Sequence record: MT586120.1
Length of the DNA: 64,000 nt
Reading direction: 5' to 3' (one strand)
The position numbers were made by a program, and so were the translations under genes. A model generated the notes under the pieces. The model ran no database searches. It saw only the letters and a list, made by a program, of their open reading frames with translations, and had not been told where the DNA came from. This document shows, one piece after another, positions 1 to 64,000 of the stretch. Position 1 is the stretch's first letter. Each line of letters opens with the position of its first letter.

Positions 1-2
1 TC

Positions 3-365
3 ATCGAAGAGAAAGTATCATTCAAAGAGAGTAAAGTCGGAGAGAAGTTAAAGCAAGCAATTTACGTAGGCTTCACTCGCAATAACGATTACATTGGTAC
101 TGAGATTGTAAACGAAGAAAATTCAACAGCACATTATCAAGAATTGGAAGAGGATTACAACTTCATTGCTGATAGCATCCGCAACGCATTCGATACTAAT
201 ACAACATTAGCAACTATCACTGGACCTAACAAACTCCTGCAAATTCGTACCAAGGCATCTAAAACCAACGGCAGATATGTGCCCCTATGTTATGCTGGTC
301 AGACAATGAAAGATAAGGCAATGGCGTTCTATCTTACCGCTGGTTTCGGTAAAGAAATCATGTGA
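3..365 (+). CDS. 5'-truncated ORF, probable MutH/Sau3AI-family endonuclease (C-terminal part)
   Basis: Frame is open from base 3 (IEEKVSFKESKVGEKLKQAIYVGF...), upstream of the track start at 144. ELEEDYNFIADSI...TITGPNKLLQIRTKAS resembles the C-terminal 'EDY/W..I...G..LQ.R.K' pattern of MutH/Sau3AI-like nucleases. Confidence 0.5.
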   Translation: MEEKVSFKESKVGEKLKQAIYVGFTRNNDYIGTEIVNEENSTAHYQELEEDYNFIADSIRNAFDTNTTLATITGPNKLLQIRTKASKTNGRYVPLCYAGQTMKDKAMAFYLTAGFGKEIM

Positions 366-380
366 GCCAGTTGAGCCACT

Positions 381-447
381 GGCACAGGGAGCCTAGCAGG
401 GCTCCCCCCAGCTGCTACAATTGATTCATACCAAACAAAGGAAACCA
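381..447 (+). promoter_or_regulatory. Early promoter cassette, family A copy 1 (GGCACA box, hairpin, extended -10, conserved leader)
   Basis: GGCACA 381-386; hairpin GGGAGCC-TAGCAG-GGCTCCC; TGcTACAAT (TACAAT 416-421); leader ATTCATACCAAACAAAGGAA before ATG 448. Confidence 0.8.
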
Positions 448-729
448 ATGGGAATCTCACTCGATCAGCAAGTCGCACAGCTCGCAGCCGAAGGTCATCA
501 AGAGATTGCAGTCATCAAACTCCCTAGTCAGGCAACCCGCAAGCGTCGCAAGCCTAGCAAGCGTCGCACTCCACAAACCACTAACGCGGTCAGCCAAACA
601 ACCTACACTCAAACCGAGAGCCGCAACCTAGGCAAGATTAGTTCAGCCTATGCGCGTCAAGTCCGAGCAGATAGAAGGGCAGCGGCTCAACAAAAAGCAG
701 CCGAGCTTAACGGTCAGCCAATCTTCTAA
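448..729 (+). CDS. Small basic early hypothetical protein (93 aa)
   Basis: ATG 448 follows the AAGGAA SD of the cassette (track start 421 lies inside the promoter). Contains RKRRKPSKRR. Confidence 0.75.
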   Translation: MGISLDQQVAQLAAEGHQEIAVIKLPSQATRKRRKPSKRRTPQTTNAVSQTTYTQTESRNLGKISSAYARQVRADRRAAAQQKAAELNGQPIF

Positions 730-731
730 GA

Positions 732-799
732 GGCACAAGGGGGCTAGCAGCTCCCCCCCTAGCTGCTACAATTGATTCATACCAAACAAAGGAACTCAA
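732..799 (+). promoter_or_regulatory. Early promoter cassette, family A copy 2
   Basis: GGCACA 732-737; GGGGGC-TAGCA-GCTCCC hairpin; AGCTGCTACAATTGATTCATACCAAACAAAGGAA identical to copy 1; same 29-nt box-to--10 spacing. Confidence 0.8.
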
Positions 800-1264
800 A
801 TGGCTACCTACACAAACGCTCAATTGATCGCATTCTTTAAGCAATGGGAGCCTAAGGTTCAATACTTCGGGATCGATATTGTCCCCCCTGGATTCTTCAA
901 GTTCTACAAGCAGGGTAGGGAGCTTGTTAAGGCAGAAGCTGCTGCCACCTTAGCAGCTGCTAAAACTAACAGCCGCACCCCCCTAACAGAATCCGAGCTT
1001 CGTCCCGTCTTCGAAGAGTACCTCGCAACATATCTCGATAATGGGCTTAAGGCTAAGGTCTTTGATCGCTATGCTCCAGTTGAAGCCATTAGCACCGAGC
1101 GCCTAGATAGGGTCGCTACCGTTATGGGTATCCATGGGCAGATCGCCGCTCGCGATACTAGAAATAACTCAACTAAGAGCTGCCTGGATCGTATGGGTAA
1201 AACGCTTGTAGCCATTCTCGAAGAGTACAATGAAATGGTAGGATTCGAGCGCTTCGCCGCATGA
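800..1264 (+). CDS. Early hypothetical protein (154 aa)
   Basis: ORF track; starts directly after the cassette SD. Confidence 0.8.
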   Translation: MATYTNAQLIAFFKQWEPKVQYFGIDIVPPGFFKFYKQGRELVKAEAAATLAAAKTNSRTPLTESELRPVFEEYLATYLDNGLKAKVFDRYAPVEAISTERLDRVATVMGIHGQIAARDTRNNSTKSCLDRMGKTLVAILEEYNEMVGFERFAA

Positions 1265-1273
1265 TTCTATCAA

Positions 1274-1335
1274 GGGGCTAGCCACCTAGCCCCGATCTAT
1301 GCTACAATTCATTCATACCAAACCAGGAACCGACA
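1274..1335 (+). promoter_or_regulatory. Early promoter cassette, family A-like copy 3
   Basis: Perfect hairpin GGGGCTAG-CCAC-CTAGCCCC 1274-1293; TGcTACAAT (1303-1308); ATTCATACCAAACCAGGAA leader. Confidence 0.75.
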
Positions 1336-1554
1336 ATGCCTTTCTCACCTGCCTGCCGCCTTTCAGACCAGACCCGTGTATGGGTTGAGCGCTCAATTCA
1401 CGAGGGAGTAGACCAGGCACTCGAAGCCAACTTCGGACCAGCACAGGGTCAGACTGCTACCGCCATTGCTCTCCGCTTCGCTGCTACGTATTCAGAGGAG
1501 GGCAAGACGATGAGCCTAGCTAACCCCACTAGCGGAATCAGAGCCGAAGATTGA
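1336..1554 (+). CDS. Early hypothetical protein (72 aa)
   Basis: ORF track; fills the gap between two cassettes. Confidence 0.7.
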   Translation: MPFSPACRLSDQTRVWVERSIHEGVDQALEANFGPAQGQTATAIALRFAATYSEEGKTMSLANPTSGIRAED

Positions 1555-1624
1555 CCAGCCAAGGGGGTTGACGGATCAGCCCCCTCTATGGTCTACAATT
1601 CTTACATACCAAACAAGGGAACCG
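1555..1624 (+). promoter_or_regulatory. Early promoter cassette, family B copy 1
   Basis: CCAGCCAAGGGGGTTGACGGATCAGCCCC..CTATGGTCTACAATTC..CATACCAAACAAGG; -35 TTGACG 1568-1573 inside hairpin GGGGTTGA-CGGA-TCAGCCCC; TACAAT 1594-1599. Confidence 0.8.
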
Positions 1625-1768
1625 ATGAACGCCAAAATCTACATAGCATCGATGACCATTGGCTTCACGCTCTCCACCCTAGCCATTGTATTTGGGGCTA
1701 TGTCCTTGGACTTCCAAGAGCCTTCGGCAGCAACCCCAGTTGCTCAAATCACCTGCCAAGGGGGTTGA
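1625..1768 (+). CDS. Small early membrane protein (47 aa, MNAKIYIASMTIGFTLSTLAIVFGAMS...)
   Basis: ATG 1625 after the cassette SD; one hydrophobic segment; stop TGA 1766-1768 lies inside the next cassette. Confidence 0.7.
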   Translation: MNAKIYIASMTIGFTLSTLAIVFGAMSLDFQEPSAATPVAQITCQGG

Positions 1769-1819
1769 CGGATCAGCCCTCTATGGTCTACAATTCATTC
1801 ATACCAAACAAGGGAACCG
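1755..1819 (+). promoter_or_regulatory. Early promoter cassette, family B copy 2
   Basis: TTGACG 1765-1770, 18-nt spacer, TACAAT 1789-1794; same hairpin and leader as B1. Confidence 0.85.
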
Positions 1820-2026
1820 ATGACGACTCTTCACTCTATCGAAAATCTCACAGCCGAGCTCGACCGCCTAGAGGGAATCAAGAATCGCCTAGCAGGGCTG
1901 ATCGTAGACCTTAAGCTCACCAACCCAGACTCACTATTCATCGGACTCTATCAGGACCGCCTCAAGTTCAATGTTCTCCCCGCCATCAAACTCACCAAGG
2001 GCTACATTCTCAAGACCAGCAACTGA
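1820..2026 (+). CDS. Early hypothetical protein (68 aa, coiled-coil-like)
   Basis: ORF track; between cassettes B2 and B3. Confidence 0.75.
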   Translation: MTTLHSIENLTAELDRLEGIKNRLAGLIVDLKLTNPDSLFIGLYQDRLKFNVLPAIKLTKGYILKTSN

Positions 2027-2096
2027 CCAGCCAAGGGGGTTGACGGATCAGCCCCCTATGGTCTACAATTCATTCATACCAAACAAGGCAACCCAA
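2027..2096 (+). promoter_or_regulatory. Early promoter cassette, family B copy 3
   Basis: TTGACG 2040-2045, 18-nt spacer, TACAAT 2064-2069; same hairpin and leader. Confidence 0.85.
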
Positions 2097-2189
2097 ATGG
2101 ACCCCATCTCATTCGCAATCGGTATGGTCGGCGCAGCTCTAGTCGGTATCGTCAATGCCGAGCTGATCAAAGCAAACAACAAAGATTGA
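2097..2189 (+). CDS. 30-aa hydrophobic early peptide (MDPISFAIGMVGAALVGIVNAELIKANNKD)
   Basis: ATG 2097 after the cassette SD; the track start at 1971 runs through the repeat. Confidence 0.65.
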   Translation: MDPISFAIGMVGAALVGIVNAELIKANNKD

Positions 2190-2229
2190 TCAGCCCAGCT
2201 CATCCCACTCAATCAAAACTTTTTTTCAA

Positions 2230-2454
2230 ATGACTCCTTCCATCTTTATCGACACTGAGAACAGCTCAACAGCCGTTGATGCCATCGTGCTCACCCCCCG
2301 TAGAGTTCAGTTCGCTTGGGCGTCTGGTTCCGTCTCCGCTCACACCGTCCGCCTCCGCGATCAAGTGAGATTCTACATCCGCCACTTGATGCTCGATGAG
2401 GAGCTGAGCTATGGTGCTTGGTCCAACTGGGTGCTCGATAATCAAATCCTCTGA
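2230..2454 (+). CDS. Early hypothetical protein (74 aa), weakly KTSC-like
   Basis: ORF track; SSTAVDAI...FAWASG...SYGAW loosely follows the KTSC pattern (weak). Confidence 0.65.
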   Translation: MTPSIFIDTENSSTAVDAIVLTPRRVQFAWASGSVSAHTVRLRDQVRFYIRHLMLDEELSYGAWSNWVLDNQIL

Positions 2455-2510
2455 CCCCTAGGCATCCTGCCCAATCCGTGCTACAATTCACTCAAGTCAA
2501 TCAACCGACA

Positions 2511-2699
2511 ATGCTCAACATCACAGCCGACCAGAATGGAACCATCTCTTGGCAAGAGGCTCTCCGCTTCGTGAATGAGGCAGCAGCTGATCAGCGCAAC
2601 TTCCTCATCCGTGATTTCTTACAGTCTGCTTACGCTGGATTGAGAGGAGAGAGAATCGACCTAGGTGAGCTCAACGTCTGGATCACAGAGAACATCTGA
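2511..2699 (+). CDS. Early hypothetical protein (62 aa)
   Basis: ATG 2511 downstream of a degenerate TGCTACAATTCA promoter at ~2479-2490; ends just before a terminator. Confidence 0.7.
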   Translation: MLNITADQNGTISWQEALRFVNEAAADQRNFLIRDFLQSAYAGLRGERIDLGELNVWITENI

Positions 2700-2707
2700 A
2701 TCACACA

Positions 2708-2731
2708 GCCTCCCGCAAGGGGGGCTTTTTT
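2708..2731 (+). terminator. Rho-independent terminator closing the early cluster
   Basis: GCCTCCC-GCAA-GGGGGGC followed by T6 (GNRA loop). Confidence 0.85.
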
Positions 2732-2753
2732 AATGCGTGCGTATCGACAGTAC

Positions 2754-2832
2754 TCGTTCGTGATAGGACAGTGCTATCCATTCGTTCGTGATAGGACAGT
2801 GCTATCCATTCGTGCGTTGAGGACAGTGATAT
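2754..2832. repeat. 28-bp tandem repeat (2 exact copies plus 1 degenerate)
   Basis: TCGTTCGTGATAGGACAGTGCTATCCAT at 2754-2781 and 2782-2809; degenerate TCGTGCGTTGAGGACAGTGATAT from 2810. Each exact unit holds the inverted repeat GATAG-N7-CTATC. Confidence 0.9.
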
Positions 2833-2965
2833 GGCGTTGCGGTCCATTGGGGGGTGGCGGCGTTACCTTCGTATATAAAAAGTACCTTCTATCTAAGCTA
2901 TAAAAGTAAAGATCGACCTATACTTATCGCTATTTAAAAAATTCTCCCAGATATTCCATGGACCA

Positions 2966-2998
2966 CAGAGTTGGCTCAGAGTTGGCTCAGAGTTGTCT
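2966..2998. repeat. 11-bp tandem repeat x3
   Basis: CAGAGTTGGCT CAGAGTTGGCT CAGAGTTGTCT. Confidence 0.9.
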
Positions 2999-3033
2999 CT
3001 ATATTATACCACACTTCTTAAATATCCCCCCAT

Positions 3034-3068
3034 AAAAAAATCCCCCAGGTATTCAATGCCCCTAGGAG
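3034..3068 (-). terminator. Minus-strand Rho-independent terminator
   Basis: Minus strand CTCCTAGG-N11-CCTGGGGG (8 bp with two G-U) followed by A-T7. Confidence 0.55.
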
Positions 3069-3177
3069 ATGATTATTATTATCTTGATAACATTCGCTTA
3101 TCTCTGTGTAATCCCTCTACACAGAAGTATTGCGTATATCTTCAATAAGTACTTAGAGTGTCTTATCAACCTCAACA
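3034..3177 (-). ncRNA. Candidate ~140-nt structured small RNA
   Basis: Bounded by a consensus sigma70 promoter (3183-3211, minus) and a terminator (3034-3068). Internal 8-bp stem TCTGTGTA/TACACAGA (3103-3125) and long-range TTGATAA/TTATCAA (3084-3090/3163-3169). The only ATG gives a 4-codon ORF. Confidence 0.5.
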
Positions 3178-3182
3178 AGGCT

Positions 3183-3211
3183 ATTCTACAAGTATCTCCG
3201 TGTGTTGTCAA
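3183..3211 (-). promoter_or_regulatory. Sigma70-type promoter, minus strand
   Basis: TTGACA-17 nt-TAGAAT with TG extension on the reverse complement. Confidence 0.75.
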
Positions 3212-3537
3212 GCCCCCATCAAGAGTATCCCTTTAAGTATCTCAACCATCCCCTGACAAACTGCACAAGGCTATTTAGAGAGTCATAAAAGAAGTATTTT
3301 CATTGAGATGCCGTAGGCACACACCGTAGGTGTGTTAGTAGAGATACTTAGAGAAACATAGAGAATCTTTGAGAAACATAGAGGACCGCAGAGAGCGCGA
3401 AAAATCCCCCTCTCAAGTTATCTCCGAAGAGAGTATTACAGAGAGGGTTATACTATTACTAAGGAATACCCATATACTCTACAACTCACTCCGAAGGGTA
3501 TAGAAGAGCTTAGTGGTCAGGGGGGAAATATGCTGTG

Positions 3538-3545
3538 TATAAATA
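3538..3545 (+). promoter_or_regulatory. T4-type late promoter with no adjacent ORF
   Basis: Perfect TATAAATA. Confidence 0.55.
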
Positions 3546-3782
3546 GAAGTGGAATACAAGCCTAGGAGCGTCTCTAATAGGCTCTCATCCTACGGGGGAT
3601 AGAGACACTCCGAGTTCCATTGAGGCTCCCCACAAAGGCATTTAGAGTACGTAGAAGAACATATAGTATCGTAGAGGTCCATAGAGGTCCTCTTTTTTTA
3701 TGGGCGAACCCTTTTTATGACCCTAGGGGGCAAGCCCCCACAATGAGGACCCATAAATACCAATAGAGAATATTAACTTATT

Positions 3783-4496
3783 ATGGCAGTTAACATAAGC
3801 GGTAATGGAGCTATTGAGGGTATTACTTCTTTTAATGGGGAGGATATTGCTTCTTTTAATGAGGGAGGTCCTACTTTCCGCAATATACTCTTTAATGGTT
3901 GGGTGAACACCAGTATTGGAATAAACCAACGTGGCAAAACAATAGCTCAAGTTTCTAATGGGGAATATTGGGCTGATAGGTGGCAACGTGTTTCATCCAC
4001 AACTATGACCCAGAAGGTTGAAGGGGGTAACTATATACCAAATAGGACATATACGTTATCTGGTAATAATGTAACAACAACACAAATCACATCCCCTGCT
4101 AGTGGAACTTGGGATTGGGGTACTGTGCCCTCCAATGCGTCATTGGTTCAGTTGGAGCTAGGTGATACTGCATCTTCTTTTGAATATAGACCCTATGGGT
4201 TGGAAGTAATTTTGTGTCAGAGGTATTATGAAGTTGTTGATTGTGAATATGGTACAACCGCAGTACTTGATGCGGGGAATTCGAATAAAGCTATAAAAAA
4301 ACCTTGGATATATAAAGTTAGTAAAAGAATTATACCAACCGCTATTGTAACTGCTCAAAGTGGTGCTTATTCTACCAATGCTAGTGTGAGTGGAATACGA
4401 AGTTCTTTTTGCAATCTCAATTGGCAATGGCAACAGACATCTGGAAATTTTGATAGGACCAAGGCTGCTGTAGTTAACGTCGATGCCGAACTATAA
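3783..4496 (+). CDS. Tail-fibre tip/adhesin-like protein, paralog 1 (237 aa)
   Basis: ADRW...QLELGDTASSFEYRPYGLE..LCQRYY is a motif typical of phage tail-fibre C-terminal modules; own late promoter ATAAATA 3753-3759. Confidence 0.7.
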   Translation: MAVNISGNGAIEGITSFNGEDIASFNEGGPTFRNILFNGWVNTSIGINQRGKTIAQVSNGEYWADRWQRVSSTTMTQKVEGGNYIPNRTYTLSGNNVTTTQITSPASGTWDWGTVPSNASLVQLELGDTASSFEYRPYGLEVILCQRYYEVVDCEYGTTAVLDAGNSNKAIKKPWIYKVSKRIIPTAIVTAQSGAYSTNASVSGIRSSFCNLNWQWQQTSGNFDRTKAAVVNVDAEL

Positions 4497-4527
4497 TATA
4501 AATACTAATAGAAAATATTAACTTATT

Positions 4528-5250
4528 ATGGCAGTTAACATAAGCGGTAATGGAGCTATTGAGGGTATTACTTCTTTTAATGGGGGCGGACTTACCTTTC
4601 GTAATATACTCTATAATGGGTGGGTAAACACCAGTAATGAAATAAACCAACGTGGCAAAACAATATCCGAGGTTTCTGATGGAGACTATTGGGCTGATAG
4701 GTGGCAACGTGTTTCCTCTACGACAATGACCCAAAAAGTTGAAGAGGGTAACTATATACCAAATAGGACATATACGTTATCTGGTAATAATGTAACAACA
4801 GTGCAGGTAACATCACCTGCTAGTGGGACTTGGGATTGGGGAACTGTTCCCTCCAATGCTTCATTGGTTCAGTTAGAGTTGGGTGATACTCCATCTGCTT
4901 TTGAATATAGACCCAAGGGGTTAGAGTTGGGTTTGTGTCAGAGGTACTATCAAAATCTCAATGTTAGAATGTTGTTAGATCAGGTGAATTATTTATTTTC
5001 TTCTCGCAATTCTTATGTTAATCCAATGCGAACTGCACCATCAGTAGGTTTTACAGGTAAGTTAAAGTGGGATGATTTAATTACCGGGCAGTTAAGTTCT
5101 ACTATCTTTGATTCAGATAATGTTAATGTTTCATCTAAGGTGATTCGGGCAACACCATTTTACCTTTATGTTCAGTTGCCGGGGGTTCAGCAGAATGTCT
5201 TTAAAAGGTATCAATTTGAAGAGGCTATTACCCTTGATGCCGAACTATAA
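4528..5250 (+). CDS. Tail-fibre tip/adhesin-like protein, paralog 2 (240 aa)
   Basis: First ~140 aa nearly identical to paralog 1; own TATAAATA 4497-4504; unrelated C-terminal domain; ends DAEL. Confidence 0.7.
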   Translation: MAVNISGNGAIEGITSFNGGGLTFRNILYNGWVNTSNEINQRGKTISEVSDGDYWADRWQRVSSTTMTQKVEEGNYIPNRTYTLSGNNVTTVQVTSPASGTWDWGTVPSNASLVQLELGDTPSAFEYRPKGLELGLCQRYYQNLNVRMLLDQVNYLFSSRNSYVNPMRTAPSVGFTGKLKWDDLITGQLSSTIFDSDNVNVSSKVIRATPFYLYVQLPGVQQNVFKRYQFEEAITLDAEL

Positions 5251-5281
5251 TATAAATACCAATAGAGAATACTAACTTATT

Positions 5282-5944
5282 ATGTCAGTTAACATAAGCG
5301 GTAATGGAGCTATTGAGGGTATTACTTCCTTTAATGGAGGAGGGCTTACTTTCCGCAATATTCTTTATAATGGTTGGGTGAACACCAGTAGTGAAATCAA
5401 CCAACGTGGCAAAACAATAGCTCAAGTTTCTAATGGAAACTATTTTGCAGATCGATGGGAAAGAGTTTCATCCACAACTATGACCCAAAAAGTTGAAGAA
5501 AAAAATTATATACCAAATAGGACATATACGCTATCGGGTACTAACGTAACAACAGTGCAGGTAACATCACCTGCTAGTGGGACTTGGGATTGGGGAACTG
5601 TGCCGTCTGATGCTTCATTGGTTCAGTTAGAGTTGGGTGATACTGCATCTTCTTTTGAATATAGACCCTATGGATTGGAGTTGAGTTTGTGTCAGAGGTA
5701 CTATCAGTTTGCATATGCTAATATTAGAAGTAGTGCAGGGTATATTTTTGAAAATGCAGTAACCTGGAATACTCAAATGAGAATAAGTCCATCAATATTC
5801 ACTGGAGGTACACCCGTCAATTGTATAATTCGATATCTTGATATAGCTCCCTATGGGTGTCGTATGGAAGCAGTCAGCCAGCAACCTGATGGTACGGATA
5901 GTTATGCACTTGAGCAAATCTTGGAACTAAATGCTGAACTATGA
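5282..5944 (+). CDS. Tail-fibre tip/adhesin-like protein, paralog 3 (220 aa)
   Basis: Same N-terminal module; own TATAAATA 5251-5258; third distinct C-terminal domain; ends NAEL. Confidence 0.7.
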   Translation: MSVNISGNGAIEGITSFNGGGLTFRNILYNGWVNTSSEINQRGKTIAQVSNGNYFADRWERVSSTTMTQKVEEKNYIPNRTYTLSGTNVTTVQVTSPASGTWDWGTVPSDASLVQLELGDTASSFEYRPYGLELSLCQRYYQFAYANIRSSAGYIFENAVTWNTQMRISPSIFTGGTPVNCIIRYLDIAPYGCRMEAVSQQPDGTDSYALEQILELNAEL

Positions 5945-6030
5945 TTGGATTTATTGTAATACTATTATTCTTTCTTGGGATTATGGGTCTTATGACCTTC
6001 CTTTCCGTTTTTGGTGATTGGTTTGTATAG
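5941..6030 (+). CDS. 29-aa hydrophobic peptide (MIGFIVILLFFLGIMGLMTFLSVFGDWFV)
   Basis: ATGA overlap with the stop of paralog 3; single transmembrane-like stretch; below the ORF-track cutoff. Confidence 0.5.
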   Translation: MIGFIVILLFFLGIMGLMTFLSVFGDWFV

Positions 6031-6109
6031 TACAGTATATGAAGTGGTACATATTAATAGATGCCCCCAGACCCATGGAGTATAATAACAAGGTATTCAG
6101 GAGGTTGAA

Positions 6110-6271
6110 ATGACTCAACTTTATGATATAATCATTGAAGGACAGACAATTCACAAAGGTGTTTCGGAAGAAACCTTCTTTGATGTTATGTCTGACCTCT
6201 CAACAGCATATTATGAGAGGGGCTATCCAGATCCCTCAACAGTTTCCCACACAACTTACATTAAGGAGTAA
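6110..6271 (+). CDS. Small hypothetical protein (53 aa, MTQLYDIIIEGQTIHKGVSEETFFDVMSDL...)
   Basis: GGAGG SD; hand-translated; resembles small ORFs I recall near g25 in T4-like cyanophages. Confidence 0.7.
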   Translation: MTQLYDIIIEGQTIHKGVSEETFFDVMSDLSTAYYERGYPDPSTVSHTTYIKE

Positions 6272-6273
6272 CA

Positions 6274-6408
6274 ATGTTCGGCAAGACACAGGAAAAAATC
6301 GAAAAAGCTGGAAAAAAGACCCGTCAGGGTCGTTCCAACCGCACGAAACTCTCTGCAACTTCCGCGAGACCTAGGCAAAAGCGTTATCGTGGTCAAGGAA
6401 GGAGCTGA
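6274..6408 (+). CDS. Small basic protein (44 aa, ...KKTRQGRSNRTKLSATSARPRQKRYRGQGRS)
   Basis: AAGGAG SD inside the previous stop region; KKTRQG...YRGQG pattern familiar from cyanophage small basic ORFs. Confidence 0.7.
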   Translation: MFGKTQEKIEKAGKKTRQGRSNRTKLSATSARPRQKRYRGQGRS

Positions 6409-6547
6409 AATCCCCTTTTTAGCGCTCGAAAAACAAAACTAACCCTTTTTAGGGACCCTACCCCTTCGGGGTATATAAATATTTAAAGTTACGATGGGGA
6501 TAGAACCCCCTTAAAAGTTCTAAAATGTAGTTTTTAGGACAAATTTA

Positions 6548-6664
6548 ATGGGAAGACCCGTAGATCGCTCACCTGGCGTCGTTTTAGTCACCGATTATGG
6601 TGCTCTTGACCGCGCTCTCGCTCAAAAAGCTCGCCAAGAAGCCGAAAAAGCCAAGAAAAATTAA
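6548..6664 (+). CDS. Small late protein (38 aa, MGRPVDRSPGVVLVTDYGALDRALAQKARQEAEKAKKN)
   Basis: Downstream of TATAAATA 6474-6481, AGGA SD, followed by a terminator. Confidence 0.6.
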   Translation: MGRPVDRSPGVVLVTDYGALDRALAQKARQEAEKAKKN

Positions 6665-6673
6665 ATAATCTTT

Positions 6674-6700
6674 AAAAAAGCTCCTTCGGGGGCTTTTTTT
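6674..6700 (+). terminator. Bidirectional-type Rho-independent terminator
   Basis: A6-GCTCC-TTCG-GGGGC-T8. Confidence 0.8.
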
Positions 6701-6734
6701 ATGCCTATAAATAATGATAAATGTTGCTTATGCG

Positions 6735-7139
6735 ATGGCTGACGTAAATCGTATCTCTAGATCATTCAAAGACATCAGTTTATCGTTCCAGCCACATCCT
6801 GTAACGAAGGATATTGGTGTTTTGGTCAATGAAAGGGCAATTAATCGGTCAGTTCGCAATATTGTTCAAACAATTCCTGGCGAAAAGTTTTTCAATCCAC
6901 TATTTGGGTCCAATGTTAGGTCTCAATTATTTGAAAACGCCAACTATGCCGTTGCTCTTGCGATTGAACAGGAAATTCTTACATCATTAAGGAATTTTGA
7001 GCCTAGAATTGCTAATGTTGGAGTAACAGCTAATTTATTCCCAGACAGGAATGAGTTTGACGTTACAGTTACATATGAAATTGTAGGACAAGCGTTTCCA
7101 CCCCAAACTTATAACTTTATTTTAACGAGTACTAGGTAA
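6735..7139 (+). CDS. g25: Baseplate wedge subunit gp25
   Basis: FKDISLSF.PHPVTKD...AI.RSVRNIV.T.PGE.FF.P.FGS...FEPR motif; late promoter 6706-6713 favours ATG 6735. Confidence 0.9.
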   Translation: MADVNRISRSFKDISLSFQPHPVTKDIGVLVNERAINRSVRNIVQTIPGEKFFNPLFGSNVRSQLFENANYAVALAIEQEILTSLRNFEPRIANVGVTANLFPDRNEFDVTVTYEIVGQAFPPQTYNFILTSTR

Positions 7140-9064
7140 TGGCTTTCACTAAGTTTACAAATTTAGACTACGATCAAATTAGAGAGTCTATTAAAGATTA
7201 TTTGCGAGCCAACTCAAACTTTAGTGGGTTTGATTTTGATGGTTCTAATTTTAGTATCCTTATTGATACATTAGCCTATAATGCATATATCAACTCGGTA
7301 AATGCAAATATGATCGTCAATGAATCCTTTTTGGATTCTGCGACACTACGTAGAAACGTTGTTTCATTGGCTGGTAACATTGGTTATCTCCCAAGATCAC
7401 GCAAAGCTGCTAGAGCTAGAGTCAAGTTCACCGTACAGACCTCTTCTACGACCCCTACGTTGACCTTGAAGGCAGGTCTAGTTGCTGTTGGGTCAGAAGC
7501 TAACAGTAGTTACGTATTTTCCATTCCAGAGGATATTACGACCACTGTGGTGAATGGTGTTGCTCAGTTTGGAACTGATGATGAGCCTATTGAGATCTAC
7601 CAGGGAACATTTGCTAAGACATCATTTAATGTAGATACATCATTAGACCAGAGATTCATTATTGCTAACCCAGATCTAGACTATAGTACTCTAGTTGTTA
7701 GGATCAAGGATCCTAATGAAGTTGGGTTGGGTAAAGTATGGGAGCGTGTAGAGAATATTATTAAAATTGATAGTAATAGTGAAATTTATTTCTTAGCTGA
7801 AGTAAACCAAGAGAACTATGAACTTCTATTCGGTGATGATATCTTCGGCAAAGCTTTACAGAATGGTCAAGTAATTGATTCAACATATATTGTAACAAAA
7901 GGTAAAGAAGGTGATGGTCCAGCTAACTTTACATTCTCTGGTTCTCTAGTTAATGATAATGGAGCAATTACTGCACCTTCTAACGTCATCACTGTAGATA
8001 CTCTAGAATCGGCTAGAAACGGTGCAGACATAGAGACGGTAGATTCTATCAAGTACTATGCTCCCCGCGTGTATGGAGCCCAATACAGGGCTGTGACGGG
8101 GCGTGACTACGAAGGCATCATTAAGAGCATCTATCCAAACACAGAATCCGTTTCTGTCGTTGGTGGTGAAGAACTTGTACCCCCACAATTTGGTAATGTA
8201 TTAATTAGTATTAAGCCAGTAAATGGTCTTGATGTTAGTGACTTTGATAAGAAGCAAATCTTAGATGGATTAAAGCAATATACTATTGCGGGTATTAATC
8301 AAAAAATTGTAGACCTTAAAATTCTATTTGTTGAGCTTGATGCTTCTGTATACTATGATGTTACTAAAGTTGGTAACTCAAATACACTGAAGACTGATAT
8401 TATGCGGTCACTAAACTCATATTCAACTTCTATTGATATTAATAAGTTTGGTGGTAGATTTAAGTACTCTAAAGTGCAAAAAGTTATTGACGATACTGAT
8501 ATTGCTGTAACTTCCAACATCACTAAAGTTATTGTTAGAAGAAACCTAAATGCTGTTCTAAATCAGTTTGCTCAATATGAGCTTTGCTATGGAAATGCGT
8601 TCCATCCGATTGCATCTGGTGGTTCTATTAAGAGTAGTGGATTTACTATTGCTGGTTCACCATCCACTCTATACATAACAGATGCTCCAAACAAGGATAA
8701 TAATGGAAACTTGGATGGGTCTGGTATGGGTACCATATCATTCATCAGTGAAAATATTAATTCTACAGGTTCCTCCAATTACATAACTGTTGTTGAAGAT
8801 GCTGGCTTTGTTGACTATGCAAAAGGTGAGATTCAGTTATTTACTACAAATATAACCGGCACATCATTACCTAATGAGATTATTGAAATACAAGCATATC
8901 CAAATTCAAATGACGTTATTGGATTGAAGGATTTATATGTCGTATTTGATGTTTCTACTAGTAGGATAAATATGGTTAAGGATACAATTTCTAGTGGTGA
9001 ACAGATCTCTGGTGTTGGATTCCCAGTAACATCAAGTTACGGAAACGGCAAACTAACAAGGTAA
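7139..9064 (+). CDS. g6: Baseplate wedge subunit gp6
   Basis: LDYDQIRESIKDYLRANSNF..FDFDGSN...ESFLDSATLR; YYAPRVYGAQYRAVT; position after g25. Confidence 0.92.
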   Translation: MAFTKFTNLDYDQIRESIKDYLRANSNFSGFDFDGSNFSILIDTLAYNAYINSVNANMIVNESFLDSATLRRNVVSLAGNIGYLPRSRKAARARVKFTVQTSSTTPTLTLKAGLVAVGSEANSSYVFSIPEDITTTVVNGVAQFGTDDEPIEIYQGTFAKTSFNVDTSLDQRFIIANPDLDYSTLVVRIKDPNEVGLGKVWERVENIIKIDSNSEIYFLAEVNQENYELLFGDDIFGKALQNGQVIDSTYIVTKGKEGDGPANFTFSGSLVNDNGAITAPSNVITVDTLESARNGADIETVDSIKYYAPRVYGAQYRAVTGRDYEGIIKSIYPNTESVSVVGGEELVPPQFGNVLISIKPVNGLDVSDFDKKQILDGLKQYTIAGINQKIVDLKILFVELDASVYYDVTKVGNSNTLKTDIMRSLNSYSTSIDINKFGGRFKYSKVQKVIDDTDIAVTSNITKVIVRRNLNAVLNQFAQYELCYGNAFHPIASGGSIKSSGFTIAGSPSTLYITDAPNKDNNGNLDGSGMGTISFISENINSTGSSNYITVVEDAGFVDYAKGEIQLFTTNITGTSLPNEIIEIQAYPNSNDVIGLKDLYVVFDVSTSRINMVKDTISSGEQISGVGFPVTSSYGNGKLTR

Positions 9065-9080
9065 CAACAGGTATCTTAGC

Positions 9081-12000
9081 ATGATTGGTACTGGTATTGA
9101 TGTGAGAGTGAAGATTCAAGATATTGTTTCTTCACAACTTCCCGAATTTATTTTAAGTGAAGCGCCATTAACTGATGACTTCTTAAAACAGTTTTATGTC
9201 TCCCAGGAATTTCAGGGAGGTGCAATTGATTTTGCTACAAATTTAGACCAGTACCTAGACCTAAACAACCTAAGTTCAGATTCTCTCTACGGCACATTTG
9301 AACTAACCCAAGATATATCATCCACAGATACTGAAGTATTTGTAAATACAACAAAAAGTTTCCCTGGCGAGTGGGGGCTCTTAAAGGTCAATGATGAAAT
9401 CATGACCTATACTGGTATTACAACCAATTCTTTCACTGGCGTTGTAAGGGGCTTCAGTGGAGTAACTTCACTTCATGCTGAAGGTGCTCCCGAAGAGATT
9501 GTATTTAATGCCACAGAGGCTTCTAGCCACCTCTCAGGTGCTTCTGTAACAAACCTAAGCACATTATTCCTAAAAGAATTTTATAAAAAGCTCTCATACA
9601 CATTTGCTCCTGGTTTTGAGGACCTAGATGTTGATTCTGAACTTGATGTAGGCAACTGGATTCGACAGGTTCGTTCATTCTTCCAAACAAAGGGAAGTGA
9701 GGAGTCAATCATTATTCTCTTCAAAGTTTTATATGGGGAGAAGCCAACTGTTATTGACTTGGAAGATTTCCTAATCAAGCCATCAACAGCAGAGTACTCT
9801 AGGAGAGATTATGCGGTAGCTATTCCCGTTGAAGGAAATCCAATTGACCTCAAAGGTAAAACTATCTTTCAAGTAGGCAGCCCCAATGTATTTGGTGCTG
9901 TTTCTGAGATTGAAGCATTTACTCGTGATGGGAGATTGTATTATAGGATTTATTTCTTCGTATCTAATGAAGAGGTATTGAATGAAAGAAAGCTATTCAC
10001 AATTCCTGGAAGAACTCAATGCCAGAGGGAATGGAATCCTGGTGATACAACGCTCACCGTAGATACTACTATTGGCTTCCGCGATAATGGTGAGTTCATA
10101 ACAGCGGACGGCATTGTATTCAATTACGAACAGAGGAGTGTTAATCAATTCCTAGGTGTTACTTGTTCTGTTCCAACAAAGAAAGTTCTAATTACTGATG
10201 AGATCATTGACAATATAATTGTCTCTGGTATGAATGATCTTGGGGAAGAAGTTACTTTGCGCCTAACTGGAGTTATTTCTGATATTAATTTTGGTGATGA
10301 TATTCCATTTAATTTCCAAGGTGAGAAAATTCGTGTAGATACTCTAGGTGAAAGTATTTTAAGTAATATTGCTACTAGAGACGAATCAACCGTACCAGAA
10401 ATTATTGCTAATAGCTTTGTATATAATACAAGTGTTAGATTTGAAGTGGAAAGTGTTAATGGTACTTCATTCATTTTATCAGCACCTTACTTAGACAAAT
10501 CATCTATTGATGTTGGAGATACTGTTGATATCCTTCCACGTGGTGGTCAGAATGCTTATATCATAGGTGCTCTAGTTACCGAAGTTGATTTTGTTAACTC
10601 TACCGTTACAATTAATAACTCATTCGGTATTCCAGTTAACCAGTCACTGGATATTAGGAGAAATCAAAAATATGCTAATAGTAGTGGAGCTAGAATTGAC
10701 TATGGTAACAATGCCGTACTATCAAATGTTTTGAACTTATATGATGGTAGAGAGTACGATTCAAATTACTACGTAGCAACTAATTCACTACCATCCTATG
10801 AAATCTCTGCCAATATTGTAGAGAGTTCATTAGTTAGTCCAACACAACAGAGCTTTGATGATTTTAATAGTTTCACTGGTGAGTATTCAACTATTATCTT
10901 TGCGGGTGATGTTAATTTTTATACCGGGGATTTAGTTACTTATTCCGTAAGTGAAGGAGCAACTTCATTAACTGAAACTGGGGAATATTATGTTCAAGTT
11001 CTATCTGATAGAAGAAAGGTTAAGCTTTTTGTTTCTCCATCATTTATTGGAAGTGAGAATTCAGTTGGACTTGTATATACTCCAGACTCAGGCTCACATT
11101 TCTTTACTCTAGAAAGTCAGAAGACACGTGAAATTTCAACTAAGCGTATTTTTAGAAAAATTCCTGTATCTGATAGTTTAGTTGCTATTGATAGAACTCC
11201 TGAAGAAACTACTCCTGGTTCTATCGCAGTATTGACTAATGGTGTGGAGATTGTTTCATATAAGTCTCCAAATAAAGTATACCTGGGTCCACTTGAGAGA
11301 TTAGATGTTGGATCACGTGGTGAAGGATATAGTGTAATATCTCCACCCAAAATCTACATTGCCGAACCTGATGTTCAGCTATATGAAGGTGGTACTGGTA
11401 GTGTAGTTCCTACTAAAGCTACAAGTACTCCAGTAATTAAAGGTAAGTTAGAGGAAATTCTAATTGACCCACAGGACTTTGATATTAAAGAAGTATTCAG
11501 TATCACTGTCAGGGGTGGTAATAGTCGTGGTGCATCAGCTGTTCCTATTATTGATAAAAAGAATAGGGAACTACCTTTTGATAGTAGAGTTACTACATTG
11601 GGTGGCGGTGTTAATCCTGATGATAACAGCATCCTTTTTCAGAGCAATCATAATTTAACAGAAGGAACTGCATTAGTTTATAATAACAAGGGTGCTGATA
11701 GTATTGGTATTACCCTTTCAGATAATACTGATTTTAGTACAGGTGCAACTCTTTCTAATGGTGGAGTTTATTATGCTAAAATATTAAACAATAGAACTAT
11801 TCAATTATTCGAGACTTTAGAGTCTTTGAATAATGGTGGAGATCCAGTATTTCTATCATCAAATCTAACTGGGTATGGTTTTCAGTCATTTGATACATTA
11901 AGGGCTGATAGATTGATTGGAGCAACAATCACTGATGATGGTGGAGACTTTTTCTATAGAAATATGTCCTTCAATCCATCAAATGTATTTGATGAGTATG

Positions 12001-15000
12001 ATGAAATCAGATACGTATCCCACGGATTTAATAGTGGGGATATTGTAGAGTATGGGACTACTGGAACTGTTATTAGTGGAATGTCCACACAGAATCAGTA
12101 CTATGTCTACAAAGTAAATGATAATGTACTAAAACTATCTGATGCCGGTATTGGAGCAACTATATCCAGCAACTATGATAGGTTGGAATTTGTTGACTTT
12201 AATAGTTCTGGTACAGGCACTCATAATATCAAATATCCAGACATCACAGCCGATGTTGTAGTTTCTTTTGCTAGTAGTGCAACTGGAACAATTGTAGCTA
12301 GTCCTATTATCCGTGGATCAATTGAACAAGTCTATACAGATGATGGTGGATATTATGGTAGTGATATTATTAATTTTGAAAAAAATCCAGAAGTATATCC
12401 AATTGGTGGGTCACTGGCTAAATTATCACCATCAATTGTTAATGGGATTGTTAATTTTGTTCAAATTATCAATACTGGAAAAAACTACTCTGATTGTCCT
12501 GAATTAGTTGTTAGTGATTCTAGCGGCGCTGGAACTGGTGCTAAATTAAGGGCAGTTGTTGTAGACGGCGAAATAATAGATGTTATCATAATTAGTGGTG
12601 GTATTGGTTATAATTCGGCATCTACAACTATTGAAGTCCTTGAGACTGGTAGAGATGCGCTAATTATTCCTAGAATTAGAGACCTAACAATCAATCTAAA
12701 TTCTAGATTTGGATTTGAGGTTCTTAGTCAAAATAACTATAGGATCGTATCATATAATAGAGTCCTTAGAGAAGGCGTTTATAGTGATGTTGGTAACTTC
12801 CACTCACCTATTATTGGTTGGGCTAATGATGGTAATCCAATTTATGGTGGTTTTGGTTTCTCCGACCCCCAGGATACTAACTCAGAAATCCGTGCTATGG
12901 AGACCGCATATGAATTGGCTCCCAATGATGTATATGGTAGACCTTCACAGACAGCATATCCAGCTGGTTTCTTCATTGAGGATTACAAGTATGTTGATGG
13001 TGGTGACCTAGATGAATACAATGGTCGTTACTGCCGCACACCAGACTTCCCCAATGGTGTATATGCATACTTTGCTGGAATTTCACCAGACCCACAGTCA
13101 AGTGCTAGAGAGCCACAGTTCCCATACTTCATTGGACCTAAGTTTAGGGATTCTGCAATTGATTCAAATAGTACTAATGTTGATCAGAGCTTTGATCTTA
13201 ATGATAAGCCAATCTTTAGAAATACATTCCCATACTATGTTGGGAGTCCAGTAGCTGGTAGTGAGTTCATCGATCAATCCTATCTATTTGATATTCAGGA
13301 TAGTATTGTACAATCAACTTCTCCAGGAACTATTGATTCCATTTCAATTGTTGGTGACGGAAAAGATTACTCCGTTGGTGATGTACCTTTATTTAATTCT
13401 GATGAAGATTTTATCAGTGCTACTATATCTCAGGTAACTGGTATTGGTGTATCAGAAGTTAGAGAAAATACCCTATCTTACAGTAAGTTAGATACAGCAG
13501 TAATTAGATTAGATCAGAAAACTATTCGCATATATGTTTCCCCCAATCACCAATACAATGATAACGACTCTGTTATTATTAGTGGATTAAGTACGATTAC
13601 ATCCACTATTAGTGGATCAAGAATTGTAAATATAGATAACTCAGCAATGACTCTATATTCACCAGTTCAGCCTATCGTAAATGATGGTGTTACTGATATA
13701 TTTGTAAATTCAATATCTCAAAATGTGAGTGTTGGATCTTCAATTGAAATTGGTAATCCCGGCGAAACTGAATTGGTAAGTGTATTAAATATCTTCCCAA
13801 TCAATAAGGCACTTCGTGTATATCGCCCTGTTGGGTTTAATACTGTCGCAAACATTGGTGATCTCGTATCACCATTACCAAACTTCTTTGATGTTAATGT
13901 TAGAACTCCCGAGTTTGAGTCCGAGCTTGACTATGCGTATAACTTCAATCCAAAACAATCTTTAAGTATTGCTCCATCTCTTGGAGAATCTACTAGTAGA
14001 GTTTATAGTATTGGTAGTATTGATTACCCAATATCAGTACCTGCTGCGTCAATTTATGCACCAAACCATCAATTTAAAAACTTAGAGGAAGTTGTATTTA
14101 CTAAGCCAGCTAATGGTATTAGCCTTGATGGATTGGATTCAAATAATAATCCAGTTGTTGTTCCTATCATTGGCGATAGCCAAGTGCTGTATGTTCATAA
14201 CATTTCCAAAGACTACATTGGGTTGAGATTTACTCCTAGTGACGAAGACATCATCTTCCTCACGGATGCTTCCGATCTATTCACATATTCTATAAAAACA
14301 AATAGGTTTGTTGAAACTGCAAACTTGGATAGAATTCGTGCCGAAGTCACTACTATTAAACCTCATCAACTAAAGAATAATGATACTGTTACTATTAGTG
14401 TATCTGCGTTGAATTCTTCCGGCATTGGAACTGCTTCCGATGTTTATATTCAGTTTGATGAAATTTCGCAGTCATTGATCGTTGATCCAAAATTTGCTAC
14501 ATCAGCAGATATCTCAACTGAATTGAATCTCGTCTTCATTGAAGATCACGGATATATTTTGGGAGACTATGTTTTATATGAGTGTGATGGAACTTCTATT
14601 TCTGGATTAACAACTCATTCCAAATATTTTATCATCCCATTTGATACCGATAGATTCTATCTAGCGGAAACTGCTATTGATGTTAAGATTGGATCTGAGC
14701 TTCCTATCATATTGGGTTCTACTGGTTCTGGTGAGCATAAGTTCTCCAAAGTTAATCCAGAACTCAATATTACCGGCAATCACGATATATTGTTCGATGT
14801 ATCTGATCCATCACTTTTAAATAGAGAGCTAAAGTTCTTCTACGATCAGAATCTAACAGAAGTATTTGAGAATAATGGTATTGATCCCGTATTTGTTGTT
14901 AGTGGAGTTTCTAGTGAAGGAACTATTGGAGCAACTAAAGAGATTAGATTCTCTGAAAACAATCCTGGAGTAATTTATTACGGTATTGAGTCTGGTGGAT

Positions 15001-18000
15001 ACATCTCCACATCAGATACTAATGCAATCGCATATAACTCAATTAAGTATGTTAATAGTGTATATTCTACTAAAGGAACTATCACATCAGAAGATGATAA
15101 TGTATTCTCATTATCTTTATCAGAGAAGCCCGAAGTTCCTCTATACACATCCACCAATTCCTTACTATCGTATACTACTTCATCCAAAAATACTGTTGGG
15201 GGTGTAGGTGAGGTTAGGATTATCTCTAGTGGAAATAATTTTAAGACTCTACCAGAATTTATAACAATACAAAGTGAGACTGGAAACAACGCATCATTGA
15301 GAGCAAATTCCAGTGATATTGGTAGGCTTTCATCATTCAGGATTCAGAATGCTGGATGGGCATATTCTGCAGATAAGACATTGAGTCCTAAGGGAATCGT
15401 CCAACCAAGTATTAAATTCACTAATTCTGACTTTGTATCTTCAATTGACGTTATTAATGGTGGAATTGGATATCAGGTAAATCCTGATGTTGTTCTAATT
15501 GATGCTATCACTAGACAAACCATAGATAATGGCTCATTAATTGCAAATACACAATCATCTAAGATTGTTGAAATTGAAATTGATGTTGCACCATCAGGTC
15601 TTTCAAAAAATCCTCACGAATTATACACAACTAATAATGGTAATGGTATTCCTATTCTTGAGATCATTGATATCGATTCAACCTCAGCAGAAGTAGTATT
15701 TTCCCTACAAACACCTATTATTGGTTATGCATCAACTCCATTTGAGATTGGAGACCAAGTATTCATTGAGAATATCTTCTCAGATAGTACTGATTCATCC
15801 AACTTAAATTCTAGTGATTATGGATATTCATTCTTTGATGTTGTTTCGGTAATTTCATCCAATCCAACTATTATTACCGTTAAGTATCCAGAAAGTGCGG
15901 TTGATAACATCTATACTGGTATTGGAGCAACTAATCAAGGTGCCTTCTCTTCCATTGTTAATAGGAAAAATTATCCAGAATTCCAAGTAAATCAAACTAC
16001 TGCAGTATTTGTTATTGGTGAGAGACTATCAGTTATTATTGATGGTGATGATAGAGAAACTGATTTAATTATTGAAGAATCCAATACTAATTTCTTTAAG
16101 GTCAGTGGTAATTATGACTTGCTTACAGGTGATACTGTTCGTGGAAACGTTAGTGGTATTGAAGCTACTGTAACGGATATCGACAAGAGTTTCTGTAGGT
16201 ACGTTGTAGACACTGTTAGTCGCACAAGTATTGGTTGGAGAGATTCTATTGGATTTACTAATGATGAATTTCAAGTAACACCAAATAATGATTACTATCA
16301 GAATCTTTCATATTCCATTAAGAGTACTATTGGCTTTGAGACACTTATTGGACCAGTCAATCGTCTAGTACATCCAGCTGGATTGAAAAACTTCTCGGAT
16401 ACTAAAATTGAGTCAATTGGTGTTGTTGGTCTTGGAACGACAGCTATTACAACCGACCCATCAATCACCATTGATTTCATTGGATTGACTGATGTATCAG
16501 ATACCCCATTGCGCGTTGATAGAATTAACGTATTTGATTTGGGGTATGATTCAAACGTTAACAATAACAAGACCAATGAGATCCGATTTAATAGCGCTAC
16601 ACCTGAGAAGAGGTTAACTAATTATTTTGAAGTGAAGACTAACCGAGTATTACTAATTGATGATATTAGTAGTTCATTTATTGATAGTGATAATCTAAGG
16701 GCTCAGAATGATTTTATAGACTTTGATGTTATTACTTCAGTTTATACTAGAGGTATTATTCAAGTTAGAAATCCATCTACCGATCAAGTCCAACTATCAG
16801 AAATTATATCTCTAACATATGATGATAATGCATATACGCTTAGTAAAGCTAGTGTATATGATGGAAACGTTCCGCACGGTATTTTCCAATCTACTTCATT
16901 AACTAGTAGTGATTATACATTGAGGTTTATTCCAACTGAACCAGATACATTTGATATGGATCTAAAGCTATTGACTCAAAAGTTTGATAGTAACTCTATT
17001 GGTGCAAAGGAACTTGGATATGTAACTCTTGGAGGTCTTGCTAGAACTGCACCTGCATTATCATCAACTCTTGTATATTCAGCACCAAATAATTCCATTA
17101 ATGCTGTAGCACTTCAAGTATATGTGCAGAAAGCAAGTGGTCAACCATCATACTATGAAGTATATGCATTTGTTGCTAATGGTGAAGTTTTATCAAAAAC
17201 ATACAATTTTACTGGTGATCCCATTAGAGAGTCAAACTCACCTGGATTTGACTTTATATCTATTCTAGATGGTGGTGGTAAGATTAGGATTTCTGTAGAG
17301 AACACGGATGCTGATTTCTTACGTATCAACACAAGAGAACTTGAGTATAAAGCAACTGCTTCTGGAGAAAATCCATACAGGTTCAAAAAGGATAATATCT
17401 TTGATGGTTCTGAAAGAGGATTGAATCTTCTATCCGAGCAGACTGTTGGGTCTACAACAGATTCATCCATCAATGTATTAACATTAAATAGTGAGCTATT
17501 CCAAACAGCCAAGTTGGTAGTATACATTGAGGGTACCACTATCGGTGCTATCCATCAAGTTATGGTAGCCAATTCTGATGGATCAACATACAACGAAACA
17601 TATCCATTCATTACTGAGGGTGATGGATCTGGTGGTTCGGGTATTGGTACATTTGGAGCTACTATCAATGGTAGTGACTGGAACATTGAGTTCTATCCAG
17701 ATTCCAGTTTTTCTGCGCAGTCATTGACCTTCACAACATATGCTGAAGCATTTTATCGCGAGTATGATGCAGTTAACTATGATCCAAGACCACTTACTTA
17801 CCAAAATAACGAAGAGGCATATTTCTTAGAGATATACAATACCCCTCTAGGTAATAGAACTAATAAGGTTAGTTTTCCAATTCAATATAATGGAATACCA
17901 GTATATGAAAAGGGGTTTGATCCAATTGCAGTCATTGATGATTCTAGTGATGTTATTTCATTGAATAATCATTTCTTTAGTGATTCTGAAGAATTGTATT

Positions 18001-21000
18001 ATGAGTTTGGTGATACCGTTAGTACAGTAATACCAGAGGCAATTGGAATTGTTCCTGTTATTGATTACTTGGGCATAAGTACCGACAAGATGCCTTCTAA
18101 GGTATGGGCAATTAAAATTGACTTAAATAAATTCCGAGTTTCAGCAACAAAAGAAGACGCTGATCGGGGTATTTATATCGATATCGTTGATTTTGGTGTG
18201 GGCAACAACCATAAGTTTGGTATGGAAAAGAAATTGGAGAAATCACTCTATACAATTGATGGAGTTATTCAATCCCCAATCGCACAAGCTAACTTAGTAT
18301 ATGAGTTGGATTCATCCACAACAGATAATGATAAGTTATTGCAACTAGTTGGAATATCCTCTATTACTGCTGGAGATATCTTATTAGTTGATGAAGAATA
18401 CATTATCATTGAAGATGTTGGATTTGCTGAGCAGGCTTCTGGTCCAATCTCTAATACTGGATCTATACCACTTATCGAGGTTAAGCGTGGTACTTTAGGA
18501 TCATTATCAACATCACATTCAGCAGGAGCAGAAATGTTCTTATTTAGGGGTTCGTATAATATTGTTGGAAACAACCTCATTTTTACTGAAGCACCAAATG
18601 GTAGTGGTCCACAACAACCAAACCAAAGTAACTTAGTGATTGTGAACTCATCTTTCCAAGGAAGAGTATTCTTACAGCAGAACTACGATAAGATTGCAAT
18701 TTTTGATGATATTAGTTCTGAATTTGATGGAACTACTGAGCAATTCAAATTGACTTCTGGTGGAATAACAACAGGGGGAGTTGAGAATGGTAGTGGAGTA
18801 TTGATAATCAATGATATCTATCAAACACCAACAACTACAAATAATGAGGGTAACAATTATTACTTTACTGATGCCGAAAAGAATATTGTATATTCTTGGA
18901 GTGACCTTGGCGATACTAGCCAATGTTTAGTCGGTGAAATCAGAATAAGTGATTCTGAAGATGAAATTGGTCTATCCAACATAGACTTAAATTCCATTGA
19001 TCAGGAAGCATATTTTAATACCTTAGTTGCGGGTGATGAATACGTAGTTAATGTTAAGTATAGTGAATCTCAGTTTGAGTATCGCGGTAATTATCAAGCA
19101 TCTCTACCAGGAAATACTACCAGATTTGTAGGTGGTTCTGTTATTAGTGGAATTGTAACTACAACTGATGATGTCGTTGATGTTACCATTGTACCAGTTA
19201 TTCCAAAATCAGATGTTGTATTTACCGGCATTAGATCTCCAATCACTGGACTACGTGTTGAATCTGAGTTTGATGTAAATCAAAACCAAATTCCTCGTGG
19301 TGGTCTCATCGTATCCCTCGGATCAACTCCTGGACTGGGTTATGCTCCACTAGTTGATGCTATCTTGGAACCAGAAGTTGTTGGTGGTGAGATTGTCGGT
19401 GTTTACACAGGCAATAACATTGGAGAAACTACGCAAGTTAGATGGGCTGTCTATGACAATGAAACTGGTGAGTTGACTGTTAGTTTCTATGGGAACGCCA
19501 CTACAGCCCAGGAGCCCGTCAGTGGTGCTGTTTACTTTAAGGAGAGTGGTAGGCTATTAGTTACTACACCAGCTTCTCTAAGCGGTCAGAGCATCCTTAC
19601 AGGTGATTTGGTGTCATTGGACGCATTACTATTTGAGTGTAGTTCTGGTGGAGCACCTTCACAGCAGATTTTTCCTGATCGGGACTCTGTATTTACTATT
19701 GAGTCTATTGTTAACGACAATACATTCTCAGTTTCTGTTGGAATATCCACTCTAGATCATACATACATTGCGGGTGGTACATGGCAGAAAGTCCTACCAT
19801 TTGAGTTTGGTCGCCAAGAGTTGAATCCAAGCTTTGTATATCTAAACAACCTGGAATTTGAATGTCCAAGTGGTCAGACTGCTGGTTTGACTACAACTCT
19901 ATTCCCAACAGACACCAATAACTTCCCAGTAATTACTAGGGATGATGGAGCACACTTGAGACTTCAAGTAGGTATTTCAACTCTAGTTCACAACTATGTT
20001 GGTGGCGGTACTATCGGGGAGATTACAAAGAACTCCGTTGGTTCGGGATATAACAGTGTAGTTTCTATTGGAATTACTGAAGCTGGTCATACGGGCGCGG
20101 CTGCGTCTATTCGCGGAATCCCTGGTCCTGGTGGAGAACTACAGATCGTGATTGATGATCCTGGTAGTGGATATGTTGATCCATACATCTGGGCACCATC
20201 ACCAAACTACTTCAATCTACCCATCAAAGGTATTTCACGCAGAGATGGAACAACAGACACTGGTAAAAACTTGTTTGTTACTTGTGAAGTTGGTGGAGCC
20301 ACAACCACTGCTATTGGTAAATCCGAATACTTTGAAGTTATTAATTATGAAATAAGTAACTTGGGTTATGGTTTTATGGAAGGTGATGTTGTAACTGTTG
20401 TTGGACTAGTTACTGATAAGAGTTTATCACAACCAATCGAAGAGTTTCAATTAACAGTATTGGATACATTTACTGACAATTTCTCTTACTGGAATTATGG
20501 TCAGCAAGACTATATTGATAGTATTTCATCATTGCAAGATGGAATCAGAACAAGATTCCCTCTAATCTATAATGGAGAATTATTATCCTTTGAAAAAAAT
20601 CCTTTGGATGAAGATTCTGATGCTATCGATTTAAACTCTATCCTATTAATCTATGTGAATTCTGTACTGCAAGTTCCTGAAGTTGCTTATAGGTTTAATG
20701 GAGGAACATCATTTGAATTTACAGAACCACCTTTACCTGCTGATGATATTGATATCTATTTCTATAGGGGAAATAGAGACCTTGATAGTATTGAGGTCAC
20801 AACAATAACTGAGTCAATCAGACCTGGTGATGATTTACAAATCATGAAGAATGACGTTTATGATTTAAGTAAGACCCAGGATATTAGGTTGGTGACTCAA
20901 ATCAAATCTTCAGATACTGTTAGGACTAACATCTATTCCGGCAATCGTGATTTGGATACTATAAATCCACGCCCTGTTGCTTGGGATAAGCAGAAGAGAG

Positions 21001-22025
21001 ATATCTTCATCTATGGAGAACCAGCATTCAAAACTAGAGATAGTCTTGAGTCTGATATTAGACCTGATGCATCTATTATTTCCCCATTGAATTCATCATC
21101 AATCAACTTGTACATTGATAGCCCACAACTCTTTAGATATGAGCAAGATGTTGATAATAGTGTAGAAGACATATCAAGTTTGGCTGCTAATATTTACGGT
21201 CAATCTGATTTGTTTACCAATACCTCAGACACCTTTGAGGAGGCAGAAATTAAGGCTGTTGTTAACGCAAATGGACAAGTTTCTGATCTTCAGGTTATCA
21301 ATCCAGGTAGAGGTTATCCAACTGATACTCAGATAACAATATCATCTCCGGTTGATGGATCTAGGGCATTCCTAACAAACAAAATTATTATTGGAGGTAC
21401 GATAATCTTCGTATCAACTCAGCCCAGTGGAGTTGGTTCTGGATATGATCCAGCAAATCCCCCAATAGTATTGATTGAGAGACCCGCAATTAAGTATGAG
21501 TCTGGTATTAAGTTTAATGGTGATAATGTACGCGGTTATTCTGCAGCCATTACTCGTATTGTGGGAGCACCAAGTCCAAACTTTTCTGTTCCGTACTTCC
21601 TAAGGTTCTACTTCAACAAGTTAGACGATAGTCAAAATATTAATGATATTTTAGTTGGAGACTACATCGTTACTAGTCAAACTAATATTGGCTCTGGAGT
21701 AAATGCTATAGGGGGCAATCAACTGGATCTTGTGGGCACATCAAATCAGTTCCTAGATTGTGTTTACAAAGTTAGTGGAATCGATGCTTCAACATATGAA
21801 TACATTGACGTAAACGTTACTACAAATGTTTCTGGTATAGATGTATCTGGTGATCTTGGGTATTTCAGCTTTGGTGTTATCAGTAATGTATCCAGACCTA
21901 ACGGCAAAACGTTTGATATTCCAAATCCAGAATATACTAATGATATGGACAACTTCCCAACATTAGTTAGGACTAAAGGTGGTCTTCGTGATAGGGGTGG
22001 ACTCGCAAAGAAAGTTGTAACGTAG
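9081..22025 (+). CDS. g7: Giant baseplate wedge initiator gp7-like protein (4314 aa)
   Basis: N-terminal RVKIQDIVSSQLPEF...FLKQFY.SQE; HSPIIGWANDGNPIYG...FIEDY.Y...GDLDEYNGR; HPAGLKNF; lies between g6 and g8 as in T4-like cyanophages. Confidence 0.82.
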   Translation: MIGTGIDVRVKIQDIVSSQLPEFILSEAPLTDDFLKQFYVSQEFQGGAIDFATNLDQYLDLNNLSSDSLYGTFELTQDISSTDTEVFVNTTKSFPGEWGLLKVNDEIMTYTGITTNSFTGVVRGFSGVTSLHAEGAPEEIVFNATEASSHLSGASVTNLSTLFLKEFYKKLSYTFAPGFEDLDVDSELDVGNWIRQVRSFFQTKGSEESIIILFKVLYGEKPTVIDLEDFLIKPSTAEYSRRDYAVAIPVEGNPIDLKGKTIFQVGSPNVFGAVSEIEAFTRDGRLYYRIYFFVSNEEVLNERKLFTIPGRTQCQREWNPGDTTLTVDTTIGFRDNGEFITADGIVFNYEQRSVNQFLGVTCSVPTKKVLITDEIIDNIIVSGMNDLGEEVTLRLTGVISDINFGDDIPFNFQGEKIRVDTLGESILSNIATRDESTVPEIIANSFVYNTSVRFEVESVNGTSFILSAPYLDKSSIDVGDTVDILPRGGQNAYIIGALVTEVDFVNSTVTINNSFGIPVNQSLDIRRNQKYANSSGARIDYGNNAVLSNVLNLYDGREYDSNYYVATNSLPSYEISANIVESSLVSPTQQSFDDFNSFTGEYSTIIFAGDVNFYTGDLVTYSVSEGATSLTETGEYYVQVLSDRRKVKLFVSPSFIGSENSVGLVYTPDSGSHFFTLESQKTREISTKRIFRKIPVSDSLVAIDRTPEETTPGSIAVLTNGVEIVSYKSPNKVYLGPLERLDVGSRGEGYSVISPPKIYIAEPDVQLYEGGTGSVVPTKATSTPVIKGKLEEILIDPQDFDIKEVFSITVRGGNSRGASAVPIIDKKNRELPFDSRVTTLGGGVNPDDNSILFQSNHNLTEGTALVYNNKGADSIGITLSDNTDFSTGATLSNGGVYYAKILNNRTIQLFETLESLNNGGDPVFLSSNLTGYGFQSFDTLRADRLIGATITDDGGDFFYRNMSFNPSNVFDEYDEIRYVSHGFNSGDIVEYGTTGTVISGMSTQNQYYVYKVNDNVLKLSDAGIGATISSNYDRLEFVDFNSSGTGTHNIKYPDITADVVVSFASSATGTIVASPIIRGSIEQVYTDDGGYYGSDIINFEKNPEVYPIGGSLAKLSPSIVNGIVNFVQIINTGKNYSDCPELVVSDSSGAGTGAKLRAVVVDGEIIDVIIISGGIGYNSASTTIEVLETGRDALIIPRIRDLTINLNSRFGFEVLSQNNYRIVSYNRVLREGVYSDVGNFHSPIIGWANDGNPIYGGFGFSDPQDTNSEIRAMETAYELAPNDVYGRPSQTAYPAGFFIEDYKYVDGGDLDEYNGRYCRTPDFPNGVYAYFAGISPDPQSSAREPQFPYFIGPKFRDSAIDSNSTNVDQSFDLNDKPIFRNTFPYYVGSPVAGSEFIDQSYLFDIQDSIVQSTSPGTIDSISIVGDGKDYSVGDVPLFNSDEDFISATISQVTGIGVSEVRENTLSYSKLDTAVIRLDQKTIRIYVSPNHQYNDNDSVIISGLSTITSTISGSRIVNIDNSAMTLYSPVQPIVNDGVTDIFVNSISQNVSVGSSIEIGNPGETELVSVLNIFPINKALRVYRPVGFNTVANIGDLVSPLPNFFDVNVRTPEFESELDYAYNFNPKQSLSIAPSLGESTSRVYSIGSIDYPISVPAASIYAPNHQFKNLEEVVFTKPANGISLDGLDSNNNPVVVPIIGDSQVLYVHNISKDYIGLRFTPSDEDIIFLTDASDLFTYSIKTNRFVETANLDRIRAEVTTIKPHQLKNNDTVTISVSALNSSGIGTASDVYIQFDEISQSLIVDPKFATSADISTELNLVFIEDHGYILGDYVLYECDGTSISGLTTHSKYFIIPFDTDRFYLAETAIDVKIGSELPIILGSTGSGEHKFSKVNPELNITGNHDILFDVSDPSLLNRELKFFYDQNLTEVFENNGIDPVFVVSGVSSEGTIGATKEIRFSENNPGVIYYGIESGGYISTSDTNAIAYNSIKYVNSVYSTKGTITSEDDNVFSLSLSEKPEVPLYTSTNSLLSYTTSSKNTVGGVGEVRIISSGNNFKTLPEFITIQSETGNNASLRANSSDIGRLSSFRIQNAGWAYSADKTLSPKGIVQPSIKFTNSDFVSSIDVINGGIGYQVNPDVVLIDAITRQTIDNGSLIANTQSSKIVEIEIDVAPSGLSKNPHELYTTNNGNGIPILEIIDIDSTSAEVVFSLQTPIIGYASTPFEIGDQVFIENIFSDSTDSSNLNSSDYGYSFFDVVSVISSNPTIITVKYPESAVDNIYTGIGATNQGAFSSIVNRKNYPEFQVNQTTAVFVIGERLSVIIDGDDRETDLIIEESNTNFFKVSGNYDLLTGDTVRGNVSGIEATVTDIDKSFCRYVVDTVSRTSIGWRDSIGFTNDEFQVTPNNDYYQNLSYSIKSTIGFETLIGPVNRLVHPAGLKNFSDTKIESIGVVGLGTTAITTDPSITIDFIGLTDVSDTPLRVDRINVFDLGYDSNVNNNKTNEIRFNSATPEKRLTNYFEVKTNRVLLIDDISSSFIDSDNLRAQNDFIDFDVITSVYTRGIIQVRNPSTDQVQLSEIISLTYDDNAYTLSKASVYDGNVPHGIFQSTSLTSSDYTLRFIPTEPDTFDMDLKLLTQKFDSNSIGAKELGYVTLGGLARTAPALSSTLVYSAPNNSINAVALQVYVQKASGQPSYYEVYAFVANGEVLSKTYNFTGDPIRESNSPGFDFISILDGGGKIRISVENTDADFLRINTRELEYKATASGENPYRFKKDNIFDGSERGLNLLSEQTVGSTTDSSINVLTLNSELFQTAKLVVYIEGTTIGAIHQVMVANSDGSTYNETYPFITEGDGSGGSGIGTFGATINGSDWNIEFYPDSSFSAQSLTFTTYAEAFYREYDAVNYDPRPLTYQNNEEAYFLEIYNTPLGNRTNKVSFPIQYNGIPVYEKGFDPIAVIDDSSDVISLNNHFFSDSEELYYEFGDTVSTVIPEAIGIVPVIDYLGISTDKMPSKVWAIKIDLNKFRVSATKEDADRGIYIDIVDFGVGNNHKFGMEKKLEKSLYTIDGVIQSPIAQANLVYELDSSTTDNDKLLQLVGISSITAGDILLVDEEYIIIEDVGFAEQASGPISNTGSIPLIEVKRGTLGSLSTSHSAGAEMFLFRGSYNIVGNNLIFTEAPNGSGPQQPNQSNLVIVNSSFQGRVFLQQNYDKIAIFDDISSEFDGTTEQFKLTSGGITTGGVENGSGVLIINDIYQTPTTTNNEGNNYYFTDAEKNIVYSWSDLGDTSQCLVGEIRISDSEDEIGLSNIDLNSIDQEAYFNTLVAGDEYVVNVKYSESQFEYRGNYQASLPGNTTRFVGGSVISGIVTTTDDVVDVTIVPVIPKSDVVFTGIRSPITGLRVESEFDVNQNQIPRGGLIVSLGSTPGLGYAPLVDAILEPEVVGGEIVGVYTGNNIGETTQVRWAVYDNETGELTVSFYGNATTAQEPVSGAVYFKESGRLLVTTPASLSGQSILTGDLVSLDALLFECSSGGAPSQQIFPDRDSVFTIESIVNDNTFSVSVGISTLDHTYIAGGTWQKVLPFEFGRQELNPSFVYLNNLEFECPSGQTAGLTTTLFPTDTNNFPVITRDDGAHLRLQVGISTLVHNYVGGGTIGEITKNSVGSGYNSVVSIGITEAGHTGAAASIRGIPGPGGELQIVIDDPGSGYVDPYIWAPSPNYFNLPIKGISRRDGTTDTGKNLFVTCEVGGATTTAIGKSEYFEVINYEISNLGYGFMEGDVVTVVGLVTDKSLSQPIEEFQLTVLDTFTDNFSYWNYGQQDYIDSISSLQDGIRTRFPLIYNGELLSFEKNPLDEDSDAIDLNSILLIYVNSVLQVPEVAYRFNGGTSFEFTEPPLPADDIDIYFYRGNRDLDSIEVTTITESIRPGDDLQIMKNDVYDLSKTQDIRLVTQIKSSDTVRTNIYSGNRDLDTINPRPVAWDKQKRDIFIYGEPAFKTRDSLESDIRPDASIISPLNSSSINLYIDSPQLFRYEQDVDNSVEDISSLAANIYGQSDLFTNTSDTFEEAEIKAVVNANGQVSDLQVINPGRGYPTDTQITISSPVDGSRAFLTNKIIIGGTIIFVSTQPSGVGSGYDPANPPIVLIERPAIKYESGIKFNGDNVRGYSAAITRIVGAPSPNFSVPYFLRFYFNKLDDSQNINDILVGDYIVTSQTNIGSGVNAIGGNQLDLVGTSNQFLDCVYKVSGIDASTYEYIDVNVTTNVSGIDVSGDLGYFSFGVISNVSRPNGKTFDIPNPEYTNDMDNFPTLVRTKGGLRDRGGLAKKVVT

Positions 22026-22047
22026 AATTTGGTATTATTGAATGGAG

Positions 22048-22055
22048 TATAAATA
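22048..22055 (+). promoter_or_regulatory. Late promoter of g8
   Basis: TATAAATA. Confidence 0.7.
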
Positions 22056-22091
22056 TAACTAAAGGTATTTGTATCACCACTAAATTATACC

Positions 22092-23636
22092 ATGGCTGCT
22101 TTAATTACTGATGAATTTAGGCTATTTAATGCTGATAACTTCATCGAATCCGTAACTGACCCAGATAATTCATATTATATCTTTGTTGGTCTTCCCAATC
22201 CCGTTGGTGAGGGCTATGGTCGTTCCGAAGATTGGAACAACGACCCCCTAGCCCCCATCGACAATTTTTCATATATCCGCAGTTGTTATGACTGGATGAT
22301 GTATGGTCGCCGTATTACTCCGGGTAATATCCGTAGGGTGATTCGTCGTGTTGATTGGACTAAAGGGACTAGATACGATCAGTATAGGGATGATTATAGC
22401 GTATATAACGTTTCTCCTAATAGTGGATCTACTAGACTTTATGATACAAATTACTATGTTCTAAATAGTGATTTCCGTGTTTATGAGTGCTTGAGTAATG
22501 GTTCCAGTGGTGATAATCCAAAAGGTAATGGTTCTGAAGATGAGCCAAATTTCGTAGACACAGAGCCATCAGCAGCCGGTTCTAGTGGAGACGGATATAT
22601 TTGGAAGTATCTATTTACGGTTTCTCCTGCCGACGTTATTAAGTTTGATAGTACTGAATTTATTACAGTACCTAGCGATTGGTTGACTACGGATTCCCCA
22701 CAGATTGTTTCTATTAGAGAGAGTGGTGATTCTACGATTAATGATGCTCAATTAAAGCAGATTTATATTGATAAGCGTGGTTCTGGCTACAGTGGTGGTG
22801 CTGGGCAAGAACTTCCCATCTTAGGTGATGGTACTGGTGCTAGGGCAGTGGTTGATGTTAATTCAGGTCAGATTACCAAGGCACTTGTTTCTAAAGGTGG
22901 TAAGGGCTATACCTGGGGTCTGGTTGACTTAGGTTCAATTAATACTAGTGCATCTGAAGCAGCTAAGTTAGACGTTATAGTTCCACCATCAATTGGTCAT
23001 GGCTTTGATATCTATCAGGAGTTAGGTACTGATAGAGTTCTTGTGTATGCTAGATTTGATGATTCAACACAAGATTTTCCCATCGATACACAGTTTGCTC
23101 AAATTGGTATTTTGAGAAATCCAACTATTAATGACTCTATTACAGTATTTACAGAAAATACATTTACGGCTGCAGATTCTCTTAAGTTAACTCCATCATA
23201 TAATGGAACTCTTGATGTTGGTGATGTTATTGAGCAATCAACAGTTGATGGTATTGCTAGAGGCTATGTAATTTCATTCAATCCCGATACACAAGTTATC
23301 AAGTATACTCAGGATAGGTCATTATATTATAATCCACCTGGCAAAACTAATACCGATTATGTTGGAATTTCAACTAATGGTAACCAAGTTAGCTTTATCT
23401 CAAATAGTAATAACATCACAGGTCCAGGATTCTCTGGTGCATTAGACACATCCTTTACTGGATCAACTTTGACTGTTGGTAATAGAGCAGTTGAATTGGG
23501 TGTTGAGTTCACAAAAGGCGTTGCTAGAAGTGAGATAAATAAACCTAGCGGAGAGATTTTATATCTCGACAACCGTCCTTTGGTGACACGTAACCCACGC
23601 CAAAAAGAAGACGTTAAGATCATCTTGGAATTCTAA
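22092..23636 (+). CDS. g8: Baseplate wedge subunit gp8
   Basis: AALITDEFRLFNA.NF; RRVDWTKGTRYD.YR; DGYIWKYLFT; C-terminal RNPRQKEDVKIILEF. Confidence 0.9.
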   Translation: MAALITDEFRLFNADNFIESVTDPDNSYYIFVGLPNPVGEGYGRSEDWNNDPLAPIDNFSYIRSCYDWMMYGRRITPGNIRRVIRRVDWTKGTRYDQYRDDYSVYNVSPNSGSTRLYDTNYYVLNSDFRVYECLSNGSSGDNPKGNGSEDEPNFVDTEPSAAGSSGDGYIWKYLFTVSPADVIKFDSTEFITVPSDWLTTDSPQIVSIRESGDSTINDAQLKQIYIDKRGSGYSGGAGQELPILGDGTGARAVVDVNSGQITKALVSKGGKGYTWGLVDLGSINTSASEAAKLDVIVPPSIGHGFDIYQELGTDRVLVYARFDDSTQDFPIDTQFAQIGILRNPTINDSITVFTENTFTAADSLKLTPSYNGTLDVGDVIEQSTVDGIARGYVISFNPDTQVIKYTQDRSLYYNPPGKTNTDYVGISTNGNQVSFISNSNNITGPGFSGALDTSFTGSTLTVGNRAVELGVEFTKGVARSEINKPSGEILYLDNRPLVTRNPRQKEDVKIILEF

Positions 23637-23639
23637 ACA

Positions 23640-26600
23640 ATGTCTCAGATCAATCTAGATACCAGCCCATACTTTGACGATTTTGATGCTGATAAGGATT
23701 ATTATAAAGTCCTTTTTAAGCCAGGATTTCCTGTACAGGCACGTGAGTTAACTACTTTACAGTCAATCTTACAAAATCAAATTAGTACTTTTGGAGAGCA
23801 CTTCTTCAAAGAAGGTTCTATGGTGATTCCTGGTGGAATTACATACAATCCCCAATATACTGCTGTTATTCTTGAAGCGCAGCAAGGTGGTATTGACGTA
23901 TCCTTGTATCTAGATCAACTGGTTGGTAAATCAATTCGAGGTGAAGTAACAGGAGTTCGTGCTAAAGTTATTGGATATGCTCTTCCCCCACAAGATGCTA
24001 TAACAAATCCAACTATCTTTGTTACGTATACTGATAGTGGAAATGATGATACTACCGTATTTTTCACAACAAATGAGTCATTGCTATTAGATCAAGCAAT
24101 TGTATATGGAAATACTACAATTACTGCAAATAGTATTTTTGCAACTACTGTTTCTACAGATGCTACTGCGGTTGGTTCCGCTGCAGAGATTGCTGAGGGT
24201 GTATATTTCCTAAGAGGAACGTTTGTACAGGTTGCTAAATCATCTATTGTACTTGAGCCATATGTAAATACTCCATCATATAGAGTTGGTCTTCAAATTA
24301 CCGAACAGATTGTTACTGCGGGTCAAGATAATACTTTATATGATAACGCTAAAGGATTTAATAATTTCTCAGCACCTGGTGCAGATAGATTAAAAATTAC
24401 TCTCAAGTTAATTAAAAAACCTTTAAATGATTATAATGACTCAAACTTTGTTGAGTTATTGAGAGTTGATTTTGGTGAGGTTAAAAAGCTAGAAGAAAAT
24501 AGTAACTATAATATTATTAAGGAGTATATTGCTGGTAGAACTTTTGATGAATCTGGTGATTATGTAATTAATGGCTTCCAACTAACTGCCGATGACTCAT
24601 TAAATGATAATATGGGTAATGGCGGTATCTATAATGCCGAGCAGACTACTGAAGGTGGTAGCAAGCCCTCAGAAGATTTGGCTATTCTAAAAGTGTCTTC
24701 TGGTAAGGCATATGTTCGTGGTTTCGACATTAAGAACCCAGGAACTGTTAATATTGATGCGCCCAAAGCACGTACAACTGAAACCCAAACAAGTACTGGC
24801 GTTCCATTTGAAATGGGCAGTAAGTATTTTGTAAATAATGTTACTAGCACACCTGTAGTTGGATTGGATATTGCTGATAATATCATTCAACTTTATAGTG
24901 GTCGTCTAGATGACTCTAAAGAGCCTACAGGGGACTTAATTGGTGAGGCGCGTGTATATAGCTATTCTTTGGAAGATGCGCCTTATACTTCTCCTGCTAC
25001 CCCTTGGAACCTGTATCTATATGATTTCCAAATATTTACTAAAATTAACTTAAACCGAGATGTTACCAGTCTGCTGTTAGCAGGATATAGAGTTCGTGGT
25101 CTAAGTTCAGGTGCAACTGGATTTGTTAGGACAGTTTCTAGTGATAGTGCAACTCTAACTGAAGTTAGTGGTGAGTTTATTATTGGTGAAAGAATTTCTA
25201 TTAACGGTTCTAGTATCGAATCTATTTCGATTGCATCATTAACAATCAATAAGCAAAATCAAGTAAAGTCTGTAAAGCAAAACACAAGTTCATTAGACCC
25301 AAATATTGCAGTAGATTTTAGTGCGGATACTAGATTATATGCAAGAGTTGCTAGAAATTTTGCACCTAGCGATACATTTAGTATTGATACTTCAGGTTTC
25401 GTTACTTGTGCCGGAAGATCATTCGACTCATTTAAGGTTGGTGATATTGTTGTTTGGCAAGATTCTACCAATGCCACATTAGTTTACAATGAAGTATTGT
25501 TTCTACTCCCCAATGATTTGGGTATGAATGTTGGACCTGTTTCTAATGTTGCTGGTGTTGCAGCTGGCACTTTACCAACTAGTGATTTGACTGGTGTGAA
25601 TTTACGTGCAACTGAATCACGTGTTCTTAATACTGAAAATTCAGCTCTATACGTAGAGATGGAGAAGGAAAATATTGCTAAGGTAAATCTAGATTCTTCA
25701 CAACTATACTTTACTACACAGATTACTCAACAGGCTACTGTTGGATCTACACTCACTCTTAATAGAACATTGACGGGTGTAAATGATGCATTATTTACAT
25801 CATTTGATCAGGAAAGATATTCAATAGTATATAACGATGGCACAACCGAGACTATTGGATCTGAGCAAGTCTCTTTATCGGCAGATAGTACTGTTATTAC
25901 ATTCACTGGATTATCTAAGATAAATGAGATTGGAATTACTGTAAATGTAACAGCAATCAAACCTTCTATTAAATCAAAAACAAAGGTTTTACTTAAGAGC
26001 CAATTACTACTAGTTGATAAAATTAGTCCCAATCTACCAGCTGATTTTGGATTAACTTCTAATGAATTCTATGGATTGCGAGTTGATGATGAGGAAATCT
26101 CATTAAACGTTGCTGATGTTGAGTCTATCAGTGCTGTATATGAATCACTTGATGGTGGTGATCCCGTTTTAGATGTATTAGGTTTTGTTAATGGTCTATC
26201 ATTAGATGCAAATACTGTTAAAGGTGAATTGATCTTGGGTTCTGTAAGCGGAACCGTTGCTAAGATGGTAGATACTACCTCACCCTCAAATGTTAGGATT
26301 GTATATTTCGGTCAATCCCGTTTTGAGGTTGGGGAGGAAGTTATTTTCTCTGAGTCAAACATAAAGACAAATTTGCAGGTAGTGCAGCCAGGTAATTATA
26401 ATGATATTACCTCAAAATATACATTAGATAAGGGTCAAAGAGAGCAGTTCTACGACTTCTCCAGATTGATTAGAAATGGAAATGCAGCAGCTCCAAATAA
26501 AAAGCTATTGATTGTATTCGATCAGTTTGGAGTACCTGCTGATGATAATGGTGATTTCTATACAGCAAACTCATATGTAGAGGAAATCTTTGCTACTGGT

Positions 26601-29600
26601 GTGCCTATGTTGAGGGGCGGTAGATTGCGTGCTTCTGATACATTGGATTTCCGTCCTCGTGTTGCTCCATTCACTGCTACAGACGCATCACCATTTGATT
26701 ATACATCTAGAGATTTTGCTACTTCTGGGTCTACTGTAGTTCTAGTAACTGCTCCAGATGAAAGTATGGTTCTTGGATATGACTATTTTGTTGGTAGAAA
26801 GGACCGTGTAGTTCTAAACACATTGGGTGAATTGAAGTTGGTTATGGGTGCCCCCGCATTCTTACCCCAACTACCAGAGAGTGCTGAAGCTGCTTTAGAA
26901 ATAGCTCGCGTTACATACCCACCATATGTCTATGATGTTGATGATATTACAATCATCACACTAGATAATCGTAGATATACGATGCGCGATATTGGTGAAT
27001 TGGAAGATCGTATTGAGACACTAGAGGAGGTTACTTCACTATCATTACTTGAAAGAGAAACACAGTCATTACAAGTTCTTGATGCTGATGGTAATGATAG
27101 ATTTAAGAGTGGTTTCTTTGCGGATGACTTTAGGAATACTGACTTTATCGATTTTGATAATCCAGAGGCTAGAGTTGTTGTAGGACCTACAGGCACTCTT
27201 GAAGTTGGAACACAGTTTGCATCAATCCCAATGCAGCTGCAACCTGAAAGTGGTATTGATATTAATACACTTTCACTAGATCAAGATTTCCCTCTAATTG
27301 ATTCAAATGTTAGAAAGACTGGTGACCTAGTTACTCTAAATTACAATCAAATTGAATGGTTGAATCAGCCACTAGCATCACGTGTTGAAAATGTAAACCC
27401 ATTCAACGTTATTCTATATGATGGTGGGATGACTCTAAATCCCGCTAGTGATGATTTTATTGTAACTAGATCTATCGGTAACCGCCAAGTCAATGTATTT
27501 GGTGAGTCTGATGAGGACTTCAGTAGAACTTTTGTTGAGGGTATTGAGGTTGCTCAATTTATGAGGGAGCGCAATGTTGCCTTCAATGCGAGGGAGATCA
27601 AACCATTAACCAGATTCTATCCATTCTTTGAAGGTTCTGGTGGTATTGACTTTGTGCCCAAGCTCATTGAAATTACAATGCAGAATGGTACTTTCCAAGT
27701 AGGAGAGGCAGTAATTATTAGTGTAAACAATCAGACAATCTTCAGTGCTCGTGTAGCTGTACAGAATCACAAAACTGGTCCATTTAATAGTCCAACTACT
27801 AGATTTACTACAAATCCATATAATAGGGATGAATTAATTTCTGATGGGTACTCATCATCATCAACAGTATTGAATGTTGATATTCAATCACTTTCAAATC
27901 TATCTGATGAAAGATACTTTGGTTTGATTGGTCCTGGTTTGAGATTGGTAGGAGATCAAAGTGGTGCTATTGCAGTAATCACTGATCAAAGATTGGTTAG
28001 TGATGTGTCCGGTGATTTATTTGGATCGATATACTTTAGAGACCCATACACAGATCCAGCTCCGAACTTTAGGTTAAGAACTGGTATAAGGACATTTAGA
28101 TTATCATCTAGCCCTACTAATGAGCTGCCACAGTTGGGTGAAACTATCATTTCATTTGCAGAGGCATCATTTACTTCAGGTGGTACTATCCAGAATAGGA
28201 GAACCGAATCAGTAAATATTCGCGAGCTTCCACCACCACCTCCACCTATTATTATTGACCGTACAGTTACTAATAACTTTACTACGGTTATTGATAGGAC
28301 AGTTACTGTTAGACCACAGACAAATATCACTCAGATCACCAATATAACTCAGAGAATCCGAAGAAGACGTAGGGACCCCCTAGCCCAAACATTTTTTGTT
28401 GATGGTACAGGTGCTTTCTTAACTGGTCTAGACATTTATATGAAGACCAAATCTGAAGTAGACAATCTAACAATTCAGATTAGGCGGACTGAGTTGGAAA
28501 TTCCTCTAAGCTCACCTATACAAGATTTTGCGGAGGTTATTCTTACCCCCAATGAGGTTATAGTATCTGATGATGCTACATTACCGACTCCTATTACATT
28601 CCCATCTCCTATTTACTTGGAGCCAAATGTAACATATGCAGTTGTTCTTCTAGCACCAACTACCGATGACTATACTGCTTGGATCGCTAGGATGGGTGAG
28701 AATAACATTACCACACCTGAGGGTGCTGCTAGTGGTGCTGCTGTTATTTCTCAGCAGTATTTGGGTGGTTCATTGTTCAAGTCTCAGAATGGTTCTCTTT
28801 GGACACCATCACAGTTTGAAGATTTGAAGTTTACTTTATATAAGGCACAGTTTGTTGATACTGGTACAGTATTCCTAAACAACCCATCAATATTTGAAAC
28901 AACTGATCTTGATAGGAACCCAATTCAAACTCTACCAAGAAAACTAACAGTATTTGTAGAACCAACTACATATGCATTTGAAACTGGCGAAAAGTTAGCT
29001 TCTACTGCATCAGGAGTTAATAATATTGCTCGTGTTGTTGGTGAAGTTGAATTTGTTGGTGCTGGAGTAACATTATCATCTGTAACTGAAGGTGGTATTG
29101 GATACTTGGATGGATCATATAGTTCAGTTGAGCTAACACCAATCAATACTAATGGAATCAACGTATTAGCTGATGTTACTATTACTGGTGGGCAAGTTGG
29201 TATAGTATCAATTACATCTTCAGGTAGTGGATATCGGGTTGGAGATACACTGGGAATCACAACTTCCCTAGTTGGAGGTTCCGGTGGGGATGCAGTAGTC
29301 ACTGTTGATAGTGTCGGAGATACCGATACTGTATTTTTAACTAATGTTATTGGTGAAAAAATCAACATCACAGACTCACTCAACTCATATGATGAAGTTG
29401 GTAATGTACTAACTGCTATTGGTACTACTATTAGTGCAGAAAGTGAAGTTACAGATCCTATGAATACTGGATCAGTATTTGTACTAGATCTAGCAGCACA
29501 TGGTATGATGGCTGATAACAATATCGTTAGAATCAATGGATGTTTGCCTGATACATTGGGTACTGACCTAGTTGAAGGTATTGATATTTCATCTAACCAA

Positions 29601-30827
29601 ATTACAGTCGTTAGTCCAGAACTATTCTCAACCTTTGAAGGTATTTCCAGTAGTATTGGTTATCTATTGGTTGGTGGTGAGATTATGGAATATACGGACA
29701 ATGGTGATGGCACATTGGGAATTACTTCTCGTGGTGTTGATTCAACATTGATTAATATTCATGATCAAGGCTCTAGGGTATTCAAATATGAGTTGAGTGG
29801 TGTTTCTCTCAGGAGAATTAACACAGAGCACCAATTACCTACTGACCAGATTCTAGGAAATACTAGAGACTTTAATACTCTTCCATTGGAAATTGATCGT
29901 GGAGTTAGATCTATTGATGTTGGAATTACTCCATATACACCACAACTAAGTTTCAACCAAGAGCAACAATCTGGTGGAAATTCTGTTAGATCATCACAAA
30001 ACTTCCAGTATAATGCGATATTCCCTGCATTTGGGGTACTTACTCCTGGTGCAACTACCCAAATTGATACTTTGGTAAGAACTGTTACAGGAACTAGTGC
30101 TGGAGGTAATGAGGCATCATTTATTGATCAGGGTAGTGAGCCTATCGTATTAAATGCATTCAATGACTTTGATTCTCCTAGATTAGTTGCATCCATATAC
30201 AATGAGAATGCATACTTACAAGATCTACCTAATAATAAGTCACTAACTATGGCTTTGACTTTTAGAAGCTCAGATCCAAACTTAAGTCCCGCATTGGATA
30301 TCAACCAAGCAACAGTCTTTAGTGCTAGATCTGCTCTTAATAATCCAGTAAGTAATTATGCTGATGATCCAAGAACAAACCAGTTACTTGGAGATCCACA
30401 TACCTCAATCTACATCTCCCAGAAGGTTGATTTGGATAATCCAGCAACATCTCTCAAAGTAATTCTTACTGCATATAGAGATGAGACGGCTGATTTCCGA
30501 GTTTGCTATAGGTTGTTTGGTGCTGATACACAAGGAAGCACAGAGCCAAGTTGGGTGTTATTCCCTGGGTACGACAACTTATTAGATACTACTGGTAATG
30601 GTATTGGTGATAAAATCATTGACGTATCCAAGTTCAGTGGTCTTCCCAATAAGAAAGTTCGTGCTAGTCGCTTAATTGGTCCATCAGGTTTTGAGGATCT
30701 TGAGTATCTTTATGAGATCGATTCTCTACCTGAGTTCTCAGCTTTCCAGTTGAAGATTGTATTCAGTGGAACCAATGAGGCTAGACCACCTTCACTCAAC
30801 GACATCCGAGCAATCGCACTAGCTTAA
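23640..30827 (+). CDS. Large virion structural protein, DUF4815/VrlC-like (2395 aa)
   Basis: PYFDDFD.DK.YYKVLFKPGFPVQARELT.LQSILQNQ; APGADRLKI; DRFKSGFFADDF; DPLAQTF. Confidence 0.85.
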   Translation: MSQINLDTSPYFDDFDADKDYYKVLFKPGFPVQARELTTLQSILQNQISTFGEHFFKEGSMVIPGGITYNPQYTAVILEAQQGGIDVSLYLDQLVGKSIRGEVTGVRAKVIGYALPPQDAITNPTIFVTYTDSGNDDTTVFFTTNESLLLDQAIVYGNTTITANSIFATTVSTDATAVGSAAEIAEGVYFLRGTFVQVAKSSIVLEPYVNTPSYRVGLQITEQIVTAGQDNTLYDNAKGFNNFSAPGADRLKITLKLIKKPLNDYNDSNFVELLRVDFGEVKKLEENSNYNIIKEYIAGRTFDESGDYVINGFQLTADDSLNDNMGNGGIYNAEQTTEGGSKPSEDLAILKVSSGKAYVRGFDIKNPGTVNIDAPKARTTETQTSTGVPFEMGSKYFVNNVTSTPVVGLDIADNIIQLYSGRLDDSKEPTGDLIGEARVYSYSLEDAPYTSPATPWNLYLYDFQIFTKINLNRDVTSLLLAGYRVRGLSSGATGFVRTVSSDSATLTEVSGEFIIGERISINGSSIESISIASLTINKQNQVKSVKQNTSSLDPNIAVDFSADTRLYARVARNFAPSDTFSIDTSGFVTCAGRSFDSFKVGDIVVWQDSTNATLVYNEVLFLLPNDLGMNVGPVSNVAGVAAGTLPTSDLTGVNLRATESRVLNTENSALYVEMEKENIAKVNLDSSQLYFTTQITQQATVGSTLTLNRTLTGVNDALFTSFDQERYSIVYNDGTTETIGSEQVSLSADSTVITFTGLSKINEIGITVNVTAIKPSIKSKTKVLLKSQLLLVDKISPNLPADFGLTSNEFYGLRVDDEEISLNVADVESISAVYESLDGGDPVLDVLGFVNGLSLDANTVKGELILGSVSGTVAKMVDTTSPSNVRIVYFGQSRFEVGEEVIFSESNIKTNLQVVQPGNYNDITSKYTLDKGQREQFYDFSRLIRNGNAAAPNKKLLIVFDQFGVPADDNGDFYTANSYVEEIFATGVPMLRGGRLRASDTLDFRPRVAPFTATDASPFDYTSRDFATSGSTVVLVTAPDESMVLGYDYFVGRKDRVVLNTLGELKLVMGAPAFLPQLPESAEAALEIARVTYPPYVYDVDDITIITLDNRRYTMRDIGELEDRIETLEEVTSLSLLERETQSLQVLDADGNDRFKSGFFADDFRNTDFIDFDNPEARVVVGPTGTLEVGTQFASIPMQLQPESGIDINTLSLDQDFPLIDSNVRKTGDLVTLNYNQIEWLNQPLASRVENVNPFNVILYDGGMTLNPASDDFIVTRSIGNRQVNVFGESDEDFSRTFVEGIEVAQFMRERNVAFNAREIKPLTRFYPFFEGSGGIDFVPKLIEITMQNGTFQVGEAVIISVNNQTIFSARVAVQNHKTGPFNSPTTRFTTNPYNRDELISDGYSSSSTVLNVDIQSLSNLSDERYFGLIGPGLRLVGDQSGAIAVITDQRLVSDVSGDLFGSIYFRDPYTDPAPNFRLRTGIRTFRLSSSPTNELPQLGETIISFAEASFTSGGTIQNRRTESVNIRELPPPPPPIIIDRTVTNNFTTVIDRTVTVRPQTNITQITNITQRIRRRRRDPLAQTFFVDGTGAFLTGLDIYMKTKSEVDNLTIQIRRTELEIPLSSPIQDFAEVILTPNEVIVSDDATLPTPITFPSPIYLEPNVTYAVVLLAPTTDDYTAWIARMGENNITTPEGAASGAAVISQQYLGGSLFKSQNGSLWTPSQFEDLKFTLYKAQFVDTGTVFLNNPSIFETTDLDRNPIQTLPRKLTVFVEPTTYAFETGEKLASTASGVNNIARVVGEVEFVGAGVTLSSVTEGGIGYLDGSYSSVELTPINTNGINVLADVTITGGQVGIVSITSSGSGYRVGDTLGITTSLVGGSGGDAVVTVDSVGDTDTVFLTNVIGEKINITDSLNSYDEVGNVLTAIGTTISAESEVTDPMNTGSVFVLDLAAHGMMADNNIVRINGCLPDTLGTDLVEGIDISSNQITVVSPELFSTFEGISSSIGYLLVGGEIMEYTDNGDGTLGITSRGVDSTLINIHDQGSRVFKYELSGVSLRRINTEHQLPTDQILGNTRDFNTLPLEIDRGVRSIDVGITPYTPQLSFNQEQQSGGNSVRSSQNFQYNAIFPAFGVLTPGATTQIDTLVRTVTGTSAGGNEASFIDQGSEPIVLNAFNDFDSPRLVASIYNENAYLQDLPNNKSLTMALTFRSSDPNLSPALDINQATVFSARSALNNPVSNYADDPRTNQLLGDPHTSIYISQKVDLDNPATSLKVILTAYRDETADFRVCYRLFGADTQGSTEPSWVLFPGYDNLLDTTGNGIGDKIIDVSKFSGLPNKKVRASRLIGPSGFEDLEYLYEIDSLPEFSAFQLKIVFSGTNEARPPSLNDIRAIALA

Positions 30828-31051
30828 TGGAAGATAAAAGAATAAAAGTAGAGGGACATAACACCCTCTACAGGACTAGTAAAGGTTCTATTGTAAATTC
30901 GGACAAAGATGCCTATGAGGCATATATGACGAAAAGGGCACTTTCTAAATCAAAAAACGAAACATTAAAATGTTTAAGTAATGAGTTGGAAAATGCTAAG
31001 GCTGAGATTGAAGAGCTTAAATGTTTGATAAAACAAATTATTCATAAATAG
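30827..31051 (+). CDS. Small coiled-coil hypothetical protein
   Basis: ORF track; KVEGH..LYR...G.IVN.D pattern; translationally coupled. Confidence 0.8.
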   Translation: MEDKRIKVEGHNTLYRTSKGSIVNSDKDAYEAYMTKRALSKSKNETLKCLSNELENAKAEIEELKCLIKQIIHK

Positions 31052-31078
31052 AAATAGTATAGAATTAACTTAACTTCC

Positions 31079-31612
31079 ATGGCTAGTGCCTACGTATCAA
31101 ACATTACTATTGATCAAGGTACTGACTTTTCGGCTAGCTTTAAGTTGGACGACGCTGGAACTGCTATTCCAATTAACTTAACCCAATTTAGAGGTGTAAG
31201 TCAGTTGAGAAAGCATTCTGGTGCTAAATTTGGAGTGGGATTCGATGTCTCCATTCTAAATCCAAAGTCAGGTGAAATTATCATTAGACTCACCGCCGCC
31301 CAAACATCTGTCCTCAGGGAGGGTAGATATGTATATGATGTCATATTGATTAATAATACAGACGGTAAAATTTATCGAGCTGTTGAGGGCATGGCTCTAG
31401 TAAATCCAGGAGTAACAGACATGCATTCAGGAATTATTCCACCATCAACTCCACCAGTTGCTGTTGGTCCAAATCCCCCAGAAAATCCAATCGAAGGAAA
31501 TCTCTGGTGGAATACTCACGAAGGTCGTATGTACATCTACTACACCGATCAAGATAGCTCACAGTGGGTACAAACTAACCCATCTAGTAAAGATAACGAG
31601 AGGTCTTTCTGA
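31079..31612 (+). CDS. Small virion protein (Ig/BppU-like N-domain plus fibre-type 'GNLWWNT..G.MYIYY.D.DSSQWV' motif)
   Basis: SNITIDQGTDFS; GRYVYDVIL; late promoter ATAAATA ~31045-31051. Confidence 0.75.
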   Translation: MASAYVSNITIDQGTDFSASFKLDDAGTAIPINLTQFRGVSQLRKHSGAKFGVGFDVSILNPKSGEIIIRLTAAQTSVLREGRYVYDVILINNTDGKIYRAVEGMALVNPGVTDMHSGIIPPSTPPVAVGPNPPENPIEGNLWWNTHEGRMYIYYTDQDSSQWVQTNPSSKDNERSF

Positions 31613-31869
31613 TGGCAAATCTACTCGACCAAATTGGGCAAAGAAATGTTGTCCGTGTTCTTTCTAATGGAGTTCCATCTTCACTAGAGGGTCTAACTGA
31701 TACCGACTTTAATGGTATCCAAGACGGATCTGTTCCTGTGTGGAATGGTGAAGTTTTTAGTCAGAAAGTTGAATCATGCCAGCTAAGTACATCATCTTGT
31801 ATCCTTACTGTTGATCCTGTAACTAAAAATACAGCATTTACAGACACTCTAGATGGAGGTTTCTTCTGA
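31612..31869 (+). CDS. Small hypothetical virion protein
   Basis: ORF track; coupled on both sides; ends LDGGFF. Confidence 0.75.
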   Translation: MANLLDQIGQRNVVRVLSNGVPSSLEGLTDTDFNGIQDGSVPVWNGEVFSQKVESCQLSTSSCILTVDPVTKNTAFTDTLDGGFF

Positions 31870-32753
31870 TGGCTAAGCCAAGTACAAGGCAAGAGCTTGT
31901 AGAGTACGCCCTAAGGCGTCTAGGTGCCCCTGTATTGGAGATTAACGTTGCTGATGAGCAACTCGATGATATTCTTGATGATACCATCCAGCACTTCCAG
32001 GAGAGGCACTACGATGGGGTTATTCGTACTTATCTAAAGTATGAATTTACCGAAGAAGATATTATGAGGGGTACTGATTACAACCCATTCTTCCAAGCAG
32101 GTATTAGTACTGCTTCCCAGACTTATCCAGGAGCCACTGGTGCTACTGTAGATAAGTTTGTAGAAAACTCAAACTATATCCAAATACCAGACCATATTGT
32201 TGGTATTGAGAAAGTATTCACTCCCCCTAGTGCAACTGGTGGCGGTAGTGGATACTATCCTGGTGGTGGTATCTTGGGTCCAGGAGCATCCTATTATGGG
32301 ATGAATGGATATGGATACCTCGGTGGTATGGGTGGATTTGGTAATGGGGGAATGGTTACCCTTTATATGGCTGAAATGTGGAGATCTACTTATGATTTCC
32401 TAGCCAACCCACCATCAATCATCCGCTTCAACAAACGCCAAAATCGTCTGTACCTAGATATTAACTGGAACAGACTTTCAGCGGGTAGTGTGATTATTGT
32501 TGATTGTTACAGAGCACTAGATCCAGAGCATTTCTGTGAGATCTACAACGATAGTTGGGTCAAAAAGTATCTAGTTTCTGCTATCAAGAAGCAGTGGGGT
32601 CAGAACCTAATCAAATTCACTGGTACCAAACTACCTGGTGGAGTTGAGATGAATGGAAGACAGTTATATGATGATGGCGTTAGAGAGCTTGAAGAAATCA
32701 AGCGAGATATGTCTAGCGCATATGAACTACCACCCCTAGATTTCGTCGGTTAA
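31869..32753 (+). CDS. g13: Neck protein gp13
   Basis: KPSTRQEL.EYALRRLGAPVLEINV; WGQNLIKF.G.KLPGGV..NG; PPLDFVG. Confidence 0.92.
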   Translation: MAKPSTRQELVEYALRRLGAPVLEINVADEQLDDILDDTIQHFQERHYDGVIRTYLKYEFTEEDIMRGTDYNPFFQAGISTASQTYPGATGATVDKFVENSNYIQIPDHIVGIEKVFTPPSATGGGSGYYPGGGILGPGASYYGMNGYGYLGGMGGFGNGGMVTLYMAEMWRSTYDFLANPPSIIRFNKRQNRLYLDINWNRLSAGSVIIVDCYRALDPEHFCEIYNDSWVKKYLVSAIKKQWGQNLIKFTGTKLPGGVEMNGRQLYDDGVRELEEIKRDMSSAYELPPLDFVG

Positions 32754-32758
32754 TTACA

Positions 32759-34222
32759 ATGGTCGTCAATCCTTTCTTTTTACACGGCTCTACTCAAGAG
32801 CAAAACCTACAACAGGATCTCATTAATGAGCAGATCCGAATGTATGGTATGGATGTATATTACATTCCTCGTAATTTTGTTAGGGAGGCGACCATTATGA
32901 GGGAGGTAACTTCCTCTGCCTTCAGATCTTACTTTATTATTGAGGCTTACCTCAACAACTTTGATGGCTACGGCGGTCAGGGTGATATTATGTCTAAATT
33001 TGGTATCCAAGTTAAAGACGAGATCACCTTGACCTTATCAAGAGAGCGATATGAGAATTATATTGCTCCTTTCTTGAATTCTAGGATGCTATATCTTATG
33101 AATTCTGCTGCCGATGATGGCGCACTTCAAACAATTCAAAGACCTAGAGAAGGGGACTTAATCTATTTCCCACTAGGCAGAAGACTTTTTGAAATCAAAT
33201 ATGTAGAGCACGAACAGCCATTCTATCAGCTAGGTACAGGATATACCTACGAATTGCAGTGTGAGCTATTTGAATATGAAGATGAAATCCTCAATACCTC
33301 TATTGATGAGATTGATACTACCATCATTAATAAAGGTTTCATCAATACACTAAATCTAGTACCATTAAGTAATAGAGCAGAGGTTACTGCTAATTTGGGT
33401 ACTGGTTATATTAGAGAGTTGGTTATATTAAATGAAGGTAATAACTTTAGAGAAACTCCTTCAATCTATATAACTCCACCCCCAGAAGGTGGGGTTGAGC
33501 CTAATGTTGTCGCACTATTAACTAAAGCAGACTCAAATATTATTGAGCCAGCTATTAAGCAACTAGTTACATTCAGTAGTGGTTCTGGTTATATTGAAGA
33601 TCCAGAAGCAATTGCTGTAGGTGGGGGCGGTGAAGGTTCGATTATTAGGGCAACAATCAATACAGAATCTTTAGGTATTATTGATTTTGAGGTTACTAAT
33701 GCTGGTGCTGGTTATCCCGAAGATGCTGCGATTATTGTATATGATAAAGATAATAACCCAGTAGCCGAAGGTTTAGCATTGACTGACGGTGAAAAAATTG
33801 TATCCGCAATCATTAAAAATCCTGGTGCTGATCTAAAAGATGATATTAATGTTGTAGTATCTGCCCCAGCAACTTCTGGTGAAGGTGCTTACCTTTACAA
33901 TGAGATTATTATAGGTAAAGAATCTGGTATGCAGGCACGTGTTCGAGGTTGGAATGCTATTACTTGTCAATTAGAAGTCACTAACCTTGACCCAGAGAAA
34001 AACTTTGTTAATTTCCAGACAGGTGAGATTATTGAAGGTGAGAAGAGTGGTGCTAGGTATTCATTGAAAAACTTCAACTCAGATCAGACCCCAGCGGATG
34101 GTTTCAGTCAGAATGATGGAATCCAAGAGGAAGCTGATGTGGTTGTAGATACAAGTGAGTATAACCAGTTCTTTGATCCCAACCAAGATTACTTCTCATC
34201 TGATAATCCATTTGGCGAATAA
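32759..34222 (+). CDS. g14: Neck protein gp14
   Basis: NPFFL.GS..EQNL.QDLINEQI.MYG; RPREGDLIYFPL..RLFEIKYVEHE.PFYQLG. Confidence 0.92.
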   Translation: MVVNPFFLHGSTQEQNLQQDLINEQIRMYGMDVYYIPRNFVREATIMREVTSSAFRSYFIIEAYLNNFDGYGGQGDIMSKFGIQVKDEITLTLSRERYENYIAPFLNSRMLYLMNSAADDGALQTIQRPREGDLIYFPLGRRLFEIKYVEHEQPFYQLGTGYTYELQCELFEYEDEILNTSIDEIDTTIINKGFINTLNLVPLSNRAEVTANLGTGYIRELVILNEGNNFRETPSIYITPPPEGGVEPNVVALLTKADSNIIEPAIKQLVTFSSGSGYIEDPEAIAVGGGGEGSIIRATINTESLGIIDFEVTNAGAGYPEDAAIIVYDKDNNPVAEGLALTDGEKIVSAIIKNPGADLKDDINVVVSAPATSGEGAYLYNEIIIGKESGMQARVRGWNAITCQLEVTNLDPEKNFVNFQTGEIIEGEKSGARYSLKNFNSDQTPADGFSQNDGIQEEADVVVDTSEYNQFFDPNQDYFSSDNPFGE

Positions 34223-34250
34223 ATAAAGCATACTGATACTGTTTATTGCT

Positions 34251-35057
34251 GTGGGTGAATATTTCTATCACGGAATATTTAAGAAGACTACCGTTGCTTT
34301 TGGTAATCTCTTTAATAATATCCAAATCCAAAAAGTAAATAACGCTGATAAAACAATCAATGTTATGAAGGTAGGTCTTGGCTATGGACCTACTCAAAAG
34401 TTTTTGGCTAGATTGAATCAAATGGGTGAGTTGGATCAGCCAACACAGATCACTCTACCTAGAATGTCCTTTGAGATGACTGGGATTTCTTATGATGCAA
34501 CTAGAAAAACCAAGCCAACACAGACATTTAAGACCACTGATCGGGGTGAAAAGTTACAGAAAGTATACTTACCTGTTCCGTATAATGTTGAATATGAGCT
34601 TACCATTATGGCTAAGCTTAATGAAGATTGTTTGCAGATTGTAGAACAGATTCTTCCATACTTTCAGCCAGCATATACAACGACAGTTGATCTATTAGAA
34701 GAAGTTGGTGAGAAGAGAGATATTCCTATTGTACTAAACTCAATCAATTTTACTGATGATTATGAAGGTGACTTCGCTAGTCGTCGTATCTTATTGTATA
34801 CATTAAGCTTTACGGCTAAAACTTATCTATTCGGTCCTCTTGATGAGACTGGTGATGGTCTTATCAGGAAGGTTCAGGTTGATTATCATACAACTCATAA
34901 GAGACCTCCTGTTAGAGAAGTTAGATATACCGTCACACCTGACCCAGTTGACGCTGGTCCCGATGATGACTTTGGGTTTAATGAAGAGACTGAACTATTC
35001 TTTGATAGTAAGGTCTATAGCCCAACACAAAATATAGACTATACACCTGATAAATAA
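34251..35057 (+). CDS. g15: Tail sheath stabiliser/terminator gp15
   Basis: YFYHGIFKKT.VAFG.LFNNI; YGP.QKFLARL; LPRMSFEM; QIVEQILPYFQP. Confidence 0.92.
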   Translation: MGEYFYHGIFKKTTVAFGNLFNNIQIQKVNNADKTINVMKVGLGYGPTQKFLARLNQMGELDQPTQITLPRMSFEMTGISYDATRKTKPTQTFKTTDRGEKLQKVYLPVPYNVEYELTIMAKLNEDCLQIVEQILPYFQPAYTTTVDLLEEVGEKRDIPIVLNSINFTDDYEGDFASRRILLYTLSFTAKTYLFGPLDETGDGLIRKVQVDYHTTHKRPPVREVRYTVTPDPVDAGPDDDFGFNEETELFFDSKVYSPTQNIDYTPDK

Positions 35058-35079
35058 ACATAGTAAACCCCATATTCCT

Positions 35080-35526
35080 GTGAGTAATTTCGATCCCATT
35101 GATGAAGCTCTGAATATTGAGTCTGAGATTGTTAAGCAACCAAAGACCTATGATCTAACTCGGATTGATGATGAGGAAGAACTTGTCGTTTCTGATCGGA
35201 ATGATAAGCAGAAGGATTATGAGTATGCTAGGGCTAATCTATACAGCCTAATGGAAAAGGGACAGGAAGCCGTAGCAGGTGCCCTAGAACTAGCCCAGGA
35301 GGGCGACAGTGCCCGTTCTTATGAAGTAGCCATCAATGGCGTCAAAAGTATGGCAGAGGTCGCAGAGAAGCTCCTAGACCTTCAGAAGAAGGTTAAGGAC
35401 TTGGATGAGGTTTCTGTAACCAATACTCAAAATAATGTAACAAACAATTCCGTCTTTGTTGGTTCTACAACAGAATTGCAGAAGATGATTAAAGAGGGAA
35501 TGCTAAATAAACTACCAGAATCGTAA
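35080..35526 (+). CDS. g16: Terminase small subunit gp16
   Basis: KDYEYARANLYSL.EKGQEA..GALELA; R.YEV; NNSVFVGSTTELQKM. Confidence 0.9.
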   Translation: MSNFDPIDEALNIESEIVKQPKTYDLTRIDDEEELVVSDRNDKQKDYEYARANLYSLMEKGQEAVAGALELAQEGDSARSYEVAINGVKSMAEVAEKLLDLQKKVKDLDEVSVTNTQNNVTNNSVFVGSTTELQKMIKEGMLNKLPES

Positions 35527-35530
35527 GGCT

Positions 35531-35941
35531 ATGGCTAAACAAGATAAAAAGCGCTGTAAAGAGTGCGAAGGTATGGGAAAGGACTGCAAGTGCTCCAAAA
35601 AAGGAAAGGGTGGGTACTTTGGCTTTGACCAAAATATGGATGACTATACTATGGATTCCGGTCACGGATCGGATGAAGGTGGAGACGGTGGTGGGATGTC
35701 GGAAGGTATTAGGATGCCTAAAGCACCTTCAGATGCCGACAAATCAATGCAAGGTGCATCTAGACAAAGAAAGGAGAAAACATTGTCCGATTTTAGATCT
35801 GCTGCTGATGACGCCAAAAAACGTCAGAAGTATAAAGATGAGAATGATGACCTTGCGGTTACTCGTATGAAGAAAGGTGTTCGTTTCTATGATAAGAAGG
35901 GATCTGGATACCTTAAAGGTGGTAAAAAAACGTATGACTAA
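35531..35941 (+). CDS. Hypothetical charged protein (136 aa), possible internal head protein
   Basis: ORF track; K/D-rich; C-terminal KKGVRFYDKKGSGY. Confidence 0.7.
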   Translation: MAKQDKKRCKECEGMGKDCKCSKKGKGGYFGFDQNMDDYTMDSGHGSDEGGDGGGMSEGIRMPKAPSDADKSMQGASRQRKEKTLSDFRSAADDAKKRQKYKDENDDLAVTRMKKGVRFYDKKGSGYLKGGKKTYD

Positions 35942-36039
35942 ATAAGTGTGAAGGGCAATATAATGAAGGACGGCTTTATATGTCGTCGATGCAGTTCTTG
36001 GAGCCTTTCACATTATTTTATTAAATCCTGTTATTAGAT

Positions 36040-37158
36040 ATGGCTAAGAAAAAGGGTCTATGGGATAATATCCACGCTAAACGTAAGCGCGGTGAAGCCC
36101 CCGCTAAAAAAGGTAGCAAAGACTATCCCGAGACACTAGATATTGGTGAAGGTATGAAGACCGCTCGCAAGAATGTGGGCGCTGATACTTGCTGGGATGG
36201 TTACAAAGCCAAAGGAACTAAAAAGAAAGATGGTAAAGAAGTCCCAAACTGTGTAAAGGAAGGTAAGACCTTTGCGGAGTTTTGTGCTGAAGGTAAGTCA
36301 CGTATTGAGACTGATCCAGATTATAGAAAAAGATTTAAGGCTTTAGCTGATAACTTTGCAGAAAAGCGCAAGGAGCAAACAAAGGCAAAGATGAAGAAGG
36401 AATCTGTAGAGATTCTTGATGTTGACGGGAATATGGTTGCTGAAATAACAGACCTAATTTCACCAGAGCCTATGAGTGGTTGGAAGCAGCAGATGGGTGA
36501 AGGTGCTATTGCTGATAGGATGAGAGCAAATCTCAAAGCCAAAAAGAAGGAATGGGATGAGAAGGGAGAGAAAGCCAAGAAAGATGGCTATGATGCCCTA
36601 GAAAAAGTCAAAAAGACCCAAGATGACCTTGAGAAGAGTGACTATATCCAAAATGTAGGTGAAGACTACAAGAAACTTCCCAAGCGCAAGATGGGAATGA
36701 AGGCTGGTAAAAAGATTATCAGTGCTATCGGTCACGCTGGTAAAGCTGGCGAAGAGGATGAAGGCACTATTGAAGACCAGATCCGTATGCAAAAGGCAGG
36801 TAAAAAAACTAAGCAAGCTGACAAAATCCATAAGACTGCCAGCAAGCATAGTGAAACTCTATCTAAAATGAAATCTTTGAAGAATAAGCTTAAGGGTCTT
36901 ACCAAAGAAGAGTATGTAGATGAGGCTGCTTGGACTAAAAAAGAGGGAAAGAATAAAGCCGGGGGGCTTAACGAGAAGGGACGCAAATCCTATGAACGAG
37001 AGAACCCCGGCAGTGACCTAAAAGCACCACAACCAGAGGGTGGAGATCGCAAGGACTCCTTTTGTCGTAGAATGAAAGGGATGCGTAAGCGCCAAAAGCC
37101 AGAGAATAATACTGGCGATGACCGTCTATCCCTATCACTTAAAAAATGGAAATGCTGA
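36040..37158 (+). CDS. Lys-rich modular protein (372 aa), probable internal head protein
   Basis: ORF track; modules such as CWDGYK.KGTKKKDGKEVPNCV and EAAWTKKEGKN..GGLNEKGRKSY...SL.KWKC separated by hydrophobic-X-E sites. Confidence 0.75.
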   Translation: MAKKKGLWDNIHAKRKRGEAPAKKGSKDYPETLDIGEGMKTARKNVGADTCWDGYKAKGTKKKDGKEVPNCVKEGKTFAEFCAEGKSRIETDPDYRKRFKALADNFAEKRKEQTKAKMKKESVEILDVDGNMVAEITDLISPEPMSGWKQQMGEGAIADRMRANLKAKKKEWDEKGEKAKKDGYDALEKVKKTQDDLEKSDYIQNVGEDYKKLPKRKMGMKAGKKIISAIGHAGKAGEEDEGTIEDQIRMQKAGKKTKQADKIHKTASKHSETLSKMKSLKNKLKGLTKEEYVDEAAWTKKEGKNKAGGLNEKGRKSYERENPGSDLKAPQPEGGDRKDSFCRRMKGMRKRQKPENNTGDDRLSLSLKKWKC

Positions 37159-37253
37159 TACACGCATTAGGGCATAAATGGTTCCTAGGACTACTATGCT
37201 ATGCACTTGTTATGATACCCACACTAGGTATAATGTACATTCACAAAGAATGA
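37152..37253 (+). CDS. 33-aa membrane peptide (MLIHALGHKWFLGLLCYALVMIPTLGIMYIHKE)
   Basis: ATGCTGA overlap with the upstream stop; hydrophobic; hand-translated. Confidence 0.6.
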   Translation: MLIHALGHKWFLGLLCYALVMIPTLGIMYIHKE

Positions 37254-37286
37254 TATATAATGCGTCAGTAATACTTCTTTACCTCA

Positions 37287-37364
37287 ATGGGTCATTTTTA
37301 CGAAGGCGCTGCCTGCCTATTTGCATTCATCTTTGTTCTAAATATTATTAAAGTATCCAAGTAA
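37287..37364 (+). CDS. Possible 25-aa hydrophobic peptide (MGHFYEGAACLFAFIFVLNIIKVSK)
   Basis: Fills the gap before 37366; weak SD; hand-translated. Confidence 0.35.
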   Translation: MGHFYEGAACLFAFIFVLNIIKVSK

Positions 37365-37365
37365 G

Positions 37366-37635
37366 ATGTCTAATCAAAACTACATAAGATATGATGAGAC
37401 TCCAGGTGATGTGGCTTCACCCCAACCAACTACAACTCCAGGTACTGTTGATCCGGGCAGTACTTGGGAAACCAAGCCATATCTAAACTTTAACGGCGAC
37501 TACGAAAGGTATAGTGATACCGCAGGAATCTCAACTGCACCTCAACCAACTCCAAATGGTGGGGATTATGTTAGATATAGTGATGTTCCAGGTGTTGCTG
37601 CACCCCCCGCACAGCCCTATGTAAGAACTCCCTAA
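37366..37635 (+). CDS. Small late protein with three Y.RY(S/D)..(P)G...PQP repeats (89 aa)
   Basis: ORF track; CTAAATA at ~37338-37344; followed by a terminator. Confidence 0.75.
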   Translation: MSNQNYIRYDETPGDVASPQPTTTPGTVDPGSTWETKPYLNFNGDYERYSDTAGISTAPQPTPNGGDYVRYSDVPGVAAPPAQPYVRTP

Positions 37636-37641
37636 TAAACT

Positions 37642-37666
37642 GCCCTACATACAGTAGGGCTTTTTT
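37642..37666 (+). terminator. Rho-independent terminator
   Basis: GCCCTAC-ATACA-GTAGGGC-T6. Confidence 0.75.
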
Positions 37667-37672
37667 AATGCA

Positions 37673-39322
37673 ATGGCTGATACACAGTATCTCGGTAATC
37701 CAAATCTAAAGAAGACTAATGTGCCTGTTCAGTTCTCAAGAGAACAGGTGATGGAGTATATTAAGTGCAAAGAAGACCCAATTTATTTTGCTCTGAATTA
37801 TATTAAGATTGTATCACTGGACCACGGTGTTATTCCTTTCAGGCTATATGACTTCCAGGAAAACTTGATTCGGAGTTTTCACGAGAAGAGATTTACTATT
37901 TGTAAGATGCCTCGCCAGACGGGTAAGTCTACCACTTGCGTTGCGTTTCTACTTCACTATCTAATTTTCAACGATAATGTTACTATCGGCATCCTAGCCA
38001 ACAAAGCGTCCACTGCGAGAGAGATTCTTGGGCGTTTGCAGTTGGCTTATGAGAACCTACCACAATGGTTACAGCACGGTATTATTTCTTGGAACAAAGG
38101 TTCTGTTGAACTTGAGAATGGTTCCACTATCCTAGCTGCTTCCACATCAGCATCTGCTGTTCGTGGTATGTCCTTCAACATTATTTTCTTGGACGAATTT
38201 GCGTTCGTTCAAAACAACATTGCCGACCAATTCTTCGCTTCTGTATATCCAACAATTACTTCTGGTAAATCTACAAAGGTTATTATCGTTTCTACGCCTC
38301 ACGGTATGAACCACTTCTACCGAATGTGGAACGATGCTGAAAAGGGGAGGAATGATTATAATCCCATTGAGGTTCATTGGTCACAGGTTCCTGGTAGGGA
38401 TGATGTCTGGAAAGAGACTACAATTAAGAACACAAGTGAAGAACAGTTCAAGGTTGAGTTTGAATGTGAGTTCATTGGTTCTGTTGATACACTAATCTCT
38501 CCGATGGCATTGAGGTCTATGGAGTATCGTGAACCAATCACAAAAAATAAAGGATTGGATATTTTCACAGACCCCGAGGATGACCACACATATGTAATAA
38601 CTGCTGACGTTGCTCGTGGAGTCGGTAAAGATTTCTCTGCGTTTATTGTTTTTGATACAACAACCTTCCCATACAGAGTTGTTGCGAAGTATAGGGATAA
38701 TGAGATTAAACCTATGGTATTCCCAAGTATCATTGAGAGAGTTGCTAAATCTTATAACAAAGCTCACGTTCTTATTGAAGTCAATGATATTGGTGACCAG
38801 GTTGCCTCTATTTTGAATTATGACTTGGAATATCCCAACGTAATGATGTGTGCTATGCGTGGAAGAGCAGGACAGCAGCTTGGAGCGGGCTTCAGTGGCT
38901 CTAAAACACAATTAGGCGTAAAGATGAGCGTAGCCACGAAGAAGCTCGGGTGCTCCAATCTGAAGGCTCTGGTGGAGGAGAAGAAATTAGAGTTCTGTGA
39001 CTTTAATATTGTCCAGGAACTAACCACCTTTATTTCTAGGAACAACTCATATGCCGCTGAAGATGGTTGTAATGATGACCTTGCTATGTGTATGGTTATT
39101 TTTGCTTGGTGTGTAGCACAGGATTACTTCCGTGAAATGACTGATAATGATGTCCGTAAGGAAATCTACAGTGATAAGGAAGGGCAAATTGAGCAGGATA
39201 TGGCTCCGTTTGGTTTCATTAGTTCTATGGATGATGATAGTAGCTTCGTTGATGCTCAAGGTGACCGTTGGAATACAGTTGATGAGTATGGGAGTATGAG
39301 TTATATGTGGGACTATAGCTAG
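37673..39322 (+). CDS. g17: Terminase large subunit gp17
   Basis: Walker A CKMPRQTGKST; Walker B IIFLDEFAF; nuclease ADVARGVGKDFS; NDDLAMC. Confidence 0.97.
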   Translation: MADTQYLGNPNLKKTNVPVQFSREQVMEYIKCKEDPIYFALNYIKIVSLDHGVIPFRLYDFQENLIRSFHEKRFTICKMPRQTGKSTTCVAFLLHYLIFNDNVTIGILANKASTAREILGRLQLAYENLPQWLQHGIISWNKGSVELENGSTILAASTSASAVRGMSFNIIFLDEFAFVQNNIADQFFASVYPTITSGKSTKVIIVSTPHGMNHFYRMWNDAEKGRNDYNPIEVHWSQVPGRDDVWKETTIKNTSEEQFKVEFECEFIGSVDTLISPMALRSMEYREPITKNKGLDIFTDPEDDHTYVITADVARGVGKDFSAFIVFDTTTFPYRVVAKYRDNEIKPMVFPSIIERVAKSYNKAHVLIEVNDIGDQVASILNYDLEYPNVMMCAMRGRAGQQLGAGFSGSKTQLGVKMSVATKKLGCSNLKALVEEKKLEFCDFNIVQELTTFISRNNSYAAEDGCNDDLAMCMVIFAWCVAQDYFREMTDNDVRKEIYSDKEGQIEQDMAPFGFISSMDDDSSFVDAQGDRWNTVDEYGSMSYMWDYS

Positions 39323-39396
39323 AAAAGGGGGGTCTAAATGTATTTTTTTATAAATATTTTTAGATTATTTCGGACTTTCATAGGGAGACCCAAAAG

Positions 39397-41583
39397 ATGC
39401 CTGTAAACTTAGCATCGCCCGGTGTTTTAGTTAGAGAAGTTGACCTTACACTAGGTCAAGTACAAACTTCTTCTAGCAAAACCGGCGCTATTGTTGCCCC
39501 CTTTGCTAGGGGACCTGTTGACGAGCCTGTATTAATCGCAAGTGAGAATGAACTACTTGATGTTTTCGGACAGCCATCTTCTACTGATAGACAGTATGAA
39601 GGTTGGCTAACAATTGCATCATACCTTTCTTATGGCGGTATAATGCAGGTCGTCCGCTCGGACAACGACAAAATTAACAACAGCTACGCTGGCGTAGCAT
39701 CAACTGATATTAAAATTAAGAGTATTGAAGATTATAACGCTCTAGCGTATGATGAAAATATTATTCCTGGATACACTGTAATTGCTAGAAACCCCGGTTC
39801 TTGGGCTAACGGTGTTAAAGTTGCTTTCATTGATGGTAGAGCAGACCAGACTTTTACTGGAATCGGAACAACATCTGCCCCTTCACTAGTTGAAGGTTAT
39901 GGTTTTACTCAACTAATCAGTAAGGTTGCTGCTGGCGCAGGAACAACTAGCTTGGTTGAAGGGGAACTAAAGGGCATCATTACTGGTGTTACTTCAACTA
40001 CAACAGACTATAGTGTAGACGTTAAGGTTCTATCGTTCACCCCAACTGGAGGCAAAGAGGTAGAAGTTGATTATCAGCAAGGGGGTACTTGGTCCTTTGT
40101 TGCTGGAAATTTTGATATCTATGATTCAGTTGGATTGGTTGAAACTGTTAACAACTCCATCTCCCCAAGAGATTGGTTTGATGATCAGGAAGTTTCACTT
40201 CAGAGTGGAAGAGTAAGCGTTCCTTGGAACACAATTGCTAACCGCCCAACAACTACTGAGTATGCACGTAACCGCAACTCACGTTTTGATGAAGTCCATA
40301 TCGTCATCTTTGATGATACTGGAGAAGTAACAGGTAATGCTGGTACTATTCTAGAGAAGAACATTGGTATTTCTAAAGGTAAGGATGCTGAGTTCTCTGT
40401 TGGCACACCTTCTTACTGGAGAAAGTTCCTAGCAAACACATCACGTTACCTATTCGGTGGCTCTGAGCCAGAAGGTGCTGTTCCAACTTCATTTGAAGCA
40501 GGTGGTAATGGATTCGATCCAGAAACCGGTGGTGAGTGGGATCAACAGATCCGTAACACCAGATTCTTCAGCTGCGGTAACAAGCAACTAATCCTAGAGA
40601 ACGGAACAAACTATGACGGCGGTACGGACATCGAACAAACTGGTGCTCTACAAGTTTCCGTAGGAGACATTGCTGCTGGTTACAACAACTTTGAGTCAGA
40701 CGATGAGACCAATGTAGATTTCCTACTAATGGGATCAGCTGCTTATAACGAAGCAGAAGCTCAATCACTTGCTAACAAGCTAATCTCTATTGCTGAGAGA
40801 CGTAAGGATGCCCTAGCATTCGTTAGCCCATATCGCGCATCACAGATCATCGATGGTCAAAGTGGCGCTCAAACTGTTATTGATTCTGAAACAATCACTG
40901 GTAAGGTTATTAGTTTCTACAGCACAGTTGCTTCATCTTCATACGTTGTATTCGATACTGGATACAAGTACATGTATGACCGCTTCGCAGACAAGTTCCG
41001 CTATGTTCCTCTAAATGGAGACATCGCTGGTTGCTGTGCTCGTACTGACCAGATTGCGTTCCCTTGGTTCTCACCTGCTGGTACAACACGTGGCGCTATC
41101 CTAAATGGTGTACGCCTAGCATACAACCCAACATTGATTCAAAGAGACAGACTATACTCTGCAAGAATCAATCCAGTTATCTTCTCCAACGATGTTGGTG
41201 GTATCACCCTCTTCGGTGATAAGACTGGACTATCCGCATCTTCCGCTTTCGATAGAATCAACGTTCGCCGTTTGTTCATCTATGTTGAAGAAGCAATCAC
41301 AGCTGCTGCACAAGATCAGCTATTTGAATTCAATGACGAAGTTACTCGTACCAACTTTGTTAACATTGTTGAGCCTTTCCTCCGCGACGTTAAGTCAAAG
41401 CGTGGTATTACAGACTTCCTAGTAGTTTGTGACGAGACCAACAACACACCAGCGGTCGTAGATCGCAATGAGTTTGTTGCTGATATCTTTATTAAGCCCA
41501 CCCGCTCCATCAACTTCATCGGTCTAACATTTGTTGCTACCCGCACAGGTGTTAACTTTGAAGAAGTTGTAGGAACTGTTTGA
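39397..41583 (+). CDS. g18: Tail sheath protein gp18
   Basis: LASPGVLVREVDLT; WFSPAG..RG; FDRINVRRLF; IKPTRSINFIGLTFVATRTG; TATAAATA 39349-39356. Confidence 0.97.
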   Translation: MPVNLASPGVLVREVDLTLGQVQTSSSKTGAIVAPFARGPVDEPVLIASENELLDVFGQPSSTDRQYEGWLTIASYLSYGGIMQVVRSDNDKINNSYAGVASTDIKIKSIEDYNALAYDENIIPGYTVIARNPGSWANGVKVAFIDGRADQTFTGIGTTSAPSLVEGYGFTQLISKVAAGAGTTSLVEGELKGIITGVTSTTTDYSVDVKVLSFTPTGGKEVEVDYQQGGTWSFVAGNFDIYDSVGLVETVNNSISPRDWFDDQEVSLQSGRVSVPWNTIANRPTTTEYARNRNSRFDEVHIVIFDDTGEVTGNAGTILEKNIGISKGKDAEFSVGTPSYWRKFLANTSRYLFGGSEPEGAVPTSFEAGGNGFDPETGGEWDQQIRNTRFFSCGNKQLILENGTNYDGGTDIEQTGALQVSVGDIAAGYNNFESDDETNVDFLLMGSAAYNEAEAQSLANKLISIAERRKDALAFVSPYRASQIIDGQSGAQTVIDSETITGKVISFYSTVASSSYVVFDTGYKYMYDRFADKFRYVPLNGDIAGCCARTDQIAFPWFSPAGTTRGAILNGVRLAYNPTLIQRDRLYSARINPVIFSNDVGGITLFGDKTGLSASSAFDRINVRRLFIYVEEAITAAAQDQLFEFNDEVTRTNFVNIVEPFLRDVKSKRGITDFLVVCDETNNTPAVVDRNEFVADIFIKPTRSINFIGLTFVATRTGVNFEEVVGTV

Positions 41584-41616
41584 TCACTACTACCTAACTA
41601 ATAAGGAGAAATACCA

Positions 41617-42213
41617 ATGGCAAGTACAAGAGTTCAGGTAGAATCCCCAGTATTGAGGACTATCAGCGACTTCAAAGCAAAAATGACTGGTGGCGGTGCT
41701 CGCCCCAATCTATTTGAAGTTGTTCTTCAGTTCCCTCTTTCAGCACCTACCGACACAGATACACTACAGAAATCACGCTTCCTAGTCAAGGCAGCTGCTC
41801 TTCCCGCTTCTAACATTACACCCATCGAAGTTCCCTTCCGTGGTCGTACATTGAAGATTGCAGGAGACCGCACCTTCGACACCTGGACCATTACCGTTCT
41901 AAACGACACCGACTTCGCTATTCGCTCTGCGATGGAGAATTGGATGAACACAATGAACCGTATGGAGAACGCCACAGGCACCCAGGATCCCGCTGAGTAC
42001 CAGTCCGACGCATATGTCTACCAGATTGACCGCGACGGCTCCACGCTCCGCACATACCGTTTCCACGATGTGTTCCCAACGAACATCTCAACGATTGATC
42101 TTAACTACGATACAACTGATACCATTCAGGAGTTCACCGTAGAGATGCAAGTTCAGTGGTGGGAAGCGATTAAGGGCACAGGTCCTAACGCAGGTGGTCA
42201 GGATATCTTCTGA
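41617..42213 (+). CDS. g19: Tail tube protein gp19
   Basis: GGGARPNLFEV; VPFRGR.LKIAGDRTFDTWTITV.ND.DF.IR. Confidence 0.97.
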   Translation: MASTRVQVESPVLRTISDFKAKMTGGGARPNLFEVVLQFPLSAPTDTDTLQKSRFLVKAAALPASNITPIEVPFRGRTLKIAGDRTFDTWTITVLNDTDFAIRSAMENWMNTMNRMENATGTQDPAEYQSDAYVYQIDRDGSTLRTYRFHDVFPTNISTIDLNYDTTDTIQEFTVEMQVQWWEAIKGTGPNAGGQDIF

Positions 42214-42235
42214 TTCCAATACAAAAAACGCACAG

Positions 42236-42261
42236 AGGATCCCGAAAGGGGTCCTTTTTTT
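42236..42261 (+). terminator. Terminator after g19
   Basis: AGGATCCC-GAAA-GGGGTCCT followed by a T run. Confidence 0.85.
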
Positions 42262-42309
42262 ATGCGCTAAATATAAATGTAAGACGGTATACACCCACTT
42301 TTTATTATT

Positions 42310-44046
42310 ATGGGAAAGCTATTTGGTTTTTCAATTGAAGACTCTGATGTCCAACGCCCCGGATCTATCAGCCCCGTCCCCGAAAATAATGCGGACGGTG
42401 TTGATTACTATGCATCTGGTGGTTTTGGTGGAGCTTATGTTGATCTTGAGGGTGTCTATAGGACAGAATATGAACTTATTCGCCGCTATAGGGAGATGGC
42501 TCTGTATCCAGAAGTGGACAGTGCTATTGAAGATATTGTAAACGAGGCAATTGTTAGTGACTTGTATGAGTCACCTGTTCAAGTTGAGTTGAGTAATGTA
42601 AACGCTAGCGATAAAGTAAAAAACATTATTCGCGATGAATTCAAATACATTAAAGAGTTATTGGATTTTGATAAGCGTTCTCACGAAATTTTCCGTAATT
42701 GGTATATTGACGGGAGAATGCATTACTTAAAAGTTATTGATATGAAAAATCCCCAAGATGGGATTATGGATTTGAGATACATTCCCCCAACGAAAATTAA
42801 GTTTGTTCGTAAACTTAATGATAAGGCAGCAACCAATGGTATGGCTAGTCAAGTATTAACCAAAAATAATACTGGTGGTCAGAATCCACTTGGACGTAAT
42901 AATATTTTTAGTCAAGAAATTGATGAATATTATGTCTACACCCCAGGAGCAAGTAATGTTACTGGATATGGTGGGGGTATGGGTAATAACTCAACAGCTT
43001 CTATCAAAATTGCTAAAGACTCTATTGCATATTGCAATTCCGGTTTGGTTGATAGAAATAATAATACAACTCTTTCTTGGCTACACAAAGCAATCAAATC
43101 CACCAATCAACTAAGAATGATTGAGGATGCGATTGTAATTTACAGACTATCACGTGCCCCAGAGCGCCGTATCTTCTACATTGATGTTGGTAACTTACCT
43201 AAAGTAAAGGCAGAGCAATATCTACAGCAGGTTATGAGTCGTTATAGGAATAAGCAATCCTACAATGCCCAAACTGGTGAGATGAAGAATGATAAGAAAG
43301 TGATGTCTATGCTAGAAGATTTCTGGCTACCCCGCCGTGAAGGTGGTCGTGGTACAGAGATTTCTACTCTACCTGGTGGTCAAAACCTAGGTGAGATCAG
43401 TGATATTGAGTACTTCCGTAACAAGCTATATGCTTCTTTGGGTGTACCTTCATCCAGATCACCTGGCGGTAGCGAAGGTTTCAATATGGGACGTTCTAGT
43501 GAGATTTTACGAGACGAGGTAAAGTTTTCCAAGTTCGTTGCTCGCCTTCGCAAGCGCTTTGCTGGTTTATTCAGCGATCTACTAAGGACTCAACTTATCC
43601 TAAAAAATGTTATCACCCCTGATGATTGGGAAGGTATCAAGGATAATATTCAGTATGACTTCTTATATGATAATCATTTTGCTGAACTAAAAGAAACAGA
43701 ACTCTTCCAAGAGCGTCTAAATCTACTAGCTCAAGCAGAACCTTATATTGGTAAGTACTACTCACAAGAGTATATCCGTAGCAAAATCCTCCGCCAAACT
43801 GATGGTGAAATGGAAGAGCAGGATAAGCTCATTGAGAAAGAGATTGCTGATGGTACTATTCCAGATCCATCAACTCTAGATCCAATCACAGGTGAGCCAC
43901 TACCAGCAATGGAAGGCGAAGGTGATCCTGCTGGTGCAATGGCTGATATGGCTGGCGCAGCAGCTGATATTAATGGTGCTGCAGGAGCTGTACCAACGGA
44001 TCCAGCACCCCCTAAGCTCCCCAAGAGCGGTGAAGGTGAAATCTAA
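42310..44046 (+). CDS. g20: Portal vertex protein gp20
   Basis: YRLSRAPERRIFYIDVGNLPKVKAEQY; MLEDFWLPRREGGRGTEISTLPGGQNLGE. Confidence 0.97.
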   Translation: MGKLFGFSIEDSDVQRPGSISPVPENNADGVDYYASGGFGGAYVDLEGVYRTEYELIRRYREMALYPEVDSAIEDIVNEAIVSDLYESPVQVELSNVNASDKVKNIIRDEFKYIKELLDFDKRSHEIFRNWYIDGRMHYLKVIDMKNPQDGIMDLRYIPPTKIKFVRKLNDKAATNGMASQVLTKNNTGGQNPLGRNNIFSQEIDEYYVYTPGASNVTGYGGGMGNNSTASIKIAKDSIAYCNSGLVDRNNNTTLSWLHKAIKSTNQLRMIEDAIVIYRLSRAPERRIFYIDVGNLPKVKAEQYLQQVMSRYRNKQSYNAQTGEMKNDKKVMSMLEDFWLPRREGGRGTEISTLPGGQNLGEISDIEYFRNKLYASLGVPSSRSPGGSEGFNMGRSSEILRDEVKFSKFVARLRKRFAGLFSDLLRTQLILKNVITPDDWEGIKDNIQYDFLYDNHFAELKETELFQERLNLLAQAEPYIGKYYSQEYIRSKILRQTDGEMEEQDKLIEKEIADGTIPDPSTLDPITGEPLPAMEGEGDPAGAMADMAGAAADINGAAGAVPTDPAPPKLPKSGEGEI

Positions 44047-44080
44047 TCTTCATAAATAACTCTATATTGGTTTTTTTATT

Positions 44081-44254
44081 ATGGCTTCAAACATTGTAGA
44101 TGCAATCGCATCAGGCTCTTCACCATCTGAAGTGACTCAGGAAATCAAAGACATTCTTTTCGCTAAAAGCAGTGAGAGAATTGATGACTACAGACACGCA
44201 GCTGCATCTCACCTATTTCAGGGACAAGATCAGACAGAAGCTGAAGAGGAGTGA
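44081..44254 (+). CDS. Small acidic prohead core protein (57 aa; position of T4 gp67/gp68)
   Basis: Hand-translated MASNIVDAIASGSSPSEVTQEIKDILFAKSSERID...; late promoter ATAAATA ~44052-44058; between g20 and g21. Confidence 0.75.
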   Translation: MASNIVDAIASGSSPSEVTQEIKDILFAKSSERIDDYRHAAASHLFQGQDQTEAEEE

Positions 44255-44298
44255 TCCTAATTCAAACTAATCTCATTCTAGAGTAAGCATTTACTAAA

Positions 44299-44949
44299 AT
44301 GAAACTAATCACAGAAGAAATTAACAAGGTTGAGTTTATCGTTGAGGAAATCGACGGTAAAAAGTCTATGTTTATTGAGGGAATCTTCCTTCAAGGCAAT
44401 CAAAAGAACCGCAATGGTCGTGTCTATAGGACAGAGACCCTTGAGCGTGAAGTTGGTCGTTACAACGAGCAGTATGTAAATAGTGGTCGTGCCCTAGGAG
44501 AACTAGGTCACCCCGATGGACCTACTGTGAACTTAGACCGCGTATCCCATAAAATTGTTTCTCTAACTAAAGAAGGAAACAACTTTATCGGTAAAGCTAA
44601 GCTACTCGAAACCCCAATGGGTAAGATTGCTAAAAGCTTGATCGGTGAAGGAGTAACTCTAGGGGTTTCTTCTCGTGGTATTGGCTCACTAACAGAAACC
44701 AAGCAAGGTTATAAGTTGGTGGGTGAAGACTTTATGCTTGCTACTGCTGCTGATATTGTAGCCGATCCTAGTGCCCCTGATGCGTTTGTTCAGGGAATTA
44801 TGGAAGGAAAAGAGTGGGTTATGGAGGGAGGAATCCTAAAAGAACACGAAGTAGATAGGGCTAGATCTACTATAAATAAACTAGTTGAGACAAGGGAACT
44901 CGAAGAGAAGAAAATTCAACTCTTCCAGAACTTTTTGTCCAATCTATAA
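44299..44949 (+). CDS. g21: Prohead protease gp21
   Basis: IEGIFLQG..KNRNGRVY; ALGELGHPDGPTVNLDRVSH; LGVSSRGIGSL; DIVADPSAPDAFV. Confidence 0.97.
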   Translation: MKLITEEINKVEFIVEEIDGKKSMFIEGIFLQGNQKNRNGRVYRTETLEREVGRYNEQYVNSGRALGELGHPDGPTVNLDRVSHKIVSLTKEGNNFIGKAKLLETPMGKIAKSLIGEGVTLGVSSRGIGSLTETKQGYKLVGEDFMLATAADIVADPSAPDAFVQGIMEGKEWVMEGGILKEHEVDRARSTINKLVETRELEEKKIQLFQNFLSNL

Positions 44950-45020
44950 ATCTTATAAATAATTGTAGATTTATACTGTTAAATCATTTACTCGTCGGTA
45001 GCAACTAATTTTTACAAGAC

Positions 45021-46166
45021 ATGGAAAACGTAGTAACGAAAGGTGCTAAGGCTGCTGAACCAATGGAAAAGGTTCCGACCAGCGTAGTTCCCGGACAATC
45101 AATCGCTGATCTCGGTGGTCCAACCCCCGAGAACTATACTAACGAACCTGACGGTCCTGCCAAGCTAAAGGATGCATCTGCACCCCTTAAGCAGGTTAAG
45201 GATGTAGTCAATAAGGGCGCAGCTAGTGCTGATGGCATGAAGGAAATTGTAGGAAAGTCCGCAATCCCTTCTGGCGAAGGCACAACTGATGCTCGTTCCG
45301 CTGGTTCACAAGCTGAAAAGGTACCCGCTTCTGTAGTTCCCGGTCAAACCCGCAAGGAAGAGATCGAAGCTGAAGGTGAAGTTGTAGCTGAAGAGGAGAT
45401 TTCTTCCGAAGAAATCGCCATGGCTGAACTAGACATCGAAGAAGACGTTACTGCACTTCTAAGTGGTGAAGAACTCTCCGAAGAGTTCCAGAGTAAAGCT
45501 CGCATCATCTTTGAAGCCGCTATCCGTAACAAGGTTGCTGTCGCCAAAGAAGAGCTACAAGCTGCATATGAAGAGAAGCTAACTGAAGAGCTAGCTACTG
45601 TTCGTACCAGCCTAAGTGAGCGTGTAGACGCTTACCTAGAGTACGTAGCAGACGAGTGGATGGCTGAAAATGCCATTGCCGTCGAACATGGTCTACGCAC
45701 CGAAATGACTGAAAGCTTCCTAAAAGGAATGCATTCACTCTTCTCAGAGCATTATGTCTCTGTACCTGAAGAGCGTTTCGATGTTGTTGAGTCCATGGTT
45801 GAAAGACTTGATGAAATGGAATCAAACCTCAATGAGCAAATTGAGCGTAATGTAGCTCTTAACAGCCGCCTAAGCGAAGCTGTTTCTGAGACCATTCTCG
45901 CTGATGTTTCTGAAGGGCTCGCTGAGACCCAGAAAGATAAGCTCGCAGCCTTGGCTGAGAACGTTGAGTTTGATAGTGAAGTAGGTTATCGCGGAAAGCT
46001 AGAGTCCCTAAAGGAGAGCTATTTCTCTTCAGGCAGTTCTGCTAGTTTGAGCGCAAGAAACAGTGTCGAAGACCTAACTGAGGAAGTCGGTACTCAAGAT
46101 ATTAAGCCTGAGTATTCATCTCAAATGGCTTCACTCCTAGAGCATCTCGACAGATTTTCTAAGTGA
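45021..46166 (+). CDS. g22: Prohead scaffold gp22
   Basis: LSEEFQSKARIIFEAAI; YLEYVADEWMAEN.IAVE.GLR; TATAAATA 44954-44961. Confidence 0.93.
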   Translation: MENVVTKGAKAAEPMEKVPTSVVPGQSIADLGGPTPENYTNEPDGPAKLKDASAPLKQVKDVVNKGAASADGMKEIVGKSAIPSGEGTTDARSAGSQAEKVPASVVPGQTRKEEIEAEGEVVAEEEISSEEIAMAELDIEEDVTALLSGEELSEEFQSKARIIFEAAIRNKVAVAKEELQAAYEEKLTEELATVRTSLSERVDAYLEYVADEWMAENAIAVEHGLRTEMTESFLKGMHSLFSEHYVSVPEERFDVVESMVERLDEMESNLNEQIERNVALNSRLSEAVSETILADVSEGLAETQKDKLAALAENVEFDSEVGYRGKLESLKESYFSSGSSASLSARNSVEDLTEEVGTQDIKPEYSSQMASLLEHLDRFSK

Positions 46167-46221
46167 ATTTTAGATCATTAGATCAAACTTTAATTTTTTT
46201 CACCTAAAAGGTATTAATCAA

Positions 46222-47640
46222 ATGTATAACAATGCTAACGCAGAACAGCTCATGGAGAAGTGGGCTCCTGTTCTAGAGCACGGAGACGGTATCCAGGACG
46301 CACACAAGCGTGCAGTAACCGCACAACTCCTAGAGAACCAGGCTGTAGCCCTTCAAGAAGAGCGCACCTTCCTCTCCGAGACTCCTATCACAACTGGCTC
46401 CAACGCAACTCCTGGTGCTGGTGCAGGCAACGCTGGCTTCTCAGCTGACGCTACCGATGCAGGTCCTGTTGCTGGTTTCGATCCAGTACTAGTGAGCCTA
46501 ATTCGCCGCTCAATGCCTAACCTATTGGCTTACGACATCTGTGGTGTTCAGCCAATGAACGGTCCTACTGGACTTATCTTCGCAATGCGTTCACGCTACG
46601 AAGGTCAGAACGGTCCCGAGACCTTCTACAACGAAGTTGATTCTGCTTACTCCGGTCAGCCCCAGAGAAGCGAGCAGTTCTATGTACAAGGTTCTGAAGG
46701 CGAGTCTGTTGGTCTAGGTACCACAGCCCAGCAAGGTTCTAACCCAGGTCTACTTAACCCAACTTCAGGCGCTCCTGCTAACCAGGTTGCTTATAACGAA
46801 GGTCAGGGCATGGGAACCGATGACGCAGAAGTCCTCGGTACCGCTGGTAACGAATTCCGCGAAATGGGTTTCTCAATCGAGAAGCTTACTGTTACTGCTA
46901 AGAGTCGCGCACTCAAGGCTCAGTACAGCATGGAACTCGCACAAGACCTTAAGGCAATCCACGGTCTAAATGCAGAAGCTGAGCTAGCTAACATTCTCTC
47001 CTCTGAGATCCTAGCTGAAATCAACCGCGAAGTCATCCGTACAGTATACAAGACTGCTGTTCCTGGTGCTCAGGCTAACGTTGCTCAAGCTGGCGTATTT
47101 GACCTTGACGTTGACTCCAACGGTCGCTGGTCTGTTGAGAAGTTCAAGGGTCTTATCTTCCAAATGGAAAGAGACGCTAACGCAATCGCTCAGCAAACTC
47201 GTCGTGGGAAGGGCAACATCATCATCTGTTCCGCAGATGTTGCTTCCGCTCTAACTATGGCTGGTGTGCTTGATTACACCCCTGCTCTTAACGCCAACCT
47301 TAACGTTGACGACACCGGCAACCTATTCGCTGGTACTCTACAAGGTAAGTACAAGGTCTACATCGATCCTTATGCTGCTAACGTATCCTCACAGCAGTTC
47401 TACGTTATGGGCTACAAAGGTACTTCACCTTATGACGCTGGTCTATTCTACTGCCCTTACGTTCCTCTTCAGATGGTTCGTGCAGTTGGTCAGGACACCT
47501 TCCAGCCTCGTATCGGCTTCAAGACTCGCTACGGCATGATCGCTAACCCATTCGCTGAAGGTGCAAACCAAGGCTTGGGTGCTCTTCGTACCAACAGCAA
47601 CGTCTACTACCGCCGTGTACAGGTCAAGAACCTAATGTGA
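46222..47640 (+). CDS. g23: Major capsid protein gp23
   Basis: KWAPVL; LIRRSMPNLLAYDICGVQPM.GPTGLIFAMR; KSRALKAQYS.ELAQDLKAIHGL; FYCPYVPLQM. Confidence 0.98.
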   Translation: MYNNANAEQLMEKWAPVLEHGDGIQDAHKRAVTAQLLENQAVALQEERTFLSETPITTGSNATPGAGAGNAGFSADATDAGPVAGFDPVLVSLIRRSMPNLLAYDICGVQPMNGPTGLIFAMRSRYEGQNGPETFYNEVDSAYSGQPQRSEQFYVQGSEGESVGLGTTAQQGSNPGLLNPTSGAPANQVAYNEGQGMGTDDAEVLGTAGNEFREMGFSIEKLTVTAKSRALKAQYSMELAQDLKAIHGLNAEAELANILSSEILAEINREVIRTVYKTAVPGAQANVAQAGVFDLDVDSNGRWSVEKFKGLIFQMERDANAIAQQTRRGKGNIIICSADVASALTMAGVLDYTPALNANLNVDDTGNLFAGTLQGKYKVYIDPYAANVSSQQFYVMGYKGTSPYDAGLFYCPYVPLQMVRAVGQDTFQPRIGFKTRYGMIANPFAEGANQGLGALRTNSNVYYRRVQVKNLM

Positions 47641-47673
47641 TTTAAACTCCGACGAGTTAATCTTCACAGTAAT

Positions 47674-47704
47674 AAAGGGGGCTCCGAAAGGGGCTCCTTT
47701 TTTA
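47674..47704 (+). terminator. Terminator after g23
   Basis: AAGGGGGCTCC-GAAA-GGGGCTCCTTT followed by a T run. Confidence 0.8.
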
Positions 47705-47741
47705 TGCCTCTAAATAGTACACGGTCTATTATATTATTAGA

Positions 47742-48308
47742 GTGCCTGACATCTATTACAAGCAGATAACCAATAGGAACTATATGAGTCCTCTTGGCTT
47801 TGACTTTACCATTGCTAGATTCCCAAAGGTATCATTCTTTGCAAATACCGCATCACTTCCTCAAATCTCTTTAGGTGGAGCGGAGCAATCGAATTACCTA
47901 AAGCAGCTTATGCATCCAGGAGATCGTGTTGAGTATGGTGAACTACCTATTCAATTTCTAGTTGATGAGGATATGATCAACTATACTCTAATTCATAATT
48001 GGATGACTGGATTAGGATTTCCTGAATCTTGTCAGCAGTTTTTGGAACAAACTACCGATGATTCTGGAGATAGGGATCTTGAATTGCAGTATAGTGATGC
48101 TTCATTAAGAATTCTAAACAGCAATTACAATACGATATCTCAACTTAAGTTTTGGAGTATTTTTCCAACATCATTGTCATCACTTGACTTTACAACCTCC
48201 GATACGGATGTTAATTACTTCACTGCTAATGTAACATTCCAATTCATGTATATGCAAATTTTAGATAAGGAAGGTAAAGCCTTATCACCTGATTATGTTA
48301 ACTCGTGA
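47742..48308 (+). CDS. g3: Tail completion/tube terminator gp3
   Basis: NRNYMSP.GF.F...RFPKVSFF; FLVDEDM.NY..IHNWM; position after g23. Confidence 0.85.
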   Translation: MPDIYYKQITNRNYMSPLGFDFTIARFPKVSFFANTASLPQISLGGAEQSNYLKQLMHPGDRVEYGELPIQFLVDEDMINYTLIHNWMTGLGFPESCQQFLEQTTDDSGDRDLELQYSDASLRILNSNYNTISQLKFWSIFPTSLSSLDFTTSDTDVNYFTANVTFQFMYMQILDKEGKALSPDYVNS

Positions 48309-48318
48309 CTTTTAATTA

Positions 48319-48753
48319 ATGAATTTAGAAAAAATCCAGGAAATGTGGGAAGCTGATTCCAAGATTGATATGGATAATCTCCACGATGAATCAATCAAAA
48401 TCCCACAGCTACATCAAAAGTATTACACACTGTATACCACAATTAAACTTCTACGGACAAAATGTAATGATACTCTAGCTAAAACTAGGTTAGAGAGATA
48501 CAACTACTACAGTGGTAAGGCACCAGCAGAAGCATATGTCGAAGAGCCATTCCCATATAAGGTAAGGGATAAGGAGTCAATGTCTATGCATTTGAATGCC
48601 GATGATAAGCTAGCAAAAATCAAGCTTAAAATGGATTACTATGATGTGATGATTTCTTTCTTGGAAGATATTCTAAAAATGGTTCACAATAGAGGCTATC
48701 AAGTAAAAAATAGTATTGACTTTCTCAAATTTCAATCTGGTATGGGGTTCTAA
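48319..48753 (+). CDS. uvsY: Recombination mediator UvsY
   Basis: LEKIQEMWE.DS.ID.DNLH.ES.KIP.LH.KY; NR.YQVKN.IDF.KF. Confidence 0.9.
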   Translation: MNLEKIQEMWEADSKIDMDNLHDESIKIPQLHQKYYTLYTTIKLLRTKCNDTLAKTRLERYNYYSGKAPAEAYVEEPFPYKVRDKESMSMHLNADDKLAKIKLKMDYYDVMISFLEDILKMVHNRGYQVKNSIDFLKFQSGMGF

Positions 48754-48944
48754 TGGATAATATTCCTGACTATACAGTAGATCTTACAATTGAAGACATT
48801 AGGCTTATGCATCAATGCATTGAGTATCGTATTAAGTATTGGGAAGGATCCCCAGCAAGACCACCAGAGGAGCAGGAGCATCTTTGGAAGGTTAGAGATT
48901 CTCTCTATGCGATGATGCTTGACTATACTTTTCACAATTTGTAA
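48753..48944 (+). CDS. Small hypothetical protein (63 aa)
   Basis: ORF track; W.G.PARPPEEQEHLW motif; coupled to uvsY. Confidence 0.75.
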   Translation: MDNIPDYTVDLTIEDIRLMHQCIEYRIKYWEGSPARPPEEQEHLWKVRDSLYAMMLDYTFHNL

Positions 48945-48989
48945 CCTCCTGAACATCGGCTAAATAACTTTAGCTGATGTTTTTTTTTA

Positions 48990-50450
48990 ATGTCCGACTT
49001 GATTATCAGCAAGAAGAACGAGGTGTTTCTTCAAATTGATTGTGAGCCACATATTCAATATGAGTTGCGTGATGCATTCTCATTTGAGGTTCCTGGTGCT
49101 AAGTTCCATCCATCATTCCGTAAGAGGCATTGGGATGGGACAATTAATTTATTTTCCCCACAAACCAAACAGATCTATGTTGGGTTGCTAGATCGTGTTA
49201 TTGCGTTTTGTGAACAGTATGGTTATACATATGAATTCAGGGACAATAAGTTTTATGGATTACCTTATGAAGAAAATGAAGAGATCTCTCCTATTGGTGT
49301 TACTGATTGGGTTAAATCCATTACTTCTTATAAGCCCAGAGATTATCAGCTCCACGGGATCTATACCGCTCTCAAATCAAATAGGAAACTTATCGTTTCT
49401 CCAACTGCGTCTGGTAAGTCGCTAATGATCTATGCCCTAGTGGCATACTATGCTCAACGCAATGAGAATATTCTTATTGTAGTTCCTACTACATCTTTGG
49501 TAGAACAGATGTATAAGGACTTTGAGGATTATGGATTTGATGTTGGTTCTTATTGCCATAAGATCTATGGTGGCAAAGAACTTAAAACTGATAAGCAAGT
49601 CACTATTACCACTTGGCAGTCTGTATACAAATTACCTAAACCATTCTTCCAAAAGTTTAATGTAGTCATTGGTGATGAGGCACATAACTTTAAGTCAAAG
49701 AGTTTAGTTAGTATTATGACTAAGCTATGTGACGCAAAGTATCGCTTTGGTTTCACAGGTACTCTTGATGGAACACAGACAAATAAGCTTGTATTAGAAG
49801 GGCTATTCGGTCCAGCATATAACACCATTAGAACAAAGGAGCTAATGGAAGCTGGTCACGTAGCTAAACTTGATATAAAAGTTCTCTTATTAAAGCATGA
49901 TGAGCAAACATTTAATAGGTATGAGGATGAGATTCAGTATCTTATCGGACACGAAAGAAGAAACAAATTTATTAGCAATCTAGCATTAGGTTTGGAAGGT
50001 AATACTTTGGTTCTATTCACAAGAGTAGAAAATCACGGTAAACTCCTTCACGATCTTATAAATAATAAGAAAGATGAGAAACACCAAGTATTCTTCGTAC
50101 ATGGTGGTGTTGATGTAGAAGAACGAGAACAAGTACGAGAGATCACAGAAAGAGAAAACAATGCGATTATCATCGCATCCTACGGTGTATTCAGTACTGG
50201 TATCAATATTAAAAATCTACACAATGTAATTTTTGCTTCTCCATCTAAATCTCGTATACGTAATTTACAAAGTATAGGACGTGTTCTTAGAAAAGGTGCT
50301 AATAAAGATAAGGCTATGTTATATGATATAGCTGATGATACGACAAAGAATGGTAAAAAGAACTACACTCTTAATCACTTAATTGAACGTATTAAAACAT
50401 ATAACGAAGAAAAATTTAATTATGACATAATCAATGTTAATTTACGGTAA
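48990..50450 (+). CDS. uvsW: SF2 helicase UvsW
   Basis: WDG.INLFS; SPTASGKSL; GDEAH; GFTGTLDG; QSIGRVLR. Confidence 0.96.
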   Translation: MSDLIISKKNEVFLQIDCEPHIQYELRDAFSFEVPGAKFHPSFRKRHWDGTINLFSPQTKQIYVGLLDRVIAFCEQYGYTYEFRDNKFYGLPYEENEEISPIGVTDWVKSITSYKPRDYQLHGIYTALKSNRKLIVSPTASGKSLMIYALVAYYAQRNENILIVVPTTSLVEQMYKDFEDYGFDVGSYCHKIYGGKELKTDKQVTITTWQSVYKLPKPFFQKFNVVIGDEAHNFKSKSLVSIMTKLCDAKYRFGFTGTLDGTQTNKLVLEGLFGPAYNTIRTKELMEAGHVAKLDIKVLLLKHDEQTFNRYEDEIQYLIGHERRNKFISNLALGLEGNTLVLFTRVENHGKLLHDLINNKKDEKHQVFFVHGGVDVEEREQVREITERENNAIIIASYGVFSTGINIKNLHNVIFASPSKSRIRNLQSIGRVLRKGANKDKAMLYDIADDTTKNGKKNYTLNHLIERIKTYNEEKFNYDIINVNLR

Positions 50451-50455
50451 GTATT

Positions 50456-50881
50456 ATGACTGATAAGAAGATAGCATCTATTAAACTAGTATCGGGTGAA
50501 GAAGTTGTATGTACATTACTGAGTATTGAAAAGGATGGTTCTTATACAATCTTATCTTTTACCAATCCATTAAGAATACAATTACGGGATAGAAGGAGGA
50601 ACAAAAGGTATTCATTAGAGCCTTGGTTGTGTCTTAAAAATGATACGATTCATTGTATTGATGTTACTAAAATTATTACAGTAAATGAAATTACTGATGA
50701 GGATGTTCTTAGTGACTATAACTCATACTACAGGAAAAAGATTAACTTAATGCCTAAACCTAAAAGGGAGATATCAACTTCTAATAAAATAGGTTATGTA
50801 GGTAATACAAAAGACTTTAAAGATGTTCTAGAAAAACTCTATAGAGATACTGATTCATATGAGAAGCCAACTGACGTATAA
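50456..50881 (+). CDS. Hypothetical protein, possible Sm-like fold (IKLVSGEEVVC)
   Basis: ORF track; usual position between uvsW and g55; AT-rich. Confidence 0.75.
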   Translation: MTDKKIASIKLVSGEEVVCTLLSIEKDGSYTILSFTNPLRIQLRDRRRNKRYSLEPWLCLKNDTIHCIDVTKIITVNEITDEDVLSDYNSYYRKKINLMPKPKREISTSNKIGYVGNTKDFKDVLEKLYRDTDSYEKPTDV

Positions 50882-50936
50882 GTATCTCTATGTTTCTCTA
50901 AGTACTTAAAGTGTCTTATCAACCTCGACAAGGCTG

Positions 50937-50965
50937 ATTGTACTCCATTTTGAGACCCTTGTCAA
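50937..50965 (-). promoter_or_regulatory. Antisense sigma70-type promoter back-to-back with g55
   Basis: Minus strand TTGACA-17 nt-TACAAT; downstream sequence is a near-copy of 3146-3182. Confidence 0.7.
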
Positions 50966-51025
50966 GTCTTTACCATTTATTGTGAATCTGTGCTATAATG
51001 TATCCATATAAGCAGTAGAAGTGCT

Positions 51026-51502
51026 ATGGCTAAAGCTAAAACTGAACATTACGTTAACAATAGAGATTTTCTTGATGCTCTTATCGAGTACCGAGAGAAG
51101 GTAGCTGAAGCTGCTGCTAATGATCGCCCTAAGCCTAGGATTACTAACTATATTGGGTCTTGCTTCCTTAAGATTGCTACCCACCTTAGCTATAAGTCTA
51201 ACTTCGTAAACTATATGTACCGTGAGGATATGATCTCCGATGGTATTGAGAACTGCGTACAATACATCCATAACTTTGACCCAGCTAAGTCAAAGAACCC
51301 ATTCGCATACTTCACCCAGATTAGCTACTTCGCATTCCTACGCCGTATTCAGCGAGAGAAGAGACAGCTTGATATTAAAACTAAGATTGTAGAGAAGAGT
51401 GGATTTGAAGCACTAATGACTTCTGATGCTAATCTAACCAACGAATACCGTAACGATTACAACGCAATCAAAGAAAACATCATTACCAAGCTTAACTCAT
51501 GA
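51026..51502 (+). CDS. g55: Late-transcription sigma factor gp55
   Basis: HYVNN.DFL.AL; YIGSCFLKIA.HLS.K.NF.NY; NFDP.KS.NPFAYFTQI; TGcTATAAT at 50991-50999. Confidence 0.95.
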   Translation: MAKAKTEHYVNNRDFLDALIEYREKVAEAAANDRPKPRITNYIGSCFLKIATHLSYKSNFVNYMYREDMISDGIENCVQYIHNFDPAKSKNPFAYFTQISYFAFLRRIQREKRQLDIKTKIVEKSGFEALMTSDANLTNEYRNDYNAIKENIITKLNS

Positions 51503-52554
51503 GTTTAGTTGCTATTATCACCGACACCCACTATGGGGCACGTAAAGGTGCTGACTATCTACACAATCATTTTGAGAAGTTCTACTCAGAAGTATTCTTT
51601 CCTACACTAAAAGCTCGTGGTGTAAAGACTATCCTTCACTTGGGTGATGCTTTTGATAGTAGAAAATCTATTGAATACAATTCCTTACAGTGGACCAAGC
51701 GTGTAGTCTTTGATCCAATGAAAGACTTTGACGTTCATATGGTTGTAGGAAACCACGACTGTTATTTCAAGTCAACGAATAGGACCAACTCCCCTGATCT
51801 TCTTCTACAAGATTATAGTAACGTTAAAACCTATTCAGATCCCACTGAAATCACAGTAAATGGTGAAAAAATCCTAATGTTGCCTTGGATATGTGACGAG
51901 AATGTTACTAGAACCAAGGAAATGCTTACTAATAGTGACGCAAAGTATGCTATGGGTCACCTAGAACTCGGTGGCTTTGAGGCATATCGCGGTCATAAGT
52001 TTGAAGATGATAAGGGGCTAGTAAAGCCTTCTGAGTTCAGTAAGTTTGATAAAGTATTATCAGGTCACTTCCACACAAGATCCGATGACGGTCACATCTA
52101 TTATATGGGTAATCCATATGAGATGTATTGGAATGATGTAAATGATGCCCGTGGTTTTGTTCTATTTGATACTGAGACAGGTGAGATTGAGTATGTAAAC
52201 AATCCAAACACACTATTCTCAATCGTATATTACGAGGACACAAAGCATCAATTATTCAATGCTACCGAGTATCGGGGTAAGATTGTAAAGGTTGTTGTCC
52301 GTAAGAAGACCAAGCAGAAGGACTTTGATAAGTTCCTAGATAAACTATTCAATGTTGGTCTGATTGATATGAAGGTCGTTGAGAACTTCAATATCCAAGA
52401 GACGGAAGATTTTGACGCTAGCGATGCCGAAGAGAATACACTCTCAATCCTAAATCGCTATGTTGATGACGCTGACTTTGAGGATAGTGCCTTGGATAAG
52501 AATGAAATTAAAAACTTATTATCCACCATTTACCAAGAAGCCTGTGAGGTCTAA
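51499..52554 (+). CDS. g47: Recombination endonuclease subunit gp47 (Mre11/SbcD-like)
   Basis: AIITDTHYG; HLGDAFD; VGNHD; MGHLEL; SGHFH. Confidence 0.95.
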   Translation: MSLVAIITDTHYGARKGADYLHNHFEKFYSEVFFPTLKARGVKTILHLGDAFDSRKSIEYNSLQWTKRVVFDPMKDFDVHMVVGNHDCYFKSTNRTNSPDLLLQDYSNVKTYSDPTEITVNGEKILMLPWICDENVTRTKEMLTNSDAKYAMGHLELGGFEAYRGHKFEDDKGLVKPSEFSKFDKVLSGHFHTRSDDGHIYYMGNPYEMYWNDVNDARGFVLFDTETGEIEYVNNPNTLFSIVYYEDTKHQLFNATEYRGKIVKVVVRKKTKQKDFDKFLDKLFNVGLIDMKVVENFNIQETEDFDASDAEENTLSILNRYVDDADFEDSALDKNEIKNLLSTIYQEACEV

Positions 52555-52850
52555 TGAAATCAGAAGATCAATGCTATCTTCTAACTAGTGTAGATAGTGA
52601 TGGTACCAACATATACTCTTTAAGAGATAATGGGAAGGAACCAGAGGTCCTTATTTTCCAAGACCGTGACGATGCCGAAAGGTATGCTATAATGTTAGAG
52701 CAAGACGACGGTTATATTGTTGGCGAAAGCTTAACTATGGATATAGCCGAAGTTGAACTGGGTGCCGCTATTGATATTTTAAATGAAAAAAAACGTAATT
52801 ACATCCTTGTAAAAAAAGAAGACTTATTTATTCCACCCCCTATTGACTAA
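52554..52850 (+). CDS. Acidic hypothetical protein (98 aa)
   Basis: ORF track; VLIFQDRDDAERYAIMLE; between g47 and g46. Confidence 0.75.
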   Translation: MKSEDQCYLLTSVDSDGTNIYSLRDNGKEPEVLIFQDRDDAERYAIMLEQDDGYIVGESLTMDIAEVELGAAIDILNEKKRNYILVKKEDLFIPPPID

Positions 52851-52851
52851 T

Positions 52852-54567
52852 ATGTTGATCTTCAAAAAGCTTCGTTATAAAAACTTCTTATCTTCTGGTG
52901 ACTCTTTCACTGAGATAGATTTTCTTGCGAATAACACAAATTTAATTATTGGTAGTAATGGTGCGGGTAAATCTACTATCCTAGACTCTCTCACCTTTGT
53001 TTTATTTAACAAGCCGTTTCGCAAAATTAACAAACCCCAGTTGGTAAATAGTGTAACTGAAAAAAATTGTCTTGTCGAGATTGAGTTTAGTAATAATAAT
53101 CGTAATTATTTGGTTAGGCGCGGTATCAAGCCTAACGTATTTGACATTGAGGTTGATGGAAAGCTCCTTGATAAGAGGGGTGATGATAGAGACAATCAAG
53201 TCACATTAGAAGAAAACATCCTTAAAGTAAATTATAAGTCCTTTACCCAAATTGTTATCCTTGGTAGTTCTACTTTTGTTCCTTTTATGCAGCTATCTGC
53301 TGCTCACCGTCGTGAGGTTATTGAAGATCTTCTAGACATCCGTGTATTCAGTTCTATGTCCTCCATTGTTAAGGATCGCACTAGGACTGTTAGAGATGAG
53401 CTAAAACTACTTGACCTTAAAAGATCTTCTCTAAAAGAGAAGGGTGAGATGCAAGCTAAGTTTATTGATGATATTACTAAGCGTGGTCAAGCCAATATTG
53501 AAAAGAAGCGTGAGAGTATTAAGCAGCATATGCTTGAGCAACAGCAACTCCAAGAAAGTTCTGTGGAAGTTCTAGCGCAGATTGAAACTCTAACCGCTGA
53601 ATTAGAAGAACTCAAAGGTGCTGGTGATAAGTTGCGTGAGCTTGGTGGTATGAAAGGTAAGATTCAGCAGAAGATTACTACACTATCAAAGAATCATAAG
53701 TTCTTTAATGATAATACTAGCTGCCCCACCTGCACTCAAGACATTGATGAAGCTCTAAGGCAAACCAAACTATCTGAATTAGGAACAGAAGCCAAGACTC
53801 TCAAGACTGGATACCAGGATCTTGAAAAGGCTATTGAGGCAGAAGAAACTCGTGAAGCTAGTTTTACTGAAGTCTCTGGTAACGTTTTAGATCTAAATCG
53901 CAAGCTAAATTCAAACAATACGAATATAACTAATATCAATAAGAATATTAGTAACCTTGAAACGGAAGTTGAGAGTATTCGTGAGTCTATTGAAAACCAG
54001 GGAGAAGCTAAGGAGCAGCTGTCTAGTATTGCTACCAAACTATCAGAAGTGACTGATAAGAGATCTGAACTCAATACTGAAATGGAAAGGTATAAGTTTC
54101 TCAACGAACTTTTGAAAGACGGTGGTGTAAAGACCAACATCATCAAACGATACATCCCCCTCATTAATAAGCACGTTAATAAGTATCTTCAAATGATGGA
54201 GTTCTACATTAACTTCAACCTTGATGAAGAGTTCAATGAGACTGTTGTATCACCTATCCACGAACGATTCTCTTATGCTTCATTCTCAGAGGGTGAGAAA
54301 ATGCGTATTGACCTAGCATTACTATTCACTTGGCGTGAGGTTGCTAGAGTCCGTAATTCAGTCAATACCAATCTACTAATTATGGATGAAGTATTTGATA
54401 GCTCACTTGATGGTTTTGGAACCGAAGAGTTCCTTAAGATCATCCGCTATGTTGTTAAGGATGCTAATATCTTTATCATCAGTCATAAGACAGAGCTACA
54501 CGAGCGTTTTGATTCTGTTCTCAAATTTGAGAAAGAACGAGGATTCTCCAAACTAATTTCTAAATAA
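52852..54567 (+). CDS. g46: Recombination endonuclease subunit gp46 (Rad50/SbcC-like ATPase)
   Basis: Walker A GSNGAGKST; Zn-hook CPTC; FSEGEK signature; LLIMDEVFD; IISH. ATG 52852 preferred to TTG 52843. Confidence 0.95.
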   Translation: MLIFKKLRYKNFLSSGDSFTEIDFLANNTNLIIGSNGAGKSTILDSLTFVLFNKPFRKINKPQLVNSVTEKNCLVEIEFSNNNRNYLVRRGIKPNVFDIEVDGKLLDKRGDDRDNQVTLEENILKVNYKSFTQIVILGSSTFVPFMQLSAAHRREVIEDLLDIRVFSSMSSIVKDRTRTVRDELKLLDLKRSSLKEKGEMQAKFIDDITKRGQANIEKKRESIKQHMLEQQQLQESSVEVLAQIETLTAELEELKGAGDKLRELGGMKGKIQQKITTLSKNHKFFNDNTSCPTCTQDIDEALRQTKLSELGTEAKTLKTGYQDLEKAIEAEETREASFTEVSGNVLDLNRKLNSNNTNITNINKNISNLETEVESIRESIENQGEAKEQLSSIATKLSEVTDKRSELNTEMERYKFLNELLKDGGVKTNIIKRYIPLINKHVNKYLQMMEFYINFNLDEEFNETVVSPIHERFSYASFSEGEKMRIDLALLFTWREVARVRNSVNTNLLIMDEVFDSSLDGFGTEEFLKIIRYVVKDANIFIISHKTELHERFDSVLKFEKERGFSKLISK

Positions 54568-54568
54568 T

Positions 54569-55198
54569 ATGAGTAAATTTAAGAACAACCTTATAGATGC
54601 TAATTTATTTCCTAGTTTTCTTTTATCTACTGATCTAAGATCTCTTGTTAGTAATAATGATATAAACTCAGAGTTTACTATTATTAGAAATATTGATAGT
54701 GGGTTGAATAAAACAAACGTTGGTGGGTGGCACTCCACTCTTTATAAGAAGAATAGTGATTTGTGTGATTACACTAACATAAAAAAACTATATGAACTTG
54801 TTTCTGAGTTTGTTGATGAATTTTTAGAAAATGATAAAACTAATTTATATACATCGAGTGTTAACTCATGGTTGTTGGAAAATGATTGTGGGTCATATAA
54901 TACACTACATAATCATGGTAAAACTGATCTAATTGGGGTATATTATGTTAATATTCCTGAGGACTGTGGTGGATTAACTCTAATAAGAACCGACGCATTT
55001 ACTCATACTGCGCTATGTGGTTCAAATAATTCTACACAATTTGCAAATTCCTTTACCCCAGATATTGATATCGGTAGATTGTATGTTATGCCTGGTCATC
55101 TTTATCATCATGTAAGACCATTTGATAGTGAAGGATTGAGGAGATCTATTGTATTCAATATTAATTGTCAAGATATAAGTTATAGACAATCTGAATAG
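54569..55198 (+). CDS. Putative 2OG-Fe(II) oxygenase (TIGR02466-like)
   Basis: TN.GGWHS; SW......G.YN..HNH; GVYYVNIP; MPGHLYHHV; RRSIVFN. Confidence 0.75.
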   Translation: MSKFKNNLIDANLFPSFLLSTDLRSLVSNNDINSEFTIIRNIDSGLNKTNVGGWHSTLYKKNSDLCDYTNIKKLYELVSEFVDEFLENDKTNLYTSSVNSWLLENDCGSYNTLHNHGKTDLIGVYYVNIPEDCGGLTLIRTDAFTHTALCGSNNSTQFANSFTPDIDIGRLYVMPGHLYHHVRPFDSEGLRRSIVFNINCQDISYRQSE

Positions 55199-55242
55199 TG
55201 TCCACTGCCCCGCCAAGGGGCTTTTTAATGCTCTATAATAAT
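55198..55242 (+). promoter_or_regulatory. Hairpin-containing promoter/terminator element upstream of the vWA gene
   Basis: GTGTCCACT-GCCCC-GCCAA-GGGGC-T5-AATGCTC-TATAAT-AAT. Confidence 0.7.
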
Positions 55243-55262
55243 TTCATTGAAACGGATACGCT

Positions 55263-57428
55263 ATGTCAGTCAACCTAGAAGTCAAAGGCACACTTGCCCG
55301 TCTGCTCGCAACAGAAGACCTTTTGGTTGAGCACAAGAATGTAAGCACCGCTAGCTTTAACGTCCATAGCCGTGTCCTTACGCTCCCACGATGGGAGAAA
55401 GCATCTAATAATGTATTCAACCTCCTCATCTCCCACGAAGTAGCCCACGCTCTCTTCACCCCAGATGAGGATTGGAGAAAGAAAACTAAAATCCCACAGG
55501 GCTTCATTAACGTCACAGAAGATGTGCGTATTGAAGTATTGATGAAGAAAAAATACGCAGGTCTCCCCAAAACATTCTTCCGTGGATATCAAGAACTCCA
55601 CGATCAAGACTTCTTCGGCATTGCTGATGAAGATGTATCCGCAATGAATATTGCTGATCGTGTAAACCTACACTTCAAGATCGGCAACTTCCTAAAAGTT
55701 CCTTTCACAGCTGCCGAGATGGTTGTTGTGGACCAATGTGCTGCCGCTGTAACCTTCGATGATGCTATCGCAGCAGCAGAGGCACTCTATGCCCTCCACG
55801 AGCAGCAGAAAGAAGAACAGCAGCAATCTGCTAATGAAGAAGTTAGTTCTTCCCCAGAGAGCACCGAGGAGCCACAGGGAACTGATGGTGGAGAAAGCGA
55901 AGAGCCCGAAGAGGCACCATCTGATAGTGAAGGTGAATCAAGTGAGGGTGGCGCTCCCCAAGAAGGTGAGGGTGATGAGGAACCTATTGAGAGAACTGAA
56001 AGTGATGATATTGAGAATGTTGGTGGAGATTCTGCTGGTAATCTTACTGATGAAGTAAGTACTATGGAAAACTTTAATGAGAACCTTGAAGATATGGCTA
56101 CAAAGAGTACCTATAATGAGCCTCTTTACCTGACTTATCCATCATTCCCAGCTGATAAGTATGTTGCTACTAACAAAGATGTTCACGAATATATTAGTAC
56201 TTCATTCACAATGCAACGCCAATTCTTCTATGATAATAACCCAGAAAATGCTGATTACTTTATCAATAATCTATTTGGGGTATATGATAAAAAGTATGCC
56301 GAATTCAAGCGAAATATTCAAAGTGAAGTCAACTATATGGTAAAGGAGTTTGAGTGTAAGAAGTCTGCTGCCGCATACTCCCGCGCATCAACATCTAGAA
56401 CTGGTGTTCTTGACTGCACTAAACTCCATACCTATAAGTACAACGAAGATTTATTCAAGAAAGTAACAACTCTCCCACAGGGGAAGAATCACGGTCTTGT
56501 ATTTGTTCTGGATTGGTCTGGCTCTATGTGTTATATCCTAGAAGATACTATCAAGCAACTACTCTCTATCGTTATGTTCTGCGATAAAGTGAATATTCCC
56601 TTTGAGGTCTATGCATTCACTAACGAGTGGAACCGAGATAATGCAAGCTTCCAAGCAAACTCTGATACTCCAAATGAGTTTATGGTTGGTGATGAGTTTA
56701 GTATGATGAATATTCTTACTAGCACAGTCAATCGCAAAGAACTACAACGCCAAATGCAAACAATCTTTATGATTGCTGCATCCTATAATACTAGGGGTGG
56801 TGATATTGTTCCTAGCAGAGTAGGTCTTTCTGGTACTCCACTCAATGAGGCACTAATCTCACTACGCAAAATCCTTCCACAATTCAAAAAGAATAATAAT
56901 GTTGAGAAAGCACACGTAATGGTTCTCACTGATGGTGAAGCTGGTTGGACTAGGTATACCACTGAAATCCAGTCATATGATGGTCAAAGTAAAATTAGTG
57001 TGGGGCGATTGGGTCATCAGAATGGATATCTTCGCAACCGAGTTACAGGTTCTGTCCGTAAGATTGATAAGAGTAGATTGGGTGGTGTGACCACATCAAT
57101 CCTTGAAGACTTGCGCGATGAGTTCCCAGAAAGCACTTTCACTGGATTCCGTATCCTAGAGAGGCGTGGTAACTGGTTTGTCCGCCAAGCAGTCCAGTAT
57201 GATGAAACTCAAATATCCAAGTGGAAGAAGGAGAAGTCAATTGCTCTAACTAATGCTGGGTATAATAAGTACTTCATTGTTGCTTCTGATAGTATCCAAG
57301 AATCCACTGAATTTGATGTAGATGATGGAGCCACCAAAGCTAAAATCAAATCAGCATTTACTAAATCACTAAAAAGTAAGAAGAGTAACAAAAAAGTATT
57401 GGGTGATTTCATCTCTCTCATCGCATAA
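55263..57428 (+). CDS. CobT-like protein: N-terminal HExxH metallopeptidase-like domain, acidic linker, C-terminal vWA domain
   Basis: ISHEVAHALFT; E/G-rich linker; SRTGVLD..KLH.YK; VFVLDWSGSM (MIDAS); GTPLNEA; VLTDGE. Confidence 0.85.
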   Translation: MSVNLEVKGTLARLLATEDLLVEHKNVSTASFNVHSRVLTLPRWEKASNNVFNLLISHEVAHALFTPDEDWRKKTKIPQGFINVTEDVRIEVLMKKKYAGLPKTFFRGYQELHDQDFFGIADEDVSAMNIADRVNLHFKIGNFLKVPFTAAEMVVVDQCAAAVTFDDAIAAAEALYALHEQQKEEQQQSANEEVSSSPESTEEPQGTDGGESEEPEEAPSDSEGESSEGGAPQEGEGDEEPIERTESDDIENVGGDSAGNLTDEVSTMENFNENLEDMATKSTYNEPLYLTYPSFPADKYVATNKDVHEYISTSFTMQRQFFYDNNPENADYFINNLFGVYDKKYAEFKRNIQSEVNYMVKEFECKKSAAAYSRASTSRTGVLDCTKLHTYKYNEDLFKKVTTLPQGKNHGLVFVLDWSGSMCYILEDTIKQLLSIVMFCDKVNIPFEVYAFTNEWNRDNASFQANSDTPNEFMVGDEFSMMNILTSTVNRKELQRQMQTIFMIAASYNTRGGDIVPSRVGLSGTPLNEALISLRKILPQFKKNNNVEKAHVMVLTDGEAGWTRYTTEIQSYDGQSKISVGRLGHQNGYLRNRVTGSVRKIDKSRLGGVTTSILEDLRDEFPESTFTGFRILERRGNWFVRQAVQYDETQISKWKKEKSIALTNAGYNKYFIVASDSIQESTEFDVDDGATKAKIKSAFTKSLKSKKSNKKVLGDFISLIA

Positions 57429-57468
57429 TGTGCTATAATAAACACATTAGTATTACTATTAGATAATA

Positions 57469-57669
57469 ATGAAACTAACCAAAGAACTAATCGCAGAGAT
57501 TGAATGTGCTCTGGATATGCGAAAGAAAAATGGTGATGTAGTCTGGGAAGACGGTGACGATATTGAAGTACAAATCGCTGGCGTATATGCTGGCGATAAG
57601 TTTATTGTTCTAAAAAATAGAACAAAGAGTCCTGTTATTAGTAGTGTCGCACCTACGGTAAGTGAATGA
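57469..57669 (+). CDS. Small hypothetical protein (66 aa)
   Basis: ORF track; TGcTATAAT upstream at ~57432-57440. Confidence 0.7.
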   Translation: MKLTKELIAEIECALDMRKKNGDVVWEDGDDIEVQIAGVYAGDKFIVLKNRTKSPVISSVAPTVSE

Positions 57670-58406
57670 AAAAAGTAGCAATCTTTGGTTCATCTAGAAC
57701 TGACCCAGACAGTAAGCTCTATGCTGCCGTAGAGCGGCTAGGAAAGCGTTGCGCTCAATCTGGCTGGACTGTAGTCACTGGCGGTGGACCAGGCACTATG
57801 GAAGCAGCAAATAAGGGTGCATCATCTGTTGACCTTACTAGGTCAGAAGCAGAGGCAATCTATCTACCATTTGAAGAGGCAGTCAACCAGTATGTATATG
57901 ACTATACAAAGCACGATGATTTCTTCACTAGACTGGATACTTTCTCAAATTGTGATGCCTTTATTGTTACCCCTGGTGGAATTGGTACTCTCCTAGAGAT
58001 GGCTATGATTTACCAGCTGGTTCAAGTCAATCACATTGAACAGAAGCCAATCATCTGTGTTGGTAGAATGTGGAGAACTCTCAAAGACTGGTTGGAAGAA
58101 GAGATGGTTGAGAATGGTTTTCTCTCCAATAAAGAGATGGATTACATTCACTACGTTGACCGTTTCGGTGAAGCCACTGCTCTCCTTAATTATTTACACG
58201 CCGGACCACTGGAACCAACCGAAAAAGATTACTCGACAGTTGTTAGGAATGAAGAACCCACAAGTAGTGAAATCGATAAGCTTATGAAAGAATCTGGTAT
58301 GTCTTGGTATGAGTCAAGAGAATACCTTAGAGACCTTTCGTATAGGGGAGAACATCTAAATAAACCCAACAACCAAAGTTGGGGTGATTTTTGGAAAAGT
58401 TATTAA
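57666..58406 (+). CDS. LOG/SLOG-family nucleotide phosphoribohydrolase with C-terminal extension
   Basis: VAIFGSSR; VVTGGGPGTMEAANKGA; PGGIGTLLE (PGGxGTxxE motif). Confidence 0.85.
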   Translation: MKKVAIFGSSRTDPDSKLYAAVERLGKRCAQSGWTVVTGGGPGTMEAANKGASSVDLTRSEAEAIYLPFEEAVNQYVYDYTKHDDFFTRLDTFSNCDAFIVTPGGIGTLLEMAMIYQLVQVNHIEQKPIICVGRMWRTLKDWLEEEMVENGFLSNKEMDYIHYVDRFGEATALLNYLHAGPLEPTEKDYSTVVRNEEPTSSEIDKLMKESGMSWYESREYLRDLSYRGEHLNKPNNQSWGDFWKSY

Positions 58407-58432
58407 TTTAATCAATTTGACCACCTATCAAA

Positions 58433-58477
58433 GTGACCACTGCCCCACTACGGGGCTTTTTTATGCTCTATAATAAT
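58433..58477 (+). promoter_or_regulatory. Hairpin-containing promoter/terminator element upstream of the CobS-like gene
   Basis: GTGACCACT-GCCCC-ACTAC-GGGGC-T6-ATGCTC-TATAAT-AAT; twin of 55198-55242. Confidence 0.7.
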
Positions 58478-58498
58478 CACATACAACACAAGCCCATT

Positions 58499-59638
58499 AT
58501 GCCTCGCCAACTCGCTATGACTACTCAAGAGATGCTGGACAATTTGCGCTCCAATTTTAGTGAGGAGATTTCTGCTGCTGATGTTCGTGCCTTCTGTGCC
58601 TCACAAGGCTTGGCTTATCAGACAGTAACCCGCCGTCTAGAAGAATATAAGTCAGGTCGCGGTAAGTGGAACCTTAATATCTCCCAAGTAAAAGCAGAAC
58701 TTGAGCACACAGTAGAAGCTCCTTCTGCTGTAAAAGCAACTCCTATGGTTGAGCAGAACCTAGTTCCTGCTAAAGACTCAACCTTTGTTCCATTCGGAAA
58801 CTTCGCTGATGTAAAGCAAGTAATCAAGTCAAATCTATTCTATCCCACATTCATTACTGGTCTTTCTGGTAATGGTAAGACTTTCAGTGTGGAGCAAGCT
58901 TGCGCTCAACTAGGACGCGAACTTATCCGTGTAAACATTACTATTGAAACTGATGAAGACGATCTTATCGGCGGTTTCCGTCTTGTTGATGGTGCTACTG
59001 TTTGGCATAATGGTCCCGTTATTGAGGCACTCCAGCGAGGTGCAGTCCTCTTGCTTGACGAGATTGACCTGGCATCCAACAAAATCCTATGTCTGCAGAG
59101 CATTCTTGAGGGCAAGGGGATTTTCCTTAAGAAGATTGGACAGTACATCACTCCAAGAGAGGGATTCAATGTTATCGCGACTGCGAATACAAAGGGTAAG
59201 GGATCAGATGACGGTCGTTTTATCGGCACCAACGTTCTGAATGAAGCCTTCCTTGAGCGCTTTCCAATCACCTTCGAGCAGTCATATCCTTCCGTAGCAA
59301 TCGAAACCAAGATGCTCAAGGGATACGCCAAGACCTTGAATATTGATGATGCTACCTTCTGTAAGCGCCTAGCTGATTGGGGTGATATTATCCGTAAGAC
59401 CTTCTATGATGGTGGTGTTGATGAAATCATCTCTACCCGCCGCCTAGTCCATATCCTTCGTGCTTACAGCATCTTCGGAGATAAAGGTAAGGCAATCAAC
59501 ATCTGTCTCAACCGATTTGATGATGAAACTCGCCAGTCCTTTATGGACCTATATGGTGCTGTGGACAATGAAGTTGACTTTGAGACCAGTGAAGTGGATG
59601 TCAATGCGATGTCCCCAGCTGACTCCAATTTATTATAA
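58499..59638 (+). CDS. cobS: CobS-like / MoxR-type AAA+ ATPase
   Basis: TGLSGNGKT; RVNITIETDEDDLIGG; LLLDEIDL; NEAFLERF; ISTRRL. ATG 58499 (track start 58433 lies in the promoter). Confidence 0.88.
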   Translation: MPRQLAMTTQEMLDNLRSNFSEEISAADVRAFCASQGLAYQTVTRRLEEYKSGRGKWNLNISQVKAELEHTVEAPSAVKATPMVEQNLVPAKDSTFVPFGNFADVKQVIKSNLFYPTFITGLSGNGKTFSVEQACAQLGRELIRVNITIETDEDDLIGGFRLVDGATVWHNGPVIEALQRGAVLLLDEIDLASNKILCLQSILEGKGIFLKKIGQYITPREGFNVIATANTKGKGSDDGRFIGTNVLNEAFLERFPITFEQSYPSVAIETKMLKGYAKTLNIDDATFCKRLADWGDIIRKTFYDGGVDEIISTRRLVHILRAYSIFGDKGKAINICLNRFDDETRQSFMDLYGAVDNEVDFETSEVDVNAMSPADSNLL

Positions 59639-59664
59639 TTGTGGTATAATATAGAGGTAATCCT

Positions 59665-60114
59665 ATGACTAACTCCTGGGCTATGCTACAAGAAGAACTA
59701 GAAGCGATGCGTGATCGTGGTTATGAAATGACCGCTGAAGGCATCTGGATGGGACGAGATCAATTAACCGAAGAAGTTGTCGTCACAGAGACTGCAAAAG
59801 ATGCTAACTTTTGGAAGTATAGTGAGGGCAAAATCCTCCGTGAGATTGAAGCATACTTATCTGGTACCTATAAGGGTCACTATGTAGCCGATGATAGTAA
59901 GATCCAAACTCTAGACCTTATTGATTCCATTGGTGATAGTGAGGCATTCTGCCGCAGTAATGCTATCAAGTATCTTTCACGCTTCGGTAAGAAGAATGGT
60001 AAGAATCGCCAAGATATCTTGAAGGTTATTCACTATGCTATCCTTCTATATCACTTCGCAAATCTTCCATTCAGTGAAGATGCAGTAGAAACACATAGCC
60101 CAACTGGGCGATAA
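59665..60114 (+). CDS. Conserved phage protein, DUF3310-like
   Basis: TYKGHY; FCRSNAIKYLSRFGKK; DILKVIHYA; TGgTATAAT upstream at ~59642-59650. Confidence 0.7.
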   Translation: MTNSWAMLQEELEAMRDRGYEMTAEGIWMGRDQLTEEVVVTETAKDANFWKYSEGKILREIEAYLSGTYKGHYVADDSKIQTLDLIDSIGDSEAFCRSNAIKYLSRFGKKNGKNRQDILKVIHYAILLYHFANLPFSEDAVETHSPTGR

Positions 60115-60167
60115 TATGCTATAATCATTACACTCCTCAAACAACCCCCAAAGAATATCTATTTGTT

Positions 60168-60836
60168 ATGAAACTATCTGACTCAACTATTTCAGTTCTT
60201 AAGAACTTCAGCTCTATCAACCAGAGCATCATCGTTGGTGAAGGCAACACCTTGAGAACTATTTCAGTTATGAAAAATATACTAGCTGAAGCAACTGTTG
60301 AGGAGACTTTCCCTCGCACCTTCGCAATCTATGATCTCAATGAGTTCCTAAACGGTCTATCACTCCACGATGACTACACCCTAGACTTCTCTAACGACAC
60401 TTACGTTGTTATCCGTGAAGGTCGTCGCCGTGTGAACTACCACTTTGCTGACCCAGAGGTCATCGTAGCACCCCCCGAGAAGCAGCTTGTACTCCCTTCT
60501 AGTGATGTACGCTTCCAGTTGGACCATTCACAGCTTCTACAGCTTGTGAAGGCAGCCAGCGTCTATAAGCTCCCTGACCTTTCTGTTGTTGGTGAAGAAG
60601 GAACCATTAGCTTGGTTGTCCGCGATAAGAAGAATGACTCTTCTAACATCTTCTCCGTTGATGTCGGTGAGACCACTGATGACTTCTGCTTCAACTTCAA
60701 GGTTGAGAACACAAACAAAATCCTCGCAGGAAACTACGATGTTGTTATCTCCCAGAAGCTTCTAGCTGAATTTACGGGACAGAAGAACAACGTTCATTAT
60801 TGGATTGCGTTGGAGCCAGATTCCAGCTTCGGCTGA
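60168..60836 (+). CDS. g45: Sliding clamp gp45
   Basis: MKLS..T...LKNFS.INQSI; FAIYDLNEFL; FNFKVEN; YWIALEPDS. Confidence 0.95.
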   Translation: MKLSDSTISVLKNFSSINQSIIVGEGNTLRTISVMKNILAEATVEETFPRTFAIYDLNEFLNGLSLHDDYTLDFSNDTYVVIREGRRRVNYHFADPEVIVAPPEKQLVLPSSDVRFQLDHSQLLQLVKAASVYKLPDLSVVGEEGTISLVVRDKKNDSSNIFSVDVGETTDDFCFNFKVENTNKILAGNYDVVISQKLLAEFTGQKNNVHYWIALEPDSSFG

Positions 60837-60844
60837 TACACAGA

Positions 60845-60869
60845 GCCTCCCGTAAGGGGGGCTTTTTTT
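60845..60869 (+). terminator. Terminator after g45
   Basis: GCCTCCC-GTAA-GGGGGGC-T7. Confidence 0.85.
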
Positions 60870-60898
60870 ATGCTATATATTATAGATTAGATTATATT

Positions 60899-61093
60899 AT
60901 GACTTATATTGCTACACCTGGACTTACAGAATATACAGTAGTATTCAGAGCGCATCCCAGACCAGACGGAGCCAAATCATTTCGTACCATCTACGCATAT
61001 ACATTAGAAGAGGCAACAAAGGGTATCTATCATTTACCGAACGCAACTAATATCGTTGAAGTCACTGATTGCTTTCCTACCATCCGTAATTGA
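60899..61093 (+). CDS. Small hypothetical protein (64 aa)
   Basis: ATG 60899; the track start at 60800 crosses the g45 terminator. Confidence 0.6.
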   Translation: MTYIATPGLTEYTVVFRAHPRPDGAKSFRTIYAYTLEEATKGIYHLPNATNIVEVTDCFPTIRN

Positions 61094-61251
61094 TGAACCT
61101 ATTATTAAGAGTCCACGAAAACCCCGCTGACCCAGTATGGAGTGTAATATTTCTCACATTCCTAGCCGTAGCGGGGGCAAGCTACTACATTTACTATCTC
61201 ATCAAACTTGCCTTTGATGAATACGAAGGTGAAGAACGCCCCAAACATTGA
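61093..61251 (+). CDS. 52-aa single-pass membrane protein (MNLLLRVHENPADPVWSVIFLTFLAVAGASYYIYYLIKLAFDE...)
   Basis: TGATG coupling; hand-translated. Confidence 0.65.
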   Translation: MNLLLRVHENPADPVWSVIFLTFLAVAGASYYIYYLIKLAFDEYEGEERPKH

Positions 61252-61402
61252 GTAAGATGGGTGTAAATACTCATATCTATTAAAAGTGTAATGGGTTATA
61301 CTGTATCCATAGCGAACCGAGCGCTTTATATTCGGCTTTCCTTGTAAATTCCAAGGACACGGTTACGGAATCTGGGGAACGGAAAGCCCTAGATGCTATA
61401 CT

Positions 61403-61425
61403 GCCCCCGTAAGGGGGTTTTTTTT
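61403..61425 (+). terminator. Rho-independent terminator
   Basis: GCCCCC-GTAA-GGGGGT followed by a T run. Confidence 0.8.
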
Positions 61426-61457
61426 GTGCCTAAATAAATCAAAATACTTTTTATATT

Positions 61458-61913
61458 ATGTCTGGTATTACTACATATCGTTGGGCAGATGAACTTGGTG
61501 AATATCTAGTTGGAATTACCACAGATCCTGGCGTCCAATACACAATTCCTACCCTTGTAGGTAATAGGGATTATGATACTTTTGTTGCTCTTGGAGTTAC
61601 TGCACTACCATATGTACCCCCAGTAATAGTTCATAGTCCAGATTATATGGCATTTTGGATTGGTTTGATATCATCCCCATATTATGTTAAAGTTAAAACT
61701 GGAGCATCTACCGACTTACAAACAAACACCTCAGCAACGGAGTTTATTGCATTGATGGGAGATGCTAAAGGTGGTATGCGGATCGAATCAGCACTACAAA
61801 CCTCATTCGATGAACTTCTCACCTTAGTTCCTGCTGATGCTGCGGATCAGTTGTACTTGGATAATCTTCTAGTACAGACTCATTTAGATCAGACTTTCAC
61901 CTTAAATTATTGA
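61458..61913 (+). CDS. Late hypothetical protein (151 aa), possibly tail-fibre-assembly-like
   Basis: CTAAATA at ~61430-61436; IPTLVGNRDYDTF resembles the 'IP....N.DY' motif of fibre-associated small proteins (weak). Confidence 0.65.
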   Translation: MSGITTYRWADELGEYLVGITTDPGVQYTIPTLVGNRDYDTFVALGVTALPYVPPVIVHSPDYMAFWIGLISSPYYVKVKTGASTDLQTNTSATEFIALMGDAKGGMRIESALQTSFDELLTLVPADAADQLYLDNLLVQTHLDQTFTLNY

Positions 61914-61966
61914 TAGTTTTATCATATGATAAATACTATTGATTATGTGTAAATGTTATAATTGTC

Positions 61967-62998
61967 ATGGGTCGCAAAAAAAATACTTACCAAATCTATA
62001 GAGAGGATGTTTTTGATATAGATCTTCCTGAAATAAATTATTCTTTCGATTCTGTTTTTGCAGAACTTAAGGGTGAGTTGAAGGAAGGTAGTATCAGAAA
62101 CTCCAAAAAAATTAAAAAGCGGGCACCACCCAAGCCAAAGAAAACTGTAGTAGAGCAAAAACATACCTTACGTAGTGTAGAAGATATTGCATCTAAGTTG
62201 GATAGGCTTGAAAGAACGCATCCAACTATAACTGAAAACACAAATGATCCATTAGCATTATCCAACACTCCCGAGTATATGACTCAAAGGGAGTTTCAGA
62301 AGCATTATAAGTTACTATTAGATCGCGTACAGATACAGTTAGGTTCATTAGGTGGCGGTGGTGCTGTTGCTATCCGAGATATGGAGGATGTTGAAACAGC
62401 TTTCATAACGGATCCAGCAACATTAGATGGCGCAACGATGAAGATGCGCTATAACTCAACTCAAAAAGTATTGGAGTTTTATGGTGATAATACTACATTA
62501 TTAGATCAAAGAACTATATCTGGTACGGCAGATATTAATGTTAATTTCCTCAATAATAATTTTGAAATTTCATTGAGTGAGAGTATAACACTTCCAGGTA
62601 CACTTAATACCATTGGAATCACCTCATTAGCTTCAAGTGGTGCAGATACTAATATTGGTGGAGATATTCTAGTAACAGGAATGGCAAAAGCTACTAAATT
62701 TACTACAACTTCAGATGAAAGATTAAAAACTAATATTGCAAAGATTGAAGATCCACTTGAGGTTATTTCACATCTTGAGGGTGTTAAGTTTAACTGGATT
62801 TCTGATGGTAGTGATGATGTTGGACTAATCGCTCAGGATGTTGAGAGGTGTTTACCTGAAGCTGTTACAGAACATAAAGATGTTAAGAGTGTTAATTACA
62901 ATGGGGTAGTAGGATTGCTTGTGGAATCTGTTAAGGAGTTGTCGAAAGATAATCAATTACTGAGGATGGAGATTGAATCATTAAAGAGAAGACTCTGA
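61967..62998 (+). CDS. Tail-fibre-like protein with C-terminal peptidase S74 intramolecular chaperone
   Basis: TSDERLKTNI; I..LEGVKFNW; VGLIAQDVE..LPEAV; VNYNGVVGLLVESVKEL; upstream QLGSLGGGG. Confidence 0.8.
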   Translation: MGRKKNTYQIYREDVFDIDLPEINYSFDSVFAELKGELKEGSIRNSKKIKKRAPPKPKKTVVEQKHTLRSVEDIASKLDRLERTHPTITENTNDPLALSNTPEYMTQREFQKHYKLLLDRVQIQLGSLGGGGAVAIRDMEDVETAFITDPATLDGATMKMRYNSTQKVLEFYGDNTTLLDQRTISGTADINVNFLNNNFEISLSESITLPGTLNTIGITSLASSGADTNIGGDILVTGMAKATKFTTTSDERLKTNIAKIEDPLEVISHLEGVKFNWISDGSDDVGLIAQDVERCLPEAVTEHKDVKSVNYNGVVGLLVESVKELSKDNQLLRMEIESLKRRL

Positions 62999-63100
62999 TA
63001 TACATATTTTTATAAATATTAACCGTATTCCCATGTTTAATTGGGGGGAATATGCTACATCATGTGTACGTACTCGTGTAGTGTATAAAAGAAGGTAAAG

Positions 63101-64000
63101 ATGTCATACGAAATTAACGAAGTCGTCATTATTGACGGAAGTCGTAATATTGTAAACGCTGGTGTTGGTACTTTTACTAAAGTTCACCCAGCAGAATTAG
63201 AAGTTGGAACCTCAGGACTAGCTATCTCTGATGTTCTAAACGAGACAGATCTAAGTAGTGATAGTGCATCAGCACTACCTACCCAACACGCCGTTAAGGC
63301 ATATGTTGATGCTGCAATCTCAACTGTTCAGTCAGATATAGATGCTAATGAACTAGCTTCCGACAACGCAGAATCTGCTTTGTCTGGTCGTCTAGACACT
63401 CTAGAAGCTGATCCAACAACAGCAACTGCTCTAGCAGCAGTTCAGGCTGATGTGGATGCCAATGAACTAGCTTCCGATAATGCTGAATCAGCATTGTCTG
63501 GTCGCCTAGACACCCTTGAGGCTGATCCAACAACTCAGACTCTATTGACTGCCGAGGCAAGTGCCCGCACTAGTGCGGATTCAGCATTGTCTGGTCGCCT
63601 AGACACCCTTGAGGCTGATCCAACAACTCAGACTCTATTGACTGCCGAGGCAACTACTAGAGCTTCTGCAGATGCGTCCGAGACTTCAGCTCGTCAAGTT
63701 GCAGATAATGCACTTTCTGGTCGCCTAGACACACTTGAGGCAGATCCAACAACCCAAACATTGTTGGATAGCGAAGCATCTACTCGCTCCGCTGCTGATG
63801 TTCTATTGAATGCGGCAGTTAGTAATGCTAATCTAGCTATTGCTGCTAACGAAGATCATATTGATAACCTAGCCACACTTTCTGGTGTTGCTAAAGATGC
63901 AGAAAATCTTGGTTCCTTCACTGGTTCCACGATTTCTGATAACATCACAATCAAAGCTGCTCTACAAGATCTAGAGACTGGTGTTGATAACGCTCTTGGT
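63101..64000 (+). CDS. 3'-truncated fibre/coiled-coil structural protein with ALSGRLDTLEADPTT repeats
   Basis: Hand-translated open frame from ATG 63101 (MSYEINEVVIIDGSRNIV...) to the window end; TATAAATA 63011-63018; PTQHAVKAYVD motif; absent from the track because no stop is reached. Confidence 0.85.
   Translation, partial: MSYEINEVVIIDGSRNIVNAGVGTFTKVHPAELEVGTSGLAISDVLNETDLSSDSASALPTQHAVKAYVDAAISTVQSDIDANELASDNAESALSGRLDTLEADPTTATALAAVQADVDANELASDNAESALSGRLDTLEADPTTQTLLTAEASARTSADSALSGRLDTLEADPTTQTLLTAEATTRASADASETSARQVADNALSGRLDTLEADPTTQTLLDSEASTRSAADVLLNAAVSNANLAIAANEDHIDNLATLSGVAKDAENLGSFTGSTISDNITIKAALQDLETGVDNALG
63341..63752 (+). repeat. Intragenic coding repeats in the fibre gene
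   Basis: Four LSGRLDTLEADPTT units; 73 nt exactly identical at 63488-63560 and 63581-63653. Confidence 0.9.

What the first reader, a model, noticed from the sequence alone, without database searches (positions are those of the whole stretch)
381..2096. Array of single-gene cassettes, each headed by a repeated hairpin-promoter-leader unit
Six ~65-70 bp units (381, 732, 1274, 1555, 1755, 2027) in two sequence families each carry a GC-rich stem-loop, a TACAAT -10 and the shared leader CATACCAAAC..GG. Each precedes one unrelated, mostly tiny ORF. This looks like the PeSL (promoter-early stem-loop) cassettes described in pseudo-T-even coliphages, where recombination between repeats excises, duplicates or shuffles single genes. 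Here it would be a distinct sequence family in a cyanophage: an integron-like, recombinase-free gene-shuffling array for host-takeover or anti-defence genes. The region also appears GC-richer than the structural genes.
Basis: partly seen in the sequence, partly recalled or inferred. Interest (0 to 1): 0.7.

Follow-up and report, generated by a model that had tools for sequence, protein, structure and literature searches.

The report
Promoter-hairpin gene cassettes in a cyanophage
The repeats are real: each is a small hairpin, promoter and leader module in front of one tiny gene of cyanophage S-CAM7. Related phages gain, lose, swap and reorder genes exactly at these modules, as at the PeSL cassettes known from T4-like phages of enteric bacteria and vibrios.

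Summary
The window is Synechococcus phage S-CAM7 isolate 0809CC03 (MT586120.1, bases 62001-126000). It holds six units sharing a 22-nt core, where none is expected by chance, plus a degenerate seventh. They are the tail of an array: 12 strict copies lie within a 5.2-kb span and one more lies 7.5 kb upstream. No others occur in the 221-kb genome.

[quoted passage not shown] It contains a short box, a GC-rich hairpin, a TACAAT -10, a conserved leader and a purine-rich ribosome-binding stretch. The -10 comes with either a TGn extension or a TTGACG -35.

Among three isolates and seven wild contigs:
- One slot holds four unrelated genes.
- One 195-bp cassette is missing through a crossover inside the hairpin.
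- Two cassettes are transposed.
- Hairpin types move between slots.

Phage ACG-2014f carries a sister family of units.

This is a PeSL-type array in a cyanomyovirus: a new member of a known kind with a variant layout, because the hairpin sits where the -35 would be. Promoter timing, terminator activity and excised circles are untested. The cargo genes have no known function. Their GC3 is 57%, against 25% in structural genes.

The parts
1..365 (+). 3' end of a 196-aa cassette gene (CC030809_00107, starts 226 nt left of the window). It sits in the slot that holds four alternative, unrelated genes in relatives.
   Evidence: no BLASTP similarity to the 189-aa gene at the same slot in SB42/CC49
366..447 (+). 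Box ACTGGCACA 378-386; hairpin 387-406; TG 413-414; TACAAT 416-421; leader CATACCAAAC 427-436; AAGGAA 438-443.
448..729 (+). Cassette ORF of 93 aa, very basic. It is 89% identical in SB42.
   Evidence: phrog_36237, unknown function
730..799 (+). Box 730-737; G-run/C-run hairpin 739-757; TG 764-765; TACAAT 767-772; leader 778-787. In SB42 and CC49 the hairpin type at this slot is a different one.
800..1264 (+). Cassette ORF of 154 aa, all-alpha and hypervariable. It is 31% identical to the SB42 allele although the flanks are 89-97% identical in DNA. It is absent from wild contig L007, and metagenomes hold mosaic alleles.
1265..1335 (+). Hairpin 1274-1293 (8-bp stem, 4-nt loop); TG 1300-1301; TACAAT 1303-1308; leader 1314-1323.
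1336..1554 (+). Cassette ORF of 72 aa.
   Evidence: phrog_30762; 75% identical in L007
1555..1624 (+). Hairpin 1563-1584; TTGACG 1568-1573 inside the hairpin; 20-nt spacer; TACAAT 1594-1599; leader 1605-1614, with two changes just 5' of it (1602, 1604).
1625..1768 (+). Cassette ORF of 47 aa, a predicted membrane peptide. Its stop codon lies inside the TTGACG of unit 5. The whole 195-bp cassette is absent from isolate CC49 and from L007 and L020.
1749..1819 (+). Hairpin 1760-1781; TTGACG 1765-1770; 18-nt spacer; TACAAT 1789-1794; leader 1800-1809.
1820..2026 (+). Cassette ORF of 68 aa. Homologues are about 50% identical in ACG-2014f, where the gene sits at a different place in the order.
   Evidence: (phrog_3340)
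2027..2096 (+). Hairpin 2035-2056; TTGACG 2040-2045; 18-nt spacer; TACAAT 2064-2069; leader 2075-2084.
2097..2189 (+). Tentative cassette ORF of 30 aa, hydrophobic. GenBank instead annotates an overlapping 72-aa frame from 1971.
   Evidence: this stretch is absent between the unit and the next gene in L020
2230..2454 (+). ORF of 74 aa with only a leader-like remnant upstream (a 'half unit'). In wild contig L020 a full unit directly precedes the homologous gene.
2455..2510 (+). Degenerate unit 7. TG 2479-2480 and TACAAT 2482-2487, with no hairpin and a different leader.
   Evidence: (family D4)
2511..2699 (+). Last cassette ORF, 62 aa.
   Evidence: (phrog_25802)
2707..2731 (+). Canonical intrinsic terminator (8-bp stem followed by a T-run) that closes the array before the late/structural region.

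Best explanation
Each unit is a complete, self-contained expression module placed between two genes. It has five pieces:
1. A short box just after the upstream stop codon.
2. A GC-rich hairpin that would end or stabilise the upstream transcript.
3. A promoter of the host sigma-70 type, either an extended -10 (TGn plus TACAAT) or a -35/-10 pair with the -35 inside the hairpin.
4. A conserved A/C-rich 5' leader.
5. A purine-rich ribosome-binding stretch 5-9 nt before the ATG.

The units are the only sequence shared by otherwise unrelated neighbouring genes, and all point the same way. The phage's general homologous recombination therefore crosses over in them. The result is that single genes are deleted, replaced by foreign ones, transposed, or given another unit's hairpin, and each gene keeps its own expression signals.

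This is the PeSL mechanism of Arbiol 2010 and Comeau 2014, here in a cyanomyovirus with its own sequence family.

Shown here: the repeats, the hairpins, the promoter logic, the restriction to one array, and the unit-bounded differences among relatives.

Inferred: early timing, transcription from each unit, what the hairpin does in RNA, and circular intermediates.
For: Repeats and their location. There are six copies where none is expected by chance. In the whole 221-kb genome there are 12 strict copies within 5.2 kb plus one other, all on the + strand.

Promoter logic. Among 81 distinct units from six phage lineages, 64 have TGn and only 9 of those also have a good -35. Of the 17 without TGn, 10 have a good -35 (Fisher P = 0.0004). 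Units 5 and 6 score 10 of 12 as TTGACG-18-TACAAT.

Hairpin selected for pairing. The stems differ in sequence but stay complementary. Native hairpins average -13.0 kcal/mol against -9.5 for chimeras of arms from different units, and 0 of 2000 permutations reach the native value.

Unit-bounded variation:
- The slot ending at window 365 holds unrelated genes of 196, 189, 249 or 178 aa in CC03, SB42/CC49, six wild contigs and L007.
- CC49 lacks the 195-bp cassette. Its single unit is the left part of unit 4 joined to the right part of unit 5, with the crossover inside a 24-nt identical stretch of the hairpin.
- In L020 two near-identical units (differing only just before the ATG) flank a 62-aa cassette that is absent from L022.
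- Two neighbouring cassettes are in the opposite order in wild contigs and in the isolates.
- SB42's hairpin at one slot differs at 10-11 of 35 positions from its orthologues but at only 2 from a unit four slots away in CC03.
- Four of the five large differences between CC03 and SB42 across 36 kb end at a composite unit.

Sister family. ACG-2014f has more than 20 closely similar units. There, 12 of 32 breakpoints fall within 20 nt of a unit against about 4 expected.

Recombination machinery. UvsX is annotated in the genome.
Against: - No transcript data were available, so neither the start sites nor early timing is shown.
- None of the six hairpins is followed by a T-run, so they are not canonical intrinsic terminators.
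- The layout differs from published PeSLs. There is no AT-rich tract, and the hairpin overlaps the -35/spacer.
- The MAFFT-based covariation count is only marginal: 79.5% of cells paired against 76.4% in shuffles.
- Units are copies of one another, so the statistics overstate independence. Some ACG-2014f events are shared by two isolates.
- One large insertion in SB42 is bounded only by a 6-bp repeat inside a gene, so other mechanisms also act.
- Boundaries at units would also appear if recombination were uniform and only exchanges at gene borders survived selection.
Confidence: 0.75

Rival explanations
1. The units are only regulatory: ordinary early promoters with a transcript-end hairpin, copied along with the genes. 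Gene differences among relatives would arise by illegitimate recombination or independent acquisition. They would end at gene borders only because other products are not viable.
For: One SB42 insertion is bounded by a 6-bp microhomology inside a gene. In ACG-2014f, 20 of 32 breakpoints lie more than 150 nt from a recognised unit. Puxty 2015 reached this kind of conclusion for S-PM2.
Against: The CC49 deletion joint lies inside the identical stretch shared by two units, as homologous crossover predicts. Hairpin types move between non-orthologous slots. Near-identical units flank a present/absent cassette. Four unrelated genes share exactly the same two flanking units.
Confidence: 0.13
2. It is a site-specific system like an integron: a dedicated recombinase recognises the hairpin or the box and moves cassettes.
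For: The hairpin is conserved as a structure. The box sits at a fixed 27-31 nt from the -10 in several genera. Arbiol 2010 raised the possibility of a protein binding the G-run/C-run stem-loop.
Against: No recombinase domain was found in the neighbouring ORFs that I scanned, and none is annotated anywhere in the genome. Every cassette has its own promoter. The hairpins are 19-22 nt and near-perfect, and their sequences vary. The crossover needs only homology.
Confidence: 0.05
3. The box, the hairpin and the leader are mainly control sites rather than a terminator. The box would be a site for a phage or host factor, and the leader an operator for a translational repressor such as the phage's RegA. 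That would allow the whole cassette set to be switched off together.
For: The leader is the best conserved part and is shared with ACG-2014f and with wild contigs whose hairpins differ. The box-to-promoter spacing is constant. There is no T-run after the hairpins. regA is annotated in the genome.
Against: No binding data exist. The same box also precedes canonical terminators with T-runs elsewhere in the genome, which fits a role at transcript ends. This rival concerns one sub-function and does not conflict with recombination at the units.
Confidence: 0.3
4. The units are small mobile elements (MITE-like) that have inserted between genes.
For: There are many near-identical short copies, and they contain an inverted repeat.
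Against: All copies are co-oriented. Each fills the gap from a stop codon to an ATG exactly, with the ribosome-binding stretch in register. No terminal inverted repeats or target duplications are seen. None occurs in the rest of the 64-kb window.
Confidence: 0.02

Closest known systems
PeSL (promoter-early stem-loop) cassettes of coliphages RB49 and phi1 (Arbiol et al. 2010, PMC2839356)
   Same: Repeated, co-oriented intergenic modules in a hyperplastic region of a T4-like myovirus. Each has a G-run/C-run stem-loop, a sigma-70-type promoter, a ribosome-binding site and an ATG, and precedes one small ORFan. Insertions, deletions and replacements between close relatives end at the modules. A crossover was mapped inside the stem-loop there, as here.
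   Different: The sequence family, host and RNA polymerase are different. Here the hairpin overlaps the -35/spacer instead of lying upstream of an AT-rich tract. Most units use an extended -10 and have no -35. An extra conserved box and a conserved leader are present. Terminator and promoter activity and mini-circles were measured there and not here.
PeSL and PmSL elements of T4/PST and KVP40/nt-1 (Comeau et al. 2014, PMC4122927)
   Same: These show that each T4-like lineage has its own PeSL sequence variant and that runs of consecutive PeSL-separated ORFs are rearrangement hot spots. 'Half' or degraded PeSLs occur there, as at window 2205-2229 and 2455-2510.
   Different: Those authors only conjectured that PeSLs exist in all T4-like phages and analysed no cyanophage. 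Their promoter variants keep a -35.
S-PM2 'ORFanage' region (Puxty et al. 2015, PMC4503421)
   Same: It is a cyanomyovirus with a block of small ORFans that is gained and lost.
   Different: They found one early promoter and two stem-loops, judged the density too low, and rejected a PeSL mechanism. S-CAM7 and ACG-2014f have dense arrays.
Integron gene-cassette arrays
   Same: Co-oriented single-gene cassettes separated by short hairpin-forming repeats, with variable content among close relatives.
   Different: Integrons have an integrase, attI/attC sites and promoterless cassettes read from one promoter. Here there is no integrase, each cassette has its own promoter, and exchange fits plain homology.

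Membership tests
PeSL cassettes of T4-like phages | Repeated, co-oriented composite motif in the gaps between small ORF(an)s of a hyperplastic region of a T4-like myovirus | tested here: met
   The phage is a Kyanoviridae T4-like myovirus. The array lies just upstream of the gp25/gp6 baseplate genes.
PeSL cassettes of T4-like phages | Sigma-70-type promoter in the motif | tested here: met
   TACAAT is present in all units. Units 5 and 6 have TTGACG-18-TACAAT. The others have TGn plus the -10. TGn and a -35 substitute for each other across 81 units. This is sequence evidence only; no activity was measured.
PeSL cassettes of T4-like phages | AT-rich tract upstream of the -35 | tested here: not met
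   The region upstream of the -10 is GC-rich (units are 51.6% GC). It is occupied by the hairpin and a GC-containing box.
PeSL cassettes of T4-like phages | Stable stem-loop, typically a G-run paired with a C-run | tested here: met
   The stem-loop is present in all six units and absent from the degenerate seventh.
PeSL cassettes of T4-like phages | Stem-loop placed upstream of the whole promoter | tested here: not met
   The 3' arm ends 8-12 nt before the -10. In units 4-6 the -35 hexamer lies inside the 5' arm and loop.
PeSL cassettes of T4-like phages | Stem-loop terminates or attenuates upstream transcription | not testable with these tools
   No T-run follows the six hairpins. Sister units elsewhere in the genome and in ACG-2014f do have T-runs.
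PeSL cassettes of T4-like phages | Ribosome-binding site and start codon at the 3' end of the motif | tested here: met
   AAGGAA, GGGAA or AGGAA lies 5-9 nt before each ATG.
PeSL cassettes of T4-like phages | Insertions, deletions and replacements between close relatives end at the motifs | tested here: met
PeSL cassettes of T4-like phages | Excised circular cassette DNA | not testable with these tools
   No sequencing reads were available.
Integron | Adjacent integrase gene | tested here: not met
   A Pfam scan of the odd-strand and neighbouring ORFs found no recombinase. None is annotated in the genome. I did not scan every ORF of the genome.
Integron | Promoterless cassettes read from one common promoter | tested here: not met
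   Every cassette has its own promoter-like element.
Integron | attC recombination sites | not tested
   No attC model was run. The hairpins are 19-22 nt and near-perfect, and Rfam gave no match.
Intrinsic (Rho-independent) terminator | GC-rich hairpin directly followed by a T-run | tested here: not met
   The scan finds only the site at 2707-2731 on the + strand of 1-4000.
MITE-like mobile element | Terminal inverted repeats and target-site duplication, with either orientation possible | tested here: not met
   All copies are on the + strand and in register with the stop and start codons. There are no flanking duplications.

The most novel reading that the evidence does not exclude
The box and the leader are shared across genera of Kyanoviridae. 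They are close between Mazuvirus S-CAM7 and Atlauavirus ACG-2014f, and a looser box occurs in Neptunevirus S-RIM8 and Sokavirus S-WAM1. They could act as common linkers that let co-infecting cyanophages of different genera draw on one pool of ready-to-express early genes. That pool would keep its own host-like codon usage (GC3 57% against 25% in the same genome's structural genes). The hairpin inside the promoter would couple the end of one message to the start of the next, and the common leader would let one phage factor silence the whole set.
Probability: 0.2. Interest if true: 0.7.

Novelty: new member of a known kind. Interest (0 to 1): 0.5.

Why it matters
Marine cyanomyoviruses are among the most abundant viruses on Earth, and most of the differences among their genomes lie in blocks of tiny genes of unknown function. 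If these genes sit in standard hairpin, promoter and leader modules that also serve as crossover points, that explains how the blocks turn over so quickly among otherwise 97%-identical phages.

It extends the PeSL idea from phages of enteric bacteria and vibrios to cyanophages. The only earlier look at a cyanophage, S-PM2, was negative.

It also gives annotators a simple sequence signature for early transcription units, true start codons and very small genes. For example, it picks out the 47-aa and 30-aa ORFs.

Tried and rejected
- My first regular expression for the core had one base too many and found nothing. One search corrected it.
- The MAFFT alignment of 20 units puts hairpins of different lengths out of register. 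The pair count on it is only marginal: 79.5% against 76.4% in shuffles, with 13 of 500 shuffles as high. I used per-unit folds and an own-versus-chimera arm test instead.
- Rfam gave no match at E <= 1 apart from one chance-level hit.
- Cargo function: none of the nine cassette proteins scanned matches a Pfam family. Five have PHROGs, all of unknown function.
- The 196-aa protein has no relative in the PDB by sequence.
- The 154-aa protein gave a moderate all-alpha model (pLDDT 77.8) with no significant fold match (best E = 0.37, TM <= 0.28).
I dropped those rows and sent them nowhere else.
- Doron et al. 2016, the Syn9 transcriptome that would bear on early promoters, is not held.
- The supplements of the 2026 S-CAM7 evolution preprint were not opened, since the tool holds none for papers added after Aug 2026. 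Its reported deletions therefore could not be placed.
- Blastn found the unit in no cultured phage other than S-CAM7. I found the ACG-2014f sister family only by reading intergenic gaps.
- MITE and integron readings were considered and rejected, as set out under the rival explanations.
Full report
IDENTITY AND EXTENT

The first 6 kb of the window match Synechococcus phage S-CAM7 isolate 0809CC03 (MT586120.1) at 99.8%. Motif positions place window base 1 at record base 62001. S-CAM7 is a T4-like cyanomyovirus (Kyanoviridae, Mazuvirus).

The six units are real. The 22 nt at window 415-436 recur at 766, 1302, 1593, 1788 and 2063 with at most one mismatch, against zero in 100 shuffles. The repeat finder returns the same families.

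The window cuts the array. Reading the upstream DNA (L004) shows the same units continuing for another 3.1 kb. I scanned all five pieces of the 221-kb genome separately. That gave 12 strict copies within 5.2 kb (record 58858-64063) and one T-run version at 51365, all on the + strand, plus a weak 3-mismatch hit at 50548 inside a coding region.

The array ends at a canonical terminator at window 2707-2731. A 1-kb non-coding stretch follows, then the baseplate genes.

ANATOMY

[quoted passage not shown] In order, it contains:
- a short box (ACTGGCACA at 378-386; a related GTGTCCAC form occurs elsewhere in the genome);
- a GC-rich hairpin;
- TACAAT;
- a 5-nt spacer;
- the leader CATACCAAAC;
- a purine-rich stretch 5-9 nt before the ATG.

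The hairpins fold at -13 to -24 kcal/mol. Their stems differ in sequence between units but stay complementary. Joining the left arm of one unit to the right arm of another loses 3.5 kcal/mol on average, and none of 2000 permutations is as stable as the native set. A plain MAFFT-based pair count is only marginal because the stems are out of register. No T-run follows any of the six hairpins.

PROMOTER LOGIC

Units 1-3 and 7 have TG one base before the -10, which makes an extended -10, and no recognisable -35. Units 4-6 lack that TG and carry TTGACG inside the hairpin. The spacer is 18 nt in units 5 and 6 (10 of 12 matches to the scan's sigma-70 pattern) and 20 nt in unit 4.

Across 81 distinct units from S-CAM7 isolates, wild contigs and ACG-2014f, TGn and a good -35 substitute for each other (9/55 against 10/7; Fisher P = 0.0004). 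Real sigma-70-type promoters are expected to behave this way, so I take the units to be promoters. That they are early promoters is an inference from established knowledge: T4-like cyanophages lack the T4 middle-mode factors and use the unmodified host polymerase early (as summarised in PMC3152331). No transcript data were available.

Isolates 0910SB42 and 0910CC49 are about 97% identical to the window across the array, except at discrete cassettes.

- The gene ending at window 365 (196 aa) is replaced in both by a 189-aa gene with no detectable similarity. Homology stops at or within 5 nt after the start codon (just after the left unit) and resumes at the stop codon where the right unit begins. 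The 196-aa gene has 60-62% identical homologues in S-RIM8, S-IOM18, S-M1 and other phages. The 189-aa gene has homologues in S-WAM1 and ACG-2014f.
- The 154-aa gene (800-1264) is only 31% identical to the SB42 allele. The SB42 and CC49 alleles share their first 64 residues at 95% and then diverge completely. Metagenomes hold many such mosaic alleles.
- CC49 lacks the 195-bp cassette between units 4 and 5. Its single unit has the left flank of unit 4 and the right side of unit 5. The switch lies inside a 24-nt stretch of the hairpin that is identical in all three sequences.
- Hairpin types have moved between slots. SB42's hairpin at one slot differs at 10-11 of 35 positions from its orthologues but at only 2 from CC03's unit at window 732. 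At the window-732 slot, SB42 and CC49 carry yet another type.

Six wild contigs that encode a 92%-identical copy of the 154-aa protein, and one IMG/VR contig (L007), add further differences:
- A 249-aa and a 178-aa gene occupy the same slot as the 196/189-aa genes, giving four occupants in all.
- In L020 two near-identical units flank a 62-aa cassette that L022 lacks.
- Two neighbouring cassettes lie in the opposite order from the isolates.
- L007 lacks the 154-aa cassette.

Over the 36-kb hyperplastic region, four of the five large differences between CC03 and SB42 end at a composite unit of some subtype. The fifth is an insertion inside a gene, bounded by a 6-bp repeat.

A SISTER FAMILY

ACG-2014f (Atlauavirus) has more than 20 units with the same plan and nearly the same box and leader. 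Its 40-odd isolates cover only 43-100% of this region. In three isolates, 12 of 32 breakpoints lie within 20 nt of a unit, against about 4 expected. Some of those events are shared between isolates, and my unit definition misses some subtypes.

Homologues of five S-CAM7 cassettes occur in ACG-2014f in a different order on the same strand.

S-RIM8 and S-WAM1 show looser versions. In these the box is the right half of an inverted repeat that starts at the stop codon. The box ends 27-31 nt before the -10 in all of these phages.

COMPARISON WITH WHAT IS KNOWN

PeSLs were defined in RB49/phi1 and extended to T4/PST and KVP40/nt-1. The defining features are:
- a repeated intergenic motif in hyperplastic regions;
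- a sigma-70-like promoter with an AT-rich tract;
- an upstream G-run/C-run stem-loop that terminates transcription;
- a ribosome-binding site and an ATG;
- association with indels;
- mini-circles.

Met here are the repeat, the promoter, the stem-loop, the ribosome-binding site and the association with indels. The AT-rich tract and the upstream position of the stem-loop are not met. Terminator activity and circles cannot be tested with these tools.

In the held literature, the only search for PeSLs in a cyanophage (S-PM2) was negative. I therefore file this as a new member of a known kind with a variant layout. It is not an integron: I found no integrase (and the genome annotations), and each cassette has its own promoter.

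CARGO AND COMPOSITION

The cargo is unknown. The window's cassette proteins match no Pfam family, and the PHROG matches are all of unknown function. One upstream cassette belongs to PF23790, Kyano_Gp96. The fold search of the 154-aa protein found nothing. Two ORFs (47 and 30 aa) look like membrane peptides, and the 93-aa protein is very basic. The 2026 preprint states that DefenseFinder detected no known anti-defence systems in these phages.

Cassette ORFs have 52% GC and 57% GC3, against 37% and 25% in the window's structural ORFs. Wild relatives show the same contrast, so it is maintained rather than recent. Two explanations remain open: selection for host-like codons in genes translated before the phage tRNAs appear, or constant exchange with a GC-richer gene pool.

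CAVEATS AND A NOTE ON CONDUCT

All functional statements rest on sequence alone. The units are related copies, so the P values are indicative.

The degenerate patterns were search queries.

One slip: while reasoning I recalled from memory a few short textbook promoter and binding-site motifs for comparison. The sigma-70 hexamers quoted are those printed and by the paper read.

Noticed in passing
window 2732-3782: A 1-kb stretch with no convincing ORF lies between the array's terminator and the first late gene. It is full of short tandem repeats: 28 bp x 2.9 at 2754-2832, 11 bp x 3.1 at 2966-2999, and 10 bp x 4.5 at 3339-3383. Part of it is conserved in wild contig L020 (7630-8154). Similar repeat-rich non-coding blocks lie upstream in the genome (L004 about 24300-25100, 25349-25795 and 27705-28067). 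Function unknown.
   Followed up: partly
window 3783-5944: Three tandem paralogous genes (237, 240 and 220 aa) have near-identical N-terminal halves and divergent C-terminal halves, and each ends in AEL. One record annotates them as tail fibre proteins; Pfam finds nothing. Wild S-CAM7-like contigs carry an N6/N4 DNA methyltransferase at this place instead.
   Followed up: partly
window 448-2699 compared with 6714-34222: Codon usage splits sharply within one genome. GC3 is 57% in the cassette genes and 25% in the structural genes.
   Followed up: partly
window 58420-58490: This is a lone unit of the other subtype, far from the array. It has a GTGACCAC box, a hairpin with a T-run (a canonical terminator), CTATAAT and a related leader. 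The same subtype bounds 3.4-kb and 1.6-kb replacements between isolates upstream (L004, record about 40316 and 49974-51593).
   Followed up: partly
L016 (KU686213 33086-34242) compared with L004 (record 32840-32845): SB42 has a 1157-bp insertion inside a small gene, bounded by a 6-bp direct repeat. It is not unit-mediated and I have not identified it.
   Followed up: no
L014 17316-17389 (MT586120 143316-143389): The record annotates a tRNA with anticodon CTA ('tRNA-Pyl'), which would read amber stops, at the head of the phage tRNA cluster. The 2026 preprint reports loss of 3-4 adjacent tRNA genes in evolved S-CAM7 lines.
   Followed up: no
window 9081-22025 and 23640-30827: Two giant ORFs (4314 and 2395 aa) lie just after the baseplate genes gp25 and gp6.
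   Followed up: no
L004 24499-24771 (- strand): The annotated 90-aa ORF that matches RTX repeats overlaps a DNA tandem-repeat block. It is probably a translation artefact and not a gene.
   Followed up: partly
L010, L011, L012 (ACG-2014f, S-WAM1, S-RIM8 intergenic gaps): In many cyanomyovirus early intergenic regions the stop codon is followed by an inverted repeat whose right half is the box (…TGTGCCAG…GTGGCACA), then a second hairpin, then the -10. This two-hairpin plan seems widespread in Kyanoviridae, and I did not find it described in the held literature.
   Followed up: partly

What the first reader, a model, noticed from the sequence alone, without database searches (positions are those of the whole stretch)
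3753..5944. Triplicated tail-tip cassette: constant N-module, three unrelated C-terminal domains, conserved flanks
Three ~750-bp units each carry their own late promoter and UTR. They are nearly identical up to TGTCAGAGGTA(T/C)TAT (LCQRYY), then unalignable for 75-95 aa (4230-4481, 4951-5235, 5705-5929), then reconverge on (D/N)AEL-stop; GATGCCGAACTATAATATAAATAC is exact at the ends of units 1 and 2. Homology on both sides of a hypervariable domain suits cassette swapping, expansion or contraction by recombination. All three can be co-expressed, suggesting a polyvalent, exchangeable receptor-binding repertoire encoded as stand-alone small genes away from the main fibre genes. Unit 1 also has a 24-nt internal duplication (EDIASFNE).
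Basis: partly seen in the sequence, partly recalled or inferred. Interest (0 to 1): 0.7.

Follow-up and report, generated by a model that had tools for sequence, protein, structure and literature searches.

The report
Tandem hypervariable phage spike genes
A marine cyanobacterial virus (Synechococcus phage S-CAM7) carries three side-by-side copies of a small tail-fibre/spike gene. The attachment half is kept nearly identical by recombination, while the outer half is hypervariable, a compact and natural example of how phages diversify the proteins that probably recognise their hosts.

Summary
The window is Synechococcus phage S-CAM7 (MT586120.1). Three tandem genes (3783-4496, 4528-5250, 5282-5944) share an N-terminal part that is 87-88% identical in protein up to LCQRYY, then diverge for 79-99 aa, and end in (D/N)AEL.

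- **C-terminal parts are related, not unrelated.** They are hypervariable versions of one beta-sandwich. A family profile built without their relatives still finds all three, the predicted folds superpose, and MRxxP and the terminal AEL are family-wide motifs.
- **Family and solved relative.** The proteins belong to a very large tail-fibre C-terminal family (PHROG 4492; 1861 representative clusters). A family profile matches a solved structure, the trimeric GP13 vertex spike of the non-tailed vibriophage NO16, which plugs into the virion through its first 20 residues.
- **Recombination is supported.** There are gene-conversion patches within the N modules. Each C type has closer relatives in other phages than in its neighbouring units. 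Six C types sit on near-identical N modules.
- **Unit number varies.** I found 1 unit in S-CAM7-like contigs, 2 in others, and 3 in all S-CAM7 isolates.
- **Variation between isolates** is concentrated in the C parts.

Virion location, co-expression and receptor binding remain inferred. I rate this a new variant of a known kind, of moderate interest.

The parts
3753..3760 (+). Late-promoter-like motif of unit 1 (7 of 8 matches to TATAAATA), 30 nt before the ATG
   Evidence: Sequence. It sits in the same register as the motifs of units 2 and 3 in the DNA alignment.
3783..4496 (+). Unit 1 gene (237 aa). Residues 1-30 form the anchor-like N-terminus, including an 8-aa insertion. Residues 31-149 form sandwich 1 plus the linker helix (LCQRYY). 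Residues 150-237 form the hypervariable sandwich 2 (nt 4230-4493).
   Evidence: ORF; PHROG 4492 E 5.9e-47; AF2 model pLDDT 85.6; fold match to the unit 3 model, TM 0.82.
3840..3863 (+). 24-nt insertion in unit 1 (8 aa) that partly repeats the adjacent SFNG-coding stretch and lengthens the anchor segment
   Evidence: Gap of 8 residues / 24 nt in units 2 and 3.
4482..4505 (+). Junction 1: the last codons of unit 1 (DAEL), the stop codon and TATAAATA. It is identical to junction 2.
   Evidence: Sequence; motif scan.
4528..5250 (+). Unit 2 gene (240 aa). The hypervariable C part is nt 4951-5247.
   Evidence: ORF; PHROG 4492 E 7.3e-52; AF2 model pLDDT 83.2; fold matches.
5236..5259 (+). Junction 2: the end of unit 2, the stop codon and TATAAATA
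   Evidence: Sequence; motif scan.
5282..5944 (+). Unit 3 gene (220 aa). The hypervariable C part is nt 5705-5941. This is the most variable unit between S-CAM7 isolates (C part 68% identical).
   Evidence: ORF; PHROG 4492 E 1e-44; isolate comparison.
5941..6030 (+). Unannotated 29-aa hydrophobic ORF whose ATG overlaps the stop codon of unit 3. It may be translationally coupled. Whether it belongs to the system is unknown.
   Evidence: Conserved in L003/L006 with conservative changes, and identical in L002, L010 and L007.

Best explanation
The three units are paralogous late genes for small, stand-alone, probably trimeric receptor-binding spikes (minimal tail-fibre tips).

Each protein has three sections:
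- a conserved N-terminal segment of about 20-30 residues that would act as a plug or stalk anchoring the trimer to a socket on the virion;
- a conserved first beta-sandwich (carbohydrate-binding-module-like in the solved relative), followed by a short helix carrying LCQRYY;
- a second beta-sandwich whose framework (MRxxP, terminal AEL strand) is kept while its other stretches are hypervariable. I infer that this part contacts variable host-surface structures.

Because all three share the same anchor, I infer that they compete for, or share, one kind of docking site, most plausibly on the baseplate whose genes follow directly. That would give the virion a mixed recognition repertoire.

The array evolves by homologous recombination. 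Conversion patches keep the anchor/N modules alike. C parts belong to old lineages that are shared with other cyanophages. Unit number changes among relatives.

Shown here: gene structure, family membership, fold prediction, selection pattern, recombination signatures, copy-number variation.

Inferred: trimer state, anchoring mode and site, late co-expression, receptor binding.
For: **Family.** PHROG 4492 'tail fiber protein', matching the C-terminal 345 profile positions. There are 1861 representative clusters, and the domain lies at the C-terminal end of proteins of about 100-1135 aa. BFVD fold hits are tail fibres of cyanophages and of Vibrio, Burkholderia, Xanthomonas and Agrobacterium phages.

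**Solved relative.** The profile of alignment A3 hits PDB 9t9r chain H, 'Spike (GP13)', 235 aa, at E 2.8e-8. Both the N part and the CxR(Y/F)...MxxPP part align. The NO16 preprint (10.1101/2025.11.28.690173) describes GP13 as follows:
- it is a trimer found in the virion;
- residues 3-20 form the anchoring stalk;
- two beta-sandwiches are joined by a small helix;
- a CBM cleft sits in the N-terminal sandwich.

The AF2 models of units 1 and 2 show the same order: a low-confidence N-terminus, sandwich, helix, sandwich.

**Selection.** N modules have dS 0.42-0.48, dN 0.06-0.07 and omega about 0.15 in every pair, so all three genes are maintained.

**Hypervariability.**
- Family conservation falls from 0.6-0.8 to 0.06-0.4 after residue 141.
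- The N parts of 128 members form 1 BLAST cluster; the C parts form 85.
- Between S-CAM7 isolates the C parts are 100%, 92% and 68% identical, while the N parts are about 99-100% identical.

**Recombination.**
- Odd-one-out sites in the N modules fall in 30 runs against 56.8 expected; 0 of 20000 permutations reached this.
- The C part of unit 2 is 51% identical to P0010, whose N part is only 59% identical. Units 1, 2 and 3 have N parts 87-88% alike and C parts undetectable by BLAST.
- Six C types sit on N modules that are 77-94% identical.

**Copy number.** 1, 2 or 3 units in relatives.

**Promoter motifs.** 11 of the 12 TATAAATA in the window lie on the + strand, which carries the structural genes. 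One lies about 29 nt before the annotated gp25 start, close to the 30-31 nt spacing seen for the units.
Against: - No direct evidence that the proteins are in S-CAM7 virions, are trimers, or bind cells.
- The link to NO16 GP13 is at profile level only. Single sequences found no PDB match.
- The Foldseek search of the PDB library did not return 9t9r. Its best hits were weak: a phi297 tailspike domain at E 3e-3 and H-type lectins.
- In GP13 the proposed sugar cleft lies in the N-terminal sandwich, which is the conserved part here. The variable sandwich may therefore not be the (only) binding surface.
- pLDDT in the C part is moderate (56-90).
- The excess of non-synonymous changes between isolates rests on small counts (28.5 against 4.5; 10.2 against 1.8). 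It could also reflect imported alleles and not positive selection.
- The single-unit contig L007 could be an assembly chimera across a 43-nt identical stretch.
Confidence: 0.62

Rival explanations
1. The products are spikes or decorations attached elsewhere on the virion (neck or collar, capsid vertices, or the tips of longer fibres) and not to the baseplate. They would act in first, reversible contact, for example with pili or surface glycans.
For: - The solved relative sits on a capsid vertex.
- In other cyanomyoviruses, family members lie just upstream of the terminase gene and not next to baseplate genes (L008, L043).
- In longer relatives the same domain ends long fibres.
- S-CAM7 virions show the highest pilus association of the three phages tested (10.1101/2025.09.20.677514). 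No protein was assigned to that binding.
Against: - In S-CAM7 and its close relatives the units directly precede gp25 and gp6.
- No other ORF in the window carries a similar anchor or domain.
- Gene position is weak evidence either way.
Confidence: 0.2
2. Only the conserved N-terminal sandwich binds the receptor, a conserved glycan. The variable second sandwich would then be a rapidly drifting or decoy surface, for example varied to escape recognition by host defence sensors, and would not determine receptor specificity.
For: - The GP13 cleft is in the N-terminal sandwich.
- Some BFVD and family relatives carry CenC-like carbohydrate-binding annotations.
- The N module is under strong purifying selection.
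Against: - The framework residues and the terminal strand of the C part are conserved family-wide.
- C types persist as recognisable lineages across phages whose N parts are only 53-62% identical.
- Isolate differences are mostly non-synonymous and patchy.
- This is the pattern of a functional, selected surface and not of free drift.
Confidence: 0.12
3. One unit is the working gene, and the others are silent donor cassettes or decaying duplicates.
For: Tandem copies with a conserved 5' part resemble donor-cassette systems. One contig (L007) carries a single fused unit.
Against: - Each unit has its own start codon, promoter-like motif and intact frame.
- Omega is about 0.15 in all pairs.
- All three units are kept in three isolates from two sites.
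- There are no stops or frameshifts.
Confidence: 0.04
4. The hypervariability is made by a dedicated mutagenic element (a diversity-generating retroelement) or by a site-specific inversion switch.
For: Variation is sharply localised at the C-terminus of a receptor-binding-type protein, as in DGR targets and in the Mu/P1 fibre switches.
Against: - Each C part occurs once per S-CAM7 genome, with no second (template) copy at E up to 0.01.
- All units are direct repeats on one strand, with no inverted repeats flanking them.
- No family member or repeat of these segments lies elsewhere in the window.
Confidence: 0.02

Closest known systems
GP13 vertex spike of the non-tailed vibriophage NO16 (PDB 9t9r; bioRxiv 10.1101/2025.11.28.690173)
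   Same: - Similar size (235 aa against 220-240 aa) and stand-alone format.
- Profile-level sequence homology (E 2.8e-8), including the N-terminal NxLxN...INQ...Y.D.W block and the CxR(Y/F) helix followed by MxxPP.
- The same predicted domain order: short N-terminal stalk, beta-sandwich, small helix, beta-sandwich.
   Different: - The host virus belongs to a different realm (double-jelly-roll capsid, no tail), and GP13 docks on a penton base.
- GP13 is a single gene there, not a tandem array.
- No hypervariability has been reported for it.
- The S-CAM7 docking partner is unknown.
- Foldseek against the PDB library did not return this entry.
C-terminal domain of cyanophage and other phage 'tail fiber proteins' (PHROG 4492; e.g. 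the 763-aa tail fiber of Synechococcus phage ACG-2014f)
   Same: Clear sequence and fold homology: about 50% identity over the N module and TM 0.72-0.73 normalised to the query.
   Different: Those proteins carry the domain at the end of a long shaft. The S-CAM7 units keep only about 20-30 residues before it and are triplicated.
T2/T6/S16-type gp38 adhesins of T-even phages (named from my own knowledge; no tool returned them)
   Same: Works alike in principle: a small stand-alone protein with a conserved attachment part and hypervariable receptor-contact segments that evolve by recombination.
   Different: No sequence or fold relation was found. gp38 is a single gene next to gp37 and binds the long-fibre tip. 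It has a polyglycine-sandwich architecture, not two beta-sandwiches.
Multi-RBP phages with several tailspike or fibre paralogs sharing a conserved N-terminal anchor (e.g. CBA120-like and Klebsiella multi-depolymerase phages; named from my own knowledge)
   Same: The same logic: a conserved anchor, exchangeable distal domains, and several receptor-binding proteins on one virion.
   Different: Those proteins are large enzymes assembled into branched complexes through dedicated adaptor domains. Here the units are minimal (about 230 aa), near-identical in two thirds of their length, and homogenised by gene conversion.

Membership tests
PHROG 4492 / GP13-like tail-fibre-tip and spike family | Significant match of the whole protein to the family profile | tested here: met
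   E 5.9e-47, 7.3e-52 and 1e-44, covering residues 1/9 to the end. A family HMM built here gives E about 1e-67 to 1e-70.
PHROG 4492 / GP13-like tail-fibre-tip and spike family | Two beta-sandwiches joined by a short helix (as solved for NO16 GP13) | tested here: met
   This is a prediction only. AF2 models of units 2 and 1 (pLDDT 83 and 86) show strands, then a helix at 130-138 / 138-146, then strands. Direct superposition on 9t9r was not obtained.
PHROG 4492 / GP13-like tail-fibre-tip and spike family | Conserved family motifs in the variable half (MRxxP, C-terminal AEL) | tested here: met
   R168 is present in 94% of rows, P171 in 93% and E239 in 93%. All three units have them.
PHROG 4492 / GP13-like tail-fibre-tip and spike family | Homotrimer with an N-terminal stalk that anchors it to the virion | not testable with these tools
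   Only monomers could be predicted. The first 20-30 residues are conserved among the units and have pLDDT of about 55 or below, which is compatible but not a test.
PHROG 4492 / GP13-like tail-fibre-tip and spike family | Structural component of the virion | not testable with these tools
   No S-CAM7 virion proteome was found in the papers searched.
T4-type late genes | TATAAATA-type late promoter shortly upstream of the start codon | tested here: met
   Exact motif 31 nt before units 2 and 3; 7 of 8 matches 30 nt before unit 1; 11 of 12 motifs in the window are on the + strand. Transcription itself was not tested.
Diversity-generating retroelement target | A template repeat similar to the variable region, plus a reverse transcriptase | tested here: not met
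   Each C part has exactly one place per S-CAM7 genome at E up to 0.01. I did not search separately for a reverse transcriptase.
Invertible tail-fibre switch (Mu Gin / P1 Cin type) | Alternative C-terminal segments in opposite orientation between inverted crossover sites, with one shared N-terminal exon | tested here: not met
   The three genes are complete, lie in direct orientation, and each has its own start codon and promoter-like motif.
T-even gp38 adhesin | Sequence or fold relation to gp38 (glycine-rich motifs framing hypervariable segments) | tested here: not met
   No Pfam family, no PDB sequence hit for single units, and no gp38 among the fold hits.

The most novel reading that the evidence does not exclude
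The three products share one anchor and one docking site and co-assemble, possibly even as mixed trimers, since the part that should trimerise is 87-88% identical. Each virion, or each burst, would then carry a mosaic of recognition surfaces. Unit number and C type would turn over quickly in nature through unequal recombination between N modules, as the unit-1/unit-3 fusion in a 99.9%-identical contig suggests. The same spike module would also be exchanged between tailed phages and non-tailed (double-jelly-roll) marine phages.
Probability: 0.2. Interest if true: 0.7.

Novelty: new variant of a known kind. Interest (0 to 1): 0.5.

Why it matters
How T4-like cyanophages recognise their hosts is poorly understood, because they lack recognisable homologues of most T4 fibre genes. 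This locus offers three things.

- **A compact, tractable candidate.** It contains three minimal spike genes whose conserved and variable parts are sharply delimited. They have a solved distant relative that suggests how such a short protein can dock.
- **A marker for host-recognition diversity.** Unit number and C type vary among otherwise near-identical genomes, so the locus can be read directly from metagenomes, especially long reads.
- **A link between phage realms.** The similarity to the NO16 vertex spike suggests that tailed and non-tailed marine phages draw on a shared pool of receptor-binding modules.

The general principle of a conserved anchor with an exchangeable distal domain is well known, so the interest is moderate and not high.

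Tried and rejected
- **Pfam:** no family for any unit, and little for longer relatives.
- **PDB by single sequence:** nothing, even at E 10. Only the family profile reached 9t9r.
- **Foldseek against PDB:** only weak partial hits, to the phi297, LKA1 and AP22 tailspike domains and to H-type lectins and discoidins (E at least 3e-3, about 100 columns). I do not build on these.
- **tRNA and Rfam scans of the locus:** nothing credible.
- **Intrinsic terminators between units:** none found.
- **IMG/VR scan with unit 2:** only distant relatives, though several have two adjacent family genes.
- **Papers mentioning S-CAM7** (coevolution, pili and Hi-C preprints): none names these genes, and the coevolution mutation tables were not available to me.
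- **Search for the run accession of contig L007:** no paper.
- **Search for another protein in the window with the same anchor or domain:** none.
- **DGR and inversion-switch models:** rejected.
- **The 'silent cassette' model:** rejected on selection and gene integrity.
Full report
**Identity of the window.**
Megablast places the window in Synechococcus phage S-CAM7 isolate 0809CC03 (MT586120.1, 100% identity; window position = record position minus 62000). This is a T4-like cyanomyovirus (Kyanoviridae, Mazuvirus) isolated on Synechococcus WH7803. The locus lies between a block of small genes of unknown function with 51% G+C and the structural module. That module begins with gp25 and gp6, followed by a 4314-aa ORF.

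**Check of the observation.**
- Three genes follow one another on the + strand: 3783-4496 (237 aa), 4528-5250 (240 aa) and 5282-5944 (220 aa). Start-to-start spacing is 745 and 754 bp.
- The N parts are 87-88% identical in protein, and nearly identical in DNA from the promoter-like motif through the first 19 codons. Similarity collapses right after LCQRYY, and all three proteins end in (D/N)AEL.
- The 24-nt string covering the last codons, the stop codon and TATAAATA is exact at 4482-4505 and 5236-5259.
- Unit 1 has an extra 24 nt (8 aa) that partly repeats its neighbour.
- TATAAATA occurs 12 times in the window, 11 of them on the + strand, which carries the structural genes. One lies about 29 nt before the annotated gp25 start. 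The unit motifs lie 30-31 nt before their ATGs.
- No terminator-like site separates the units.

**The C-terminal parts are not unrelated.**
- In an alignment of 128 family members, the C part keeps MRxxP(T/S). Arg is present in 94% of rows, Pro in 93%, and the terminal Glu of the AEL ending in 93%.
- I built a profile of the C part from 74 members only, after removing every sequence whose C part had any BLAST hit (E below 1) to a unit. It scored the three C parts at 21.0, 17.1 and 22.5 bits. The maximum among 90 shuffled controls was 8.0.
- AF2 models of unit 2 (pLDDT 83.2) and unit 1 (pLDDT 85.6) both align over their full length with the public predicted model of unit 3 (A0A7D5FVT9; TM normalised to target 0.84 and 0.82).
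- The three C parts are therefore hypervariable versions of one subdomain. The (D/N)AEL ending is a structural motif of the family and not primarily a recombination flank. Together with the overlapping promoter it still gives 24 nt of identity at two junctions.

**What the proteins are.**
- There is no Pfam family. All three match the C-terminal 345 positions of PHROG 4492, 'tail fiber protein' (E 1e-44 to 7e-52). RefSeq names them tail fiber proteins.
- The exhaustive search found 1861 representative clusters. The domain lies at the C-terminal end of proteins of about 100 to 1135 aa.
- Among the 128 aligned members, about 40 have only 11-25 residues before the domain, as here. The short stand-alone format is therefore common.
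- Fold hits among viral models are tail fibres of cyanophages (ACG-2014f, S-N03, S-B28, P-TIM68) and of Vibrio, Burkholderia, Xanthomonas and Agrobacterium phages.
- A profile of the family hits one solved structure, 9t9r chain H 'Spike (GP13)', 235 aa, at E 2.8e-8. Both halves align.
- That entry is the vertex of the non-tailed vibriophage NO16 (10.1101/2025.11.28.690173). GP13 is found in the virion and is a trimer. Residues 3-20 form a three-stranded stalk that plugs into the penton base. The body is two beta-sandwiches joined by a small helix. A carbohydrate-binding cleft is proposed in the N-terminal sandwich.
- The AF2 models show the same order. Residues 1 to about 25 have low confidence. 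A very confident first sandwich follows (pLDDT 95-98), then a helix carrying LCQRYY, then a second sandwich of moderate confidence ending in a confident terminal strand.
- Caveats: single-sequence PDB searches found nothing. The Foldseek PDB library did not return 9t9r and gave only weak partial hits.

**Selection.**
- Among the three units, the N modules have dS 0.42-0.48 and dN 0.06-0.07 (omega about 0.15). All three are therefore maintained as protein-coding genes, and the duplication or last homogenisation is not recent.
- The C parts are saturated at both kinds of site.
- Between S-CAM7 isolates (three distinct genomes from two Californian sites), differences within the three genes lie almost entirely in the C parts of unit 2 and unit 3. 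Further differences lie in the repeat-rich region upstream of the array.
- C-part identity between isolates is 100%, 92% and 68% for units 1, 2 and 3. The N parts are about 99-100% identical.
- The changes are mostly non-synonymous: 10.2 against 1.8 in unit 2, and 28.5 against 4.5 plus a 4-aa indel in unit 3. The counts are too small to separate positive selection from import of a diverged allele. The synonymous changes in a C part next to an N part with none favour some import.

**Recombination.** Three independent signals support it.
1. Within the N modules, the 82 variable sites split almost evenly among the three possible 'odd one out' patterns (29, 27, 24) and occur in runs. I counted 30 runs against 56.8 expected, and none of 20000 permutations was as low. 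This is the patchwork expected from gene conversion between units.
2. N and C parts give conflicting relationships.
   - The C part of unit 2 is 51% identical to that of P0010 and 36% to P0012, whose N parts are only 59% and 56% identical.
   - Unit 1's C part matches P0015 (31%; N 62%).
   - Unit 3's C part matches P0125 (39%; N 53%).
   - Units 1-3 have N parts 87-88% alike and C parts with no significant BLAST similarity.
   - The three C types are therefore older than the similarity of the N modules. Either the N modules were homogenised, or the C parts were imported, or both.
3. Among metagenomic proteins whose N part is 77-94% identical to the units, there are six BLAST-distinct C types. 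For example, P0007 and P0008 have N parts 94% identical and C parts with no detectable similarity.

Across the 128 members, the N parts form one BLAST cluster and the C parts form 85.

**Copy number in relatives.**
- All S-CAM7 isolates have three units.
- S-CAM7-like contigs from several assemblies (L003-L006; flanks about 74-87% identical in nucleotides) have one unit with a fourth C type between the same flanks.
- Contig L042 has a full unit of the unit-1 type followed by a 124-aa 'mini unit'. This mini unit keeps an anchor-like N-terminus and the C sandwich but lacks sandwich 1.
- Contig L043, from another cyanomyovirus, has at least two tandem family genes directly upstream of the terminase gene. 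A stop codon there overlaps TATAAATA, as in S-CAM7.
- Contig L007 (a Logan assembly, 99.9% identical to the window downstream) carries a single unit. It consists of unit 1's upstream region and first codons fused to the body of unit 3. The crossover lies in a 43-nt stretch where the two units are identical. This is either a natural deletion variant produced by recombination between units or an assembly chimera. I cannot decide between these.
- Several more distant viral contigs carry two adjacent family genes.

**Models rejected.**
- No diversity-generating retroelement: each C part occurs once per S-CAM7 genome.
- No inversion switch: the units are direct repeats with their own starts.
- No silent cassettes: the frames are intact and under purifying selection.
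- No other family member or similar anchor exists in the window, and tblastn found only three places in the genome.
- None of 50,697 cultured-phage records outside S-CAM7 has a detectable relative of any of the three C parts.

**Most likely mechanism.**
Each unit encodes a small trimeric spike. The conserved first 20-30 residues anchor it to a virion socket. The conserved sandwich and helix form the body. The variable sandwich presents a diversified surface.

Because the anchors are the same, the three products would share a docking site, probably on the baseplate encoded just downstream. That would give a mixed recognition repertoire. The array is kept coherent and reshuffled by homologous recombination.

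Trimer state, anchoring, late co-expression, virion location and receptor binding are inferences from the solved relative, gene position and motifs. They are not results obtained here.

**Literature context.**
- S-CAM7 shows the strongest pilus association among three cyanomyoviruses tested (10.1101/2025.09.20.677514).
- In coevolution experiments, host changes in galE, which is involved in LPS production, gave resistance. Phage changes fell partly in structural and tail-fibre genes, with many deletions in strain-variable regions (10.64898/2026.10.08.757702).
- Neither preprint names these genes.

**Novelty.**
The genes are already annotated as tail fibre proteins, and the anchor-plus-variable-tip principle is well known. 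The following appear undescribed in the papers I could search:
- the minimal stand-alone format arranged as a promoter-per-gene tandem array;
- the concerted evolution of the anchor module alongside ancient C types;
- the variation in unit number;
- the profile-level link to the spike of a non-tailed phage.

I rate this a new variant of a known kind, of moderate interest.

Noticed in passing
window 5941-6030 (+): An unannotated 29-aa, strongly hydrophobic ORF starts with an ATG that overlaps the TGA of unit 3 (ATGA). It is identical in the other S-CAM7 isolates and in L007. In the relatives L003 and L006, whose DNA in this stretch is about 80% identical, it is conserved with conservative substitutions. 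It is probably a real small membrane protein, possibly translationally coupled to the last unit.
   Followed up: partly
window about 2727-3752: About 1 kb has no annotated gene in MT586120 and is packed with short direct repeats:
- a 28-nt repeat, two copies, at 2754-2809;
- an 11-nt repeat, three copies, at 2966-2999;
- 10-nt-period CATAGAG-type repeats at 3335-3407 and 3648-3690.

A G+C hairpin at 3728-3741 sits just before unit 1. The same repeat type precedes the unit in contig L042. There is no tRNA or credible Rfam match. This could be a regulatory or origin-like region.
   Followed up: partly
window about 500-2700: A block of small ORFs has 51% G+C, against 36-40% in the structural module. 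It contains repeated peptide-coding stretches and differs among S-CAM7 isolates in gene content. It looks like a strain-variable island abutting the spike array.
   Followed up: no
L042 1292-1666: A 124-aa 'mini unit' follows a full unit at the same locus. It has an anchor-like N-terminus and a glycine-rich linker, followed directly by the C sandwich (MRxxP, DAEL end), without the first sandwich.
   Followed up: no
L043 1-835, and L008 6001-6675: In other cyanomyoviruses, family members sit directly upstream of the terminase gene. L043 has at least two in tandem, with the stop codon overlapping TATAAATA. The array design therefore recurs at a second genomic position.
   Followed up: partly
L007 950-1100 (Logan SRR12470689 contig): A contig 99.9% identical to the window has one unit that fuses unit 1's upstream region and first codons to unit 3's body. 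It is either a natural two-unit deletion or an assembly chimera. The origin of the sequencing run is unknown.
   Followed up: partly
window 9081-22025 and 23640-30827 (+): Two giant structural ORFs (4314 aa and 2395 aa) lie downstream of gp6. The homologue of the first in relatives carries a YHYH domain hit. Either could provide the docking site for the small spikes.
   Followed up: no

Follow-up and report, generated by a model that had tools for sequence, protein, structure and literature searches.

A predicted host-type promoter back-to-back with the late sigma factor gene g55 in Synechococcus phage S-CAM7 and other T4-like cyanophages

Introduction

T4-like cyanophages kill a large share of the Synechococcus and Prochlorococcus of the ocean. 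The timing of their switch to late gene expression is poorly understood and, to our knowledge, they are without the T4 proteins for reprogramming the host polymerase. The expression classes of one of them, Syn9, have reportedly been mapped in a transcriptome study by Doron et al. in 2016.

Several described phage systems can be set beside the locus reported here. The po promoter of lambda produces oop, a 77-nt RNA that has its own terminator and was once also proposed as a replication primer. The T4 origins oriF (uvsY) and oriG (gene 34) consist of MotA-dependent middle promoters and an AT-rich unwinding element. T4 uvsW is a late gene, and the T4 UvsW homologue unwinds the R-loops formed at origins. 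T4-type phages also carry PeSL cassettes, which end in a Shine-Dalgarno sequence and a start codon (PMC2839356, PMC4122927). In cyanophage S-PM2, CfrI is reported to be an antisense RNA at the psbA/homing endonuclease locus, and for Syn9 a single replication origin has been predicted (PMC2984593). The element described below does not appear in this PeSL, CfrI and Syn9-origin literature (PMC4122927, PMC2984593).

Sequence and gene context

The window analysed here is the 64,000-nt stretch comprising bases 62001-126000 of Synechococcus phage S-CAM7 (MT586120.1); a window position equals the record position minus 62,000. Its sequence is identical to that of S-CAM7 isolate 0809CC03 (221,362 bp; Kyanoviridae, Mazuvirus), the genes of which lie nearly all on the plus strand. 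Between a 141-aa ORF and g55, the minus strand carries a promoter followed by a conserved leader, referred to as copy A (Table 1). Because pattern bias was to be avoided, relatives were fetched from IMG/VR with the g55 protein, and the best 80 of more than 599 matching stretches, with g55 identities of 69-100%, were compared.

Table 1. Positions of the predicted promoters, leaders, repeats and genes (window coordinates unless marked as record)
Feature	Position	Strand	Basis
Sm-like protein gene, annotated 'methylamine utilization'	50456-50881	+	Pfam Sm_like, phrog_471, PDB 3BY7 match
11-bp perfect inverted repeat, arms ATAGAGATACT (50841-50851) and AGTATCTCTAT (50881-50891)	50841-50891	-	sequence; lineage-specific
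Conserved leader of copy A, including palindrome 50896-50911 and two 10-bp-phased TAGAG motifs	50886-50936	-	common to the four S-CAM7 copies
Hairpin AGCCT (50931-50935), loop TGTCG, AGGTT (50921-50925)	50921-50935	-	covariation
Invariant TGT; G at 50929 is the predicted start	50928-50930	-	T37, G38, T39 invariant in 81 sequences
-10 hexamer TACAAT of copy A, 17-nt spacer	50937-50942	-	consensus scan; alignment A2
-35 hexamer TTGACA of copy A	50960-50965	-	sequence; invariant in 81-sequence alignment A2
g55 promoter TTACCA-18-TATAAT with TG extension	50970-50999	+	consensus scan
g55, late sigma factor gene	51026-51502	+	MT586120.1 annotation
Copy B	3131-3211	-	self-comparison, profile model R1
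Copy B promoter TTGACA (3206-3211)-17-TAGAAT (3183-3188)	3183-3211	-	consensus scan, 11/12
Copy B transcript (predicted): leader, internal hairpin, terminator hairpin and U7 at about 3033-3070	3033-3182	-	fold
Copy C	record 214645-214718 (outside window)	+	self-comparison, profile model R1
Copy D	record 156441-156508 (outside window)	+	self-comparison, profile model R1

The product of the 141-aa ORF, annotated as 'methylamine utilization', is by its modelled fold an Sm/LSm-like protein. Pfam places it in Sm_like with E=0.011, below the curated cut-off, and it belongs to phrog_471; its AlphaFold model (36 homologues, pLDDT 74) superimposes with a TM of 0.81-0.84 on PDB 3BY7, the structure of a marine-metagenome Sm/LSm-like protein. 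We know of no function for the phage protein. The gene is syntenic with uvsW and g55 in Syn9, in S-PM2 and in 80/80 of the fetched loci (best 80 of more than 599). By their sequence context, uvsW and the Sm-like gene may both be expressed late. A terminator hairpin with a run of nine T residues (48945-48989) ends one base before the uvsW start codon, and its loop region contains CTAAATAA, which resembles the cyanophage late-promoter motif.

The backward promoter

Reading along the minus strand, copy A consists of CTTGACA, a 17-nt spacer, TACAAT and then a leader that recurs at 3147-3182. The promoter matches the sigma-70 consensus at 11 of 12 positions, and its start is predicted at 50929 because transcription usually begins 7-8 nt from the -10 hexamer. 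A degenerate pattern for 36 nt of the leader has exactly two matches in the window (3147-3182 and 50900-50935), with 0.00 expected from 100 shuffles. The first-pass annotation had claimed two minus-strand promoter-leader copies with conserved leaders and differing spacers at the 3-kb and g55 loci. Sequence inspection, consensus scans and the 36-nt pattern bear out both statements for the window; as a count for the genome the claim falls short, since S-CAM7 has four copies, of which C and D lie outside the window.

The copy A transcript would be convergent with the Sm-like gene and overlap its 3' end, a geometry repeated in the best 80 of the more than 599 relatives. On their own strand, copies A, B and C are not followed by any ORF; only copy D precedes ORFs. 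Nor is an ORF conserved downstream of copy A. A scan of copy A found no classical terminator, and an intrinsic terminator lies within 600 nt downstream of the g55-locus copy in only 2 of 75 loci. A conserved terminator is thus absent at the g55 locus, so that the copy A RNA would run antisense through the Sm-like ORF into uvsW. Metatranscriptome contigs from the 10 runs listed (nine of them recorded as RNA) carry parts of the region; they are without strand or transcript ends and are broken at the repeat. Rfam, searched at a permissive threshold, gives only chance-level matches for copies A and C, none of which reaches the gathering score. Two further roles for the leader were considered and rejected. 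A 30-codon TTG frame (50839-50931) is not conserved as a small peptide, the variable leader positions falling at non-synonymous sites, and pairing of the leader with the sequence around the g55 start codon finds no support (mean z +0.45 over 32 loci).

Lambda oop is among the closest parallels to this arrangement. Both have a constitutive host-type promoter directed against a neighbouring gene and a non-coding RNA (here predicted) that crosses a convergent 3' end, and both adjoin key regulatory genes. They differ in that oop has its own terminator, whereas copy A and its orthologues have none that is conserved; furthermore, the two are unrelated in sequence, and the cyanophage promoter shares its -35 block with a divergent promoter. 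CfrI is likewise an antisense non-coding RNA (predicted, in our case) of a T4-like cyanophage, but it comes from another locus, has no common sequence and is not tied to a consensus promoter beside g55.

Conservation among relatives

A minus-strand promoter lies between the Sm-like gene and g55 in 80/80 IMG/VR loci (best 80 of more than 599), where the -35 hexamer is TTGACA in 74 and TTGCCA in four, usually with C before either, the spacer is 16 or 17 nt and the -10 hexamer is TAnAAT-like. Syn9 (near 123.68 kb), S-PM2 and P-SSM2 have the backward promoter in the corresponding gap, flanked by the 'methylamine utilization' gene and g55, and P-HM2 has a weak version of it. In alignment A2 (81 sequences), the -35 and -10 hexamers and a TGT 7-8 nt after the -10 hexamer are invariant and the spacer is variable. 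The proposed link of the element to g55 is supported: the backward promoter adjoins g55 throughout the best 80 of more than 599 relatives, usually sharing its -35 block with the g55 promoter. Absence of the element upstream of g55 in relatives had been named as a reason to abandon the idea; among these best 80 of more than 599 loci, the promoter is present in every one.

IMG/VR scans with patterns for the S-CAM7-type element returned 27 contigs, which show the same four settings as S-CAM7. A-type elements lie between the ORF and g55; those of B-type sit in a long non-coding stretch and have the terminator of copy B; a terminator is also present in the C-type, and D-type elements stand ahead of various small ORFs. 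The leader core is kept in these contigs and flanks and spacers have diverged, the invariance of the core being partly built into the search patterns. All four S-CAM7 copies have orthologues in contigs with diverged flanks, which supports the earlier proposal that selection, not recent duplication, accounts for the likeness of the copies. The S-CAM7-type leader finds only S-CAM7 isolates when compared by blastn with GenBank phages, and the wider family is detected solely by synteny and by profile model R1. A 19-base core has seven matches in 596 Gb of prokaryote genomes, none of them cyanobacterial, against an estimated four or so expected by chance.

Because its position, orientation and consensus quality are conserved, the backward promoter beside g55 is probably a real, functional control element. 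Copy A is, by these comparisons, the S-CAM7 form of a predicted feature that is widespread in T4-like cyanophages and present in nearly all of them.

The divergent g55 promoter

The g55 promoter that had been placed close to copy A is present, with an extended -10 hexamer (Table 1). The motif TGnTATAAT, which is the TGn-extended -10 hexamer of g55, occurs in 80/80 relatives, and a plus-strand TTGTCA lies 16-18 nt before it in 59/80 loci (best 80 of more than 599 in both counts). This TTGTCA and the minus-strand TTGACA overlap by five bases, forming a -35 block common to both promoters in 59/80 loci (best 80 of more than 599). The -35 hexamers thus overlap in most relatives, and the two divergent promoters should therefore exclude each other. 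S-CAM7 is an exception, in which an insertion leaves the g55 -10 hexamer 29 nt from the shared -35 block; with this separation, strict promoter occlusion does not apply to S-CAM7.

Further copies of the module

Whole-genome self-comparison and the profile model identify copies A to D in S-CAM7. Copy B lies in a 1.08-kb non-coding region, and its predicted RNA of about 145 nt contains no ORF (fold z = -3.49); the terminator is kept in five related contigs (L010, L013, L015, L020, L021). Copy C has a clean terminator and a predicted RNA of about 70 nt (fold z = -3.1), downstream of which a late-promoter-like motif and then a glutaredoxin-like gene follow. Copy D is a 5' leader to small, exchangeable genes, in S-CAM7 an ORF of 51 codons. 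Here (L006 6420-6470, record about 156420-156470), the terminator hairpin of the upstream gene holds the -35 hexamer in its loop, and the terminator U-run is the promoter spacer, giving a compact PeSL-type overlap of terminator and promoter. The stem-loop at the promoter is clear in copy D and its relatives, reduced to a 4-bp remnant in A and C, and lacking in B.

The copies share with PeSLs a near-consensus sigma-70 promoter repeated in the genome and signs of recombination between copies, and copy D shares as well the stem-loop at the promoter and the exchangeable small ORFs. They differ in that PeSLs have no conserved transcribed leader of about 40 nt, no gene follows copies A, B or C (A and B are oriented against the genes), and the g55 copy is a fixed feature of the core genome whereas PeSLs belong to the hyperplastic region.

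Syn9 and S-PM2 have one second copy each, on the plus strand (in Syn9 at about 52.79 kb) ahead of small genes near baseplate genes. The two-locus circuit suggested in the first-pass annotation does not accord with these numbers: there are four loci in S-CAM7, two in Syn9 and S-PM2, and one in P-SSM2. The module was probably copied to three further places in the S-CAM7 lineage. The promoter pattern TTGACA-16..18-TAnnnT has 13 sites in the genome, four of which are the module copies and three of which precede tRNA genes. Three identical promoters, TTGACA-17-TATGAT with the same spacer, lie at L005 43924-44180 (record 143924, 144038, 144150), each directly ahead of a tRNA gene or of the next element of a tRNA array.

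The 1.08-kb region around copy B contains other repeats. On the plus strand, 10-bp-phased runs of TAGAG-type motifs occupy 3335-3400 (about six units) and 3643-3690 (about four units). A 28-bp tandem unit is present in two exact copies at 2754-2832, with its 13-nt core occurring a third time, and an 11-bp unit, CAGAGTTGGCT, is present in three copies at 2966-2998. Just downstream of the copy B terminator, the minus strand has an extended -10 element, TGGTATAAT (3003-3011), kept in B-type relatives, that would launch a second minus-strand transcript across the 11-bp tandem repeats. Upstream of the copy B promoter lies a degenerate, partial second leader start, AATAGCCTTGTGCAG (3257-3275, minus strand); in L015, L020 and L021 the same piece is found downstream of the leader instead. 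DnaA boxes, allowing up to one mismatch, are not enriched in this non-coding region. The first-pass annotation had called the 3-kb locus a putative origin region, a label that gains no support from the DnaA boxes or from GC skew, which is uninformative, although the phased TAGAG repeats are present at the locus and in the leaders.

In the S-CAM7 lineage, the leader runs on into a palindrome of 16 nt and a pair of 10-bp-phased TAGAG motifs. The 11-bp inverted repeat reported earlier is exact and is built from inverted copies of a TAGAG-type motif. Outside S-CAM7 it survives only in the most closely related contig (L009); in L018, L029 and L019 it is broken or deleted. The role assigned to it is hence unsupported, the repeat not being conserved among relatives; as a terminator it was rejected because of this and because no U-run follows the stem.

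The hairpin at the predicted start

A hairpin of 4-6 bp begins right after the -10 hexamer and extends to about +9, with the invariant TGT as part of the loop. Among relatives the arms covary (AACCT/AGGTT, AACTC/GAGTT, ACCCT/AGGGT; S-CAM7 has AGCCT/AGGTT). Native arm pairs were better than permuted ones in 5000/5000 permutations, also when each arm class was reduced to one representative. In 54/58 distinct sequences (p = 1e-10), folding is better for the promoter-sense strand than for the complementary one, as only the former has G-U or G-T pairs. An alternative hairpin, CUUGUC/GAUAAG, was rejected, as covariation in the wider family does not back it.

The hairpin adjoins the -10 hexamer, so that with a normal start its 5' arm would remain untranscribed, and an RNA-only model does not explain it. 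The pairing at the predicted start fits neither a plain RNA hairpin nor a protein site in duplex DNA. Possible accounts are a structure of the non-template DNA strand (in the open complex or an R-loop), an unusual start, or an RNA that begins further upstream. We know of no promoter feature that matches a one-strand hairpin straddling the start site.

Discussion

Several readings of how the backward promoter may act, through RNA or DNA, can be compared. The one that we tentatively prefer, short of real confidence, is that copy A is an antisense promoter for the host RNA polymerase that would compete with the g55 promoter and oppose the uvsW/Sm-like genes. Such a host-type sigma-70 promoter would fire away from g55, against nearly all phage genes, and yield a non-coding RNA comprising the G-rich conserved leader and then antisense sequence to the Sm-like gene and uvsW. 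Copy A and the g55 promoter would compete for RNA polymerase, the -35 hexamers, where they overlap as in most relatives, admitting only one polymerase. As long as the sigma-70 polymerase is active, convergent and antisense transcription would hold down the uvsW/Sm-like unit and block read-through into g55; with takeover of the polymerase by gp55, this brake would fall away. Copies B and C would give rise to their short terminated RNAs, and copy D would serve as the 5' leader of small genes. The Sm-like RNA-binding fold of the adjacent gene product fits a role at the RNA level. Counting against this best reading are the hairpin, whose 5' arm an RNA with a normal start would lack, the 29-nt separation in S-CAM7, the missing match between the leader and the g55 translation start, and copy D as an mRNA leader, for which an antisense role gives no explanation. 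We infer the transcription of copy A, its start position and all of the regulatory effects from sequence.

The hairpin and the composition of the leader raise the question of an R-loop replication origin in the style of T4 oriF and oriG, where the G-rich RNA would stay hybridised to the C-rich template and the hairpin in the displaced non-template strand would lock the loop, giving S-CAM7 up to four origins. The first 22 nt (+1 to +22) are G-rich and C-poor (G 37%, C 4%, skew +0.79, AT 58%) and are followed by 71% AT (+23 to +72), a value equal to that further downstream (+73 to +272). The hairpin is specific to the non-template (sense) strand and includes untranscribed bases, no ORF lies behind the promoter, the promoter adjoins uvsW, whose T4 homologue acts on such R-loops, and copy B sits in a long non-coding region with phased TAGAG motifs that occur in the A and C leaders too. 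Common to T4 oriF/oriG and this module are a promoter with a short downstream element, independence of a protein product, several occurrences per genome and closeness to uvsY/uvsW. However, the efficient-looking terminators of B and C would release the RNA, copy D leads into an mRNA, the G-rich stretch covers no more than about 20 nt, and the cumulative GC skew of S-CAM7 is a monotonic curve without an origin signal. In contrast to the T4 origins, moreover, the module has a host-type promoter, a G-rich first 22 nt and two terminated copies. We regard an R-loop origin as unlikely.

Alternatively, the module could be a DNA operator, in which the inverted repeat at the start site and, in the S-CAM7 lineage, the palindrome and the phased TAGAG motifs bind a phage or host protein that turns these strong promoters on or off, and the RNA is unimportant. 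The conserved block in alignment A2 starts at -6, ahead of the predicted RNA start, and the dyad has its centre at the start, where repressors classically bind. In 221 kb, TAGAG-N5-TAGAG has only five sites, three in the non-coding region around copy B and one each in leaders A and C, in both orientations; with its 10-bp phasing, the motif hints that a protein binds this DNA in the S-CAM7 lineage. Copies within one genome are more alike than orthologues, as expected if one protein must fit all of them; this likeness could come from gene conversion or from one partner to which every copy has to conform. Against an operator, the dyad arms covary by whole-sequence changes in close relatives, which base pairing suits better, and the G-T wobble is confined to one strand (54/58), an asymmetry that a site in duplex DNA should lack. 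We regard an operator acting through DNA alone as unlikely too.

It is distinctly unlikely, in our judgement, that the module is a passive, mobile, PeSL-like promoter cassette homogenised by recombination, the g55 copy being a byproduct of a bidirectional promoter without dedicated function. Copy D and its relatives, with the -35 hexamer in a terminator-hairpin loop and different small ORFs downstream, do look PeSL-like (PMC4122927), PeSL-like cassettes are abundant in S-CAM7, and within the S-CAM7 lineage copies A and C have spacers that vary in step, which points to gene conversion. A passive cassette would not be expected to stay at one place and in one orientation beside g55, with its consensus quality intact, in 80/80 loci (best 80 of more than 599) across about 30% protein divergence, nor to keep a leader core that codes for nothing, and its hairpin would not be expected to covary. 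We give as little credence to the broader proposal that the module is a transcription-primed origin of T4-like cyanophages, with the uvsW/g55 copy as the main origin and the S-CAM7 extras acquired.

To the best of our knowledge, what is new here comprises the covarying hairpin with its strand specificity, the leader start that is rich in G and poor in C, the number of loci with a shared -35 block, the missing terminator and the recognition of the gene next to g55 as Sm-like. On the antisense reading preferred here, the Sm-like protein gains a candidate RNA partner in the copy A leader RNA. The pairing of the start-site hairpin on one strand may indicate an R-loop origin or a novel mechanism by which initiation is tuned. 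For the poorly understood late switch of these phages, a promoter fixed back-to-back with the g55 promoter, and usually overlapping it, is a concrete candidate for control of late timing.
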